A stretch of DNA of 60,253 nt from an uncultured Gammaproteobacteria bacterium (GCA_964533055.1 CAZHKZ010000001.1:48417-108669), one strand, 5' to 3'. Counted from the stretch's first letter, positions 1-60,253 are shown. The notes: a model not told the origin generated them from the sequence alone. A program made the numbers and translations.

Positions 1-1049
1 AATTGCTCTAGGAAATCTAGGTCATTTGCATACAGCAATCGAAGATCATCAAGATCAAGTCCTTCTTTCATGGTAAGCACCCTTTCAACTCCCCAACCAG
101 ATGCAAAGCCAGAATACTTTTCAGGGTCAAGACCAACGTTGCGGATGACATTTGGGTGGACCATGCCTGCCCCGCCCAATTCTAGCCAACCCTCTTTGCA
201 CATTCGGCAAGTATCTCCATTTGAGAGCTTGGAAGTGCCATTGCAGACGCCACAGGACAGGTCTGTCTCAAATGATGGTTCGGTGAATTGGAAATGGTAA
301 GGTCTAATACGCGACTTTCGTTCTTTTCCAAAATATGATTTTACGAAGTAGTCCAGAACTCCTTTCAGATGTGTGATCGACATATCCTCACCAATCACAA
401 GGGTCTCAAATTGGTGAAACATTGGGACATGTGAGACATCAGACTGTCTTCGATATGTTTTGGCGATGTTGAGCATTTTAATCGGAAAGACTCCTTTCTC
501 CATTTCTCGAATTTGCCCAGATGAAGTATGAGGTGTGAGAAGAACTGATCCATATTTTTTATCTGCTTCCTGTTCAATAAAGAATGTCTCCCAGTCATCT
601 CGAGCTGGATGATTGTCGGGGAAATTGAGCGCACCGAAAGCATACCAGTCCCACTCAACCTCGGGATGACTAACGCGTTGAAAGCCAATGCTCTCAAAAA
701 TTTTGGTGATATCTGCAATTGCCTGTGTGACTAAGTGAAGGTGGCCAAGTGGTGGTCTTATGCCAGGGTCTGTGACATCGATCTTTTTTATTTGCTCAAT
801 TTTTTTCTCGTGGCTACTCCCCTTCGCGCTTTTCATCGCATCTTCAATAATTGATTTGACTTCATTTGCGAGCTTACCCATCTCAGGTCGAGATTCGATT
901 GGGAGCTGGGCAATCTCTTTCATTGCTAAAGTCAGTGCGCCACTTCTACCAAGGAATTGAAGTTTGATCTCATCAAGATCCTCGTTATTTTTTGCATCCA
1001 AAATCAGCGAAACGGCATTATTTTTGATGTTCATTAATTCATTTTCCAT
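1..1049 (-). CDS. pheS: phenylalanine--tRNA ligase alpha subunit (3' end truncated by window edge)
   Basis: Absent from the ORF track because its stop lies outside the window. My minus-strand translation from the ATG at 1049 gives MENELMNIKNNA...LLTPHTSSGQIR...FQFTEPSFE...LGGAGMVHPNVIRNVGLDPEKYSGFASGWGVERV, which are typical PheS class II motifs. It follows rplT as in the conserved operon. Confidence 0.93.
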   Translation of the reverse strand, partial: MENELMNIKNNAVSLILDAKNNEDLDEIKLQFLGRSGALTLAMKEIAQLPIESRPEMGKLANEVKSIIEDAMKSAKGSSHEKKIEQIKKIDVTDPGIRPPLGHLHLVTQAIADITKIFESIGFQRVSHPEVEWDWYAFGALNFPDNHPARDDWETFFIEQEADKKYGSVLLTPHTSSGQIREMEKGVFPIKMLNIAKTYRRQSDVSHVPMFHQFETLVIGEDMSITHLKGVLDYFVKSYFGKERKSRIRPYHFQFTEPSFETDLSCGVCNGTSKLSNGDTCRMCKEGWLELGGAGMVHPNVIRNVGLDPEKYSGFASGWGVERVLTMKEGLDLDDLRLLYANDLDFLEQ

Positions 1050-1106
1050 ATGCTTACTGTATCACAAGTTAGTCTCGCGTATAAAGATTACATTTAGCAA
1101 TTTTTA

Positions 1107-1538
1107 CTATGAGAATCCAGGGATGTATCCAGAAATTGCACTTTTAATTGCTTGGCTACCCACTCTCTTGGTAGCAATCTCAACTTTTTTTCTAGCAAGA
1201 TAAAATGTTTGTTTTGAGATTGTTCGTTCAAGCGAGAGCTGGCTCTGTTGAGGATCAGTATCTTTGCCTAAAATATCTTGAGTTGATTCATAGTGTCCAA
1301 GGACTGCATCTATTTGGTCTTCATCTGTAGTCTTTGTGATTCTTTCACTTATCTCTCCAAGCAATTCTGTATATCCATAGATAGGCCCTGCCTCAGCATA
1401 TCTTGGATTTGCATTGAGCGGATGGAGTGCTCCCTCATCAAGGATTCGCTCTTGTCGAACTCTTTGTTCAATCGCAGTTGAGATCTCCGATAAAGGAGCT
1501 TTTCCAAGTGAATATGATAGTTGTTCTTGTTTTGCCAT
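1107..1538 (-). CDS. hypothetical protein (143 aa) inserted between rplT and pheS
   Basis: ORF with balanced composition. GGAGG lies 6 nt before the ATG. No family recognised. Confidence 0.6.
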   Translation of the reverse strand: MAKQEQLSYSLGKAPLSEISTAIEQRVRQERILDEGALHPLNANPRYAEAGPIYGYTELLGEISERITKTTDEDQIDAVLGHYESTQDILGKDTDPQQSQLSLERTISKQTFYLARKKVEIATKRVGSQAIKSAISGYIPGFS

Positions 1539-1577
1539 AAAAAAACCTCCACGTAGTCCCTTTCAAGGGAGTGGAGG
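1539..1577 (-). terminator. intrinsic terminator-like hairpin after rplT whose 3' arm carries the SD of the next gene
   Basis: Minus strand reads CCTCCAC-TCCCTTGAAAGGGA-CTAC-GTGGAGG followed by TTTTTT and then the ATG at 1538. Confidence 0.6.
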
Positions 1578-1652
1578 TGCATTTTCATCAAATTTACCTC
1601 CGCTTACGCGAAAGTAAAGAAGAAAGAAAATTTCTGTGTTGATGAAATCATA

Positions 1653-2003
1653 TTATGCTTTTTTGACGTGCTCAACGAGCTTTGTGAATGATTCAGGATC
1701 GTTAACAATCAAGTCACTTAAAATCTTTCTGTCGATCTCGATGTTAGACTTTTTCAGTTGATTCATGAGAGCGCTGTATGAGGTGTCGTGCTTTTTTGCA
1801 GCTTCACCAATACGAGTAATCCAGAGCGTGCGGAAATCTCTCTTGCGGAGTTTGCGGCCGTGAAATGCATAAGCACCAGCGTGAAGAGAAGCTTCATGGC
1901 CTACGCGAACGAGTCGCGACTTTGTACCACGGAAACCCTTCGTTAAATCATGAAGTTTATTATGTTTTCTGCGTGAGACGACGCCTCGTTTTACTCTTGC
2001 CAT
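1653..2003 (-). CDS. rplT: 50S ribosomal protein L20
   Basis: MARVKRGVVSRRKHNK...FRTLWITRI, the L20 signature. Start trimmed to the internal ATG at 2003 (the ORF track extends to 2045). Confidence 0.95.
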   Translation of the reverse strand: MARVKRGVVSRRKHNKLHDLTKGFRGTKSRLVRVGHEASLHAGAYAFHGRKLRKRDFRTLWITRIGEAAKKHDTSYSALMNQLKKSNIEIDRKILSDLIVNDPESFTKLVEHVKKA

Positions 2004-2007
2004 AGAA

Positions 2008-2205
2008 TTATGCTTCTCCCAACATCTGCTTAATCTTTTTTGCAAATGCTCCTGTTAAAATACCTGTTTCTTTCTGTCTTCTAATGCGTCTTTTTGACTT
2101 CAAAAGTTTTTTGTGACTCCCATATTGATGAGAGAACAACACCTTACCAGTCTTTGTGACTTTAAAGCGTTTTGATACTGCACCTTTGATCTTTTTCTTA
2201 TTCAT
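2008..2205 (-). CDS. rpmI: 50S ribosomal protein L35
   Basis: 65-aa basic protein, MNKKKIKGAVSKRFKVTKTGKV..., between infC and rplT. Confidence 0.93.
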   Translation of the reverse strand: MNKKKIKGAVSKRFKVTKTGKVLFSHQYGSHKKLLKSKRRIRRQKETGILTGAFAKKIKQMLGEA

Positions 2206-2788
2206 TTTTATTTTCAGTTGATGGCTGGTCAGCTTCTGGCTGGGCCTTCTTCCTTTCAGGTGAGATTAGTGCGACCATTTGTTTGCCTTCGATTCTAGGA
2301 TCTCTATCAACTTTTGATACGTCATCTAGGGCGCGGGTCACTTTTCCCATTGTTTGGTAGCCAAATTCTGGGTGAGTAATCTGTCGTCCTCTGAATTTGA
2401 GAACGAGTCTGATCTTGTCTCCATCTTCCAGAAAGTCTCTACCTTTTCTAACGACGACTTCAAGGTCGTGGTCAGACATGAAGGGTCCAAGTCTAATTTC
2501 TTTTGTCTCGGATACCTTCGCTTTTTTCTTTTCTTCCTGCTTCTTTTTCGATTGCTGATAAAGGAATTTGTTAAAATCTACGATTTTAACAACAGGTGGC
2601 TTTGCAGTGGCAGCAACTTCTACGAGATCAAGTCCTTGTTCTCGAGCAAGATCGAGCGCTTCCATGCGGGACAGCACTCCAATTTGTTTGTTATCTGCAT
2701 CTAGTACTCTGAATTGCTGACCAAAAATTCGATCATTTGTTCTGTAATAGACTTTTTTCTCCTGTTTGGCTCTACTTCTTTTTATCAA
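2198..2788 (-). CDS. infC: translation initiation factor IF-3 (start codon uncertain)
   Basis: FRVLDADNKQIGVLSRMEALDLAREQGLDLVEV...PPVVKIVDFNKFLYQ plus the C-domain KEIRLGPFMSDHDLEVVVRK. The longest ORF starts at TTG 2788 and overlaps the thrS stop. IF-3 genes classically use atypical start codons. Confidence 0.9.
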   Translation of the reverse strand: MIKRSRAKQEKKVYYRTNDRIFGQQFRVLDADNKQIGVLSRMEALDLAREQGLDLVEVAATAKPPVVKIVDFNKFLYQQSKKKQEEKKKAKVSETKEIRLGPFMSDHDLEVVVRKGRDFLEDGDKIRLVLKFRGRQITHPEFGYQTMGKVTRALDDVSKVDRDPRIEGKQMVALISPERKKAQPEADQPSTENKNE

Positions 2789-4502
2789 TTGTTTCTTTTA
2801 CCTTTTGTAGAATTTGGTCTGATCCAAGTGTACCCAGATCTTCCCCATTCAACAAACGAATAGAAATAGCATCGTCTGCTACTTCTTTGTCCCCTATTAT
2901 ACCCATAAAGGGTACTTTTTGTAAAGTAGCCTCACGTATCTTGGCCTGAAGTGTATCTGAATGTGAGTTAATTTCAGCTCGAATACCTAAATCTTGAAGC
3001 ATCTCTGCGATCTTTTCAGCGTGTGAAGTGTGTCTATCTGCGATTGGGAGGAGCATTATTTGGACAGGAGCAAGCCAAGATGGCATGATACCTGCATAGT
3101 GCTCAATAAGGACCCCTAAGAACCGTTCTAGTGACCCGTAGATAGCTCGATGGATGACAACGGGAGTCTGTTGTTTGCCTTGATTGTCGATATACGACAG
3201 GTCAAAACGCTTTGGTTGTTGGAAATCTAGCTGAATTGTCCCTGTCTGCCACTCTCTATTGAGAGAGTCCTTCATAAGAATGTCTATTTTTGGTCCATAG
3301 AACGCACCTTCCCCCGCTGCTTCAAAGAATTCAAAGCCTGATTCTTCAAGTGCTCCTTTGAGAATAGATTCTGCTTCATTCCAATCTTTCTCCTCTCCCA
3401 TAAAGTTCTCTGGTCGAGTTCCAAAGCGTAGCTTATATGTCAGATCAAATGGAGCATACATCTCCCCGATCATTTTCATAAGTGAATTGAACTCTGTCTT
3501 GACTTGTGAAAGCATGAGGAAGATGTGTCCATCATCTTGCCTAAATTGGCGAGCTCTAAAGAGCCCATTGAGTGTTCCTGAGAGTTCAAAGCGGTGAAGT
3601 AGACTGGTATCAGCAAGTCGAAGTGGAAGTTCGTTGTATGATCTCGTGCGTAGATCAAAGATGCGCATAGCATTTGGACAGTTCATCGGCTTGATGCCAA
3701 AGACTTCTCCCTCACCCATGTCTGAGACGAACATATCGTTTTTATAATGTTCCCAATGGCCAGAAGTTACATAGAGATCACTCTTATTGAGCTGTGGTGT
3801 TGCAACTTCTTGGTATCCATACTTCTTGTACATTTCGCGTGCATATCCATAAAGTGAATTGTAGATGGTGAGCCCTTTAGGTAGCCAGTATGTCATGCCC
3901 GGCGAGGTCTCATCGAACATAAAGAGGTCAAGCTCGCGACCTAATTTCTTATGATCTCTTTTCTTCGCCTCTTCAAGCATTGAAAGATGGAGATCTAGTT
4001 CTTCCTTTGAGGCAAAAGAAGTGCCGTATATGCGAGTAAGCATTTTGTTTTTCTCACTGCCTCTCCAATATGCGCCAGCAACTGAGAGAAGTTTGAAAGA
4101 ACCGATATCCTCTTTTGGGTGTTCGCTGTGTCCGCCTCGACAGAGATCTTCAAAGTAGCCTGCTTTGTAGAAAGTGATCGGTTCATTTTTGGCTACGATT
4201 TCATCGATAAGTTCTAATTTGTAAGGGTTGTCTTTGTAAAATGTCCTTGCTTCTTCCTCTGTCACTTCTCGCTTAACAAATCCCTCCCAGCCTTTGAGAG
4301 TATCGTGCATCATCTTTTCAATTTTTGCAAAATCAGCATCAGAAAACGTAACTCCAGCTGGAAGCTCCATGTCGTAATAGAATCCACTTTCTATCGCAGG
4401 ACCAATGGTGAGCTTGGTAGTTGGGTGCATTCGTAAAACTGCAGCAGCTAGAAGGTGAGCTGTTGAGTGGCGGATATGTTCGAGAGACTCTGAGTTGTTC
4501 AT
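2772..4502 (-). CDS. thrS: threonine--tRNA ligase lacking the N-terminal TGS domain
   Basis: Begins at the editing-domain HSTAHLL motif. Contains CRGGH, the class II core and an anticodon-binding domain. 576 aa versus ~640 typical. TGCTATAGT box lies 6 nt before the ATG. Confidence 0.95.
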   Translation of the reverse strand: MNNSESLEHIRHSTAHLLAAAVLRMHPTTKLTIGPAIESGFYYDMELPAGVTFSDADFAKIEKMMHDTLKGWEGFVKREVTEEEARTFYKDNPYKLELIDEIVAKNEPITFYKAGYFEDLCRGGHSEHPKEDIGSFKLLSVAGAYWRGSEKNKMLTRIYGTSFASKEELDLHLSMLEEAKKRDHKKLGRELDLFMFDETSPGMTYWLPKGLTIYNSLYGYAREMYKKYGYQEVATPQLNKSDLYVTSGHWEHYKNDMFVSDMGEGEVFGIKPMNCPNAMRIFDLRTRSYNELPLRLADTSLLHRFELSGTLNGLFRARQFRQDDGHIFLMLSQVKTEFNSLMKMIGEMYAPFDLTYKLRFGTRPENFMGEEKDWNEAESILKGALEESGFEFFEAAGEGAFYGPKIDILMKDSLNREWQTGTIQLDFQQPKRFDLSYIDNQGKQQTPVVIHRAIYGSLERFLGVLIEHYAGIMPSWLAPVQIMLLPIADRHTSHAEKIAEMLQDLGIRAEINSHSDTLQAKIREATLQKVPFMGIIGDKEVADDAISIRLLNGEDLGTLGSDQILQKVKETIDKKK

Positions 4503-4530
4503 AGCTGTACTATAGCAAAATTACGTATCT

Positions 4531-5214
4531 CTATAAAGCCGTAGTTGTAGTAAGGTTTATTTTCTCTTCAGAAGTTAAAAGTAGATCAATGAGCGATAGC
4601 ATATTTTTGGTTGAAACATAAAATTCACAGTTTTTCTTAACTTTTTCTCGGACGACTATTCCCCCAAAGCCAATAAAGGTTTTGATATATGGCTTAGTTG
4701 CGAGATCTGTGACACTGTCACCTACAAATGCAACAGCCTTTGTTGGATCAAAGTTCTTAACAAATGTTGCTTTGCCATCAGCCCTAGTCAGGATATTTTT
4801 TGGATCGATACCTGCATAGTCTCCATTCGCATTAAAAAAGACTGTGTTGCTCTGGATATTGGAGATGTTTAAAAATCTTGATAGTGGGACTATCGCTTCA
4901 TGTAGGCCACCGGTGACTAGCCAAAGCTCTTTGTTGCGCTGGTGAAGAAGTGATACAAGTTCTTTAGCGCCTGGCGTAAGACAGGTTAGATAATGTTCTC
5001 CCACTGCCTGAAGCTCTTTTCTTGAAGGCGCAAGGATGTCAATTTTTTTCTGGAAGACCTCATCGATGAGTACTACTCCGTCCATGGAAAGTTGGGTAAG
5101 ACGCCTCACCTGTTCTCCAACACCTTTTTGGTCAGCAAGCCAGTCGACTCCTTCGCATGACACAAGCGTGCTATCAACGTCAAAACAAATAATGTCATGG
5201 TATGTAGGATCCAT
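4531..5214 (-). CDS. HAD-superfamily hydrolase, phosphoserine-phosphatase-like
   Basis: Motif I FDVDSTL(VSCEGVDWLA) and motif IV GDSVTD. Confidence 0.75.
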   Translation of the reverse strand: MDPTYHDIICFDVDSTLVSCEGVDWLADQKGVGEQVRRLTQLSMDGVVLIDEVFQKKIDILAPSRKELQAVGEHYLTCLTPGAKELVSLLHQRNKELWLVTGGLHEAIVPLSRFLNISNIQSNTVFFNANGDYAGIDPKNILTRADGKATFVKNFDPTKAVAFVGDSVTDLATKPYIKTFIGFGGIVVREKVKKNCEFYVSTKNMLSLIDLLLTSEEKINLTTTTAL

Positions 5215-5225
5215 GGGAATATGAG

Positions 5226-5468
5226 TTATGGGCGAGGAATACTGCTGTTGTTAGACAGAACAAAGTCTATGATATCTGATGTAAATTTTCCAACAATAGG
5301 GACGAGATTGATGTAGCTTGAAAGAAGTGTCAATAGTGCAAGAAGGAGTGAGAATCCGATAGTTACGCCTAGTGCCCAGAAAACGCCACCAACAAAGTTG
5401 TTGGCCATAATTCTCTTAAATGAATATTTATGAACTGCTCTTTCGTGTGGCTGAATTTCTGAAACCAT
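5226..5468 (-). CDS. small two-TM membrane protein (80 aa)
   Basis: Hydrophobic segments FVGGVFWALGVTIGFSLLLALLTLL. Tightly spaced upstream of the HAD gene. Confidence 0.6.
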   Translation of the reverse strand: MVSEIQPHERAVHKYSFKRIMANNFVGGVFWALGVTIGFSLLLALLTLLSSYINLVPIVGKFTSDIIDFVLSNNSSIPRP

Positions 5469-5497
5469 GTCTAAAGTATAGATAGGAAAATCTGTCT

Positions 5498-6073
5498 TTA
5501 CAATCCCAAATCTGTACTTATCCCTTGCATCGCCTTTAGATTAATTTCGATAAATTCTTTTAGCGGTATTTTAAGCTTTTCTTCACATTTTTCAATCATG
5601 CGTCTATCTGCGCCCTTAGCAAACGAGCTAGAGTTGAATCTTTTCAGAATGAAATCTGTAGTGAGTGGTGCGAGTTTCTTATCTGGGTGTATTAGCGCAC
5701 ATGCAACAATGATCCCAGTGAGCTGATCACAGATCGCTATTGACCAATCTAGAAGTGTCTTCGGAAGAACGAGGGTTCTTTCATAGTTGTGAGCCTTGAT
5801 GGCGTAGGCTATCTCCTTCGGGATCTTGTCGCCTTCTTTATCAATGAGCAGAGTGCCGTGTATCTCAGGTCGTCCTTTGCAGAGTTCATAGTCAGCGTCA
5901 TGTAAAAGTCCTGTGATCCCCCACTCCGCTTCTCCTTCTGGCGTATAGTTGGGCCCAGTATAGAATTTCTTGTAAAGTGCCTTCATGACTGCCTCAGTGG
6001 CGTAGCAGTGCTTGATGAGGTTCTGATTTTTGACGTACTTGGTGAGGATTTTGAAAGCTTGGTCGCGGTCCAT
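5498..6073 (-). CDS. HD-domain phosphohydrolase
   Basis: LLHDADYE motif. Start trimmed to the ATG at 6073 because the longer ORF would overlap tRNA-Val. TATACT lies 6 nt upstream of this ATG. Confidence 0.8.
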   Translation of the reverse strand: MDRDQAFKILTKYVKNQNLIKHCYATEAVMKALYKKFYTGPNYTPEGEAEWGITGLLHDADYELCKGRPEIHGTLLIDKEGDKIPKEIAYAIKAHNYERTLVLPKTLLDWSIAICDQLTGIIVACALIHPDKKLAPLTTDFILKRFNSSSFAKGADRRMIEKCEEKLKIPLKEFIEINLKAMQGISTDLGL

Positions 6074-6109
6074 AAGGATAGTATACAGCAGAAAGAATAA
6101 AGAATTAAG

Positions 6110-6183
6110 TGGGCCCAAGAGAACTCGAATCTCTGACCTCGTCAATGTCAATGACGCGCTCTAACCAACTGAGCTATGAGCCC
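6110..6183 (-). tRNA. tRNA-Val (anticodon GAC)
   Basis: Hand-folded cloverleaf: GGGCTCA acceptor, TAGCTCAGTTGGTTAGAGC D-arm, CGTCA-TTGACAT-TGACG anticodon arm, GGTTCGAG-like T-arm (AGATTCGAGTTCT). Confidence 0.9.
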
Positions 6184-6236
6184 GAATGAAATGAATTTTA
6201 TCAGAAATGAAGGAGAGTAACAATGAAAGCTAGATG

Positions 6237-6266
6237 TACCGTCCCGATGAAAATCGGGACGGTACG
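6237..6266 (-). terminator. perfect 12-bp hairpin downstream of the GC-rich gene
   Basis: GTACCGTCCCGA-TGAAAA-TCGGGACGGTAC. No clean U-run, so function as a terminator is inferred. Confidence 0.4.
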
Positions 6267-6308
6267 GGTAGTCCGCATGTAGCGGAAAAATTTCTCATCA
6301 GAGATCGG

Positions 6309-6806
6309 CTATGCCGGCGCAGTGCGAAGTGCGTTATTGGGATTTCTTCCTTCACGGATCGTGTTGTTGAGCTTCTCCGAGAAATGACTCGTGACGTTTC
6401 TTTTTGCTTCCTCGATGGTCGCTCCCCAGCTGATTCTCCATGCATTCTTTTGACCACAGTCGGCCCTTTTGAGCACAGGAACATACGCTGGGCATTCTGG
6501 ATTGGCAGGCCAAACATACTCATCTGAGTATGTTCCGCCAAGTACTGGCATGACGAAGCCGCTGTCAAAAATGATCCATCGATCGACAAACCGAACAGGG
6601 TCTGCTGTCTCAGGAACGTTGTCGACGTGCTCTTTAAGAGTTTCGAGTGCTTTGGCACGTGCAAGTGCGCATGCCATGAACTCCGCAAAGTTGCGAAACG
6701 TATTTTGCCTTTTAAAGGCCTTTCGCGGGTTGGCGAAGAGCCGAGACAGCTCATCTGCCTCAGCGCTTGGGTACTGTGAAACTGGTCCAAGTATCTGAAC
6801 TCCCAT
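6309..6806 (-). CDS. hypothetical protein (165 aa) in a locally GC-rich segment
   Basis: Only this frame has protein-like composition; the overlapping frames are R/S-rich junk. Strong SD, AAAGGAGAAATCATC-ATG. No family recognised. Confidence 0.65.
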   Translation of the reverse strand: MGVQILGPVSQYPSAEADELSRLFANPRKAFKRQNTFRNFAEFMACALARAKALETLKEHVDNVPETADPVRFVDRWIIFDSGFVMPVLGGTYSDEYVWPANPECPAYVPVLKRADCGQKNAWRISWGATIEEAKRNVTSHFSEKLNNTIREGRNPNNALRTAPA

Positions 6807-7022
6807 GATGATTTCTCCTTTGGGTGTAGTCCCAGTGATTCGGGTGTATGTAGAGCGCTCTACCCTTTACCCGCTCTAGTTCCGTTATGCGGAACTTGAG
6901 TGGATAAAGGATGAGTCTTCAGCTATCTTGATGAGAAATTGTTAAGGTACGAGACATCACGTATAGAATCTTCTTCCTATGTTTTTGAACGCTGTTGTTC
7001 AAAGCTAGGCCGTATTTTCCAC

Positions 7023-7045
7023 AAAAAAACCTCCCATTTGGGAGG
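7023..7045 (-). terminator. intrinsic terminator
   Basis: Minus strand CCTCCCAAATGGGAGG followed by TTTTTTT. Confidence 0.8.
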
Positions 7046-7073
7046 CGGTCGTGTGTCTGATGGTTTTTAGATA

Positions 7074-7148
7074 TTATCTTCTTACCACGTCACAGCCGCC
7101 TTCTGTAAGAAGGAGGACTGAAACGACAATAAGAAGATTTCTAGACAT
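7074..7148 (-). CDS. candidate 24-aa hydrophobic micro-protein (MSRNLLIVVSVLLLTEGGCDVVRR), or a small RNA
   Basis: Below the ORF-track cutoff. Sits between a consensus promoter and an intrinsic terminator. The ATG is 8 nt after the -10 box, matching the leaderless spacing seen elsewhere in this window. Confidence 0.35.
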   Translation of the reverse strand: MSRNLLIVVSVLLLTEGGCDVVRR

Positions 7149-7156
7149 TGTTTGTT

Positions 7157-7185
7157 ATTGTAAAACCAGTAGCTTTGTTTGTCAA
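7157..7185 (-). promoter_or_regulatory. sigma70-type promoter
   Basis: Minus strand TTGACA-17 nt-TACAAT. Confidence 0.7.
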
Positions 7186-7189
7186 TATT

Positions 7190-7867
7190 TTATCCAGTCT
7201 GGGTAGCTACTGAGCGTTCGTTAGACATGCCAAATGATGTGCCTTTACTCTTGTACTGACTCCAATAATCTTTCTTGCCACCCTTGCCTTTTGCTGCAGA
7301 TAGCCAAGCTCCGGAATCTTCGACCTTTCTCCGAGCATCTTGAATAACAAGGACCATCCAGGAAAGGAAATTAATATGGTATTTACCGATTTTCGGTGCA
7401 GTATTTACTTGGTACTCGCCATATGTCGCCTGCACTATTTTGTCAGCTGATGATACTAGGCGAGCAAGTTCTGCCTGAATCTGTTGAATTTGTTGCTTGA
7501 GCTCAGAGCTCTCCTTACTTGATGATCGCTCACTCTGTCTGACTATTTCTTTGTGATAGTCCATCGCTGGAGCCGCATGCTCTCTCTTTTCGCTCACTGG
7601 CTTGTGCTCCACTTTTGGCTTATGTGCTTTTAGATCAATCGCCTCTCCCATCTGCATGTCACCGCTTTTAGGAAGAGTCGCATTAGTCTCATAGCTTCTA
7701 ATTCCGAGAAGTTGATCAAAGATATCTGAAGGAGTATTTTGGATATTTTGTTTGATATCTTTTGCGAAGGCTGAAGGGAGATCGCCCAACCCAATGGAGG
7801 AGGCTTCGATATGGTTTTTGGAGGCTAACTGCCTCTTATTTGATGCAATTAGTTTACTATTTGCCAT
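7190..7867 (-). CDS. hypothetical protein (225 aa) with a coiled-coil and a hydrophobic segment
   Basis: Long ORF. ELKQQIQQIQAELARLV coiled-coil-like stretch. HINFLSWMVLVI hydrophobic stretch. Confidence 0.65.
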   Translation of the reverse strand: MANSKLIASNKRQLASKNHIEASSIGLGDLPSAFAKDIKQNIQNTPSDIFDQLLGIRSYETNATLPKSGDMQMGEAIDLKAHKPKVEHKPVSEKREHAAPAMDYHKEIVRQSERSSSKESSELKQQIQQIQAELARLVSSADKIVQATYGEYQVNTAPKIGKYHINFLSWMVLVIQDARRKVEDSGAWLSAAKGKGGKKDYWSQYKSKGTSFGMSNERSVATQTG

Positions 7868-7882
7868 TCTGGCCGCAATTTA

Positions 7883-8710
7883 TCACAGATTACGTAGGAA
7901 ATCAAGAGTTTTCTGTTGTCTTATAATACTTGAAAGAAGGTGTCTATTTTGTTCAAGATTGGCTCTTTCAGCATCCGTTTTTGCTGTATGAATCGCCTCT
8001 TCGACCTCTTTCTCTTCGACTGTGATCTTCTCAGTCTCAGCGATCTTTGCTAAGACAAATTCGACCTTGATATCGTTTTGTGCTTTTTCTGCGAAGTCTT
8101 CGCGCAGCTTCTCAGGTGTTTTATTGGTAGAGCCAAGATACTGTTCAAGTGTGAGCCCAAGACTCTTGATCTCATCTAGTGTTTGGGAAAGAAGTCTGTC
8201 TACTTCGAATTCTACAAGGATCTTAGGGATTGCGACCGTTGACTTCTGGACGATTGGCATGAGGATATCATCAACATTTACAGTCTCCTGCTCTTTTCCA
8301 GGAACTATAATTTTACTTTTTGCAGTTACATCCTTAACAGCCTTTTTGTACTCTCCAAGTGTAACTTCAGGCATCTCGCATGTTTCTGCAGTAAATACCC
8401 AATCTCCCCCATCATCCAGCTTTTGAACATGGATCTTTGGATTAACGATTGGGCGCAATTTATGCTCTGTGATTGCCTGAATATATGCTTCAGGAAGGAG
8501 TTTTTTGAGTGTTTCTTCTTTAAGTGCTTCAGAAGAAGTAGCTTCCTCAACAAGCTTTTTTGGAGCTTTGCCTTTGCGAAAGCCAGGTACCTTAGCATTA
8601 CCTACTGTCTGATCTACAACAGTCTCGGATGCCTTTTTAACGTCAGATGCAGGAATAGTAATGGTGAGTTGAAGTGTGCCATCCTCAAGGCGTGCAAATG
8701 ATGAATTCAT
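7883..8710 (-). CDS. tig: trigger factor lacking the PPIase (FKBP) domain
   Basis: Ribosome-binding signature VPGFRKGKAPKKLV and a C-terminal arm-domain-like region (IPKILVEFEVDRLL...). Only 275 aa. Start set to the ATG at 8710, 6 nt after TGATATAAT. Confidence 0.85.
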   Translation of the reverse strand: MNSSFARLEDGTLQLTITIPASDVKKASETVVDQTVGNAKVPGFRKGKAPKKLVEEATSSEALKEETLKKLLPEAYIQAITEHKLRPIVNPKIHVQKLDDGGDWVFTAETCEMPEVTLGEYKKAVKDVTAKSKIIVPGKEQETVNVDDILMPIVQKSTVAIPKILVEFEVDRLLSQTLDEIKSLGLTLEQYLGSTNKTPEKLREDFAEKAQNDIKVEFVLAKIAETEKITVEEKEVEEAIHTAKTDAERANLEQNRHLLSSIIRQQKTLDFLRNL

Positions 8711-8749
8711 ATACACATTATATCAGGTTTGGCTTGAGTAGCCAAGATA

Positions 8750-9607
8750 TTAGATGGAAGTGGTGAGGTTGGTAGCCACAAAGCGAGGATTGATATGGAC
8801 TGCTCCGTCAGTTTGGCTGAGATATTCTTTGTATGCAGCAAAAGATGGGGGTTGAAGATCCTTAATTGCTTGGAGAAAATGCTCTGACCATCGTGGGTCA
8901 TTTGACTGCTGCGCCCTGAGTTCGATATTGGCATTAAGTCTTCTCTGTTCTTTTTCTAAGCGATTTTGTGGATTGTGGCCCATTTTCATTCCGATTCTTG
9001 TAGTTTGGGGGACTATCCCCCAATTCTTGAAGCAGTCAGCAAAACTATTTCGGAGCATGCCCCTATTTTCATTACTATCATCTCCCCAGAACAGTCTCAG
9101 AGAGCCTGGATTAAGAGCAAGCTGCTCAACTGCAGCACGTCGATACTGATGCGCTAGTTCGATATTTCCAGCCATGTACTCATCTGGGGTGAAGAGTAGT
9201 TGCGTCATAATATACATAAAATTATCTACCAGTCTTGGATTCTCAGGTGAGATCCCGTAGACATTAAATATGTCAATTTTAGGCTGGGCATCCCCGCTAG
9301 CATCCTGAGCATGTGAAAATTTATCATCCTTCGTTGTAAACTCCATAGGTCTAATTATCATAAAGTCGTAGTCAGAAGTATCATCAACTATTTGTTGTGA
9401 ACTACCTTTGAGAACACCTACATACTCAGATTCATCTATGCCAAATTTTTCTAAGAATGGTGGGAGAGCAGTGAGCGCTGCTTTGCGGTGTGCGACTGTG
9501 GCATCATCAAGAAGTGGATGTTCCCAGAGTGCTGTGACGACTCTTTCGACTTGCTCTTTTGGGGAGGGTGATTCTTTAGGGCTTGAGAACTCTGTCCTAT
9601 GGTGGTG
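8750..9607 (-). CDS. hypothetical protein with possible nucleotidyltransferase-fold N-terminus; start unresolved
   Basis: VGVLKGSSQQIVDDTSDYDFMII resembles the hG[GS]...D-x-D NTase motif. Between tRNA-Leu and this motif there is no in-frame ATG, GTG or TTG. The first ATG is at 9361, after the motif. Confidence 0.5.
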   Translation of the reverse strand, partial: HHHRTEFSSPKESPSPKEQVERVVTALWEHPLLDDATVAHRKAALTALPPFLEKFGIDESEYVGVLKGSSQQIVDDTSDYDFMIIRPMEFTTKDDKFSHAQDASGDAQPKIDIFNVYGISPENPRLVDNFMYIMTQLLFTPDEYMAGNIELAHQYRRAAVEQLALNPGSLRLFWGDDSNENRGMLRNSFADCFKNWGIVPQTTRIGMKMGHNPQNRLEKEQRRLNANIELRAQQSNDPRWSEHFLQAIKDLQPPSFAAYKEYLSQTDGAVHINPRFVATNLTTSI

Positions 9608-9690
9608 TGCGGGCGAGAGGACTTGAACCTCCAAGCTTTTAACGGCACTGGTTCCTAAAACCAGCGTGTCTACCATTTCACCACGCCCGC
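9608..9690 (-). tRNA. tRNA-Leu (anticodon UAG)
   Basis: GCGGGCG acceptor, CTGGT-TTTAGGA-ACCAG anticodon arm, long variable arm, GGTTCAAGTCC T-arm. Confidence 0.9.
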
Positions 9691-9757
9691 TCGTCAAATC
9701 TCGATCTACTCCTCTCTAATGGGAGAGATTTGAGATGTCAGGCTATTGTAGCCTAAA

Positions 9758-10312
9758 TTATATTGAAATGGAAAGCGTGCTATCTGACCAAGACGTTTGG
9801 AACTTCTCAAGATCGTTCATGAAGAAGGTCACGCGTTGTGCCCAAGTAGGACTTGAAGCATATGTTCGTCCAATACTATAAATGTCGCTAAGTCCCCACT
9901 TATTCATATACTTAGTTCGCAGTCCTTCAGAGATAGTACTAATAGCATCATCCCATGAAGCAAAGCCTAGTGAATTATCTCCATAAATACCCCATCCCCA
10001 TCCATTATATGAGTTCACCGGAATATGCTTACCAAAGCCAGATTCAAGGCCAGAGATTGACACGACAAGTCTCCAGTCAAGATCGTTCTTATCAGCTTCT
10101 TTAATGAATGTTTCGGCTGAGTCAGCAAGTGGCGAGTTCTTCTTGATAAGATAGTCTCGCAAAATTTTCGCACGATTATCGACATTGGAAATTTCAGGTG
10201 TCTGGATAAGAGCAGCAGATGATGCTGATACCTTGTGTGACGCCTGTGCTTTTGGTGCTGTAGTCATTACTGCAAGTGCAATAAGAGCATATGTGATTAA
10301 TGTTTTATTCAT
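9758..10312 (-). CDS. secreted peptidoglycan hydrolase-like protein (SLT/lysozyme-like), paralogue 1
   Basis: Signal peptide ending APKAQA. SISGLESGFG catalytic-Glu-type motif. Alignable with the 10549-11124 product (NGWGWGIYG versus NCWGFGVYG). Confidence 0.65.
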   Translation of the reverse strand: MNKTLITYALIALAVMTTAPKAQASHKVSASSAALIQTPEISNVDNRAKILRDYLIKKNSPLADSAETFIKEADKNDLDWRLVVSISGLESGFGKHIPVNSYNGWGWGIYGDNSLGFASWDDAISTISEGLRTKYMNKWGLSDIYSIGRTYASSPTWAQRVTFFMNDLEKFQTSWSDSTLSISI

Positions 10313-10334
10313 ATTTTTTTATGGGTTTTTCCCA

Positions 10335-10414
10335 CAAAAAAATCCTAATGGAAATTCCATTAGGATTACTTTTGTGTCCTGACGTCTGTGTTGGATAACA
10401 AACCTCAGGACCTG
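10335..10414 (-). ncRNA. short promoter-to-terminator transcript (sRNA or attenuating leader of the downstream hydrolase gene)
   Basis: Starts ~7 nt after the consensus promoter. Contains the GUCCUGA...UCAGGAC hairpin, then ATCCTAATGGAATTTCCATTAGGAT plus TTTTTTT. No plausible ORF. Confidence 0.45.
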
Positions 10415-10420
10415 TTGAGT

Positions 10421-10449
10421 AGTATAGCAATGTACTATAGGTTTGTCAA
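10421..10449 (-). promoter_or_regulatory. sigma70-type promoter
   Basis: Minus strand TTGACA-17 nt-TATACT. Confidence 0.7.
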
Positions 10450-10548
10450 GAGCTGGAGAGAGAAATGTAAGAAAAAAGACTTAGCCTCAAAGCGAGCCTA
10501 AGTACGAAAAAAGAACGAACAAAAAAGATGAACACTAGAGGTCTAAAT

Positions 10549-11124
10549 TTACTCTAAAGAGGCCATAAAATGATTGACGCTGAACGCCCAAGACCCATTG
10601 CTTGAAGGTGTATACATTTGCTGAATCTCATCGGGTGTCACAAGACCGTGTTTGTCTCGATACTTTATTGCCAGAGTTTTTGAAATTGTCTCGATAGCCT
10701 CAGGGTAGCTTTCAAATGTCTTGTACTTTGTCCCATAAACGCCAAATCCCCAGCAGTTGTTGGACCCTTCCCTATTTTTTGTACAGAGGTTTGACTCCTG
10801 CATAGCAATCGCTGGAAGGAGGCGGAAATCGAGATCGTAGGTATCTGCCCATTTAACGAAGTCCTGAGCGTAAGGTTCAAGAGGTGATTTGTACTTTGTA
10901 AAGAATTGGCGAAGGAGCTCAGTTCGAGAGTCAGCAATTTTGATCTCCTCAGTAAAGAGGCTTTCAGATGCTGGGAGTGCAGCAAATGCCACTTTGGGAC
11001 TCTGCACTGTTCCACGACCAGCTAATTGAGCATGATATGTCACAGAAAGGAACATCACTAGTGCGCTGACAAAGAGCACAGGGGTAAGGCCGAAGAAGAT
11101 GGTGAGCAGCAGGAACTTCCTCAT
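10549..11124 (-). CDS. membrane-anchored peptidoglycan hydrolase-like protein (SLT-like), paralogue 2
   Basis: N-terminal TM segment. AIAMQESN lytic-transglycosylase-type motif. Confidence 0.7.
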   Translation of the reverse strand: MRKFLLLTIFFGLTPVLFVSALVMFLSVTYHAQLAGRGTVQSPKVAFAALPASESLFTEEIKIADSRTELLRQFFTKYKSPLEPYAQDFVKWADTYDLDFRLLPAIAMQESNLCTKNREGSNNCWGFGVYGTKYKTFESYPEAIETISKTLAIKYRDKHGLVTPDEIQQMYTPSSNGSWAFSVNHFMASLE

Positions 11125-11216
11125 TGAGTACTATTCATACTGTCAAATTGAAGTAATTGTGTCAACCTTATCCAAATCTATCGAAGTGGTGTTTTTTATA
11201 ATTATTAGGATCCAAT

Positions 11217-11657
11217 TTATTTGAACTTCGAGAAGTAAAATTCAACTGCTTTATAGTCTCCACCCCATGATTTTAGGTCGGGCAGCTCCGCTTCAGTGAT
11301 CCATTTGAACTTCGTATGCTCGATGCTAAGAGCTACATCGCCATCGCTTAAGTCACATTCAAAGCCGACGCGATAGATGTTGCCATCTGTTCGTGAGTCA
11401 CGAACTGCTCCCTCAACCTTCTCTATCGGATAATGAAATCTCCAAGTATAGAATGCGTTTCCAACACTAATTTCAAGGCCGGTCTCCTCTCTAACTTCTC
11501 TTTGAAGTGATGACTTTAGGTCCTCCTCATCTGACTGGACTTTACCTCCTGGCAGATCAAGTCCTGATACAGGATCTAATAAAACAAGGAGCTGATTTTG
11601 GGAGTTTCGAATGAAGGCTTTTTGTCCGACGAAGAAGACTTGGTCTTTGGTATTCAT
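11217..11657 (-). CDS. NUDIX hydrolase
   Basis: Nudix box GGKVQSDEEDLKSSLQREVREETGL. Confidence 0.85.
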   Translation of the reverse strand: MNTKDQVFFVGQKAFIRNSQNQLLVLLDPVSGLDLPGGKVQSDEEDLKSSLQREVREETGLEISVGNAFYTWRFHYPIEKVEGAVRDSRTDGNIYRVGFECDLSDGDVALSIEHTKFKWITEAELPDLKSWGGDYKAVEFYFSKFK

Positions 11658-11675
11658 GGTATAGCTATGTAGTTG

Positions 11676-11749
11676 TGGGCGATGAGGGATTCGAACCCCC
11701 GACCCTCTCAGTGTAAATGAGATGCTCTAACCAGCTGAGCTAATCGCCC
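11676..11749 (-). tRNA. tRNA-Val (anticodon UAC)
   Basis: GGGCGAT acceptor, TCTCA-TTTACAC-TGAGA anticodon arm, GGTTCGAATCC T-arm. Confidence 0.9.
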
Positions 11750-11765
11750 TAATTTTCTACCTGGG

Positions 11766-11848
11766 TGCGGATGAGAGGAGTTGAACCTCCACACCCTTGC
11801 GGGCACTACCACCTCAAGGTAGCGTGTATACCATTTCACCACATCCGC
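11766..11848 (-). tRNA. tRNA-Leu (anticodon GAG)
   Basis: GCGGATG acceptor, CTACC-TTGAGGT-GGTAG anticodon arm, long variable arm. Confidence 0.9.
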
Positions 11849-11891
11849 GTGAAAATGAATTATAGCATTCTTTGCTCTATCTGAGAAGGAG

Positions 11892-11974
11892 TGCCGCGAG
11901 GGAGACTTGAACTCCCATAATCTTACGATCACTGGCACCTGAAGCCAGCGTGTCTACCATTTCACCATCGCGGC
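11892..11974 (-). tRNA. tRNA-Leu (anticodon CAG)
   Basis: GCCGCGA acceptor, CTGGC-TTCAGGT-GCCAG anticodon arm, long variable arm. Confidence 0.9.
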
Positions 11975-12028
11975 AAATGTCTTGGATATTATAGGAGATT
12001 GAGCTGTGGATTAAAAGGATAAACGAAG

Positions 12029-12271
12029 TTAATTTTCTAGGGATTCTTTGATGCGCTTTACTGCCTTGCTTGCCATTTTTTGTCCGATCTCAAGTGCTAC
12101 ATCTGCAGGATCATTTGTGAATCTATTTATCTGCTCATCGACAGTCTTGTGAAGATCCGTGACAGTTTTTTTAATTGTAAGTATTGCAATTCCGATAACG
12201 ATAAGGATGATAAGCCCAACGACCATGTAGGTAATTCCCAAGATGTAGAAGATAATTTGAAGAGTTTCCAT
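12029..12271 (-). CDS. small single-TM membrane protein (80 aa)
   Basis: N-terminal hydrophobic helix IIFYILGITYMVVGLIILIVIGIAIL. Confidence 0.55.
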   Translation of the reverse strand: METLQIIFYILGITYMVVGLIILIVIGIAILTIKKTVTDLHKTVDEQINRFTNDPADVALEIGQKMASKAVKRIKESLEN

Positions 12272-12330
12272 AGATCTATTATTGAGGAATTGCGGTCAGT
12301 TTGCAAATGAGGATAAGCGGTCGAATTTTG

Positions 12331-12402
12331 AGCGGGGAACGGGAATCAAACCCGCGACCTCTTCCTTGGCAAGGAAGCGTTCTATCGCTGAACTACCCCC
12401 GC
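12331..12402 (-). tRNA. tRNA-Gly (anticodon GCC)
   Basis: GCGGGGG acceptor, CTTCC-TTGCCAA-GGAAG anticodon arm, GGTTTGATTCC T-arm. Confidence 0.9.
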
Positions 12403-12497
12403 TTATTACGCAAAAGTATAGCGTAATTACGCCTAAAAAACAATGAAACTTATTTTGAAAGGTAGAATTATCAAAAAAAGAGGGTTATACTTACGGT

Positions 12498-12962
12498 ATG
12501 GTAAAAAATGTTGATAAACAATCAGGTCTTGAGAAAGGTGCTCTGACACTGACTCGATATCTCGGAACACCGCTCTCACTGATAGTCCATTCCATCTTTT
12601 TTGTGGGGATTTTTGGTCTACTCATTTTTGGCGTACCACTGGACGATGTTATGCTTCTGCTTACAACTGCAGTCTCGCTTGAGGCTATTTATCTTTCACT
12701 TTTCATCCAGATGAGCGTAAACAAAGCTTCAGCCGACATCGACGAGATTCAAGAAGACGTTGAAGACATTGAGGAGGACATCGATGAGATTCAAGAAGAC
12801 GTTGAAGAGATGGGAGAAGATGTTGAGGATATCCAGACTGCTCAAAATGAAGAAGAACAAGATTCAAATACAGATACATTAGAAGGAATTGAGGAAAATA
12901 TGACAAAAATTATTAAAGAAATTGAATCTCTTAAGAATGACCTCCACCACTTAAAAAAGTAA
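12498..12962 (+). CDS. DUF1003-like membrane protein with an acidic coiled-coil tail
   Basis: Two TM helices plus LLLTTAVSLEAIYLSLFIQMSVNK, similar to the DUF1003 core. Acidic repeat DIDEIQEDVEDIEE. TATACT lies 6 nt before the ATG. Confidence 0.7.
   Translation: MVKNVDKQSGLEKGALTLTRYLGTPLSLIVHSIFFVGIFGLLIFGVPLDDVMLLLTTAVSLEAIYLSLFIQMSVNKASADIDEIQEDVEDIEEDIDEIQEDVEEMGEDVEDIQTAQNEEEQDSNTDTLEGIEENMTKIIKEIESLKNDLHHLKK
12735..12818 (+). repeat. in-frame 42-nt tandem duplication (2 copies) inside the acidic tail
   Basis: GACATCGACGAGATTCAAGAAGACGTTGAAGACATTGAGGAG versus GACATCGATGAGATTCAAGAAGACGTTGAAGAGATGGGAGAA. Confidence 0.85.
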
Positions 12963-13050
12963 TTCAGCGCTAGAATAGCAAATAGAGTAACAATTTTGTA
13001 TAATGCTGAGTACGCTGAAGTATAGCGTAAGCAGTGAGTATATCGAATCT

Positions 13051-13123
13051 GCTGAGGTAGCCAAGGTGGTCAAGGCACCTGTCTGAAGAACAGGCCATGT
13101 CAGTTCGACTCTGACCCTCAGCA
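13051..13123 (+). tRNA. tRNA-Phe (anticodon GAA)
   Basis: GCTGAGG acceptor, CCTGT-CTGAAGA-ACAGG anticodon arm, GTCAG-TTCGACT-CTGAC T-arm, discriminator A. Upstream TGTATAAT box at ~12996-13003. Confidence 0.8.
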
Positions 13124-13146
13124 CACTTCCCCGATAACTCCCCTGC

Positions 13147-14277
13147 TCACTTCATCAGAAGATTCAGATAAATAGTGTAAGTCTTGTTCATTGTATTCTC
13201 CCAGGTGTAGTGCTCGATCGTCTTTTTACCTTGTAAAAGTCTTGTTTTTGAAATTCCTTTATCCGCTTTGATCATGCCATTTACAATGCTTTGAGTATTA
13301 TTTGGATCAATATAGACTGGAGTCTCTTTGTGAAGTGACTTTATAGTTGGAAGTTGACTGGTGACGATAGGTATTTGGGACGCTACAGTCTCAGCGACTG
13401 GTAGCCCAAAACCTTCTGCAAATGTAGGATACACAACAAATTTTGCATTTCTCACTATTTTCGGCAAGTCTAAATGGTGTAGCCATCCAGGGAATAAGAC
13501 CATTTTTTGCAAGCCCAATTGAGTAGCTATCCTCTTGCAGTTCTGGACTTGTGCTTTATCTCCTCCAGTAATCACCAGATGGGTCTTGCTGCTCTTAGAA
13601 GCTGAGAAGAGGGCGAATGCCCTGAGTAGTCCATCGATATTTTTCCTCTTATGAATTCCCCCGAAGTTCAGGATGTATGGCGTAGATATTGAATATTTTG
13701 CCAGAATCTTTTGATCACCTTCTTTCTTTGTGTCAAAGTAAGTTCTGTCAACTCCCATTGGTATTACAGATGATTTTTGAGAGTTATATGTGAAGAATTC
13801 ACTCAGATCATCCAAAATGACTTTTGAAGTTACAATTACTGCGTTACTTTTGTAAAGTGATATTTTTATTCCAAATACGTAAAGGATCTTTGCAAGATAT
13901 GGTAATTTTGACTGATCAAAATAGCCTTTATCACTGAGAGGAATGATGTCGTGAATAGTGAGAATTGTTGGGAGGTCTAGGAAAAAGGGTATGCCAGAGT
14001 TAGCGCTTGCATGGTAAATATCCAGGTTAAGTTTTCTCAAGAGGAGTGGGAGTTGAATTTGTTCCCAGAATATCCAATGGAATTTTTTTGGAAGAACGAC
14101 ATACTCTGTGTCTTTATATCGTATTGCTATTTTTTTAGTAGAAATAACGACAGGGATATCGCCACTTGCAAGTATACCCTGAATTAATTCATGGACATAT
14201 CTATTGATGCCCCCGCCCCCGCCCTCTGCATATCGTCCATCAACCCCAATTCTTAATCGTTTATGTATCTTTTTCAT
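13147..14277 (-). CDS. glycosyltransferase family 4 (GT-B)
   Basis: C-terminal EGFGLPVAE GT4/GT1 signature. 376 aa. Confidence 0.85.
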   Translation of the reverse strand: MKKIHKRLRIGVDGRYAEGGGGGINRYVHELIQGILASGDIPVVISTKKIAIRYKDTEYVVLPKKFHWIFWEQIQLPLLLRKLNLDIYHASANSGIPFFLDLPTILTIHDIIPLSDKGYFDQSKLPYLAKILYVFGIKISLYKSNAVIVTSKVILDDLSEFFTYNSQKSSVIPMGVDRTYFDTKKEGDQKILAKYSISTPYILNFGGIHKRKNIDGLLRAFALFSASKSSKTHLVITGGDKAQVQNCKRIATQLGLQKMVLFPGWLHHLDLPKIVRNAKFVVYPTFAEGFGLPVAETVASQIPIVTSQLPTIKSLHKETPVYIDPNNTQSIVNGMIKADKGISKTRLLQGKKTIEHYTWENTMNKTYTIYLNLLMK

Positions 14278-14354
14278 AGTTGTTTGGATCTGTTGGGTAT
14301 TATAGCAATTAGATGATATACACCAAGTGATATGTTGATATTTAGTCCTATAGC

Positions 14355-14383
14355 TTGTATTTTACCTATAAAATTGATATACT
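14355..14383 (+). promoter_or_regulatory. promoter of the unclassified ncRNA
   Basis: TTGTAT-17 nt-TATACT with an upstream TG (TGATATACT). Confidence 0.55.
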
Positions 14384-14390
14384 TTCCTAG

Positions 14391-14672
14391 TTCGCCATTG
14401 GGGCAAAGCTGCTCCAGTACGTGGCTAACAAGTGTTTCGTTCAAATCGCTTTAGGAAAGGCAAACGCCATGGAGTAGTTCGTTTGAACACAATCGAATAG
14501 TTCAATCGCGGCGCGGAGCCGCAGATGGCTTTACGGCAGACGCCTTGAAGCAAGAGCTTTTAGCCTAAGAGAAGGCCCCAGTGGGTTTTTGGGACAACCC
14601 CAGAGGGCGAGTGGCGGCATCGCTTTTTTTACACCAGCCCCTCCCATATTTTTTGGGAGGGGCACTTTTTTT
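14391..14672 (+). ncRNA. unclassified structured RNA (~190-nt core plus terminator tail)
   Basis: No credible ORF. 10-bp closing helix CCATTGGGGC (14396-14405) / GCCCCAGTGG (14575-14584). Nested helices AAAGCT/AGCTTT, AAGGC/GCCTT and GCCAT/ATGGC. Two internal hairpins. Ends in GCCCCTCCC-ATATTTTTT-GGGAGGGGC plus a U-run (14637-14672). Confidence 0.55.
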
Positions 14673-14714
14673 AATCTTGTATCTCCCCTCCCCCTCTTCT
14701 ATAATCACTCCAAT

Positions 14715-16169
14715 ATGAGTCTTCGGAAAGTGCTCCTTTATTTTCTTTATTCGCTTCCATTTGTTTTTGTATTTATCGGCGCGCTTTTTCAGCCTAATGA
14801 TCCTGATCTTGGCTGGCACCTGAAGTATGGCCAATATTTCTTTGATCATTTCTCGATCTTGCGCGCAAATACATTTGTGACAGATATGCCAGGGTATCAG
14901 TGGGTAAATTTATCGTGGGGAACTGATCTTATTACCTACCTTATTTTTAAATCTGGTGGATTTTTAGCGCTCACACTTGCAAGTTCAGTAGTTATCACTG
15001 CGACATTCTATTTTTTTGCCAAAGCATGGAAGTTGGATTTTTTTGAGAAAGTTCTTATTTTCCCATTTCTCATCTACCTTCAAGATAGTCTAATAAGCGT
15101 TTCATTCCGGGGACAGCTCTTAAGCATTCTATTTCTCTCAATTTTAGTTTTTATTCTCAAAAGATATGAAGATGGGTCAAAAAAATTGCTATATAGTATC
15201 CCTCCCCTCTTTCTTCTCTGGGCCAATATTCATGGGCAATTCAGTATAGGTTTGGGAATTCTTGCAATTTGGCTCGTCTCAGAGATGGTTCAAAAATTTA
15301 TTAATAAAAAAGAGAAGAAGGAGTTTGTTCAGGCAATGAAGATGCCAGGAGTTGTGCTTATCGCTTCAATTCTTGCAACGCTACTTAATCCATTTGGTAT
15401 CGGGATCTATCTTGAGTCGCTCAAGTATATCGGTAATCCACTACTCTATGCGATCACAGAGTATCTACCTGCACCAGTACTTTCATCGGTCTGGTGGAAT
15501 CAAATTCTAGTTGGATTTTCACTTCTTGGAGGATTCCTCATTTTTCTTATCGATGGAAGCTGGAAGAAAAGAATATCTGATATTAGTTTTGTAGGGGTTC
15601 TCTATATAGCCTCATTGATGGTCAAGAGATACTCATGGTCGATGTACTACTTCATAATCCCCTTTCTCAAGCCAATCGCATCATTCATCAAGCCTGATAA
15701 AAAATCGCAGACAAATATCTTCGGAGGTATAGTCATCGCACTTGCGATCATATATGTTGTCATTCTCAAAGTGCCTTTTTCACAGTATACAAATATGTCG
15801 TGGGATATTTTTTGTCGTGATTACTACGCATGTTCTGCAAAAGGAGTAAATGTACTCCAGGGCATGGATACTGGTAGGCTTATGAATCTCTATGCCTGGG
15901 GCGGTTGGTTGGTCTGGGAGCATCCAAACATAAAGACGAGTATAGATGGAAGAATGCATTTATGGAAAGATGAAAAAGGATATTCAGCATATGCAGAGTA
16001 TTATGACTATGAGCAAGACGTAAATAGTGTCGATGATTCGACGTATCAGACCGTCTATATGTCCAAAGATAAGCCTGTTTATAATCGTTTAAAATTGTTA
16101 GTTCAAGAGAAAAAGTGGAAGCAAATTTTCGAAGATGACCTCAGCGGAATATTCGTGAGGCTTAGGTAG
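14715..16169 (+). CDS. polytopic membrane protein, probable GT-C-fold glycosyltransferase
   Basis: More than 10 predicted TM helices and a first-loop DPDLGWHLKYG motif. Start trimmed to the ATG at 14715; upstream ORF residues overlap the ncRNA terminators. Confidence 0.7.
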   Translation: MSLRKVLLYFLYSLPFVFVFIGALFQPNDPDLGWHLKYGQYFFDHFSILRANTFVTDMPGYQWVNLSWGTDLITYLIFKSGGFLALTLASSVVITATFYFFAKAWKLDFFEKVLIFPFLIYLQDSLISVSFRGQLLSILFLSILVFILKRYEDGSKKLLYSIPPLFLLWANIHGQFSIGLGILAIWLVSEMVQKFINKKEKKEFVQAMKMPGVVLIASILATLLNPFGIGIYLESLKYIGNPLLYAITEYLPAPVLSSVWWNQILVGFSLLGGFLIFLIDGSWKKRISDISFVGVLYIASLMVKRYSWSMYYFIIPFLKPIASFIKPDKKSQTNIFGGIVIALAIIYVVILKVPFSQYTNMSWDIFCRDYYACSAKGVNVLQGMDTGRLMNLYAWGGWLVWEHPNIKTSIDGRMHLWKDEKGYSAYAEYYDYEQDVNSVDDSTYQTVYMSKDKPVYNRLKLLVQEKKWKQIFEDDLSGIFVRLR

Positions 16170-16174
16170 TTGTC

Positions 16175-16240
16175 ATGCTGAACTCGTTTCAGCATCCCAT
16201 TGAGATCCTGAAATAAACCTGCCTGCCGGCAGACAGGTTT
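16175..16240. terminator. two hairpins between convergent genes (bidirectional terminator region)
   Basis: ATGCTGAA-CTCGT-TTCAGCAT and AAACCTGCCTGCCGGCAGACAGGTTT. Confidence 0.6.
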
Positions 16241-16255
16241 AGGATCACATCAGAG

Positions 16256-16531
16256 TCAATTCTTTCGCTTGCCCCATTGCCAGCGTGGTTCCTCGCCCTT
16301 TTTATAAGCGATGATCACAAAGACCATAGTAAGAATAGTTAGTGGAAGGATAAAAGCGATAGTGATGTCACCAGCTGAAGTGAAGGTATCTTTCTGAAAT
16401 GAGAGGAGGATAACGCAAGCGAGGTATCCGAATGTGATTGCCCAGCCCTGCCAAGTAGATGGGTGCCATCCCCAGCCATAGAGCTTTCGCTCAAACCAAA
16501 TATCTTTTTTTGCGACTTTTCGCTTCTTCAT
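16256..16531 (-). CDS. small membrane protein (91 aa)
   Basis: Two hydrophobic helices and basic termini. Confidence 0.6.
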   Translation of the reverse strand: MKKRKVAKKDIWFERKLYGWGWHPSTWQGWAITFGYLACVILLSFQKDTFTSAGDITIAFILPLTILTMVFVIIAYKKGEEPRWQWGKRKN

Positions 16532-16621
16532 AGAGATAGCATTTCAAATCAGAGACTTTGTGTCAAGAAATATTCCGCAATACACCTTTGAAGATTATTA
16601 GAATCATGTTTTAGATAGTAG

Positions 16622-18571
16622 TTAACGTTTGAGGTAGTTTCTTAGAAGTGTGCGAACAGAACTTAGTTTGCGCTCTTGAGAGGTATCTACAGTTGTCTCG
16701 CTCGTGCCAACTCTGAAGATAAATGAGTCATTTGCATCCCAAAAGGACTTTTTTCCAGCGTCGCTACCATGAAGAGTCCAAGTTCCGTCTGCTGAATTAG
16801 CGATGTTGAAAATATCAGGAGTACGATTGGAGTCTTTTATTGGATCCATCGCTATAAAATAAGTCTCAAAAGCCAGATTCTTATTTTGAAGTCTGTACTC
16901 TGGGCCAACTTCTGGCGGACATTTATCCAGCCCTAGCTCCTGTGCTTTTTTAAGGATATCACTTAATCTTGATTTCTCTGAAAGTCCTAAGCCTTTCAAT
17001 TTAATACTTACAAGATCTAAAACTTGATGTTCAGGAGACTGTGAATCGTTGAGTCTCTCAATCAAGTCTTGAGCATGAGGCGCGATATATCCTCTGGCTG
17101 CAATGATTTCTTGCTCTAATTGCTCTTTCGGTTTTCTATGTATCTCAATCTTCTGAAGATCTACTCGCCCTTCAGGAAAAGCGACGAATACATGTTCTAT
17201 ATTATTATCCCGCAGTAATTCGATGATTCCGGGCAAAAGCGGACCAACGTATGCTTTCGTATCTTCATTTATCTCATCATGGCTGCGTGCAATTTGAGAT
17301 GGTTCACAGCCAAAAGCGATCGGCATATCTTCCTCAACATCTCTCTGTTTCTGTATCTCGGTGATTCGTGGGTCTTTTTCGTAGCCAAAACCCTGGATGG
17401 GGCCGTCAATTTCATATAGGAATGCGATGTCTGCTGGGTCAAGTGGAGCGCCATTTTGAATTTTATTGTCAATGTCAGTGAGACGTTTCATGTCAGCGAC
17501 CTTCTTTTGATAGGCATCTCCATCTGGGAACTCTTTAAGTTTTTGTTCGACTACTGGAGCAATAAATTGATCGAGGTTTTGATCTGGGGCAACGCCACGA
17601 ACTTCAGCAATGTTGTCTCCTTCCATTCTAATAGCAACGCGAGGGATTGTCGGCATACCTTCATCATTATTGGAATAATAAACATAAAAATCACCACCCT
17701 CAAGTTGTGTCTTGGCGGTGGACTCTCCTGCTGTGCACCATCCCGTGCCATGACCCTCCAGCGATGATACAAGAGGCATATGATCAGATCCTTGGTCATA
17801 CTTGATCCACCCCCCCTGAGTGCTAACAAGCTCTTCTGAGTCTGTTGGCCTAATTTTTTCAATTGCCCACGAGTAAAGATATGAAAAATCTGCGGTTTGT
17901 ACTGCATTGTTAAATCTTTCTAACTTATCGGGATCTATCCCAGACACATCTATTGGTTGACCTGATGTTTTTTTGTCAATTAAATCCAATGAGTATGCTA
18001 ACGCTTCACGATTTAGGTCAGGAAATGGTTTGGTAGTTCCCTTACTTCGTTTTGTGAAAGTCTTATTTGCCTTATCGTACTCCCCCATTGAGAGAACACT
18101 TCGAAGTGTGAGGTATTTTAGCTCATCTGAATACGGAGCATCTTTTGAAGATAGATAGCTGATCCACTTATCCAGGCTAGATTTCTGGTCAGCGATGATG
18201 GATTCAGTGCTTTGCCTTTTTTGTTCTTCCCAATCTATATTATCTACTCCTTGTCCTCGTTCTCGAACAATACGCTTCTGAGTTTCCCAGTAGCTCTCAG
18301 GAATCTGATCAGGCTTAATGACATTTTTTTCATGCAAAATGTGTTTTATTGCATTTATGCCAATCTCTCTATTTTCTGGATCCTGCTCATCTCTGTCAAT
18401 TATCTCGCGAAAACGATTTAGATAATTTTGAATACGGTCATGAGGTGCACGAGGAACTCCTTCGCCAGTCCGGGCCTCGGTTCGATCTGCAGCTGCAGTA
18501 ACTTCTGGTGCATTGTTGAGGTTATATTTTTTCTTGAGTAACTGTGTTGATGCTTCTTGACTTGCTTCCAT
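16622..18571 (-). CDS. large hypothetical protein (649 aa) with a possible PcfJ-like core
   Basis: GHGTGWCTAGEST...FYVYYS...PRVAIRMEGDNIAEVRGVAPDQN resembles, from memory, the PcfJ-like HCVG...hhhR...VT-E...I-Q-G..N pattern. Confidence 0.7.
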   Translation of the reverse strand: MEASQEASTQLLKKKYNLNNAPEVTAAADRTEARTGEGVPRAPHDRIQNYLNRFREIIDRDEQDPENREIGINAIKHILHEKNVIKPDQIPESYWETQKRIVRERGQGVDNIDWEEQKRQSTESIIADQKSSLDKWISYLSSKDAPYSDELKYLTLRSVLSMGEYDKANKTFTKRSKGTTKPFPDLNREALAYSLDLIDKKTSGQPIDVSGIDPDKLERFNNAVQTADFSYLYSWAIEKIRPTDSEELVSTQGGWIKYDQGSDHMPLVSSLEGHGTGWCTAGESTAKTQLEGGDFYVYYSNNDEGMPTIPRVAIRMEGDNIAEVRGVAPDQNLDQFIAPVVEQKLKEFPDGDAYQKKVADMKRLTDIDNKIQNGAPLDPADIAFLYEIDGPIQGFGYEKDPRITEIQKQRDVEEDMPIAFGCEPSQIARSHDEINEDTKAYVGPLLPGIIELLRDNNIEHVFVAFPEGRVDLQKIEIHRKPKEQLEQEIIAARGYIAPHAQDLIERLNDSQSPEHQVLDLVSIKLKGLGLSEKSRLSDILKKAQELGLDKCPPEVGPEYRLQNKNLAFETYFIAMDPIKDSNRTPDIFNIANSADGTWTLHGSDAGKKSFWDANDSFIFRVGTSETTVDTSQERKLSSVRTLLRNYLKR

Positions 18572-18665
18572 ATTGTTTACAACTATAAAAAAAGTATACC
18601 ATCATCACGTTATGTTAAAAGTAGTTAATGGTGATTGTTGGAGTTTTTGATATAACTTGCTGAAT

Positions 18666-19292
18666 TTAAATAGTAATCGTCTCTCCCGTTTTTAGAGGTA
18701 TGAAAGTAATGCCTTTGCTTTCGAAGTATCCTTGTAGCCTTTTATAAAAACTCTCTCTGGCTTGATCGTTCCAGTGCCAGTCATGAATAGGCAAAATTAC
18801 CTCTGGTTTTAGTGATTCAGCCAGCTCCACTGCTTCAGTGAGAGTTCCCCATGGTGCTTGAAGGGGCAGTGCGAGAATGCGCGTGCTTGAAGAAAAATGA
18901 AAGGAATCTCCTGGGTGCGTTAGTTCATTGCCAATTCTGAACTTAACATTTTTAGGTACTTCAATTCCAAAAACTTTCTCGTGAGGAACTGTCTCTATGT
19001 TAATGAATTCTGTGGATTCTATCTCAGAATTGATCCCTTCTTTTGCAAGCAAGTTCTTCACAGAACTATTTGTTAGTATTTTTACATTTGGAAATCTTTC
19101 TAGAATTTCCTCGATAAAAGGGAGATGCATATGGTCAGCGTGCTCGTGGGTGATTAATAAAGAATCAAGTGTATCGATAGTATTAATATTTAGAGTTTTC
19201 GAGCTGTAGGTAAATTCACCTGGATCAATAAGAATAGTTTTGCCATCTGTCTTTACTAAAAGACACGAGTGAATATATTTTGTTACTTCCAT
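18666..19292 (-). CDS. MBL-fold metallo-hydrolase
   Basis: HEHADH (HxHxDH) motif. Start set to the ATG at 19292, 6 nt after TGGTATAAA. Confidence 0.85.
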   Translation of the reverse strand: MEVTKYIHSCLLVKTDGKTILIDPGEFTYSSKTLNINTIDTLDSLLITHEHADHMHLPFIEEILERFPNVKILTNSSVKNLLAKEGINSEIESTEFINIETVPHEKVFGIEVPKNVKFRIGNELTHPGDSFHFSSSTRILALPLQAPWGTLTEAVELAESLKPEVILPIHDWHWNDQARESFYKRLQGYFESKGITFIPLKTGETITI

Positions 19293-19381
19293 GCGATATT
19301 TATACCACAAACTCTGAATCTGCTCTATAGCTCAAATGGAACTGGAAAGGACTAATGTTTGTAGATTTTTACATTAAAATC

Positions 19382-19927
19382 TCATCTTTGCATATAGTCA
19401 TTGAGTTTGGTAATTGCCTTCTCTCTCAATGAAGTGTTGTCTCGTTCTTCTTGATTCATTTCTCCCCATGTTTTCTCCGATCCTTGTGGAATAAAAGCAT
19501 TGTCCCAGCCAAAACCATTAGTTCCTCTTGGGCTATTAGCAATTGCACCCTGTATAGTTGCTCCAAATAATACAACTTCCTTGCCTGTGTGTAGGCCATA
19601 CATCACTTCAGCTATCGCAGTTCTATCGTCATATGAATCTAGTAACTTACACAGGCCTTCTGTTCCCAACTCTTCCAAGAACCACTTTATAAGTGGTCCG
19701 GGAAGTCTTCCTAGAGCATTAAAACGAAGAGAGGTATCCTCAACGAGGAGTGGCATTTGTAAAAGTCTAAATGCTTCTTCAGCCTTGTGCCTTACAACCT
19801 CTTCAAGATCTAACGATTGTATTTCAGGTACATCAAGCTTTTGATGATCAACTGGAGTGGTTATATGTCGTCGCAGCCATTCTACCTTTGCATGATTTCC
19901 AGTAATAAAAGTGATTGATCCAACCAT
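19382..19927 (-). CDS. non-canonical purine NTP pyrophosphatase (Ham1/RdgB family)
   Basis: ITFITGNHAKVEW N-terminus and FGWDNAFIP C-terminal motif. TGCTATACT lies 6 nt before the ATG. Confidence 0.85.
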   Translation of the reverse strand: MVGSITFITGNHAKVEWLRRHITTPVDHQKLDVPEIQSLDLEEVVRHKAEEAFRLLQMPLLVEDTSLRFNALGRLPGPLIKWFLEELGTEGLCKLLDSYDDRTAIAEVMYGLHTGKEVVLFGATIQGAIANSPRGTNGFGWDNAFIPQGSEKTWGEMNQEERDNTSLREKAITKLNDYMQR

Positions 19928-20006
19928 ATGAGGAGTATAGCAAAAGCATAGAAAAGCGTGAATTAGATTCGTGCGTATGATAAAATGAACTCCATCTCAA
20001 TAATAC

Positions 20007-20077
20007 TGCGGGATCGTCTAATGGTAGGACAACGGACTTTGGATCCGTTTACCATGGTTCGAGTCCATGTCCCGCAG
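20007..20077 (+). tRNA. tRNA-Gln (anticodon UUG)
   Basis: TGCGGGA acceptor (U1-A72), ACGGA-CTTTGGA-TCCGT anticodon arm, GGTTCGAGTCC T-arm, discriminator G. Confidence 0.88.
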
Positions 20078-20087
20078 CTGATAAAAA

Positions 20088-20112
20088 AGTCCCGCTCGTG
20101 CGGGACTTTTTT
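20088..20112 (+). terminator. intrinsic terminator after tRNA-Gln
   Basis: AGTCCCGC-TCGT-GCGGGACT followed by TTTTT. Confidence 0.85.
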
Positions 20113-20224
20113 ATGAGTATGTGAGGGATATTGACTCGCTCGTTGTCCGCCATCACAATACATGTAATTCCTATGAGTGCATGTTACAAGGATAAGGATC
20201 TGTAAATATTTTGTGTTAAATAAA

Positions 20225-20992
20225 TTAAGGCTTGGAGTTTTTGGCTGATTCCCAGATCATTGTGAACATAGATCTGAAAGCATGTGCAATAGCGGTATGT
20301 TCGATGACAATCCCCACCCCAACTATCTCTGACACCTCAGGTCTATTTACGATCATCACTTTATTCTTGAAAACTGCAAAGTATGTTCCGAGGGGAAAAT
20401 CAAGGCTTGGCATAATTCTCGTTTCACGTAATTCTTTAGGACTTGTTGTTCTAAATTTCATAGCTCGTTCCCCGCGTACTATAAGGAGTTGAAGTTTAAT
20501 CCTTGTTTTGAGACGTTCATTCACGAAGAATTCATCAAGTTCCTTTGGCCACTTGGAATTTGTTAGTCCGAATATCTCTCCTTTTTTCTCTCCACCTAAA
20601 AAATCGTAGTATGCCTGTTTAACTCCTGAAATATCTTCGTAGTAGCGAACAGCAGGAGCATGGGTGTTTGCTGAAAGAGTGCTATTAACTAAATTGACCG
20701 CCTCAGATAGTAGTGCTCGTGAGGCCGATAGTTTTCTTTCTTTCTCATCAAATAATCGTTGGAGATTTTCACTGCTCGCAACTTGAAAAGTAAGAGTTTT
20801 GGCTCCAGGAATTTGCGTTACAAGACCAAGCTCTACAAGCTTTTTAAGAATGTAGTAGGTATTTTCTCGAGAGACCTTGCTAGCTTTGGCTATGAGCGAT
20901 GGAGTGCCCACTCCCACCTGTAAAAGGTGATCATAGACCCGCGCATCAATCTCGTTTAAACCTATCTGTTCAAATATCTGTTCAAATATCAT
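20225..20992 (-). CDS. TrmB-family transcriptional regulator
   Basis: N-terminal wHTH LNEIDARVYDHLLQVGVGTPSLIAKASKVSRENTYYILKKLVELGLV. Divergent from the RHS toxin gene. Confidence 0.8.
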   Translation of the reverse strand: MIFEQIFEQIGLNEIDARVYDHLLQVGVGTPSLIAKASKVSRENTYYILKKLVELGLVTQIPGAKTLTFQVASSENLQRLFDEKERKLSASRALLSEAVNLVNSTLSANTHAPAVRYYEDISGVKQAYYDFLGGEKKGEIFGLTNSKWPKELDEFFVNERLKTRIKLQLLIVRGERAMKFRTTSPKELRETRIMPSLDFPLGTYFAVFKNKVMIVNRPEVSEIVGVGIVIEHTAIAHAFRSMFTMIWESAKNSKP

Positions 20993-21077
20993 AAATTATG
21001 ATTTACAATCTCGTATAATATACAACTGTTTGACTCTAATAACAAGTCTCTAAATATATCCTATATGTAAATACCCA

Positions 21078-21106
21078 TTGACATCAATGTAAGTAACTCG
21101 TAATAT
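21078..21106 (+). promoter_or_regulatory. sigma70-type promoter upstream of the RHS toxin gene
   Basis: TTGACA-17 nt-TAATAT. Confidence 0.6.
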
Positions 21107-21140
21107 TCTATTAACATTATTGTAAATTCTAACTTACAAA

Positions 21141-24100
21141 ATGAAAATAAAAAATCTTATTACGCCTGCTTTCTATGTAGAAAAGTATAAAAGCTTTTTT
21201 ACTAAATTACGGCGACAAGACATTCAATCAAGGAGAGTGTCCACAAAGTCTCCATTAAAGAAATCCCTCCTTCTCGCCCTGTGCCTCTTACTTATTATTG
21301 AGTCTTCCCCATTTCTTTTCTTGCCTCGCGTATATGCTGCCGACAGCTTGACTGTCACTAATCCCTCTACGAGTAATACAGCAGTAAATGCCACATACAA
21401 TTTTACTTACTCAGGATCCCCGACTTTTTGGCGAATCTATATAGATGCTGATCTTAATGCTGGGACTGGGTTTGCAGCGCAAGCGGGTGTGGGTGCCGAT
21501 TATTTAGTTGAGAATGGAACGGTATATAGGCATGCAGGGGGCGATTGGAGCTGGACAGAGATTGGAAGCGCTACATTTAGCACTTCCAATCCTGTCGTAG
21601 GATGGACTATTGCGCGAACTCTTATTGCAGAAACGCAAGCATGCGGCGAAAAATCAACTCTCTTATTCCAGGTTGAAGATGCGACCGGCAATATGGGTAC
21701 TAGTTCGATATATAATCAGGTTTTTACAGATTCGTGTAACACATCTCCAACTCCATCTGGATCTGTAACGCCGACTCCAACAAAAGTGCCTACTGTTACT
21801 CCATCTCCCACAATTGGCGTAACACCTTCACCACTTTTGCCTAATATTGCACCAAAGATCACGCTAACTAATCCACCAAGCGCAGGAGCATCGACTGGAA
21901 ATAATTATACTTTGACATGGAGCGATAGTGATCCAGATGATAACGCTCTTATTTCACTTTACCTTGATAAAGATAATTCTGGAGCTGACGGGATGTTGAT
22001 TGCCAACAATCTCAAAGAAGATGAAAACGGTGGATCTGGTCAATATGCATTTGATGTATCGGCTGTTACGTCAGGGAGTTATTACATCTACGCGGTTGTT
22101 GAGGATAAAAGCAATACCCCTGTAATTAGTTATAGTCCAGGCAAATTAACAGTCAACGGAAATACTCCAACAGGAGGTCTAGCTGGGGCAACGCAAGGTA
22201 ATTTCGATGTTAATTCGCTGGGAGCTGCTACATACTCAGTACCAATTAGTGTTTCACCCGGAACTGGTGGAATACAGCCAAAACTCTCATTAAGCTATAG
22301 CTCGCAGGCTGGAAATGGCATAGTCGGAATGGGTTTTGCAATTACAGGCCTATCTTCCATATCTAGATGTGCTGCGACATTCGCGAGCGATGGGTATTCG
22401 GGAGATGTTACATTTGGAACTGGAGACAAGTTTTGTCTAGATGGTGAACGATTGATCGTCGTTAGTGGAAGTTATGGAGGCAATGGCGCGCAGTATCGAA
22501 CGGAGCACGAGCAATTCAGCGACATTGTTTCAAGTGGAACGAGGGGTGTGGGACCTGATGCTTTTACTGTTCGAACTAAGGCTGGATTGAATATGCACTA
22601 CAGCAGTATGGTTGCCAATGGAAGGAGCGAAGCTCTTTACTGGGCGCTGGATAAAGTTACCGATACTACAGGTAATTACATGACTATTAGCTACACGCAA
22701 GATATTGCTAATGGAGAGTACTACCCAACTCAAATTAACTATACTGGCAATACTGGCCTTACTCCTTATGCTTCAGTTAAATTTGTCTACGAAGCAAGAA
22801 CGGATACTTCTCTTTCTTATGTAGCAGGCAGTAAAGCCTCATCTACAAAACGGCTTAAAAACATTACTAGTTATTATGGAACATCGATAGTAAGAGATTA
22901 TCGGCTCGGATATGCTCAGGGAACAATTACAAATAGGTCTCACCTATCTTCACTGACTGAGTGTGGCTCAGATGGAAAGTGTCTTGCGCCAACTCGATTT
23001 AATTGGGATGGACTAAATTCTGGACTAGGTCAACTTTTATCAGCAAGAGACACATTTATGGCTCCAGGTTCTGGAATATGGAATGCTCATGAGGCCTCGA
23101 ATTATTTTCATGGAGATTTTGATGGAGATCAGCGTGAGGATCTTCTTGCCTCAGCAGAGAGTGTAGATGCTACAACTGGGAATGGACTTTGGAGAGTAGT
23201 TACGAGTACTGGCGGTGTGACAGATAGCTCATTTGTTTCAAACCTAGGCAAAACTGGTAATGGAATCTGGTATGGAGGAAAAGTCAGCAGTAATACAGTT
23301 GTCGGGGATTTTGATGGCGATGGTGTGGATGATCTCGCTGGATTAGTCTCAGGCAATACTTGGAGGGTCAGCCTGTCTTCCAAAACTGACTTTAACAAAT
23401 CTGGAAGTGGTGACTGGATAAATGGACTATCTCTGGTCAGCGGTGTGCCGCTAGGTCAGATAAGAACTGGAGATTTTAATGGGGATAAGAGGGATGATCT
23501 TATCAAGTATGCTGATCCAACTAATCCTGCTGGAAATTGGAGAATTTCGTTCTCACAAGGAGCAACCAGTAAAGCATTCGGCAATCCAGCTCTATGGATG
23601 GCTACCGGTTCAAACGGTTTTGGAACTGTGCTTATTGGAAACTTCAATGGGGACCAATATGACGACTTAATAATGGATTCAGGGGGTGGAAACTGGAGAG
23701 TCTATTTATCAAATGGTGCGGGATTTAATGCGCCTGTAGCCTGGGCAGGTCCAAAATATACTATAGGAAAAACAATAACAGGAGACTTTAACGGAGATAA
23801 AGTAACAGATTTGGCAGGATATTCAGGAGACGCTCTGAATAATTGGCAGATATGCATCTCTAGTAAATCTGGATTTAATTGTCTTGATAAACAAAGTAGT
23901 ATTTCTATGACGCCTTCAACAATTGCTGGAGATTTTAATGGGGATAAGAAGGCAGATCTTACATTTCAAAGTAACAAGGCAGGAGCTAAGTGGACAGTTG
24001 GGATATCCGGAAATATTAATATAGGAAGTTTTACTAGTAACAGCACCGGTATGTGGACTGGACATTATGGCGGAATTAAGCAGAACATCACTGGAGACTT

Positions 24101-27100
24101 TAATGGAGATGGAAAAATGGATATTGCTGGATTTAGCGGAACTGGCGGACAATTTGATGTTGAGTTATCCACAGGGAGTAACTATGGCGCTCCAGGAAGT
24201 GGAATTTGGAATGTAGAAAATGTCTTACCGGTTACAAATTTGACGAATGTGAGGGCTGGTGATTTTAATGCAGATGGTAAAACAGATCTTGTTACCGCAA
24301 ATGGTAACAACTGGAACTTAGCTATCTCAACTGGTACAAGTTTTAAGAATTATCCAGTTGTCGGGCCACTTACCGCCCCAGCCAACAACATGAAAGATGT
24401 CCTTCTTGGGGATTTTGATGGCGATGGTCGAACAGACGTCGTCGTCAATACTGGTAAGGGTACGACATGGGCAGTGATGCTCTCCACTGGAACAGGTTTG
24501 GGAACTCAGCTTGCTTGGGATGGCGGCGTGTCTGCATCTACGCAGGACGTTTCGCTGGGAGATTTTAATGGGGATGGTAAGACTGACATGATGACTGCAA
24601 TTGCCAACACGGGTCAATGGAGCGTGGCAATTTCAACGGGGACTAACTTTAGTACAGGATCTTACAAGTGGACCGGGCATACGGGCGGAAATGGAAATAA
24701 TTTTGTAGCTGATTTTAATGGTGATGGAAAATCTGATATAGCTGGATACTCCAAAAACGGTAAATGGGATGTCCGTCTCTCAACGGGCACTAACTTTGGT
24801 GGTATTGGATCTGGATTCTGGGTCGGACATTGGGGAGGAAATACTAATAATGTTGTCGGTGACTTTAACGGAGATGGCATGGCAGATATTGCAGGATATG
24901 GAGGGAATGGGCTCTGGGATATAGAACTCTCAACGGGCACTAACTTTGGTGGTATTGGATCTGGATTCTGGGTCGGACATAGTGGTGGTCAAAATAATAA
25001 TATCGCAGCTGACTTTAGTGGAGATGGTAAGACTGATTTGGCAGGATATACTGGGGCAAATGGTGTCTGGAATGTAGTCGTGCCAAGCGGGTCTCAGCCC
25101 GATCTTTTAAGGAGTGTCATTAATGGAAATGGACTCACAGATACAATAGTGTATGGAACTCTCAATGATCCTGCTATTCACACACAAGGTAACACTGCTA
25201 GTTATCCCCGATATGACTTTGCAGGACCATTTTATGTAGTTAAGAATTACTGGGTTAGTAACGGCTTGAGTGGAGATATCAAGGATGATGAGTATAAAAT
25301 TTCATACTCTGGTGCTCAGACACAAGTCCGTGGACGAGGGTTCAGAGGTTTTAAGCAGGTCACAATTAATGATGTTTCGCGAAATCAGAAGGTCACGACA
25401 ATTTATGATCAGGATCACTTATATAGCGGAATGGCTCTTAAGACAATCACGCAGCTTGGATCTGGAGCTCTACTAAAAGTAGTTACCAATACCTTAAATA
25501 ATAGTAGCTCTTTTAATAATAAAGTCTTTTTTTCCTATGTTGCTCAGACAAAGGAAGATGATTTTGAGGCTAATGATAACTGTACTTTAAATTCTGATGG
25601 CATAAATTATTCCTGCCAACCTGTAATAAAAACCACCACTTCTTACACGTATCTCCCTCAGGACTTGGCCTATGGGAATATTAGTAAAATTGTTATTGAC
25701 ACAAATGGATTCACGCAGACTACAACCAACACTTATAAATCAGCTGATACTGCAAAGTGGATATTGGGAAGATTGTCACAGTCAGAGGTCAAAACTTCAG
25801 CTCCAGGCACGCCTGACATAATTAGAAAATCTAACTTTGTTTATGATGATTCTACAGGATTACTAGTGAAGGAAACTTCAGATTCTGGTACGAGTGTCGA
25901 AGTAGCCAAGACATATACACGTGATGGATCTGGGAATATCATCCAAAGTGTTGTGGCTTCTCCAAATCTTACTTCAAGGACTACGAAGACAACTTTTGAC
26001 TCAAATAAGCGATTTGTCCTAACCACAGCAAATCCATTTAATCATATTAAAACACAGGTATATGATCAGTTATTAGGGAATGTGATAACAGATACATCTC
26101 CAAATGGTTTGAGTCTTAGCTATGAATATGATGGATTTGGTCGAAAAACGAGGGAGGTTCGACCAGATGGGACCATAACACAACTATTTTATCTCAACTG
26201 TTCAGGCAATTGCCCTGCTAATGCATTTTACAAAACAATTGAATTATCCACCGGTTTGGCCCCTGTGACAACTTACTTCGATATATTAGACCGAAAGTTA
26301 AGGTCTGAAGCAAAGAATTTTAATGGGCAGATGGTTTTGTCGGATAGTATTTATGATTGGCATGGGAGATTGGTCAAAAGTTCAGATCTGTATGTTGGCA
26401 GTGATACGCCCTTGTGGCACACATATCAATATGATTCTTCAGGAAGACAGATAGGTGAGGTGTTTCCAGACGGCACTACTGCATCAGTCCAATATGCAGG
26501 TCTGACTACGACACTAATCAATCAACTTGGTCAGAAGCAAGTAAAAATTACAAATCCTAAGGGTTGGTTATTGGAGAGTAAAGATAATGCAGGTGCCTCC
26601 ATGAAGTTCACCTATGATGCTGCAGGCAATACTGTGAAGATCGACGATCCATTGGGAAATGTGACCACAATGACGTATGATCTGGCAAATAGAAGAACAA
26701 AGTTAGTTGATCCGAATACAGGCACAACTACATCAAATTATAATGCATATGGAGAACTGATAAGTCAGAAAGATGCCAAAAACCAATCTTTGACCTTTAC
26801 CTATGATCAGTTAGGCAGACAACTTCAGCGGATCTCGCCCGAGGGGACTACAACGTGGACTTACGATATAGCAGCTAAGGGTATTGGGAAATTAGCTAGT
26901 GTGTCGCAGCCTTGGAGTAACTATAGTGAGGTATATGAGTATGACGAATTGGGAAGGCCAACTCGTCAAGGAAAAACAATTGATGGAACAACTTACAATA
27001 CAGTTACCTCATATGACTTTTGGGGTCATCCAAGCAAGGTTACCTATCCGTCAGGTTTATCCTCACGGAGTCAATATCATGTCCTAGGTGCATTAGCAGA

Positions 27101-34774: not shown

Positions 34775-36200
34775 AAAGAATGTAGTCAAGATTAAAAAGA
34801 ACAAAACTACGATAATTGCAGTTGTATTTAGTTTCATTTACGCATTAGCATTCTCACTAATCTCGATGAACAGATTCTGGCAGTTCGATGTCTTTTACTA
34901 CGACTTTGGGATTTTTGATACTGCCCTCTGGAAAGTAGCGCATTTTCAGGCACCAATTATTGAGCATTTTCGCTTGGGAGGTAAATGGATATTTGCTGAT
35001 CATTTCAATCCAACTATTTTTCTCCTCTCCCCACTTTACTGGATAACAGACAAAAGTGAAGTCATGCTTATCGCACAGTCAGTTATCGTGTCGATCTCAG
35101 GATTTGTCATCTATCTCATTGGGAAGAATATAACTAAGAATACTATTTTTTCGTTAGGAGTTATGGTCTCTTATTTGCTTTTTATCAGCGTGCAGAATGC
35201 CCTGATCACTGATTTCCATGAGGCAACGATATCAACTTTGCCGCTTATTCTTGCCGTATATTTTTTTATCTCAAAGAAATATAGATGGTATTTCCTATCC
35301 ATTTTGCTATTTCTCGGAGGTAAAGAAAGCAATTTCGCCGTTGGTATCGGCTTTGCGATCGGACTTCTTCTTTTAGATTTTAAAAATAATAAAAAGATCT
35401 CTATTGCTACGGCATTAGTCTCACTTGTCTGGGGTTTGCTAGCAATAAAGCTTATGATCCCATTCTTTTCAGGTGGTGAATATCTCTATTCTGTATCTAT
35501 TCCCACCGACCCCTTCACTTTTCTTGGAACGTATATTGATAATTCTCAGAAGGTGAACACACTTTTTATGAGTGCTTTAAGTTTTGGATTTTTGCCACTT
35601 CTCTCGTATCAATTTTTGCCTGCAGTCCTTGTTGATTTTGCAACAAGATTCTATCCATCCTTCTTAAGTCTTAGTTGGGGTGTTACATTTCATTATGGAG
35701 CTATGACTGGAGCTGTTTTGGCTATTTCATCAGTGTTCGCTCACCAAATGCTTAAGAAGTTTTTACCGGTAAAAATTATTACTCTTTATGGAGTTGTACT
35801 TATACTTTTTTCTCTATTTCTTCATCGGTTTGTAACACATGGTCCGCTTGGCCTGGCTTATAACCCGACTTTTTACCAACACTCCAATGACTTCAAATTT
35901 CTAACTAATATGGTTAGGCTTATCCCGCCTGGTGCAAGTATTATGACTCAAAACAATATTGCTGCACATTTTACTCATGACAAGATCACTCTACTACGAG
36001 ATAAGTGTGGCCCATGCACGCAAGAGCATTATCGATCTATCATGCCTGACTACATCATTATTGATTCAAGGGAAGGTCAAGGGCCAAACAATTATTTTGG
36101 AGTTACAGACCTCAAGGTAATTTTTGAAAATCTTAAAGACGATAAGGATTACAATGTCATTTATCATGTTGGTGATCAATACGCCTTTAAGAAAAGATAG
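34743..36200 (+). CDS. DUF2079-like polytopic membrane protein (putative glycosyltransferase)
   Basis: N-terminal FDVFYYDFGIFDTALW motif typical of DUF2079. Start trimmed to the ATG at 34743. Confidence 0.75.
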   Translation: MKIKTIKKLFKKNVVKIKKNKTTIIAVVFSFIYALAFSLISMNRFWQFDVFYYDFGIFDTALWKVAHFQAPIIEHFRLGGKWIFADHFNPTIFLLSPLYWITDKSEVMLIAQSVIVSISGFVIYLIGKNITKNTIFSLGVMVSYLLFISVQNALITDFHEATISTLPLILAVYFFISKKYRWYFLSILLFLGGKESNFAVGIGFAIGLLLLDFKNNKKISIATALVSLVWGLLAIKLMIPFFSGGEYLYSVSIPTDPFTFLGTYIDNSQKVNTLFMSALSFGFLPLLSYQFLPAVLVDFATRFYPSFLSLSWGVTFHYGAMTGAVLAISSVFAHQMLKKFLPVKIITLYGVVLILFSLFLHRFVTHGPLGLAYNPTFYQHSNDFKFLTNMVRLIPPGASIMTQNNIAAHFTHDKITLLRDKCGPCTQEHYRSIMPDYIIIDSREGQGPNNYFGVTDLKVIFENLKDDKDYNVIYHVGDQYAFKKR

Positions 36201-36223
36201 AAATCCTCTATAATAAGAATCTC

Positions 36224-37144
36224 ATGGACATTCAAAGTTTACTTTTCCTAGTCTTTATTGTCGTAATTGTCGGCTTCTTGATTGCAGATCTTGGATTTTT
36301 CAATAAAAAAGCTCATATTATCTCACCTCGCTCAGCCCTCTATCAGTCAATTTTCTGGGTAGCTGTTTCATTTTGTTTTGCATTTATCGTTTTCCTTTAC
36401 ATGGGTCAGAATCTCGCTGTTGAGTTCATGAGTGCATATATTACTGAGAAAATGCTCTCAGTAGACAATCTTTTTGTCATCATGTTGATCTTTAGCTTCT
36501 TTAAGATTGAGGAGAAATATCATCATAAAGTACTTTTTTGGGGTATTTTAGGAGCAATTGTATTTCGCGCAATTTTTATTGGTCTTGGAGCTCTTATTAT
36601 TGGTCAGTTTAGCTGGGTACTTTATATTTTTGGGGCGATCCTCATCTATACAGGAATAAAGCTCTTTGCTGATAAGAAAGAAGAGCATGTTGATTTTGAA
36701 AAGGGACGAGTAGTCAAATTCGCACGAAAAATCCTCCCTTTCACTACGAGTCATCATGCAGGTAAATTTACATTGATTGAAGGTGGTAAACGTAAATTCA
36801 CTGTATTGTTTCTCATAGTACTTTTAGTTGAGTCAACAGATATTATCTTCGCGGTTGACTCTATCCCAGCAGCATTTGCCATTACTCAAAATCCATTTAT
36901 TGTATTTACTTCAAATATCTTTGCAGTTATGGGTCTTAGAGCACTTTTCTTCTTACTTGAAGGAGTGTTGCACAAATTTCATCACCTTCAAAAAGGACTT
37001 TCATTTATCCTTATTTTTATTGGGGCAAAGATGCTTTTGGGCATATTTCATTTTCATTTCTCCCCGCTTATCTCATTTGGAGTTATTATGCTTGCATTGG
37101 GAGGATCACTTCTTCTTTCAGTCCTTTTTCCCAAGAAAATCTGA
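36224..37144 (+). CDS. TerC-family membrane protein
   Basis: EKMLSVDNLFVIMLIF and ESTDIIFAVDSIPAAFAIT repeats characteristic of TerC. Confidence 0.88.
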   Translation: MDIQSLLFLVFIVVIVGFLIADLGFFNKKAHIISPRSALYQSIFWVAVSFCFAFIVFLYMGQNLAVEFMSAYITEKMLSVDNLFVIMLIFSFFKIEEKYHHKVLFWGILGAIVFRAIFIGLGALIIGQFSWVLYIFGAILIYTGIKLFADKKEEHVDFEKGRVVKFARKILPFTTSHHAGKFTLIEGGKRKFTVLFLIVLLVESTDIIFAVDSIPAAFAITQNPFIVFTSNIFAVMGLRALFFLLEGVLHKFHHLQKGLSFILIFIGAKMLLGIFHFHFSPLISFGVIMLALGGSLLLSVLFPKKI

Positions 37145-37187
37145 CTTACTCTCCGAGGCTAACTTAGCCGTAATACCCTATAGTTCT

Positions 37188-37216
37188 TTGACATTTAGTA
37201 ATTGATGTGATACAAT
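37188..37216 (+). promoter_or_regulatory. sigma70-type promoter with a ~150-nt 5' UTR for the DEAD-box helicase
   Basis: TTGACA-17 nt-TACAAT. Confidence 0.65.
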
Positions 37217-37372
37217 TCCTTTTAGTTGCAGATTGTACTTTGGTACTTCTGCTTGTAATTTGAATTTAGTTTTTTAGGTCAAGATAAAGATACCCAATAT
37301 TTTTAACCGTATCTTTTGCCCCTATAACCCTCTTATTAAGCAGAACTACAAAAGTATTATCTCACAATAAAT

Positions 37373-38593
37373 ATGTACGCAAACAATCGCTCACAACATT
37401 CACGATTTAGTCGTCAGAGTAATTCATCTGGATGGGGTAACTCATCAAGAAATGGTAGATCATCGTTTCCACGCCAAGCGAGAACAATTAAGAAATTAGA
37501 CTCGAATCTTTTCGTAAATAAAGCTGTTGAAGATCATGATGATGAAAATCATCTTTCAACACTCCTTTTTGCAGACCTTCCTCTAAATGATAAGTTGAAG
37601 AGAAACGTTCTCGAGCATGGCTATGAGAAGACAACATTTATTCAAGAAAAGGCTATTCCACCGCTTCTTGAAGGAAGAGATGTCATTGGTATTGCTAATA
37701 CTGGAACAGGAAAGACAGCATCATTTCTTATTCCACTTGTAAATAAGATTTATAATGATAAAAACCAACGCGTGCTTATCTTAGCTCCAACACGAGAACT
37801 TGCTATTCAAATTGATGATGAACTGAAGATTTTCAAAACAGGCATGGATCTTGCTTCGGTACTTTGCATAGGTGGAGAAAATATGCGTCGTCAAGAAGTA
37901 GCACTCCATCATAGTCCACATTTCGTGATTGGAACTCCAGGCCGAGTTAAGGACCTCGTTCAACGAAGAAAACTTAATCTCATGATGTTCCAAAATGTCG
38001 TTCTTGATGAAGTTGATCGTATGGTAGACATCGGATTTATTCAGGACATCAAGTTTTTTATTAGTCAGTTGCCTCGAAAACGTCAGTCCCTCTTTTTCTC
38101 AGCGACTGTCTCTCCAAGTGTTAAAGATATTTTAGCTAGTTTTGTAACAGATGCTGTGACTGTAAGTGTCCAGAGTCAGCAAAAGATTAACACGATAGAT
38201 CAAGATATCATTAGAGTTCGAGGTGGAGAGAAGAAGTTGGACATGCTTCATGATCTTCTAGCAAAAGAAGAATTTAAGAAAGTTTTGGTATTCGGAAGAA
38301 CTAAATGGGGTGTTGAGAAGCTTAGCACAGCGCTTATTGAGCGAGGATTTAGGGCAGCAGCAATTCATGGTAACAAGACACTCGGACAGCGAAAGAGAGC
38401 ACTCGATCAATTTAAAAATAATGATATTCAGATCTTGCTTGCAACAGATGTGGCATCACGAGGACTAGATATAGATGATGTAACACATGTTATTAACTAT
38501 GACGCACCGGAGTCTGCTGAAGACTATGCGCACCGTATCGGGCGAACAGGTCGTGCAGGTAAAAAAGGTATAGCAATTACCTTCGTTGAGTAA
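37373..38593 (+). CDS. DEAD-box ATP-dependent RNA helicase (motif II is DEVD)
   Basis: Q-motif, ANTGTGKT, VLDEVDRM, SAT, HRIGRTGRAG. Confidence 0.92.
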   Translation: MYANNRSQHSRFSRQSNSSGWGNSSRNGRSSFPRQARTIKKLDSNLFVNKAVEDHDDENHLSTLLFADLPLNDKLKRNVLEHGYEKTTFIQEKAIPPLLEGRDVIGIANTGTGKTASFLIPLVNKIYNDKNQRVLILAPTRELAIQIDDELKIFKTGMDLASVLCIGGENMRRQEVALHHSPHFVIGTPGRVKDLVQRRKLNLMMFQNVVLDEVDRMVDIGFIQDIKFFISQLPRKRQSLFFSATVSPSVKDILASFVTDAVTVSVQSQQKINTIDQDIIRVRGGEKKLDMLHDLLAKEEFKKVLVFGRTKWGVEKLSTALIERGFRAAAIHGNKTLGQRKRALDQFKNNDIQILLATDVASRGLDIDDVTHVINYDAPESAEDYAHRIGRTGRAGKKGIAITFVE

Positions 38594-38644
38594 TCCCTCT
38601 AGATTTATTGACATCAATTCATTAGGCTATGATATGCTTTTTGT

Positions 38645-39109
38645 ATGAAGTCACTTCCCCGCCTTCTCTTTTCAATTTTACTTTGTGAGGCTACTGGTTT
38701 TCTTAGTGCTTTGTATGTCATGGGTGAAATCAATTCTTGGTACGCAACACTCACAAAGCCTGTATTTAGCCCTCCAAACTGGATTTTTGGTCCAGTCTGG
38801 ACGATTCTTTATGCTCTGATGGGTATTTATCTTTACAAAGTCTGGGTTTCAAAAATAAAACTTCGATCCCTCCTGCTCCCACTTTTTGCAGTACAGCTCC
38901 TTTTAAATTTCCTATGGTCACTTTTTTTCTTTAACCTCCATAATCCGCTCTTAGCGCTTATTGATATCCTCGCACTTTGGTTTCTGATCTTTGTATTAAT
39001 TGCTAAAACATCCAAGACATCTTGGTCGATTGCATGGCTTCTCATCCCCTACATTCTCTGGGTGAGCTTTGCTACACTTTTGAATATCGCCATCCTCACT
39101 CTGAATTGA
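38645..39109 (+). CDS. TspO/MBR tryptophan-rich sensory protein
   Basis: FSPPNWIFGPVWTILYALMG and five TM helices. Confidence 0.88.
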   Translation: MKSLPRLLFSILLCEATGFLSALYVMGEINSWYATLTKPVFSPPNWIFGPVWTILYALMGIYLYKVWVSKIKLRSLLLPLFAVQLLLNFLWSLFFFNLHNPLLALIDILALWFLIFVLIAKTSKTSWSIAWLLIPYILWVSFATLLNIAILTLN

Positions 39110-39117
39110 CATTCTCT

Positions 39118-39141
39118 GTTCTTTTGTGCCGACAAAAGAAC
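39118..39141 (+). terminator. perfect 10-bp hairpin after the TspO gene
   Basis: GTTCTTTTGT-GCCG-ACAAAAGAAC. Confidence 0.55.
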
Positions 39142-39295
39142 CAAAAGCTCTGAGCACTGGAAGTCGAGCTAAAAATACTCCTTCGTTCACTAAAAGTACC
39201 AGAATCCACTGCGTTTCACTTTTCAACTTTTGCCTTTCAGGCCGTTTACTCAGTCATATTTTCTTCACGCCCTTGTTCTCGTGCTCATCATGACA

Positions 39296-39345
39296 TAGCT
39301 AAATGCTAATCTGATTAAAGCTAGATGCTAGACGCTAGATGACAG
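39296..39345. repeat. heptanucleotide tandem repeat (NNNGCTA / CTAGAYG units)
   Basis: ...GCTAAATGCTAATC...AAAGCTAGATGCTAGACGCTAGATGAC, with 7-nt periodicity. Confidence 0.7.
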
Positions 39346-39352
39346 TAAGGGA

Positions 39353-40420
39353 TTAGATCTTTTGCACTGTGCAGGAGATGTATGGGAATTGGAATGTCAT
39401 ATTCATGACTCTCATTGAGAAGACTTTAGACAAGCATACTACTCTCAATTGAGGAGTCGGAGGGAAGGTCGGGAAAGGCCTTGGAGTCACAGTTGTAGTT
39501 GGTGTCGGTGAAACGCTTGGTGTAGTAGATGGGGTCATTGTGGGTGTCATTGTCGGGGTTACAGTAGGGCTTGCACTTGGAGTTGGTGAGATTGTTGGTG
39601 TAGGAGTCGGGGTGTTGGTTGGAGTTGGGATAACGGTAGGTGTAGGCGTCTCAGTTGGTGTTGGAGACGGAGTTAAAGTTGGTGTTGGAGTGTCGGTGGG
39701 TGTGGGAGAAGGTGTAGTTGTTGGTGCCACGGTCGGCGTTACTGTAATAGAAAGGGTAGGTGTAATTTCAGGGATCATCTCAATTGCAAATGAACTGTTT
39801 TGAGGCTGTGACACTACTCTTGTAGCAAAATCATTAAGATTGTTGTCGGTATCCTCGCCATTTCCTAAGGTCACATCCTCCCCTGTTGTCATAGATTCAA
39901 GGGTTGATGATGCCACAGCTTTTCTTTCAGCGCTTGAGCTACTCGCTGGATTTGATGTAGCTGTCGATTCTTTATCTGCAGCTGAGCCAAATCCAACTTT
40001 ATCTATCAACGTAGTTCCCGCATCGCTATAGATGAGTACTGTTCCATTAGCTGCTATTGGACTTCCTGCAACAGAATAAGTTTCATCAGCTGCAACTGAT
40101 CCTGTATATCCAGACTGTGGAGTTACCAGAAAATATCCGTGCGCCTTGATTGTTCCAGAGAGACTTGAGACAAGGTTTGATTCAGATCCTGTATCTGTTT
40201 TACGAGTGAGTCTCCAGCCATTGAGCGAAACATCATTTGATGTTGGATTGTAGAGCTCGACAAACTCATCAGATGCAGTCACTCCCGCGATTTGGACTTC
40301 AGAAATCACTATATGAGTTGAGGTTGCGGCATTTACGATTGGAGAGATGATTGTAAGAAATAAGACGGAGATGAGACCAAGAAGAGGGATGGTAATCCAA
40401 GCGAGAGTGGATTTGGGCAT
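39353..40420 (-). CDS. secreted lamin-tail-domain (LTD) protein with a long Pro/Thr linker
   Basis: Signal/TM N-terminus. [39 protein letters not shown] signature. ~100 aa of TPTPTPS-type repeats. Confidence 0.85.
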
Positions 40421-40471
40421 ATCTTTAGACTAAATATAGATGAGCTTACTGTCAAGAGGTATTTTTAGAAG

Positions 40472-41227
40472 CTATTTTATTCTATCCTGGCGACGCTTCT
40501 CAAATACAACGAGAGCTGTAGCTATACTGACATTAAGTGAGGCTAATTCGTTATTGATTGGAATGTGTATAAAGATGTCACACTGCTTTTGAAGTGGCGA
40601 ACTGATACCAGCCGATTCACCTCCAAAGAGAAATGCTACTGGGCCACGAAGTGTGATCTCGTCGTACGATTTCCCCATTCCTACCTCTACTCCGACAAGT
40701 GGGATGTTGAATTCTTTTAAAAGACTAATAGCCTGGAAAAGACTTTGTGCGATGACTGGAATGTAGGCTGCGCCACCCTGAGATACTTTAGCAACGATAG
40801 GGGTTATTTCATGAACTCCGTGAGGAGATACGATGACAGCATCTGCATTAGTTCCCCAAGCTGTTCGAATGATGGAGCCTAAGTTCTGCTCATAATCGAT
40901 TTGGTTAAAAAGGAGGATAAGTGGATCTCGTTTTTCCTCATCGCACCGCTTAAGAATCTCACGAAGAGACTCACCCTGGTACTGCTGCATGTAAGCCACG
41001 ACGTTTTGTGCGCTATCTGAACCACTTAATGCTCTGATTTTCTCTGGTGCAACAAAGACTAGTTCGACGTTTTTCTTGTGAGCTTGAGTGATGATATCTG
41101 ATACTCTCCTGTCGTTTTTTGCAGTTTTGCCGATATAGACTATCTGCACTTTCTTGTCTGACATGAGCGCATCATGGACCATATTACGGCCAACGATCAT
41201 AATTGAGTTGTCTGTATAATTGTTCAT
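40472..41227 (-). CDS. SpoU/TrmH-family RNA 2'-O-methyltransferase (RlmB-like)
   Basis: NLGSIIRTA, LFGGESAGIS and IPINNELASLNVSIATAL motifs. Confidence 0.88.
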   Translation of the reverse strand: MNNYTDNSIMIVGRNMVHDALMSDKKVQIVYIGKTAKNDRRVSDIITQAHKKNVELVFVAPEKIRALSGSDSAQNVVAYMQQYQGESLREILKRCDEEKRDPLILLFNQIDYEQNLGSIIRTAWGTNADAVIVSPHGVHEITPIVAKVSQGGAAYIPVIAQSLFQAISLLKEFNIPLVGVEVGMGKSYDEITLRGPVAFLFGGESAGISSPLQKQCDIFIHIPINNELASLNVSIATALVVFEKRRQDRIK

Positions 41228-41229
41228 AA

Positions 41230-42462
41230 TTATTTCTTCCTGTATTGTACTATTTCGCGAAGCACAAAGTCATGGGTATTCCCGACTACGATAGACTTTC
41301 TCTCACTTGTTGAAAGTGGTATTTGTTCAAACCCCAACTCTTCTATAAATGAAAGGATATCCATGAAGCGTAACTTTTTCTGGATGAGAAAGGCTGGGAG
41401 GATCATGGTGACTATCCCTTCTGGTCGAAGGAGTTGGGTGTAGGCACTCCATGTACTTTTATAAAGTGCAAGAAGTTCATCTTGGACCTCTTGAATTGCC
41501 TGAATTGATCTTCTTTCTTGGATATTTGGACCCATATATGGCTCTGTGACAATCGCTTTGAATCTTTTATCAGTCAGTGTGGCAAGGGTAGTTACATCCC
41601 CTTCGATAATGGAAGGCTTCGATCCTCTTTTGGTTTGAAGATTTTTTTCAAGCCAGGTAACGTTGGCAGTTGTGTCATGGATTGCCTTCTTTGAGATATC
41701 AGATGCCGTGATATCTGAGTATTCTAAAAGTATCGCCTCCTGAATGATGGTGCCACTTCCGCAGAAGGGGTCAAGAATTGCTTCATCGTGTCCTACATCT
41801 GTGATATTAAGCATCATCCGTGCGACTTTTGGTGGCATAATGCCTGATTCCATATCTCTCAGAGGTCTACCAAAGTCTCTCTTGCTAAACCCTTCATAGT
41901 CTTGCACCCAAAGCGTTTTGCCTACGAGGATCGAGTCTTTTGTCTCGATAATAAGGATCTCAGCACCTAGTGTAAGTAGCTTATTTTTATCGACAGAGAC
42001 ACTTGAAAGTGCTAGCTCAATCTGTCGTGGGAATCGTGAGCGAAATCCTTGAGAATCTAGATGATTCTTGAGATTGTGAGCCATGTCTGTCAGATAACGA
42101 GATGAGAAAAGAGGGTGATCAGAATTATTTGAATATAAACTAAGACCAAAATGCACCCTCTCTGTGATATCTGTAAAGTATTTTACAAAGAGCTGATCTG
42201 AAGTGAGGTAGTTATTGATCTGTGTAAGATTGACCGGTTTTTTAAGCGAGTCATAGATCTCTCCCATTTTGATTGTACCTCCAAGAGTAATTTTAAGAGT
42301 ATCTGTGGGTAATTCGTCACTCTTGATGACTAGATACGTGTCGCATTCACTCTCAACAACAAATGCTAGTTGGAGTCTCTCAAGCAAAGCTTTGATCTCA
42401 AGAATAGAGAAGTCAGGGTATCTGCCAAGAATAAAAATGTATGTATGTTGGAAACTATTCAT
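41230..42462 (-). CDS. SAM-dependent RNA methyltransferase (Trm11/RlmL-like)
   Basis: DPFCGSGTIIQEA motif I. VTEPYMGP catalytic motif. Confidence 0.75.
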   Translation of the reverse strand: MNSFQHTYIFILGRYPDFSILEIKALLERLQLAFVVESECDTYLVIKSDELPTDTLKITLGGTIKMGEIYDSLKKPVNLTQINNYLTSDQLFVKYFTDITERVHFGLSLYSNNSDHPLFSSRYLTDMAHNLKNHLDSQGFRSRFPRQIELALSSVSVDKNKLLTLGAEILIIETKDSILVGKTLWVQDYEGFSKRDFGRPLRDMESGIMPPKVARMMLNITDVGHDEAILDPFCGSGTIIQEAILLEYSDITASDISKKAIHDTTANVTWLEKNLQTKRGSKPSIIEGDVTTLATLTDKRFKAIVTEPYMGPNIQERRSIQAIQEVQDELLALYKSTWSAYTQLLRPEGIVTMILPAFLIQKKLRFMDILSFIEELGFEQIPLSTSERKSIVVGNTHDFVLREIVQYRKK

Positions 42463-42554
42463 ATGTCCTATATTATAGCAGTTTTAAGCTTGAAAAGCCT
42501 GCCTTTAGTAAGATAAGTTGACAAACCAAGCAAAGTTAATTACTTTATATCCAC

Positions 42555-43292
42555 ATGCGGATATTGGCTACCGTTCTCTTTTTTTCTCTTTCGTTCGTGC
42601 TCTTTACTTCATGTACAATTCTCATTCTTTCCTATCCTCGATTGACAGCTCAAATTGCAGTGAAAGGAATCTCAACTTTCCGTACTGCTGAAAATAAAAC
42701 ACAAAACAAAAAGTTAGGAGTAAGTTTTAAACAGTCCCTCTCTCCTACTCCGCGAATAGTTCAACCCACTCAGAAAGTAACTCTGGTCTCAACAGAAAAG
42801 ACATCTCCTACGTCGAGCGCACTTGTTCCAACAGATAAGCCAAGTCCAACACTAATCAAATCGGGGCAAACGATGTCTCCAACTCCAACGCTAGTTTTTA
42901 TTCAGTCAACACCAACAATAGTGCCGAAGAGAAGTGAAGTAGTCCAGACAGGTGGATTGTTTATAAGTCAAATAAATGCTTATAGAGCACAAAATGGACT
43001 TGGACCTGTCAGTGCAAATAGTGAAACCTGTACCTTTGCAGCAATAAGAGCACAGGAAATCGCAAGTGACTTTAGTCACAATGGGTTTACGAACAGAATT
43101 AATAGTAAGACTCTCCCCTATTCTTCATATCATGAGGTAACTGAAAATATCGCCATGAATTCTGATGCGTCACAAATTGTCACGATGTGGATCAATTCTC
43201 CAGGTCATGCTGAGAATATGCGCAAGGACACGCCGTATGTTTGTGTGGCACAGAGTGGAAATTACTTTGCGTATGAGGGATGGCACCCATAA
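42555..43292 (+). CDS. membrane-anchored CAP/SCP-domain protein
   Basis: N-terminal TM segment, S/T/P-rich linker and CAP domain (INAYRAQNGL...WINSPGHAENM). Confidence 0.8.
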   Translation: MRILATVLFFSLSFVLFTSCTILILSYPRLTAQIAVKGISTFRTAENKTQNKKLGVSFKQSLSPTPRIVQPTQKVTLVSTEKTSPTSSALVPTDKPSPTLIKSGQTMSPTPTLVFIQSTPTIVPKRSEVVQTGGLFISQINAYRAQNGLGPVSANSETCTFAAIRAQEIASDFSHNGFTNRINSKTLPYSSYHEVTENIAMNSDASQIVTMWINSPGHAENMRKDTPYVCVAQSGNYFAYEGWHP

Positions 43293-43293
43293 T

Positions 43294-43314
43294 TAGGAGC
43301 TAGGATCTAGTTTA
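43294..43314. repeat. heptanucleotide tandem repeat (TAGGAGC TAGGATC TAGTTTA)
   Basis: Between convergent gene ends. Same CTAG-containing 7-mer style as at 39296, 44638 and 50343. Confidence 0.55.
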
Positions 43315-43354
43315 ATTAGATTTAAATATGGAACTGATTCCTATCTCCCAACAA

Positions 43355-44464
43355 CTATCTCCTCGTTATTTTCTCCCACGGGAATTCAGATCTACCAAAG
43401 TGGCCATAGGAAGCAGTCTTGGAATAAATTGGCCTTTTAAGCTTCAATCCTTCAAGTATTCCTTCAACTGAGGTATCTAATAGTGAGTTCATATAGTCAC
43501 GAATTACTTTTGTCGTTGCTGTCTCTGTGCCAAACGTCTCTACCTCCTGCATGACAGGTTTTTTTGCACCGATAAAGTATGCGAGGCTGACTTCAGCTTT
43601 TGAAGCAAGTCCTGCAGCCACAATATTTTTTGCCAAATATCGTGCCGCATATGCGCCAGATCTATCAACTTTTGTGGGATCTTTTCCACTAAATGCTCCA
43701 CCGCCTACTCTTGCATATCCTCCATACGTATCTACTACAATTTTGCGTCCTGTCAGTCCGCTATCTGAAGTTGGACCTCCGATATGCCAGACACCTGTTC
43801 CATTAACAATGAGATTCTTTTCAGGAAATGTAAAGCCATATTCATCCAGGAGTGGCTTAATGATCTTTTCATAGAGATCGAGTTTTACCTGGGATAAGAG
43901 CACTTTTTCATCATGCGGAACAGCTATGACAAGCGATCCAAGACCTACTGGCTTGAGATCCTCATAGAGAACTGTAGCCTGACTTTTGCCGTCTGGACGA
44001 AGATATGGAATAAGTCCTGATTCTCGAGCGGTATCTATTGCGCGAGTAATTTTATGGGCTATGGTAATTGGGAGTGGCATAAGTTCTGGCGTCTCGTTGC
44101 AAGCAAAGCCAAACATCATGCCTTGATCACCTGCTCCTTTCTTCTTTACCCCTTTAGCTATTTCAGGAGATTGGGCGTGAACATAATTTTCAATAGTGAG
44201 TTGGTCCCAGAAGTGGTATGCGGGGTTAGTATAGCCAAGCTCCTTGATCTTTTTTCGAGCCACAGCTTCGTAGTCAATCTTGGCAGTGCTTGTCACCTCA
44301 CCTGCGAGTATAAGATGATCATGTGCAGCGAGGGACTCAACTGCCACTCTCCCATCAGGGTCTGTTCTAAGAATTGCATCGACGACAGCATCACTGATTT
44401 GATCACAAATTTTATCTGGGTGTCCTGCGCAGACTGATTCGGATGTAAATTGCCATTTTTTCAT
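43355..44464 (-). CDS. metK: S-adenosylmethionine synthetase
   Basis: GHPDKICDQISD, GAGDQGMMFGFA and GGGAFSGKDPTKVDRS. Start trimmed to the ATG at 44464, because the TTG extension runs through the riboswitch terminator. Confidence 0.95.
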   Translation of the reverse strand: MKKWQFTSESVCAGHPDKICDQISDAVVDAILRTDPDGRVAVESLAAHDHLILAGEVTSTAKIDYEAVARKKIKELGYTNPAYHFWDQLTIENYVHAQSPEIAKGVKKKGAGDQGMMFGFACNETPELMPLPITIAHKITRAIDTARESGLIPYLRPDGKSQATVLYEDLKPVGLGSLVIAVPHDEKVLLSQVKLDLYEKIIKPLLDEYGFTFPEKNLIVNGTGVWHIGGPTSDSGLTGRKIVVDTYGGYARVGGGAFSGKDPTKVDRSGAYAARYLAKNIVAAGLASKAEVSLAYFIGAKKPVMQEVETFGTETATTKVIRDYMNSLLDTSVEGILEGLKLKRPIYSKTASYGHFGRSEFPWEKITRR

Positions 44465-44588
44465 AAAAAAACCTCTCGCAATAGAGAGGTATTTCTTTGT
44501 CAAATTAATTTGACCACATAGTCTTTATATAGACTTGGCACCGATATGAATCCGGTTGCCGTTCCCAAAAATGGGACTCTCTGTATGC
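44465..44588 (-). promoter_or_regulatory. SAM riboswitch (SAM-I clan, reduced SAM-I/IV-like aptamer) plus terminator/SD-sequestering hairpin
   Basis: Minus strand GCAUA-CAGAGAG-UCCCAUUUUUGGGA-ACGGCAACC-GGAUUCAUAUCC..GGUGCCAA-...-UAUGU. It has the GCAACC and GGUGCCAA hallmarks and a P1 helix GCAUA/UAUGU, then CCUCUC-UAUUGC-GAGAGG-UUUUUUU-AUG. Located directly upstream of metK. Confidence 0.6.
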
Positions 44589-44637
44589 AAAATCTATTTA
44601 ATCAGGATACTTTGTAAAAAGCAAGTACTCTTTGAAT

Positions 44638-44661
44638 TATCGTCTATCGTCTATCGTCTAG
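44638..44661. repeat. heptanucleotide tandem repeat (CGTCTAT x2 + CGTCTAG)
   Basis: TATCGTCTATCGTCTATCGTCTAG, between the divergent metK and GT2 genes. Confidence 0.7.
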
Positions 44662-44704
44662 ATAATATTTTGTCGTTTGTAGGTTTTGCTATACTATACG
44701 ATAG

Positions 44705-45619
44705 ATGACTATATCTATCATAATTGTTGCATACAATACTCGAGAGCTTGTCCGTGATTGCTTGGCTTCTCTGAAGAAAGCCGAGGCTTCTCTGAAGAAG
44801 GCAGGATACAGCATGCAGGTGATTGTTTCTGATAATGGGTCTGATGATACAGGAGAGATGGTGAAGAAGGAATTCTCATCAGTGCTGTACCAAAAAAATG
44901 AAAATGTGGGATTTGCTAAAGGCAATAATATTGTTAAAGATCTTTGCAAGGGCACATTTATCCTGATGCTCAATCCTGATACTCGGGTTGAAGATGACAC
45001 TCTTCCAGAATCACTGCGCTATATGGAGTCACACCCAGATGTTGGTGCGATGACTTGTAAGATAGAGATGTCTGATGGAAGTTTAGACAAGGATGCAAGG
45101 CGATCGTTTCCAACCCCATGGGTGGCGTTTACTCATATAACAAAGCTGGATCGGCTCTTCCCTACCTCAAGGCTCTTTGCAAGATATTGGTATGGTTATC
45201 TGCCTGAGGATAAAGAGTCGGAGGTCGATGTTCTTGAAGGCGCGTACTGTCTCGTGAGACGAAGTACGCTTGACGAGATCGGATGGTATGACGAAGACTA
45301 CTTCCTCAACGGCGAAGACATCGATCTTTGTTGGAAGATAAAAGAGACCGGGAAAAAGATCATATATTATCCAGATGTTAAGATCTATCATTTTAAGGGT
45401 GCAACAAAAGGTAAATCTCAAAATAAAGCAGGTGCTATTAAAGTGGACAAGGCTACAAAGAGAAAAGTAATAGTGGCTGGAAGCGATGCAATGAAGATTT
45501 TTTACAATAAAAGGCTGAAAAATAAGTATTCTCCTCTAACGACAGGACTTATTCTTTCTGGAATCTTCGTCATGAAGCAAATTCGCCTTGCACGATTTAA
45601 TTTCCTCAATAAAGTCTAA
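44705..45619 (+). CDS. glycosyltransferase family 2 (rhamnosyltransferase-like)
   Basis: IIIVAYNTRELV N-terminus, DNGSDD and NGEDIDLCWK. Contains an in-frame 21-nt tandem duplication (ASLKKAE/ASLKKAG, 44765-44806). Confidence 0.88.
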   Translation: MTISIIIVAYNTRELVRDCLASLKKAEASLKKAGYSMQVIVSDNGSDDTGEMVKKEFSSVLYQKNENVGFAKGNNIVKDLCKGTFILMLNPDTRVEDDTLPESLRYMESHPDVGAMTCKIEMSDGSLDKDARRSFPTPWVAFTHITKLDRLFPTSRLFARYWYGYLPEDKESEVDVLEGAYCLVRRSTLDEIGWYDEDYFLNGEDIDLCWKIKETGKKIIYYPDVKIYHFKGATKGKSQNKAGAIKVDKATKRKVIVAGSDAMKIFYNKRLKNKYSPLTTGLILSGIFVMKQIRLARFNFLNKV

Positions 45620-45622
45620 ATT

Positions 45623-46159
45623 ATGATCAACTTCCAAGATTCATTTAGTTTTTGCTATCGCTGTGGTTCTGCGCTTATAAAGCGAAATGACGATAGCTTT
45701 ATTTGCACTTCGTGTTCTCATGTTACTTATCCTAGTCCTTCAGCCTGTAATGCTGTCTTTCTTGAGAATGACAACGGAGAGATTTTATTGGTTGAGCGTG
45801 GTCGGGAGCCAAGAAAGGGCACATGGGATGCTGCGGGTGGTTTTATCAAGCCATTTGAAGATTACAAAATATCAGTTCGACGTGAGATCAAAGAAGAGCT
45901 TTCGATTGAGATTGATCAGATTAAGATTTTTGGTTCATATCCAGATCATTATGTGTACCAGGGCATCGATGTAGCGACAATTTCAATATTTAGTACAGCC
46001 AAGATTGTGTCAAAAGACATTAAGGCTGGCGATGATGTATCAGGATACTCTTTTTTTACACCTGATCAGGCTCTGGAGCTAGATCTTTCATTCCCTTCAA
46101 TTAAAGTCGCACTTCAAGACTATATACTCTTCAAAAAGAATATGCCTGAGTTTGAATAG
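45623..46159 (+). CDS. NUDIX hydrolase with an N-terminal zinc ribbon (NudC-like)
   Basis: CYRCGS...CTSCSH ribbon. Nudix box GGFIKPFEDYKISVRREIKEEL. Confidence 0.8.
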   Translation: MINFQDSFSFCYRCGSALIKRNDDSFICTSCSHVTYPSPSACNAVFLENDNGEILLVERGREPRKGTWDAAGGFIKPFEDYKISVRREIKEELSIEIDQIKIFGSYPDHYVYQGIDVATISIFSTAKIVSKDIKAGDDVSGYSFFTPDQALELDLSFPSIKVALQDYILFKKNMPEFE

Positions 46160-46186
46160 TCTTACCATAGCGTGTAGAATAGCTCT

Positions 46187-46537
46187 ATGAAGGGACATCT
46201 CAGAACTGCAGAAGCACTCGCCTCACTCCTAGATACAAAGTTCAAGATCTTTGGGATTACATTTGGACTGGATCCACTCTTGGATCTTGTACCTTGGCTT
46301 GGAGATGTGGTCGGATTGGTTCTCTCCTCCTATTTAATTTGGATAGGCTTTACGATGCGTATTCCTCGTGAGGAATTGGTGCGCATGGTCATAAATGTCG
46401 TAATCGATTTTTTGATTGGCCTTGTACCATTCCTTGGATTTGTAGGAGATATTTTTTATAAAGCCAACATTCGTAATATTAAGATTTTGAAAAAATATGA
46501 TGAGAAGAAAATTATTGAGGGTGAAATTGTTGGTTGA
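46187..46537 (+). CDS. DUF4112-like membrane protein
   Basis: LDTKFKIFGITFGLDPLLDLVPWLGDVVG motif. TAGAAT lies 6 nt before the ATG. Confidence 0.7.
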   Translation: MKGHLRTAEALASLLDTKFKIFGITFGLDPLLDLVPWLGDVVGLVLSSYLIWIGFTMRIPREELVRMVINVVIDFLIGLVPFLGFVGDIFYKANIRNIKILKKYDEKKIIEGEIVG

Positions 46538-46583
46538 TTTGTAGCCTTCCCCTTTCAACAATTGCTATAATATACTTTGTATC

Positions 46584-47786
46584 ATGGTAATTGGATTTTT
46601 TACAGATGGATATTTCCCCCAACTTAATGGTGTGGCCACTTCCGTTGATGGATGTGCAAAGGCCTTAGAGGCTTTAGGACACACTGTTTATATCATTGCC
46701 CCAAGCTATCCTAATACGAAAGATACATCCCCACATATTATGCGAATTGCCTCTGTAAAGTATCCAGAGAATCCAGAGATACGTATAGCGACGTATCTAC
46801 CAGGCAAATCAATTGTTTTAGCTTCTAAAATTAATTTTGATATTATTCATGGCCACACTGGCGGTCCACTTACCATGCTTGGATTTGAAGTTGCTAAGTT
46901 CAAGCGAGTACCTTTTGTCGTAACATATCACACGCTTTGGAATCAGTATATGCACTATGTAATGAAAGGGAAAATAATTACCCCTAAAATGACAGAAATC
47001 GCTAGCAGAATTTTTGGGAATAGGTGTGACACTGTTATAGTTCCAACAAAGAAGGTCAGAATGGAGTTGCTTTCATATGGTATCGCAAAGCCGATTAGAA
47101 CAATCTCAAATGGGCTTGATCTCAATCGTTTTAGGAATGGTTCCCCCACTTTTCTGCGTGAGAAATATAAGGTCAAACCCTCAACAAAAATTATTCTCTT
47201 TGTTGGAAGGCTCGGTAAAGAAAAATCAATTACGTATCTTCTTGATGCATATAAGGAAATCCTGCGAAAGATTCCTGATAGTATTTTTATGATTGTTGGA
47301 AATGGTACTGAGGAAAAAGCACTTAAAGATTATGCCGCAGATCTAGGTCTCACAAAGAACGTACTTTTTACTGGTGGAGTGTTATTTAAAGATATGCCAT
47401 CGATTTATAGAGGTGCTGATATCTTTGTTTTTGCATCAAAGACTGAGACGCAGGGTGTTGTTGTACTTGAAGCTATGGCATCTGGTGTACCTGTAGTGAC
47501 AGTAAAGGATGATGCGTATGGTGAGATATTTAAAGAAGGTAAAGGTGGAGTAATGGTATCTGGCGATGCTACTGAATTCGCTGCTGAGGTTGTTTCACTT
47601 TTATCTGATGCAAAAAAAAGAAAAGAGATGATTGATGAATCTCAAAAAATAGTTGAAGAGCATTCAATTCTAGCTACAGCAAAAGAGTTGGAGAGTCTTT
47701 ATACTGCACTTATCGCAAAGAATAAAAAGAAAGGATCAATCTCCAAAAGAATCTCTGGATATTTTTCGCGGGCTATTAGTAAATGA
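46584..47786 (+). CDS. GT4 glycosyltransferase, diacylglycerol glucosyltransferase-like
   Basis: MVIGFFTDGYFPQLNGVATSV N-terminus (alMGS-like). ETQGVVVLEAMASGVPVV. Confidence 0.85.
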   Translation: MVIGFFTDGYFPQLNGVATSVDGCAKALEALGHTVYIIAPSYPNTKDTSPHIMRIASVKYPENPEIRIATYLPGKSIVLASKINFDIIHGHTGGPLTMLGFEVAKFKRVPFVVTYHTLWNQYMHYVMKGKIITPKMTEIASRIFGNRCDTVIVPTKKVRMELLSYGIAKPIRTISNGLDLNRFRNGSPTFLREKYKVKPSTKIILFVGRLGKEKSITYLLDAYKEILRKIPDSIFMIVGNGTEEKALKDYAADLGLTKNVLFTGGVLFKDMPSIYRGADIFVFASKTETQGVVVLEAMASGVPVVTVKDDAYGEIFKEGKGGVMVSGDATEFAAEVVSLLSDAKKRKEMIDESQKIVEEHSILATAKELESLYTALIAKNKKKGSISKRISGYFSRAISK

Positions 47787-48919
47787 AGTACGACATTGTT
47801 ATTGTTGGGGCAGGGATTTCGGGAGCTACTTTGGCTGAACGATTTGCAAATAAGCTCAATAAGAAAGTTCTTGTTCTTGAGAAAAGAGAGCATATTGGTG
47901 GTAACTGCTACGATCACATTGATGAGGCAGGTATTCTAGTCTCAAAATATGCTGCACATATTTTTCATACCTCATATGAAGATGTCTGGCAGTATGTAAA
48001 TAAATTCTCCCGCTGGCATCCATATTTTCATAAAGTTCTGAGCATGGTTGATGGTAAGTTGGTTCCCATTCCTGTAAACATCACGACTGTTAATACTCTT
48101 TTTAATCTTTCACTTAAAAATGAAGAGGAGATGAAGGCTTGGTTAGCAGAGCAAGTTGTAAAGATAGATCATCCTAAAAATGGAGAAGAGTCAGCGCTCT
48201 CCCGTGTTGGACCTATACTTTACGAAAAAATGTTTAAGAACTATACGACAAAGCAGTGGGACACTGACCCCAAAAATTTAGACAAGTCTATTCTTGATCG
48301 CATTCCAGTTCGTTTTGATTTTAACGATCAGTATTTTAGCGATCCACATCAGGCTATGCCTACCGATGGATATACAAGAATTTTTGAGAACATGCTCAAT
48401 AATCCAAATATCACTGTAATGCTTAACACTGATTATTTCTCAATTCAAAAAGACATCGAGGATTATGAGCAGCTCTTCTTTACAGGTCCTATCGACCAAT
48501 TCTTTGGTTACAAATTAGGCAAGAAATTGCAGTATCGCTCACTTCGTTTTGAGTTTGAGACGCTTGATAAGGAATATTTCCAATCAAATTCTGTGATTAA
48601 CTATCCAAATGAAAATGACTTTACAAGAATCGTAGAGTTCAAATATCTCACAGGACAACAGCATGCGAAGACCACGATTGTACGTGAATATCCAACCTGG
48701 GAGGGAGAGCCTTACTATCCAGTTATTAATCCCGAGAATTTAGCCCTATTTGATGAATATGCGAAGGAAGCAAATAAATCAGAGACTGGGAAAGTCCATT
48801 TTGTTGGAAGACTGGCTAACTATAAATACTTTAATATGGATCAGGCTTTTAAGAATTCTTTAGATCTCTTCTATCGCCTAAATCCAACAGTTACTGTAGA
48901 ATATATGCAGAATGAGTAA
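47783..48919 (+). CDS. glf: UDP-galactopyranose mutase
   Basis: YDIVIVGAGISGATLAERFA...GGNCYD FAD-binding N-terminus. Length and C-terminal NYKYFNMDQ typical of UGM. ATGA overlap with the upstream gene. Confidence 0.92.
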   Translation: MKYDIVIVGAGISGATLAERFANKLNKKVLVLEKREHIGGNCYDHIDEAGILVSKYAAHIFHTSYEDVWQYVNKFSRWHPYFHKVLSMVDGKLVPIPVNITTVNTLFNLSLKNEEEMKAWLAEQVVKIDHPKNGEESALSRVGPILYEKMFKNYTTKQWDTDPKNLDKSILDRIPVRFDFNDQYFSDPHQAMPTDGYTRIFENMLNNPNITVMLNTDYFSIQKDIEDYEQLFFTGPIDQFFGYKLGKKLQYRSLRFEFETLDKEYFQSNSVINYPNENDFTRIVEFKYLTGQQHAKTTIVREYPTWEGEPYYPVINPENLALFDEYAKEANKSETGKVHFVGRLANYKYFNMDQAFKNSLDLFYRLNPTVTVEYMQNE

Positions 48920-49622
48920 AAAGGTACGTATTTCTGTCGTCATTGCTGCCTATAATGAGGCAAAATATATTAAAACAGTCCTCACAGCGCTTGCCTCCCA
49001 GACTATCAAAGACTTCGAACTTATTGTTGTTGATAATAATTCAAGCGATGCTACATCGAGTATTGCCCGACAGTTGGGCGCTAAAGTGTTTTTGGAGAAA
49101 AAGCAGGGCTACGTCTTTGCTGTTGAGAGAGGGCTCAGGGAGGCTACAGGCGACATCCTTGCTGTTACTGACTCAGACACGTCCCCAGATCGTGATTGGC
49201 TCGAGAAAATACTCCATGCATTTGAAGATAAGAGTGTTGTTGCCGTGACTGGATCAGTAAAATATAAAGACGCAGGATTCTGGGGTAATTTGCTCACATA
49301 TCCGATCTATACTCTTTTTCTGTGGGCTAATTTTTTTGTGGGTAAGCCCCACATGACAGGGACTAGTTTGGCGATGCGAAAAGAAGTGTATCTTAAAGCG
49401 GGTGGACTGGATACGAGATATAAGATAAGCGCAGACGTTGAGATAGGACTCAGGCTTAAAAAATATGGTAAGGTGGTATTCCTGCCAACACTCTCGGTTG
49501 TGGCATCATCGCGTCGATGGAGTACTCAAAAAAGTAATAACTTTCTTAAATACACAAAAGCCTATTTTGAGACTGTTTGGTTTGGTAAGCCACCGCTTGA
49601 AGATCTAAAACCGGTTCGATAA
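48912..49622 (+). CDS. GT2 glycosyltransferase (paralogue 1)
   Basis: ISVVIAAYNEAKYI, VDNNSSD, DSD. Colinear paralogue of the next gene. Confidence 0.88.
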   Translation: MSKKVRISVVIAAYNEAKYIKTVLTALASQTIKDFELIVVDNNSSDATSSIARQLGAKVFLEKKQGYVFAVERGLREATGDILAVTDSDTSPDRDWLEKILHAFEDKSVVAVTGSVKYKDAGFWGNLLTYPIYTLFLWANFFVGKPHMTGTSLAMRKEVYLKAGGLDTRYKISADVEIGLRLKKYGKVVFLPTLSVVASSRRWSTQKSNNFLKYTKAYFETVWFGKPPLEDLKPVR

Positions 49623-49623
49623 T

Positions 49624-50334
49624 ATGCAATACGATCCTCATATCACAGTAGTCATTCCCGCATATAATGAAGAGAAGAACCTTCCCCATGCACTTGAAAG
49701 TCTTTCAAAGCAAACATATAAAAATTTTGATGTGATCGTAGCTGATAATAATTCTACGGACTCGACTCCTCAAATAATTAAGGAACATAAGGCACAACGA
49801 GTACTTGTCACCCAAAAAGGATATGTTTTTGCGCTGGATAGTGGTATGCGCCAGGCAAGTGGAGAAATTATCTCAGTTACAGATGCTGATACAAGAGTAA
49901 GTAGTGATTGGTTGGAAGAAATTGCTAGAGTATTCTCAGATAGCCAAGTAGTGGGATTAACCGGCTCTATTGCAATTCAGGATAAAAGCCTCTTTAGTAA
50001 ATTGCTGGACCTCCTTTATGGAGGTTTTCTTTTGATTCACTTTAGCATTGGTAAGCCACATCTGATTGGTTTTAATTTTGCAGTGAGAAAAGAGGCATTT
50101 TTGAAAGCAGGAGGACTTGATAAGAAATATACCATGAGTCCTGATGTGGATCTTGGTCTAAGACTTAAAAAGTACGGTAAATTAGTCTTTGCTAAGAAGG
50201 TAAAGATTGTACCGTCGATGAGGCGATGGGAGGATAGCGCATCAAAAGCTTTTATTGAATATGCGAAGGGGTACTTTTATGCTCTTTGGTTTCGTAAACC
50301 ACCCCCAGTTACCCAGACAATAATAAGAGACTAA
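49624..50334 (+). CDS. GT2 glycosyltransferase (paralogue 2)
   Basis: ITVVIPAYNEEKNL, ADNNSTD, DAD. Same length (236 aa) as paralogue 1. Confidence 0.88.
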   Translation: MQYDPHITVVIPAYNEEKNLPHALESLSKQTYKNFDVIVADNNSTDSTPQIIKEHKAQRVLVTQKGYVFALDSGMRQASGEIISVTDADTRVSSDWLEEIARVFSDSQVVGLTGSIAIQDKSLFSKLLDLLYGGFLLIHFSIGKPHLIGFNFAVRKEAFLKAGGLDKKYTMSPDVDLGLRLKKYGKLVFAKKVKIVPSMRRWEDSASKAFIEYAKGYFYALWFRKPPPVTQTIIRD

Positions 50335-50342
50335 AATTCAAG

Positions 50343-50377
50343 AACTAGGAATCAGGAACTAGGAGCTAGTTAGGTAT
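50343..50377. repeat. heptanucleotide tandem repeat (AACTAGG AATCAGG AACTAGG AGCTAGT TAGGTAT)
   Basis: Five 7-nt units directly after the glycan operon stop. Confidence 0.7.
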
Positions 50378-50478
50378 ATTTTTTGATACAACTGACTCCT
50401 AATTCCTATTAACTAATTTCTGGTTAATTTCTTGACATTCTCTACGGGTATGATACGCTGAATAGTAATAAATAGGTA

Positions 50479-50838
50479 ATGATTATGCAGTCTGTTCTCT
50501 TCTTTATCATCGCTCTTCTTGCTGGATATTATTTTTCCGTATATGTTTCTAAGCCAATTGAAAAGGACGGTTATAAAAGACCAAATAGGCTTCCTACTCT
50601 CAAGTTCAAAAATATCGAGATACTCCCTTGTGTGAGGCTCCATATCCGCTCAAAAACCTATTGGGTACATCATTGGTTTTACCTTTCAGTTATTGTTATC
50701 GGTGCATTTCTTATTTATGACAATTTAATTCACGTCACAACTGCCAAGGCATTTGCAGGAGCATCTGTCGGCGGGATCATTCAGGGACTGCGCTATCCAG
50801 ATAGATTTAAATTCCGTCATCCTCGAATTAGGAAATAA
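50479..50838 (+). CDS. small membrane protein (119 aa)
   Basis: Three hydrophobic helices. No family recognised. Confidence 0.55.
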   Translation: MIMQSVLFFIIALLAGYYFSVYVSKPIEKDGYKRPNRLPTLKFKNIEILPCVRLHIRSKTYWVHHWFYLSVIVIGAFLIYDNLIHVTTAKAFAGASVGGIIQGLRYPDRFKFRHPRIRK

Positions 50839-50883
50839 GTCATTCATTTTGTATATCAATCTATATCAATATTTCAAAAGTTC

Positions 50884-50912
50884 TTGACAAGGATTCTTTG
50901 AATTGTTACTAT
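50884..50912 (+). promoter_or_regulatory. sigma70-type promoter
   Basis: TTGACA-17 nt-TACTAT. Confidence 0.65.
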
Positions 50913-50956
50913 CCCATTCATCTGCTCTGCCCTATAGGTGGAGCTTTTTATTTACA

Positions 50957-51580
50957 ATGGATAATTTATCACAAGCACACAAAAGATCTCGTTCACTCCC
51001 CTCTTTCCGTGTCCTAAAAAATAAATACAAAGGATCGCTATATATCCCTTTTGCTCTTGTCGGACTTATCGTTTTAGTTATCGTAGGATTCTCACTACGA
51101 AACGTATATTCAGCAAAGTCACCTACATCAAGCGCTGCTGGGCAAGTGTCACTTGAGAAAGCGAAAAAAACTGAGGATCTCAACAAGACATTCGCATTCT
51201 CATTGAGAGATCAAACTGGAAAAGAAGTAAGTAAAGTTAAGTATCTTCTAAAATCTGCTGAGATAAGAGATGAGATCTTAGTTAAAGGACAGAAGGCGTA
51301 TGCAGTAGAGGGAAGAACATTCCTTATCCTTAATATAAAGATTACAAATAGCTATGAAAAGCCTGTCCAGATCAACGCAAGAGACTATATAAGAATGACT
51401 GTTAATAACAATCCAGAAAAGATAGCTCCAGAAATTCATAGTGATCCAGCTGAGGTACAAGCTATTTCCACAAAAGAGACACGAGTTGGTTTTGCAATTA
51501 ACAAAACAGACAAGAACCTTGTTCTTCAAATTGGAGAAGTTAAAGGAAGTAAAGAAACAATTAAGCTCCATATACAATAA
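50957..51580 (+). CDS. membrane-anchored DUF4352-like (Ig-fold) protein
   Basis: N-terminal TM segment after a basic stretch. RTFLILNIKITNSYEKPVQINARDYIRM resembles the DUF4352 core. Start trimmed to the ATG at 50957. Confidence 0.7.
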   Translation: MDNLSQAHKRSRSLPSFRVLKNKYKGSLYIPFALVGLIVLVIVGFSLRNVYSAKSPTSSAAGQVSLEKAKKTEDLNKTFAFSLRDQTGKEVSKVKYLLKSAEIRDEILVKGQKAYAVEGRTFLILNIKITNSYEKPVQINARDYIRMTVNNNPEKIAPEIHSDPAEVQAISTKETRVGFAINKTDKNLVLQIGEVKGSKETIKLHIQ

Positions 51581-51588
51581 ATAAACAT

Positions 51589-51783
51589 ATGAATGATTAT
51601 TCGACCAAGAAGGTGAATGCATTATTAATGGAAGAGATCTCAGAAGCGCTTGCAAATATCAGGGGTTGGGGTAGCGTTGAGATCTATGTTCAGGATTTTA
51701 AAGTTGTTCAGATTACAGAGAGAAATATCAAAAAAACTCCATCAAATATTTCTCATTCACAAACTGTGAAAATTGGGTCTTGA
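51589..51783 (+). CDS. YezD/DUF2292-family small protein
   Basis: WGSVEIYVQDFKVVQITE motif. Confidence 0.7.
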   Translation: MNDYSTKKVNALLMEEISEALANIRGWGSVEIYVQDFKVVQITERNIKKTPSNISHSQTVKIGS

Positions 51784-51809
51784 CAACAGATTTTCACATC
51801 GACTATAGT
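51780..51809 (+). promoter_or_regulatory. sigma70-type promoter of the repeat-protein operon leader
   Basis: TTGACA-18 nt-TATAGT. Confidence 0.6.
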
Positions 51810-51815
51810 TTGCTT

Positions 51816-51987
51816 AGTTAACAGGGTTAACAACTTAAATAAATAGAAATTGCTGACCGTACACGGAAGCACCCACATTTTTTGTGAGGTGCTTTTTTTA
51901 TTAGAAAAATGACAAATACTAACAACAAATACAAAACGATGATCCCATGCTCTTCTCTTTAGAGGTGAACGTGGGATTTTCGTTTTT
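51816..51987 (+). promoter_or_regulatory. structured leader with two successive terminator-like hairpins and a 17-codon Thr/Asn-rich uORF
   Basis: GTTAAC-AGG-GTTAAC hairpin. GCACCCAC...GTGAGGTGC plus T7 (51869-51899). uORF ATG 51909..TAG 51962 (MTNTNNKYKTMIPCSSL), whose 3' end enters the ATCCCA...TGGGAT hairpin plus TTTTCGTTTTT (51942-51987). Confidence 0.45.
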
Positions 51988-52076
51988 ATCTAACCTTCAG
52001 GTGTAGATAAGGGCGGAAAGAAGTGCTCAAGCTTAAAAAACTTGAGATTATCGTCGAGAGAGGGGGTGATTTAATT

Positions 52077-53324
52077 ATGACAAACTATAAAACAAGAATT
52101 ACAACAGCTATTGCAACCGGATCAGTCTTACTCCAAGCATTAGCAGGTATAACACACGCTTCAACAATTGAAATCTCTGGAAACGGAGCAGGTTCAAACA
52201 ATGGAGTTGCTGTTAACCAGGTAAGTACAACTCAGGTGTCTCAAACAAACACAGCTAACGTTAGTAATAACGTTAATTCTTCTGCTAATACAGGAGGAAA
52301 TGATGCTAACTTCAACACAGGTGGTAACGTAACAGTTAACACAGGTGCAGCTAACGTCAGTGCTAATGTTTCAAACAATCTTAACTCTAACGCAGCTAGT
52401 GTAAACTGCTGTGCAAATAATGGAGGTACGAATGTTGAAGTTTCTGGAAACGGAGCTTTTTCAGACAACCAAGTTGGAGTTAACCAAACACACACAACAG
52501 CTGTATCTCAAGGCAATGCTGCTAACGTTAACAATAACGTTAATGGTAAAGCTAACACAGGCTACAACGATGCTGGTTTTAACACCGGTGGAGATGTAAC
52601 TGTTAGTACAGGAAAAGCATCAGTTCATTCTGATGTTTCTACTCAAGCTAACACTAACTGGGCACACGTTGGCTCAGATATGCCTATGGTAGGTACAGGT
52701 AATGACGTCAGTCTTAAGATCGTTGGAAACGGCGCAGGTAGTGAAAACACAATTGGAGCTACTCTCGCTAACACAACAGCTCTTACTCAGTCAAATGAAG
52801 CAAACGTTAATAACAATGTAGATGCGAAAGCAAATTCAGGTAAGAACGATGCTAACTTTAACACTGGAGGAGATGTTGTTATCCACACAGGAAACGCTGA
52901 AATTACAACAGACGTTGATAACGCTGTAAATTTCAACGCAGCTGATGTTGATTGCGGTTGTGCGTATGACCTCACAGCAAAGATTGCAGGAAATGGTGCA
53001 GCAGCTGGATATCAAAGTTCAGATGCTAACACAATTGCTGCTAATTTGATCAGTGCTCAGTCACTTGGTCAGGGTAACGGTTCAAACTTGAACAATAACC
53101 TTAATGATGAGGCAAAAACTGGAAAGAATGAGGCTAGTAAGAACACAGGTGAGGCTAATACCGATCCATCAGTTGTTACTGGAAATGCTTCTTCCCACAC
53201 ATCAGTAGACAATACAGGCAACACCAATATCATTGGTAGCCTTCCAGTTCTTCCAAATCTTCCTAATTTCGATTTCGATTTTAATTGGGCAGGATTCTGG
53301 GGATTCTGGGGTATGTCACTTTAA
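52077..53324 (+). CDS. secreted Asn/Gly/Thr-rich repeat protein A (4 GNGA...NTGG modules, aromatic C-terminal tail)
   Basis: SD GAGGGGGTGAT before the ATG at 52077. Signal peptide ...LAGITHA. Four ~90-aa modules. C-terminus FDFDFNWAGFWGFWGMSL. Confidence 0.85.
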   Translation: MTNYKTRITTAIATGSVLLQALAGITHASTIEISGNGAGSNNGVAVNQVSTTQVSQTNTANVSNNVNSSANTGGNDANFNTGGNVTVNTGAANVSANVSNNLNSNAASVNCCANNGGTNVEVSGNGAFSDNQVGVNQTHTTAVSQGNAANVNNNVNGKANTGYNDAGFNTGGDVTVSTGKASVHSDVSTQANTNWAHVGSDMPMVGTGNDVSLKIVGNGAGSENTIGATLANTTALTQSNEANVNNNVDAKANSGKNDANFNTGGDVVIHTGNAEITTDVDNAVNFNAADVDCGCAYDLTAKIAGNGAAAGYQSSDANTIAANLISAQSLGQGNGSNLNNNLNDEAKTGKNEASKNTGEANTDPSVVTGNASSHTSVDNTGNTNIIGSLPVLPNLPNFDFDFNWAGFWGFWGMSL

Positions 53325-53390
53325 TGTAGATCTTGAATGTAGGGAGACTTTACTAGCACTTCAGTAGAGTCCCCTACAGACAAGAATAAA

Positions 53391-53438
53391 CAGGAAACAG
53401 GAAACAGGAAACAGGAAATAAAATAAAATAAAATAAAA
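53391..53438 (+). repeat. two adjacent microsatellites, (CAGGAAA)x4 then (TAAAA)x4, ending in the A of the start codon
   Basis: Read directly: CAGGAAACAGGAAACAGGAAACAGGAAATAAAATAAAATAAAATAAAATG. Confidence 0.9.
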
Positions 53439-55573
53439 TGAAAAAACAATTACTTGCACTACTTACAATATTTTCGCTAACAATAGCGCCTATCTCCCCT
53501 GTTTTTGCAGAGGAGGTATCAGCTCCTATCCCAGTTGTACAAAATAATCTTCCCTCAGCTCCTACACCTCCAACACTACCATCAGAGCCAACTCCTCCTG
53601 TAGATAATGTTAGCGCTCCTACACCTCCAGCAGGTCCAGTTCTTCAGGATGCTCCTATACCAACAATTATTTTAAGTCCACAACAGCAAGCAGAAGCTAA
53701 GAAGAAAGCGGAAGATGAGGCTGCTGCTGCCGCTCTTGTTAATGCTGGTGCGGGAAGTGGCAATGTTGGCACAACTGCAATTAACACAGGTGATGCATCA
53801 AATAACTCTGGCATTAACAATTCAGGTAACAATAATATTTCTACGACTTCTCCATGCTGTGTAGAGGGGTCTGCAACAGTAGTAAATGATGGTAACGGAG
53901 CTAATTCTAATAATAATAGTTCTGCAACTACCACAAATAACAATAGTACGGGTCAAGCAAATAGTGCAGTCCTAGCAAACAACATGGATAGTGCTACTGT
54001 TACGGGCACTAATGACACTTCGTTTAATGTTGGTGATTCTAGTATCAATACGGGTGATGCTAATACTACTGGAACAATTGTAAATACCATTAACTCAAAT
54101 ACTGCAGGAGTTACTATGTCAGAGTTCAATATTGTAGATGATCACATCGGTGATTATGTTCTCGACTTTGGTGCCAACTGTGTCCAGGGTTGTAATGGAT
54201 CAAGTGTTGGTAACACTGGTAACGGTGCTAACTCCAATAACAACGCATCAAATAGTACGACTAACAACAATTCAACAGATCAAACAAACAGTGCTGAGCT
54301 TGCAAACAACATGACTCTTGGTGCTAACTCCGGAAGTAACAATGCAAATTTCAATACAGGTGGGGATTCAAATATCACAACTGGAAATGCAAATGTTGCA
54401 GCGAATATTCTCAACTTTGTGAACAACAATCTCGCAGGAAATGTCATTATCGGAGTTGTAAATATCTTTGGCAATCTCGTTGGTGACATCATCCTTCCTG
54501 ATCATCCAGAAGGTTCTCTTGCTAACTGCACAAGTTGTGGAAGTAATGGTAGTGCAGTTAATTCTGGCAACGGAGCTGGTTCTAACAACAATGCATCTAA
54601 CAACTCAACCAATAATAATAGTTCTAATCAGGCAAATAATGCAGTCATTGATAATAATCTTAATTTTGATGCTAATACTGGTAATAATAATGCAGGCTTT
54701 AACACAGGCGGAGATTCTTCAGTTACAACTGGTTCGACAGAAGTTAATGCAGGCGTTCTCACAATTGCCAACAATAATATCAATGGTGGCGACTGGTGGC
54801 TCGTTATCGTTAATAGAGCAGGCCAGTGGATTGGGAAGATCGTAGGTTCTCCAGATGGCGCTACTATGGCGGGTTCTGAAGGCACAGAATTTGTGATGGA
54901 TGAAAATGGTAATGTGCTAGCAGTTAACTCGAATAATGGGGCTAACACAGATAACAATGCGTCAAATAGCACAACAAACAATAATTCTACCAACCAGTCA
55001 AATGACGCACACATCACTAACAACGTAAATCTATCTGCGAATACTGGTAATAATGATACAAAGTTCAATACAGGTGGGGATTCAAATATCACAACTGGAG
55101 ATGCAAAGATCATCGCAAATATCATCAACTTTGTTAACAATAATGTGACAGGTAATGGTAAGCTTGTCGTCACCTTCGTCAATGTGTTTGGTTCATGGGT
55201 TGGAGACTTTGTAGCACCAGGTCAAGCTAAACAGACACACGCTATCTCAAACTCAAATCAGCAGCAAAGTAACTCACAACAGAATACGTCTACAACTCAA
55301 AATTCAGGAGGTTCAACAGCAGTAAAGGCTGGTTCCTCAACCCAAACTGATACATTGACACAGAAAAATAACTCTGGTAATCTGATCGCAGGAGCAATTC
55401 AGAGCGCTAAAACTGTTGAAACTCTTGTAAAGGGTGTTCACACTAACGACTCATCCATCCAGTCAGGTTCGTCAGCAATCAAGCTCAATCTCGCATGGCT
55501 TGTGATGATTGTTCCACTTATCGGTCTTATACTTATATTCAGAAAAATTCGCTCAAGTATGAGAACAATCTAA
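53438..55573 (+). CDS. secreted repeat protein B (Pro-rich stalk, 4 extended modules, C-terminal TM anchor)
   Basis: Signal peptide ...SPVFA. Modules each start GNGANSNNN...NNNST.Q.N.A...ANTGNN.A.FNTGGDS..TTG.A. C-terminal LAWLVMIVPLIGLILIFRKIR. Confidence 0.88.
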   Translation: MKKQLLALLTIFSLTIAPISPVFAEEVSAPIPVVQNNLPSAPTPPTLPSEPTPPVDNVSAPTPPAGPVLQDAPIPTIILSPQQQAEAKKKAEDEAAAAALVNAGAGSGNVGTTAINTGDASNNSGINNSGNNNISTTSPCCVEGSATVVNDGNGANSNNNSSATTTNNNSTGQANSAVLANNMDSATVTGTNDTSFNVGDSSINTGDANTTGTIVNTINSNTAGVTMSEFNIVDDHIGDYVLDFGANCVQGCNGSSVGNTGNGANSNNNASNSTTNNNSTDQTNSAELANNMTLGANSGSNNANFNTGGDSNITTGNANVAANILNFVNNNLAGNVIIGVVNIFGNLVGDIILPDHPEGSLANCTSCGSNGSAVNSGNGAGSNNNASNNSTNNNSSNQANNAVIDNNLNFDANTGNNNAGFNTGGDSSVTTGSTEVNAGVLTIANNNINGGDWWLVIVNRAGQWIGKIVGSPDGATMAGSEGTEFVMDENGNVLAVNSNNGANTDNNASNSTTNNNSTNQSNDAHITNNVNLSANTGNNDTKFNTGGDSNITTGDAKIIANIINFVNNNVTGNGKLVVTFVNVFGSWVGDFVAPGQAKQTHAISNSNQQQSNSQQNTSTTQNSGGSTAVKAGSSTQTDTLTQKNNSGNLIAGAIQSAKTVETLVKGVHTNDSSIQSGSSAIKLNLAWLVMIVPLIGLILIFRKIRSSMRTI

Positions 55574-55583
55574 AGGTCGCTTT

Positions 55584-55630
55584 CTGTCCACAAAGTACCT
55601 CTGTCCAATATCTGCTGCCCGCTCTGTCCA
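55584..55630 (+). promoter_or_regulatory. three direct copies of CTGTCCA upstream of repeat protein C (candidate regulator sites)
   Basis: Copies at 55584, 55601 and 55624. The last two share CTCTGTCCA. Confidence 0.35.
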
Positions 55631-55643
55631 CCAATATAAAGTT

Positions 55644-56756
55644 ATGTTACACAAAAATATTATTATTACGTTAGTCTCTGTTGCTATTTTGCCAATTGCC
55701 ACTCATGTTGCTTATGCGGAAGAGTTCGTTATAACTGGCAATGGAGCAGGGTCATCCAATACTGTTGAAGTTTCTAGTGCAACTTCTAATAACGTGTCTC
55801 AGTCAAATGATGCAGCAGTTACAAACAATCTCACAACAACTTCCAATACTGGAAATAATCAGGCAAATAGTAATTCCGGTAATGTAGCAGTTCAGACAGG
55901 AAATACTCAGACAGCAACTGAAGTTGCAAATAACCTTAATAATTCTGTCGTTGACTCGACGACTTGCTGCAATACTGCAGGTGGTTCTATCACCGTTTCA
56001 GGAAATGGTGCAGACAGTACAACTTCAGTTGGATATACGTCTTCAACAAATAATGTAACTAATGTTCACCAGACTGCGACAATTAATAACGTTATCACTG
56101 GAACAGCAAACACTGGCGGCAATAAGGCGAATAATAATCTAGGAAATGTAAATATCTTTACAGGCAATATCAAGGTAAATGAAAAGGTAAAAACAAATGT
56201 AAATGAATCAATTGTAAAAGTGGCAACCGGCGGAACTAATGTATTTGATATTAAAGTAGCTGGAAATGGAGCTGGAAGCATCAATCTAATTTCGCTTACG
56301 AATAACTCTGAAAATGTCGTAAATGTTGAAAATAATGCAGATATTTTCAATCAGAGTGTCTGGAATCTTATTACTGGAAATAATGAAGCAAATGGCAATA
56401 ATGGTGATGTTACTATTAAGACAGGAGACATAGAAGTTACTGTATCTATTGAAAATAATGCAAATCATAGTGAAGTAATTGTTGACTGCGGCTGCACGCC
56501 AACCCCTCCCCCACCCCCTGCATGCACTGGTGATCACTGTAATCCAAATCCTCCATCAAATAATGGTGGCGGCGGTTCAAATGGTGGTGGAAGTAGTTCT
56601 GGTGGCTCATCAAGCCCATCAAATACACCTGCGAAAAATGTACTTCCTGTTACAGGCACACCTTGGATGATCCTTTTACTGCTTGGAAATGTATTGCTAC
56701 TCCTCTTTGGTATGGTGTTAAGACTGAGATCCGGTAATTCGCCATCAAGAGCGTAG
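55644..56756 (+). CDS. LPXTG-anchored repeat protein C (3 modules)
   Basis: Signal peptide ...THVAYA. Three modules. C-terminal sorting signal LPVTG + hydrophobic helix + RLRSGNSPSRA. Confidence 0.9.
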   Translation: MLHKNIIITLVSVAILPIATHVAYAEEFVITGNGAGSSNTVEVSSATSNNVSQSNDAAVTNNLTTTSNTGNNQANSNSGNVAVQTGNTQTATEVANNLNNSVVDSTTCCNTAGGSITVSGNGADSTTSVGYTSSTNNVTNVHQTATINNVITGTANTGGNKANNNLGNVNIFTGNIKVNEKVKTNVNESIVKVATGGTNVFDIKVAGNGAGSINLISLTNNSENVVNVENNADIFNQSVWNLITGNNEANGNNGDVTIKTGDIEVTVSIENNANHSEVIVDCGCTPTPPPPPACTGDHCNPNPPSNNGGGGSNGGGSSSGGSSSPSNTPAKNVLPVTGTPWMILLLLGNVLLLLFGMVLRLRSGNSPSRA

Positions 56757-56773
56757 TCGGGATATATCTTAAA

Positions 56774-56798
56774 AGACAGGTGCGAGCCTGTCTTTTTT
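56774..56798 (+). terminator. intrinsic terminator between protein C and the sortase gene
   Basis: AGACAGG-TGCGAG-CCTGTCT followed by TTTTT. Confidence 0.8.
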
Positions 56799-56831
56799 GC
56801 ATTTATAAATCTGAGACGCTACAATACCCAC

Positions 56832-57395
56832 ATGAAAAAACCACCAATATATTATTTAGGAACTTCGCTTATTATCATCTCATTAATGATCTTTGCCTAT
56901 ATTTTCTATCCTCTTGTTAGAGCATATTATTTTCCACCAAGTCTTACTGATTTTAAGAGGGCTGAGTATACGCTCATAATTCCAAAGATTCATGCGATTG
57001 GTAGAGTTATTGAGGATGTCGATCCATGGAATGAGTCGGTCTATAGGGATCTTTTGAAAATAGGTATTGGGCAAGCAAAAGGATTTGCTCACCCAGATGA
57101 ATCAGGGCCAGTATTTCTCTTTGCTCACTCCAGTGGTACTCCATGGGAGATCACGCATTATAATACCGTTTTTCTGAGACTTGCAGAGCTTAAAAAAAAT
57201 GATGATGTTCAGATCTGGTATAAAGGAAAAGAATACCACTATACCGTGATGCGGACTCAGGAGGTCTACCCTACTGAGGTAAATGTCGTGCGAGATGAAA
57301 AAGAGGCTGATCTTATACTTCAAACATGTACACCACTTGGAACTGATTGGAAGAGACTTTTAGTATTCGCGAAGAAGATCAAAGCTAAGGAATAA
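56832..57395 (+). CDS. sortase (transpeptidase)
   Basis: N-terminal TM segment, LFAHS His, LILQTCTP (TLxTC) Cys, downstream Arg (WKRLLVFA). TACAAT lies 6 nt before the ATG. Confidence 0.88.
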   Translation: MKKPPIYYLGTSLIIISLMIFAYIFYPLVRAYYFPPSLTDFKRAEYTLIIPKIHAIGRVIEDVDPWNESVYRDLLKIGIGQAKGFAHPDESGPVFLFAHSSGTPWEITHYNTVFLRLAELKKNDDVQIWYKGKEYHYTVMRTQEVYPTEVNVVRDEKEADLILQTCTPLGTDWKRLLVFAKKIKAKE

Positions 57396-57546
57396 TATAC
57401 CACTGAAGACTGTAGACGAGCACCAGAACAACGATTGCTAGAACGAGAAGTGAAAGGTACCCAACCATATTATGAACAGGAGCATGGAGCTGTTTGTGGA
57501 CTCTCTGAACTTTTCCTGTACTTGATGATTTCTTGCGGGCAGCCAT
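57385..57546 (-). CDS. candidate 53-aa single-TM micro-protein (below ORF-track cutoff)
   Basis: My translation gives MAARKKSSSTGKVQRVHKQLHAPVHNMVGYLSLLVLAIVVLVLVYSLQWYIIP. Preceded on the minus strand by TTGACA-17 nt-CAATAT-6 nt-ATG (57553-57581). Its 3' end overlaps the sortase gene by 11 nt. Confidence 0.5.
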   Translation of the reverse strand: MAARKKSSSTGKVQRVHKQLHAPVHNMVGYLSLLVLAIVVLVLVYSLQWYIIP

Positions 57547-57606
57547 ATATCTATATTGGACGGTTCAATCAGGTGTGTCAATAGGAAAAAAAGAAGAACA
57601 GATATT

Positions 57607-58056
57607 TTAGAAGAGTTTTAAGATCGACTCTACTAAGGTTACAATCATTGAAATAGGAGTAAGCGGTATCTTCGTCGCCTGTGGCTTACTCACATTATGA
57701 TCTTCGGGGGTGGGAGATGTTTTGGAGCTTGGTGATCCTGTTGGAGATGGAGTAACCGTTCCACTCGCGCCAGCTGAGTGAGATTCTGAGCCCGATTGAA
57801 CGCTTGTGCCACTTCCATCAATCTTAACGCTGGACTTACCATCTTCAGACCTCCAATCAACTGATTCATTGCCACTAGTATTGAATTCCTTGATTACTCC
57901 ATCTGTCTCAATGCGTACGTGGGATTCGCTCGTGGTAGAAGATTCTCCGTTCGAACTGGTATTACTGTTAATGGTGACTGAGGATGTGCTGGCGTAAGTA
58001 ACTTTGGCCATAGTAAGGAGAAGTAAGGCTAGTAATGAAAGATGGGCATATCTCAT
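57607..58056 (-). CDS. secreted Ser/Thr-rich protein E (149 aa) with a hydrophobic C-terminus
   Basis: Signal peptide ...KVTYA. S/T/G-rich body. TTGATT-16 nt-TACAAT promoter 9 nt before the ATG. Confidence 0.7.
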   Translation of the reverse strand: MRYAHLSLLALLLLTMAKVTYASTSSVTINSNTSSNGESSTTSESHVRIETDGVIKEFNTSGNESVDWRSEDGKSSVKIDGSGTSVQSGSESHSAGASGTVTPSPTGSPSSKTSPTPEDHNVSKPQATKIPLTPISMIVTLVESILKLF

Positions 58057-58099
58057 AACCTACTGATTGTACAACTTTGAAGATAAAAATCAAGTCCAA

Positions 58100-58139
58100 C
58101 AAAAACCCTGCTTGGATGCTTAAGTCATCCTCACAGGGT
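58100..58139 (-). terminator. compound hairpin terminator after repeat protein D
   Basis: Minus strand ACCCTG..GGATG-ACTTAA-GCATCC..CAGGGT followed by TTTTTG. Confidence 0.65.
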
Positions 58140-58167
58140 CTTGTCTAATCTATAGATTTAGTACTCT

Positions 58168-58761
58168 TTAAAGAGTATTTGTACCACCACCAACAACTAC
58201 TGTAGTAGTTGAGGTTGTATCTCCAGTTGTAGTAGTGCCACCACCACCTACATTGAATCCGGACATATTCATGCCAGTGTTCTGAGCTGTTCCGACACTA
58301 GTCATCACAGTTTGATTGTTAGTCTGTGTGACTTTTGTCTTGGAAAGATTCATAACACTTACACCGTTCCATGAGAGTGCTCCATTACCATGGATTGATA
58401 CATCAGTGTTACCTGATTGACAGCCACATGAAGGTACAGTAGCAGTATTACTGCCACCACTTACTCCCACAGATACAGTTGAAGTTGTATTACCAGTATT
58501 AATGGTACTACCACCTCCAACATTGTATCCAGATGAGTTACCACCTGTATTTTGTTGAGTTGATACATTTGTAACTACAGTAGAGTTGTTTGATTGAGAC
58601 ACCTTTGTTTTTGATGCACTCACTACGGAAACGCCATTTTGTGAAAGCGCACCGTTATTTTTGATAGTTACAGTTGTAGCAGCAAATGCTGGTGCAGCAG
58701 CTCCTGCTAATACAGTTGCTGTGATCATACCAGTCGCTAATTTTGTTTTTAAGTTTGTCAT
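58168..58761 (-). CDS. secreted repeat protein D (2 modules)
   Basis: AGGAGGTG lies 6 nt before the ATG at 58761 (the ORF-track GTG at 58770 is rejected). Signal peptide MTNLKTK...APAFA, like that of protein A. Two modules joined by a CGC motif. Confidence 0.85.
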   Translation of the reverse strand: MTNLKTKLATGMITATVLAGAAAPAFAATTVTIKNNGALSQNGVSVVSASKTKVSQSNNSTVVTNVSTQQNTGGNSSGYNVGGGSTINTGNTTSTVSVGVSGGSNTATVPSCGCQSGNTDVSIHGNGALSWNGVSVMNLSKTKVTQTNNQTVMTSVGTAQNTGMNMSGFNVGGGGTTTTGDTTSTTTVVVGGGTNTL

Positions 58762-58814
58762 ATATTTCACCTCCTTTCCACACGGTCTACGATCCGGTGA
58801 ACGCTAGTTCTTTA

Positions 58815-60253
58815 CTAGAGTTCGCAAGAGTTCTTAGACTCTGCTACACAGGTGTCGCTACCAGCTCCACCATTTGTTACATCAGATCCCCCTTCTCCAT
58901 AGAGCTTGTCAGCTCCACCGTCTCCTGAGAGTAGGTCTGATCCATTTCCACCCCAGATCTGATCAGCATCAGCGCCACCGACTAGATAGTCGCTGCCGTT
59001 ATTGCCGTAGATCTTATCCATTCCCGCTTCACCGTTGATTGAATCACTAGAGTTGCCTCCAACGATTACGTCATCTCCAGCTCCACCGAGAACGACACTG
59101 CTTCCGTTACCTGGGACAATACAGTCGTCCCCACCTTTGCCATCGATGAAGTCACTTCCGTTACCTCCAAAGATCAGGTCATTTCCACTTGTACCATTGA
59201 GAGTTTCACTCTTGTTAGTACCGTTAATGACATTTGTGAATGTCATACCTGTACAAGCGAGCGGTAAGTTCGCAATTGGTGTAGGTGTAATAACTGTTGG
59301 TGTCGGAGTCACAGGAGCATCAGCAATCACTGTGATGTGATGTGGGTTTCCTGTTCCATTACTCCATGCAGACTCTGTTCCAAGACTATCCTTTGCCATC
59401 ACCCTAACATAATATTCTCCAGGTGGTGTTCCTGGGGTAGGGATATTGGAGTTTGAAAGTGTAAATCCACTATCAAACACAAGACTTGTGTAAGCAGCGT
59501 CAGAGAATGCTTCATATCTATACTGATATGAGCCATCTCCTCCTGTTGCATCAGACCAGTCAACCATTGTCGCTGCACTTGTCTGAACTACTGCGTTGTG
59601 GGCAGGAGTTAAGATTGTAGGTGCATTTACTGGAGTTGGTGTTAATGACTTAAGTGATAGATTGTCAATTAAGAATCCGTTTCCAGCAGTTGCAGGGGAA
59701 GCTGTTCCACTTGCTCGGAAGAGAATTGAATCTACTGTCCTAGTATTATTCAGTTCTTGTTCTCTAAAGTAATCTTCCCAACTGTCTCCCGTGTGTTTAA
59801 GAACTCCATCAACATAAACTTTGACAATATCATTTCCTGGTCCATCAACGAATTGCATCGTAACTTTTATGTTATGAGTCAAAGTTCTATCTAATCCTGT
59901 TGCAATGTTTGTATAGACAAAGCCAACTCCATTCCCAGTATTTGGAGCTCCAGATTGATAGTCATAGAAATTTATATCAATCCCAGTGGGAGTGTCTTTC
60001 ATTTGTATCCAGCTCATTCTTGCTCCGTCGCCTCTGGCTGGACTTGCTGTTATTGCAAGACCTGGCTGTTCAGCACTCGGAGAAGTTGATTTGAAATCCC
60101 ACGAAGCTTCGAAGAAACTTTGGCGGGCTCCTCCAGATAAGCCTGCATTTTCTGCAGTTGTCTCACCAGCCTCATTTGTTAGAGATTTAGAAAATGTTTG
60201 AGCTCCAAAACTTCCACTGGTCACAGCATTTGAAATTCTAAAGGACTGAGAGC
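58815..60253 (-). CDS. secreted protein F: jelly-roll/LamG-like domain + Ig/Fn3-like domain + ~12 RTX-type GGxGxD repeats (N-terminus outside window)
   Basis: The reading frame stays open to the window end. C-terminal GGNGSDFIDGKGGDD...GGNGSDLLSGDGGADKLYGEGGSD nonapeptide repeats. Confidence 0.85.
   Translation of the reverse strand, partial: SQSFRISNAVTSGSFGAQTFSKSLTNEAGETTAENAGLSGGARQSFFEASWDFKSTSPSAEQPGLAITASPARGDGARMSWIQMKDTPTGIDINFYDYQSGAPNTGNGVGFVYTNIATGLDRTLTHNIKVTMQFVDGPGNDIVKVYVDGVLKHTGDSWEDYFREQELNNTRTVDSILFRASGTASPATAGNGFLIDNLSLKSLTPTPVNAPTILTPAHNAVVQTSAATMVDWSDATGGDGSYQYRYEAFSDAAYTSLVFDSGFTLSNSNIPTPGTPPGEYYVRVMAKDSLGTESAWSNGTGNPHHITVIADAPVTPTPTVITPTPIANLPLACTGMTFTNVINGTNKSETLNGTSGNDLIFGGNGSDFIDGKGGDDCIVPGNGSSVVLGGAGDDVIVGGNSSDSINGEAGMDKIYGNNGSDYLVGGADADQIWGGNGSDLLSGDGGADKLYGEGGSDVTNGGAGSDTCVAESKNSCEL

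Follow-up and report, generated by a model that had tools for sequence, protein, structure and literature searches.

The genes described here lie in the window, the whole 60,253-nt stretch of DNA that was analyzed, and center on four module proteins: A (52077–53324), B (53438–55573) and C (55644–56756) on the plus strand and D (58168–58761) on the minus strand. The preliminary description had proposed that all four are built from a single module, and the open reading frames, a sequence alignment and a family HMM agree on this, with 13 full copies (four in A, four in B, three in C and two in D). The modules are about 88 aa long and rich in Asn, Gly and Thr, align almost without gaps and share 20–63% pairwise identity. 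Per-domain E-values for the 13 copies ranged from 1e-14 to 1e-31, and the HMM found no further modules in the 60-kb window except a half module at about residues 107–142 of B. The proteins contain 18% Asn and repeat with a period of 89–93 and 182 aa; a short 17-aa period is weak (z 1.5). Cysteine pairs (CC, CGC, CxxC, CxxxC), which had been claimed for most module junctions, are present at seven of the ten, with one more after module 3 of C, and family-wide the cysteines are nearly always paired.

Searches of the module against Pfam, NCBIfam, PHROGs and PDB by sequence and by profile gave no match, which agrees with the earlier inability to assign it to a named family. Pfam identified no domain in A, B or D and gave just two matches in C, far below their cut-offs. 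These results support an undescribed, unnamed family, of which there are about 3,000 clusters at 50% identity. Across 1,497 modules, conservation reaches 90% or more at about 18 positions. Module positions are orthologous across genomes: modules at the same position in different genomes share 51.6% identity, compared to 39.6% for modules of one genome that occupy different positions.

The first gene of the cluster, UP225 (50957–51580, plus strand), encodes a membrane-anchored protein whose TM helix is N-terminal and whose extracellular beta domain is DUF4352-like. UP225 was found upstream of A in all 80 of the related loci that we compared, which come from different species of the Microgenomates group, ultra-small bacteria that are uncultured. 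DUF4352 was matched weakly by 10 of 27 UP225 family members (best E 4.1e-5), and UP225 had no match among PDB profiles. An alternative TTG start is present at 50903. A 64-aa protein follows (51589–51783, plus strand; Pfam DUF2292, 3.6e-7), and in 75 of the 80 loci its gene was found to lie between UP225 and A. The long, structured intergenic leader before A (51784–52076, plus strand) folds with an MFE z-score of -3.95; a pair of terminator-like hairpins in it is followed by a strong SD (GAGGGGGTGA). The gap before A has a median length of 257 nt in 75 loci, 58 of which show a hairpin followed by a U-run.

Judged by eye, A, B, C and D all begin with signal-peptide-like sequences, as expected if they are secreted, which had been suggested together with differing C-terminal fates. 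These fates were likewise recovered: an aromatic tail in A, a TM helix in B, LPVTG with a TM segment and basic tail in C, and none in D. A carries CC after module 1 and CGC after module 3, and its tail is a conserved acidic/aromatic amphipathic segment rather than a membrane anchor. The two modules of D are joined by CGC. The proposal that A and D have strong SDs, unlike most genes, was borne out, with D ranking first and A second of 49 ORFs in the window for anti-SD pairing (D -12.9 and A -12.4 kcal/mol; median -0.6). This asymmetry is maintained in related loci, where strong SDs precede 100% of A genes (80/80) and 95% of D genes (37 loci) compared to 6% for B, 9% for C and 11% for the sortase. 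A has at least 851 homologues, and the best 120 of these are all full length. We consider A the probable major subunit and D a probable second abundant subunit.

In B, the signal peptide is followed by a Pro-rich N-terminal spacer, the half module and the four full modules, each of which carries an extra hydrophobic hairpin, then by a linker rich in Ser/Thr/Gln and, ahead of the C-terminal TM anchor, a conserved (I/L)NLAW motif. Nearly every locus that extends far enough has B as its second module gene. In C, a signal peptide and three modules lead into a Pro/Gly-rich linker, LPVTG, a hydrophobic segment and an LRLRSGNSP tail, with the C-terminus reading LPVTG-TPWMILLLLGNVLLLLFGMVL-RLRSGNSPSRA. 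Among 40 proteins whose genes immediately precede a sortase gene in related loci, 34 have LPxTG with a hydrophobic stretch and basic end after it. By these sequence criteria C carries a cell-wall sorting signal and is a predicted sortase substrate; A, B and D lack LPxTG.

The gene after C (56832–57395, plus strand) had been called a sortase, and its product matched Pfam Sortase PF04203 (6.9e-19), passed the generic model TIGR01076 (47.3 bits; cut-off 39.35) and contains an N-terminal TM helix, His99, Cys166 (in LQTC) and Arg175. The domain and the catalytic His/Cys/Arg residues place it in the sortase family. No cut-off of the NCBIfam class A–F models was reached, and the best sub-threshold class was class C (49.9 bits; cut-off 160). 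It is the single sortase gene of the window, and only a few related loci have an extra one. A terminator-like hairpin after C (56771–56796, plus strand) and a promoter-like TTTGCA-18-TACAAT (56796–56825), both consensus matches only and not significant against shuffled sequences, lie before the sortase gene. The latter ends 6 nt before the ATG and had been taken for a leaderless-type promoter, a claim we do not uphold: the site matches the consensus at 9 of 12 positions, and this region is not enriched in promoter-like sites relative to shuffles (30 found, 26.3 expected).

Three further genes lie on the minus strand, as previously described. A 53-aa single-TM micro-protein (57385–57546) shares 11 nt with the 3' end of the sortase gene and has homologues in just two of the 80 loci, L043 and L056. 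E (57607–58056), a Ser/Thr-rich secreted protein of 149 aa, occupies the same position in these two loci only, with a weaker match elsewhere in L073, and is specific to a narrow lineage. F (58815–60253) is an RTX calcium-binding repeat protein, as had been claimed, with HemolysinCabind matches over six stretches (5.2e-27), but the ORF at 58815–60224 is not complete: the frame is open to position 60251 and F is therefore truncated by the window end.

The gene order TM protein, DUF2292, A, B, C, sortase and then opposite-strand D is nearly invariant in the 80 loci, and the expected co-localization of the paralogues with sortase was observed in essentially every related genome examined. D is convergent with the sortase in about 40 loci. 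In some loci D is missing or lies beyond the sequenced flank. A always has four modules, D usually two and C mostly three; this fixed module number and the orthologous module positions suggest a defined assembly rather than a variable-length stalk. A relative of A is encoded by 122 species-representative genomes, and where their records give an organism name it is always Microgenomates-group or unspecified Patescibacteria; the window probably comes from a Levybacteria relative. The remaining record titles are generic ("uncultured Gammaproteobacteria", "bacterium"). In many related loci, D is directly followed by genes for a SipW-like signal peptidase, one or two TasA/Peptidase_M73 proteins (Peptidase_M73 match 1.8e-15), an LTD protein and an RTX protein. 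The SipW/TasA genes are absent from the 60-kb window and represent a neighboring system, possibly one that cooperates with the A–D cluster.

Covariation analysis (DCA) of the 1,497 modules revealed antiparallel hairpin ladders (constant i+j; z up to 11) and no constant-offset ladder of the kind a parallel solenoid would give. The ladders were replicated in both halves of the data (14–15 of the top 30 pairs, versus 5 after column shuffling). The pattern indicates two hairpins per module. The short one is built around GNGA; the long one is amphipathic, has arms of about 25 residues and carries NTGG at its tip, with conserved Ala/Val/Asn on one face and variable, polar residues on the opposite face. 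Several secondary contacts fall on nearly invariant residues, so that the long hairpin may be either straight or folded back. AlphaFold models of A and D were all-beta and of low confidence (pLDDT 46 and 54, pTM 0.31 and 0.33), so the fold is known from covariation alone, and Foldseek searches with these models returned nothing significant, FapC and CsgA being the top rows with E above 1 and TM below 0.12. The strongest inter-module couplings in A orthologues were same-position identity couplings, which include like charges (Asp-Asp and Lys-Lys pairs) and non-adjacent modules, and may reflect concerted evolution rather than contact. The preliminary description had envisaged a stacked beta-solenoid or cross-beta structure, to be checked by AlphaFold modeling of A and D; the antiparallel covariation, weak 17-aa period, low-confidence models and null Foldseek result do not bear it out. 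Of the surface-fiber or functional-amyloid-like system proposed there, the surface structure is supported and the solenoid or amyloid is not.

Together, these data suggest that A–D probably form a wall- and membrane-anchored surface structure. Taken as a whole, the explanation we favor, and to which we give slightly better than an even chance, is that Microgenomates-group CPR bacteria conserve a cluster of cell-envelope genes, that the region forms its core, and that abundant A and D co-assemble on low-copy anchors B (membrane) and C (wall). A–D would be exported by Sec, each module would be a folded antiparallel all-beta unit, and the only difference among the paralogues would lie in their attachment to the surface: B through its C-terminal membrane helix, C by linkage to peptidoglycan through LPVTG and the adjacent sortase. 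A and D, unanchored and translated from strong SD sites, would assemble on these anchors through conserved module faces, and disulfides between the paired junction cysteines may brace the assembly. The product would be a layer or a fiber of fixed geometry, serving perhaps in envelope integrity or in attachment to other cells, and the logic would be that of the chaplins, in which sortase-anchored long forms tether free short forms.

Several other explanations could account for parts of these data. Gram-positive surface adhesins are most commonly built as tandem beta domains carrying an LPXTG or TM anchor, and A–D could fit this design as four independent adhesins or stalks for host cells or substrates, each with its own anchor and no co-assembly, the module being a beta-sandwich-type spacer or binding domain. 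The variable polar face is what would be expected of an exposed, fast-evolving surface, and PMC11623550 describes cultivated Patescibacteria as episymbionts on other microbes that need attachment factors. However, the strongest translation signals belong to A and D, which are unanchored, module number is fixed over 80 loci but variable in stalk proteins, and an operon that is tight, invariant and equipped with three ways of anchoring points to components of a single structure; we regard independent adhesins as unlikely. A sortase-polymerized pilus, whose shaft would consist of module proteins covalently joined by a class C-like enzyme, is very improbable despite the location of the sortase inside a structural-gene cluster and its best sub-threshold class: that score is far under the cut-off and LPxTG is confined to C, on which grounds we rejected a class C system, and the window has a single sortase gene.

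We find a functional amyloid or cross-beta fiber distinctly unlikely. In such a fiber the bulk would come from A as major subunit, with D in a minor, nucleator-like role, the hairpins of successive modules and subunits would stack edge to edge with their Ala/Val/Asn faces zipped together, and B and C would act as tethers. The long amphipathic hairpin has a small-residue/Asn face suited to a dry interface, in-register stacking would predict same-position coupling between modules, and the pairing of a major with a minor paralogue and the richness in N/G/A recall the style of curli and Fap. FapC and CsgA are also the top Foldseek rows, though not significantly so. But the module has no profile similarity to any PDB chain, CsgA and FapC included, nor a Curlin_rpt or Chaplin match in Pfam; its repeat is 88 aa with little short-period signal, the Asp-Asp, Lys-Lys and non-adjacent couplings are better explained by concerted evolution, and fixed module number with position-specific orthology is more typical of a folded multidomain protein. 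That the proteins are largely disordered, low-complexity Asn/Thr-rich chains is already disfavored and hardly credible: Asn content and low AlphaFold confidence would fit, in contrast to the replicated antiparallel covariation, the strongly conserved positions and the orthology of module positions across genomes.

More speculatively, we see a small chance that A–D constitute the principal outer structure of Microgenomates cells, either as a coat or sheath resembling an S-layer or as a cross-beta ribbon with antiparallel strands, made from a fold that has no solved relative, cross-braced by vicinal and CxC disulfides and attached through three different anchors. If true, this structure could be how ultra-small Microgenomates contact other cells.

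Among known systems, the cluster was compared with TasA/TapA/SipW fibers of Bacillus and archaeal AbpA: the SipW-like peptidase and TasA/Peptidase_M73 genes found after D in many related loci are a shared feature, but A–D have no Peptidase_M73 match and were rejected as TasA/camelysin fibers. TasA homologues in Patescibacteria are already on record (PMC9245690). We also rejected assignment to the Gram-positive S-layer proteins, as a Pfam search of A–D found no SLH or CWB2-type domain. The G5-E repeats of SasG/Aap are elongated beta-rich units in sortase-anchored proteins, and their number varies between strains; the module is likewise an elongated, beta-rich repeat unit and occurs in a predicted sortase-anchored protein (C), but A–D have fixed module numbers and no match to G5 or any other Pfam domain. 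Curli (CsgA/CsgB) and Fap (FapC/FapB) also have imperfect repeats rich in Asn/Gly/Ala, and each pairs a major paralogue with a minor one. The curli repeat measures some 20 aa, in contrast to the 88-aa module, which shows antiparallel covariation instead of a parallel stack and no sequence or profile similarity to either system. A curli identity was rejected on the missing Pfam match (E up to 1, A–D and 72 diverse family members) and PDB-profile match, the repeat period and the antiparallel ladders, and a non-systematic look found no CsgG/FapF-type outer-membrane secretion genes.

C resembles the LPXTG surface proteins of Gram-positive bacteria with housekeeping-type sortases in its signal peptide, LPVTG, hydrophobic stretch, basic tail and adjacent His/Cys/Arg sortase, but this sortase fits no curated class A–F, the passenger domain is new and three non-LPXTG paralogues stand alongside. 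In the chaplins of Streptomyces, sortase-anchored long ChpA–C tether the free short ChpD–H, which make up the bulk, and Cys pairs are conserved (PMC5618241). Like A–D, they are a paralogous family that shares one domain and has conserved Cys pairs and a sortase signal in some members, and their unanchored bulk would have its counterpart in A and D. The chaplin domain is about 40–55 aa, whereas the A–D module is 88 aa and occurs two to four times per protein, and Chaplin PF03777 gave no match at E up to 1 in A–D and the 72 diverse family members; the A–D cluster, moreover, adds a membrane-anchored member, B, and belongs to a CPR bacterium rather than a filamentous actinomycete.

Four predicted secreted proteins, A (52077-53324, + strand; 415 aa), B (53438-55573, +; 711 aa), C (55644-56756, +; 370 aa) and D (58168-58761, −; 197 aa), are built from one module of about 88 aa that is, judged from its sequence, a new domain family within a conserved envelope cluster. 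The 13 copies (four in A, four in B, three in C and two in D) align nearly gap-free at 20-63% identity, and a family HMM run over the 60-kb window detected no further copies except a half module near the start of B. Asn makes up 12-19% of the proteins, which are also rich in Gly, Thr and Ser, and Cys pairs occur at 7 of the 10 module junctions. Both the 13-copy module and the Cys pairs at most junctions had been proposed in the preliminary description and are borne out here. Searches of A, B, C and D against Pfam, NCBIfam and PHROGs gave chance-level matches only, and Pfam run one by one on 72 diverse family members gave no recurring weak match. A PDB sequence search with A returned a single chance match (E 0.47) and a search with the 13-module profile returned none, in agreement with the first reading, which could assign the module to no named family. 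Searches of the paper library found no description of the module family and no paper naming a sortase substrate in Microgenomates.

All of the ORFs originally called around these genes are present in the window. C, which carries an LPVTG signal, is followed by a sortase gene (56832-57395, +; Pfam Sortase, 6.9e-19), and the minus strand encodes a 53-aa TM micro-protein (57385-57546), the Ser/Thr-rich protein E (57607-58056), D, and the RTX-repeat protein F (58815 onward; 5.2e-27). The left boundary, previously set at 51780, had to be moved: UP225, a TM protein gene (50957-51580), and a DUF2292 gene (51589-51783) lie upstream of A, so the cluster starts about 800 bases further left, with UP225 as its first gene. 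The reading frame of F is open at the window edge and F is therefore truncated; beyond it we found no extension of the window's own contig on record, only a 2.4-kb duplicate contig. The predicted sortase is a true sortase, with catalytic residues His99, Cys166 (in LQTC) and Arg175; it reaches the generic family cut-off only and falls below all class A-F cut-offs.

The module profile matched 3,088 clusters (50% identity, E up to 1e-3) with 2 to 10 modules each, one of which was labelled Parcubacteria; no module relatives were found in the viral contigs scanned. A has at least 851 homologues; the best 120 listed are full length, unannotated and free of Pfam domains, and where the source names the organism, as for a few of those listed, it is Levybacteria or Patescibacteria. 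Relatives turned up in 122 genomes when each species was scanned through a single genome, and the best 80 loci were fetched. The organisms named among these were Levy-, Roizman-, Gottesman-, Woese-, Ames-, Chisholm- and Daviesbacteria and unspecified Microgenomates or Patescibacteria. Many cluster-bearing records (related loci L002-L081) are third-party MAGs titled "uncultured Gammaproteobacteria bacterium"; judged from gene content, these titles look like placeholders rather than taxonomy, and among the fetched loci the cluster is otherwise seen only in genomes named Microgenomates or Patescibacteria.

Gene order was nearly invariant across the 80 loci (UP225, DUF2292, A, B, C, sortase, then convergent D), confirming the expected co-occurrence of module genes with the sortase. 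Module numbers were also kept, with four in A, four or five in B (about 730 aa in related loci), three in C (one in some clades) and two in D. Modules at the same position in different genomes were 51.6% identical vs 39.6% for modules at other positions in their own genome, and all 13 same-position identities exceeded their off-diagonal values. By these sequence comparisons, the cluster has a fixed layout rather than being a variable repeat array. DNA-level repeats between modules are only 60-75% identical and thus show no recent gene conversion. Autocorrelation of the A-family profile had a peak at 89-93 residues and a stronger one at 182 (z 7.8), which suggests that a D-like unit of two modules, linked through a Cys pair, was duplicated to give A.

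The surroundings of the cluster were also surveyed. In related loci, the region 3′ of D often encodes an RTX protein, a lamin-tail-domain (LTD) protein, a SipW-like signal peptidase and one or two TasA/Peptidase_M73 proteins. This second fibre-type gene set, which lies outside the window and back to back with the sortase cluster, directly follows D in locus L001 of Levybacteria (15504-19113; L006 covers the same region) and is found in L017, L019, L027, L039, L050, L056, L065 and others. TasA homologues in Patescibacteria have already been noted (PMC9245690), a report that concerns these neighbouring genes and not A-D. Directly upstream of the cluster in the window is an envelope-glycan run (44705-50334, +) of GT2, NUDIX, GT4, UDP-galactopyranose mutase (Glf) and GT2 genes, and of one more ORF, at 49624-50334, that is GT2-like in sequence appearance. 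L001 is instead flanked by peptidoglycan genes: Mur ligase, EPSP_synthase-family (MurA-like), GlmU-like and GlmS-like genes upstream, and MraY-like and FtsW-family genes downstream. N-glycosylation sequons showed no consistent enrichment in the module proteins: A and C were slightly depleted, B was about 2 sd enriched, and NxS/T sites in D were not enriched. Elsewhere in the window, a SAM-I/IV riboswitch match (44483-44593, −; 41.3 bits vs the Rfam gathering score of 41.1) overlaps the 5′ end of the longest S-adenosylmethionine synthetase ORF (43355-44503, −), and an ATG at 44464 would put the riboswitch just upstream of the gene. The window also encodes a CAP/cysteine-rich secretory family protein (42555-43292, +) and a 355-aa lamin-tail-domain protein (39353-40420, −), and LTD proteins are likewise found in the SipW/TasA neighbourhood of related loci. 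Seven tRNA genes are clustered at 6110-13123, four of them within 11676-12402, with an eighth at 20007-20077. At about 22 kb (region about 22000-26000) GC skew rises sharply, from roughly −0.04 to +0.18, and either altered strand bias of the genes or a replication landmark could account for this.

AlphaFold2 models of A (44-sequence alignment; pLDDT 46, pTM 0.31) and D (68 sequences; pLDDT 54, pTM 0.33) were all-beta, and the 3D models were set aside for their low confidence. Foldseek searches of the PDB with both models found nothing below E = 1, and the FapC and CsgA rows, being non-significant, were discounted as evidence. Given these models and the lack of a structural match, we turned to covariation, running mean-field direct-coupling analysis (DCA) on 1,497 unique modules (Neff 1,269, 88 columns) from the fetched loci and proteins. 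The dominant signal was an antiparallel ladder (i+j about 107-110, z up to 11) that begins at 25/82 and ends at 50/58, the predicted signature of a long hairpin whose tip is the NTGG turn (53-56). Pairs 4/17, 6/17 and 4/19 form a second ladder, that of a predicted short hairpin around GNGA (8-11), and the GNGA region (9-15) couples with 48-58. The pattern recurred in both random halves of the alignment (14-15 of the top 30 pairs vs 5 after column shuffling). On both arms of the long hairpin, positions conserved as Ala, Val, Ile, Asn or Gln alternate with variable, polar ones, making the predicted hairpin amphipathic, and the conserved face changes side at T45-G46 and T62-G63. Weaker couplings at 65/78, 31/37 and 29/65, several of them at nearly invariant residues, hint that the long hairpin is folded back on itself. 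A coarse C-alpha restraint model of straight vs folded hairpins was dropped as non-discriminating, since random contact sets were satisfied nearly as fully (81-88% vs 95%). Together, the covariation data show a predicted folded antiparallel beta unit, one face of which must be buried against another module or another subunit. The constant-offset ladder expected of a parallel solenoid was absent from the 1,497-module analysis, and with both ladders antiparallel the beta-solenoid originally suggested is not upheld.

The four proteins end differently. C orthologues end in LPxTG (LPATG in 15, LPVTG in 8, others), then a hydrophobic segment and a conserved basic tail, of which YLRLRSGRSP is one example. 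In B orthologues a conserved (I/L)NLAW motif leads into a C-terminal TM helix that is followed by basic residues. Within the B C-termini (window 55480-55573; L002, L009, L035, L039) the helix often contains a P-L-x-G/A motif, exactly LPLTG in L009, which probably just reflects a proline-kinked helix and less likely a degenerate sorting signal. A orthologues share an acidic/aromatic amphipathic tail (consensus about P-E-M-P-x-V-D-F-S-F-N-F-A-A-x-W-A-F-F-G-M) that is too polar for a membrane helix, and D has no C-terminal tail. Nearly all cysteines in the four families are paired, as CC, CxC, CxxC or CxxxC. Anti-SD pairing was strongest for D (−12.9 kcal/mol) and A (−12.4), the best two of 49 window ORFs (median −0.6). 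The strong Shine-Dalgarno sequences first noticed on these genes recur at related loci (100% for A, 95% for D), against only 6-11% for B, C, sortase and UP225. This asymmetry fits abundant structural A and D vs low-copy anchors and enzyme (B, C and sortase). The leader of A (51784-52076) folds far better than shuffled sequences (z −3.95), with one terminator-like hairpin straight after DUF2292 and another at about 51935-51990 followed by a U-run. A long gap before A is conserved (median 257 nt, 75 loci). Rfam assigned the leader to no family, giving just a chance miRNA hit below threshold; the leader may be an attenuator or a small RNA.

We lean modestly toward an explanation in which abundant A and D co-assemble on the anchors B and C. 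Signal-peptide-like N-termini, judged by eye, are present on all four proteins, and on this basis we assume export by Sec. B would remain in the membrane, while the sortase would cut C at LPVT/G and join it to peptidoglycan. A and D, made in excess, would use the conserved module face to bind one another as well as the modules of B and C, and the junction Cys pairs would form disulfides. CPR are reported to be enriched in an MdbA-like oxidoreductase family whose gene often neighbours that of VKOR (PMC6744442). We infer co-assembly, disulfides and a geometrically defined product, either a surface layer or a fibre. The preliminary interpretation is supported as to a surface structure but not as to a beta-solenoid or amyloid.

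Several other explanations were weighed against the same data. Tandem beta domains with LPXTG or TM anchors are the general design of Gram-positive surface proteins, and A-D could accordingly be independent adhesins, which we consider doubtful because this leaves unexplained both the fixed module numbers and the strongest translation signals on unanchored A and D. Polymerization into a pilus by the sortase is very improbable, as only C has an LPxTG. An amyloid-like cross-beta assembly could draw on the amphipathic hairpin, whose small-residue/Asn face could zip, and on the marked same-position covariation of adjacent modules: of the 100 strongest couplings in A orthologues (222 four-module proteins), 93 were inter-module pairs, and 84 of these joined the same position. 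However, these are identity pairs (F-F, D-D, K-K) that also link non-adjacent modules (1-3, 2-4), and concerted evolution or a shared partner fits them at least as well as stacking, leaving amyloid quite unlikely. The couplings themselves may stem from conversion long ago, from a common binding partner or from in-register packing; inter-module DCA was rejected as a stacking detector since these identity couplings dominate it and are indistinguishable from concerted evolution. A disordered low-complexity protein is contradicted by the covariation and is scarcely credible.

The sortase family is nearly universal in Microgenomates, and most protein families enriched there lack annotation (PMC6744442). 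The cluster offers a concrete, conserved candidate, a sortase substrate (C) with three paralogues, whose module family of about 3,000 clusters is absent from the domain databases searched. The co-assembly explanation predicts that A and D are abundant, that B and C are anchors, that the junction cysteines are in disulfides and that the module is an antiparallel amphipathic fold; the cluster also yields antigens and sequences with which metaproteomics or cryo-ET could locate the envelope structure in an uncultured lineage. Its logic resembles that of known sortase-tethered assemblies. The closest working analogy to the A-D cluster is with the chaplins, in which long forms with sortase signals tether a layer of short free ones and conserved Cys pairs matter (PMC5618241).
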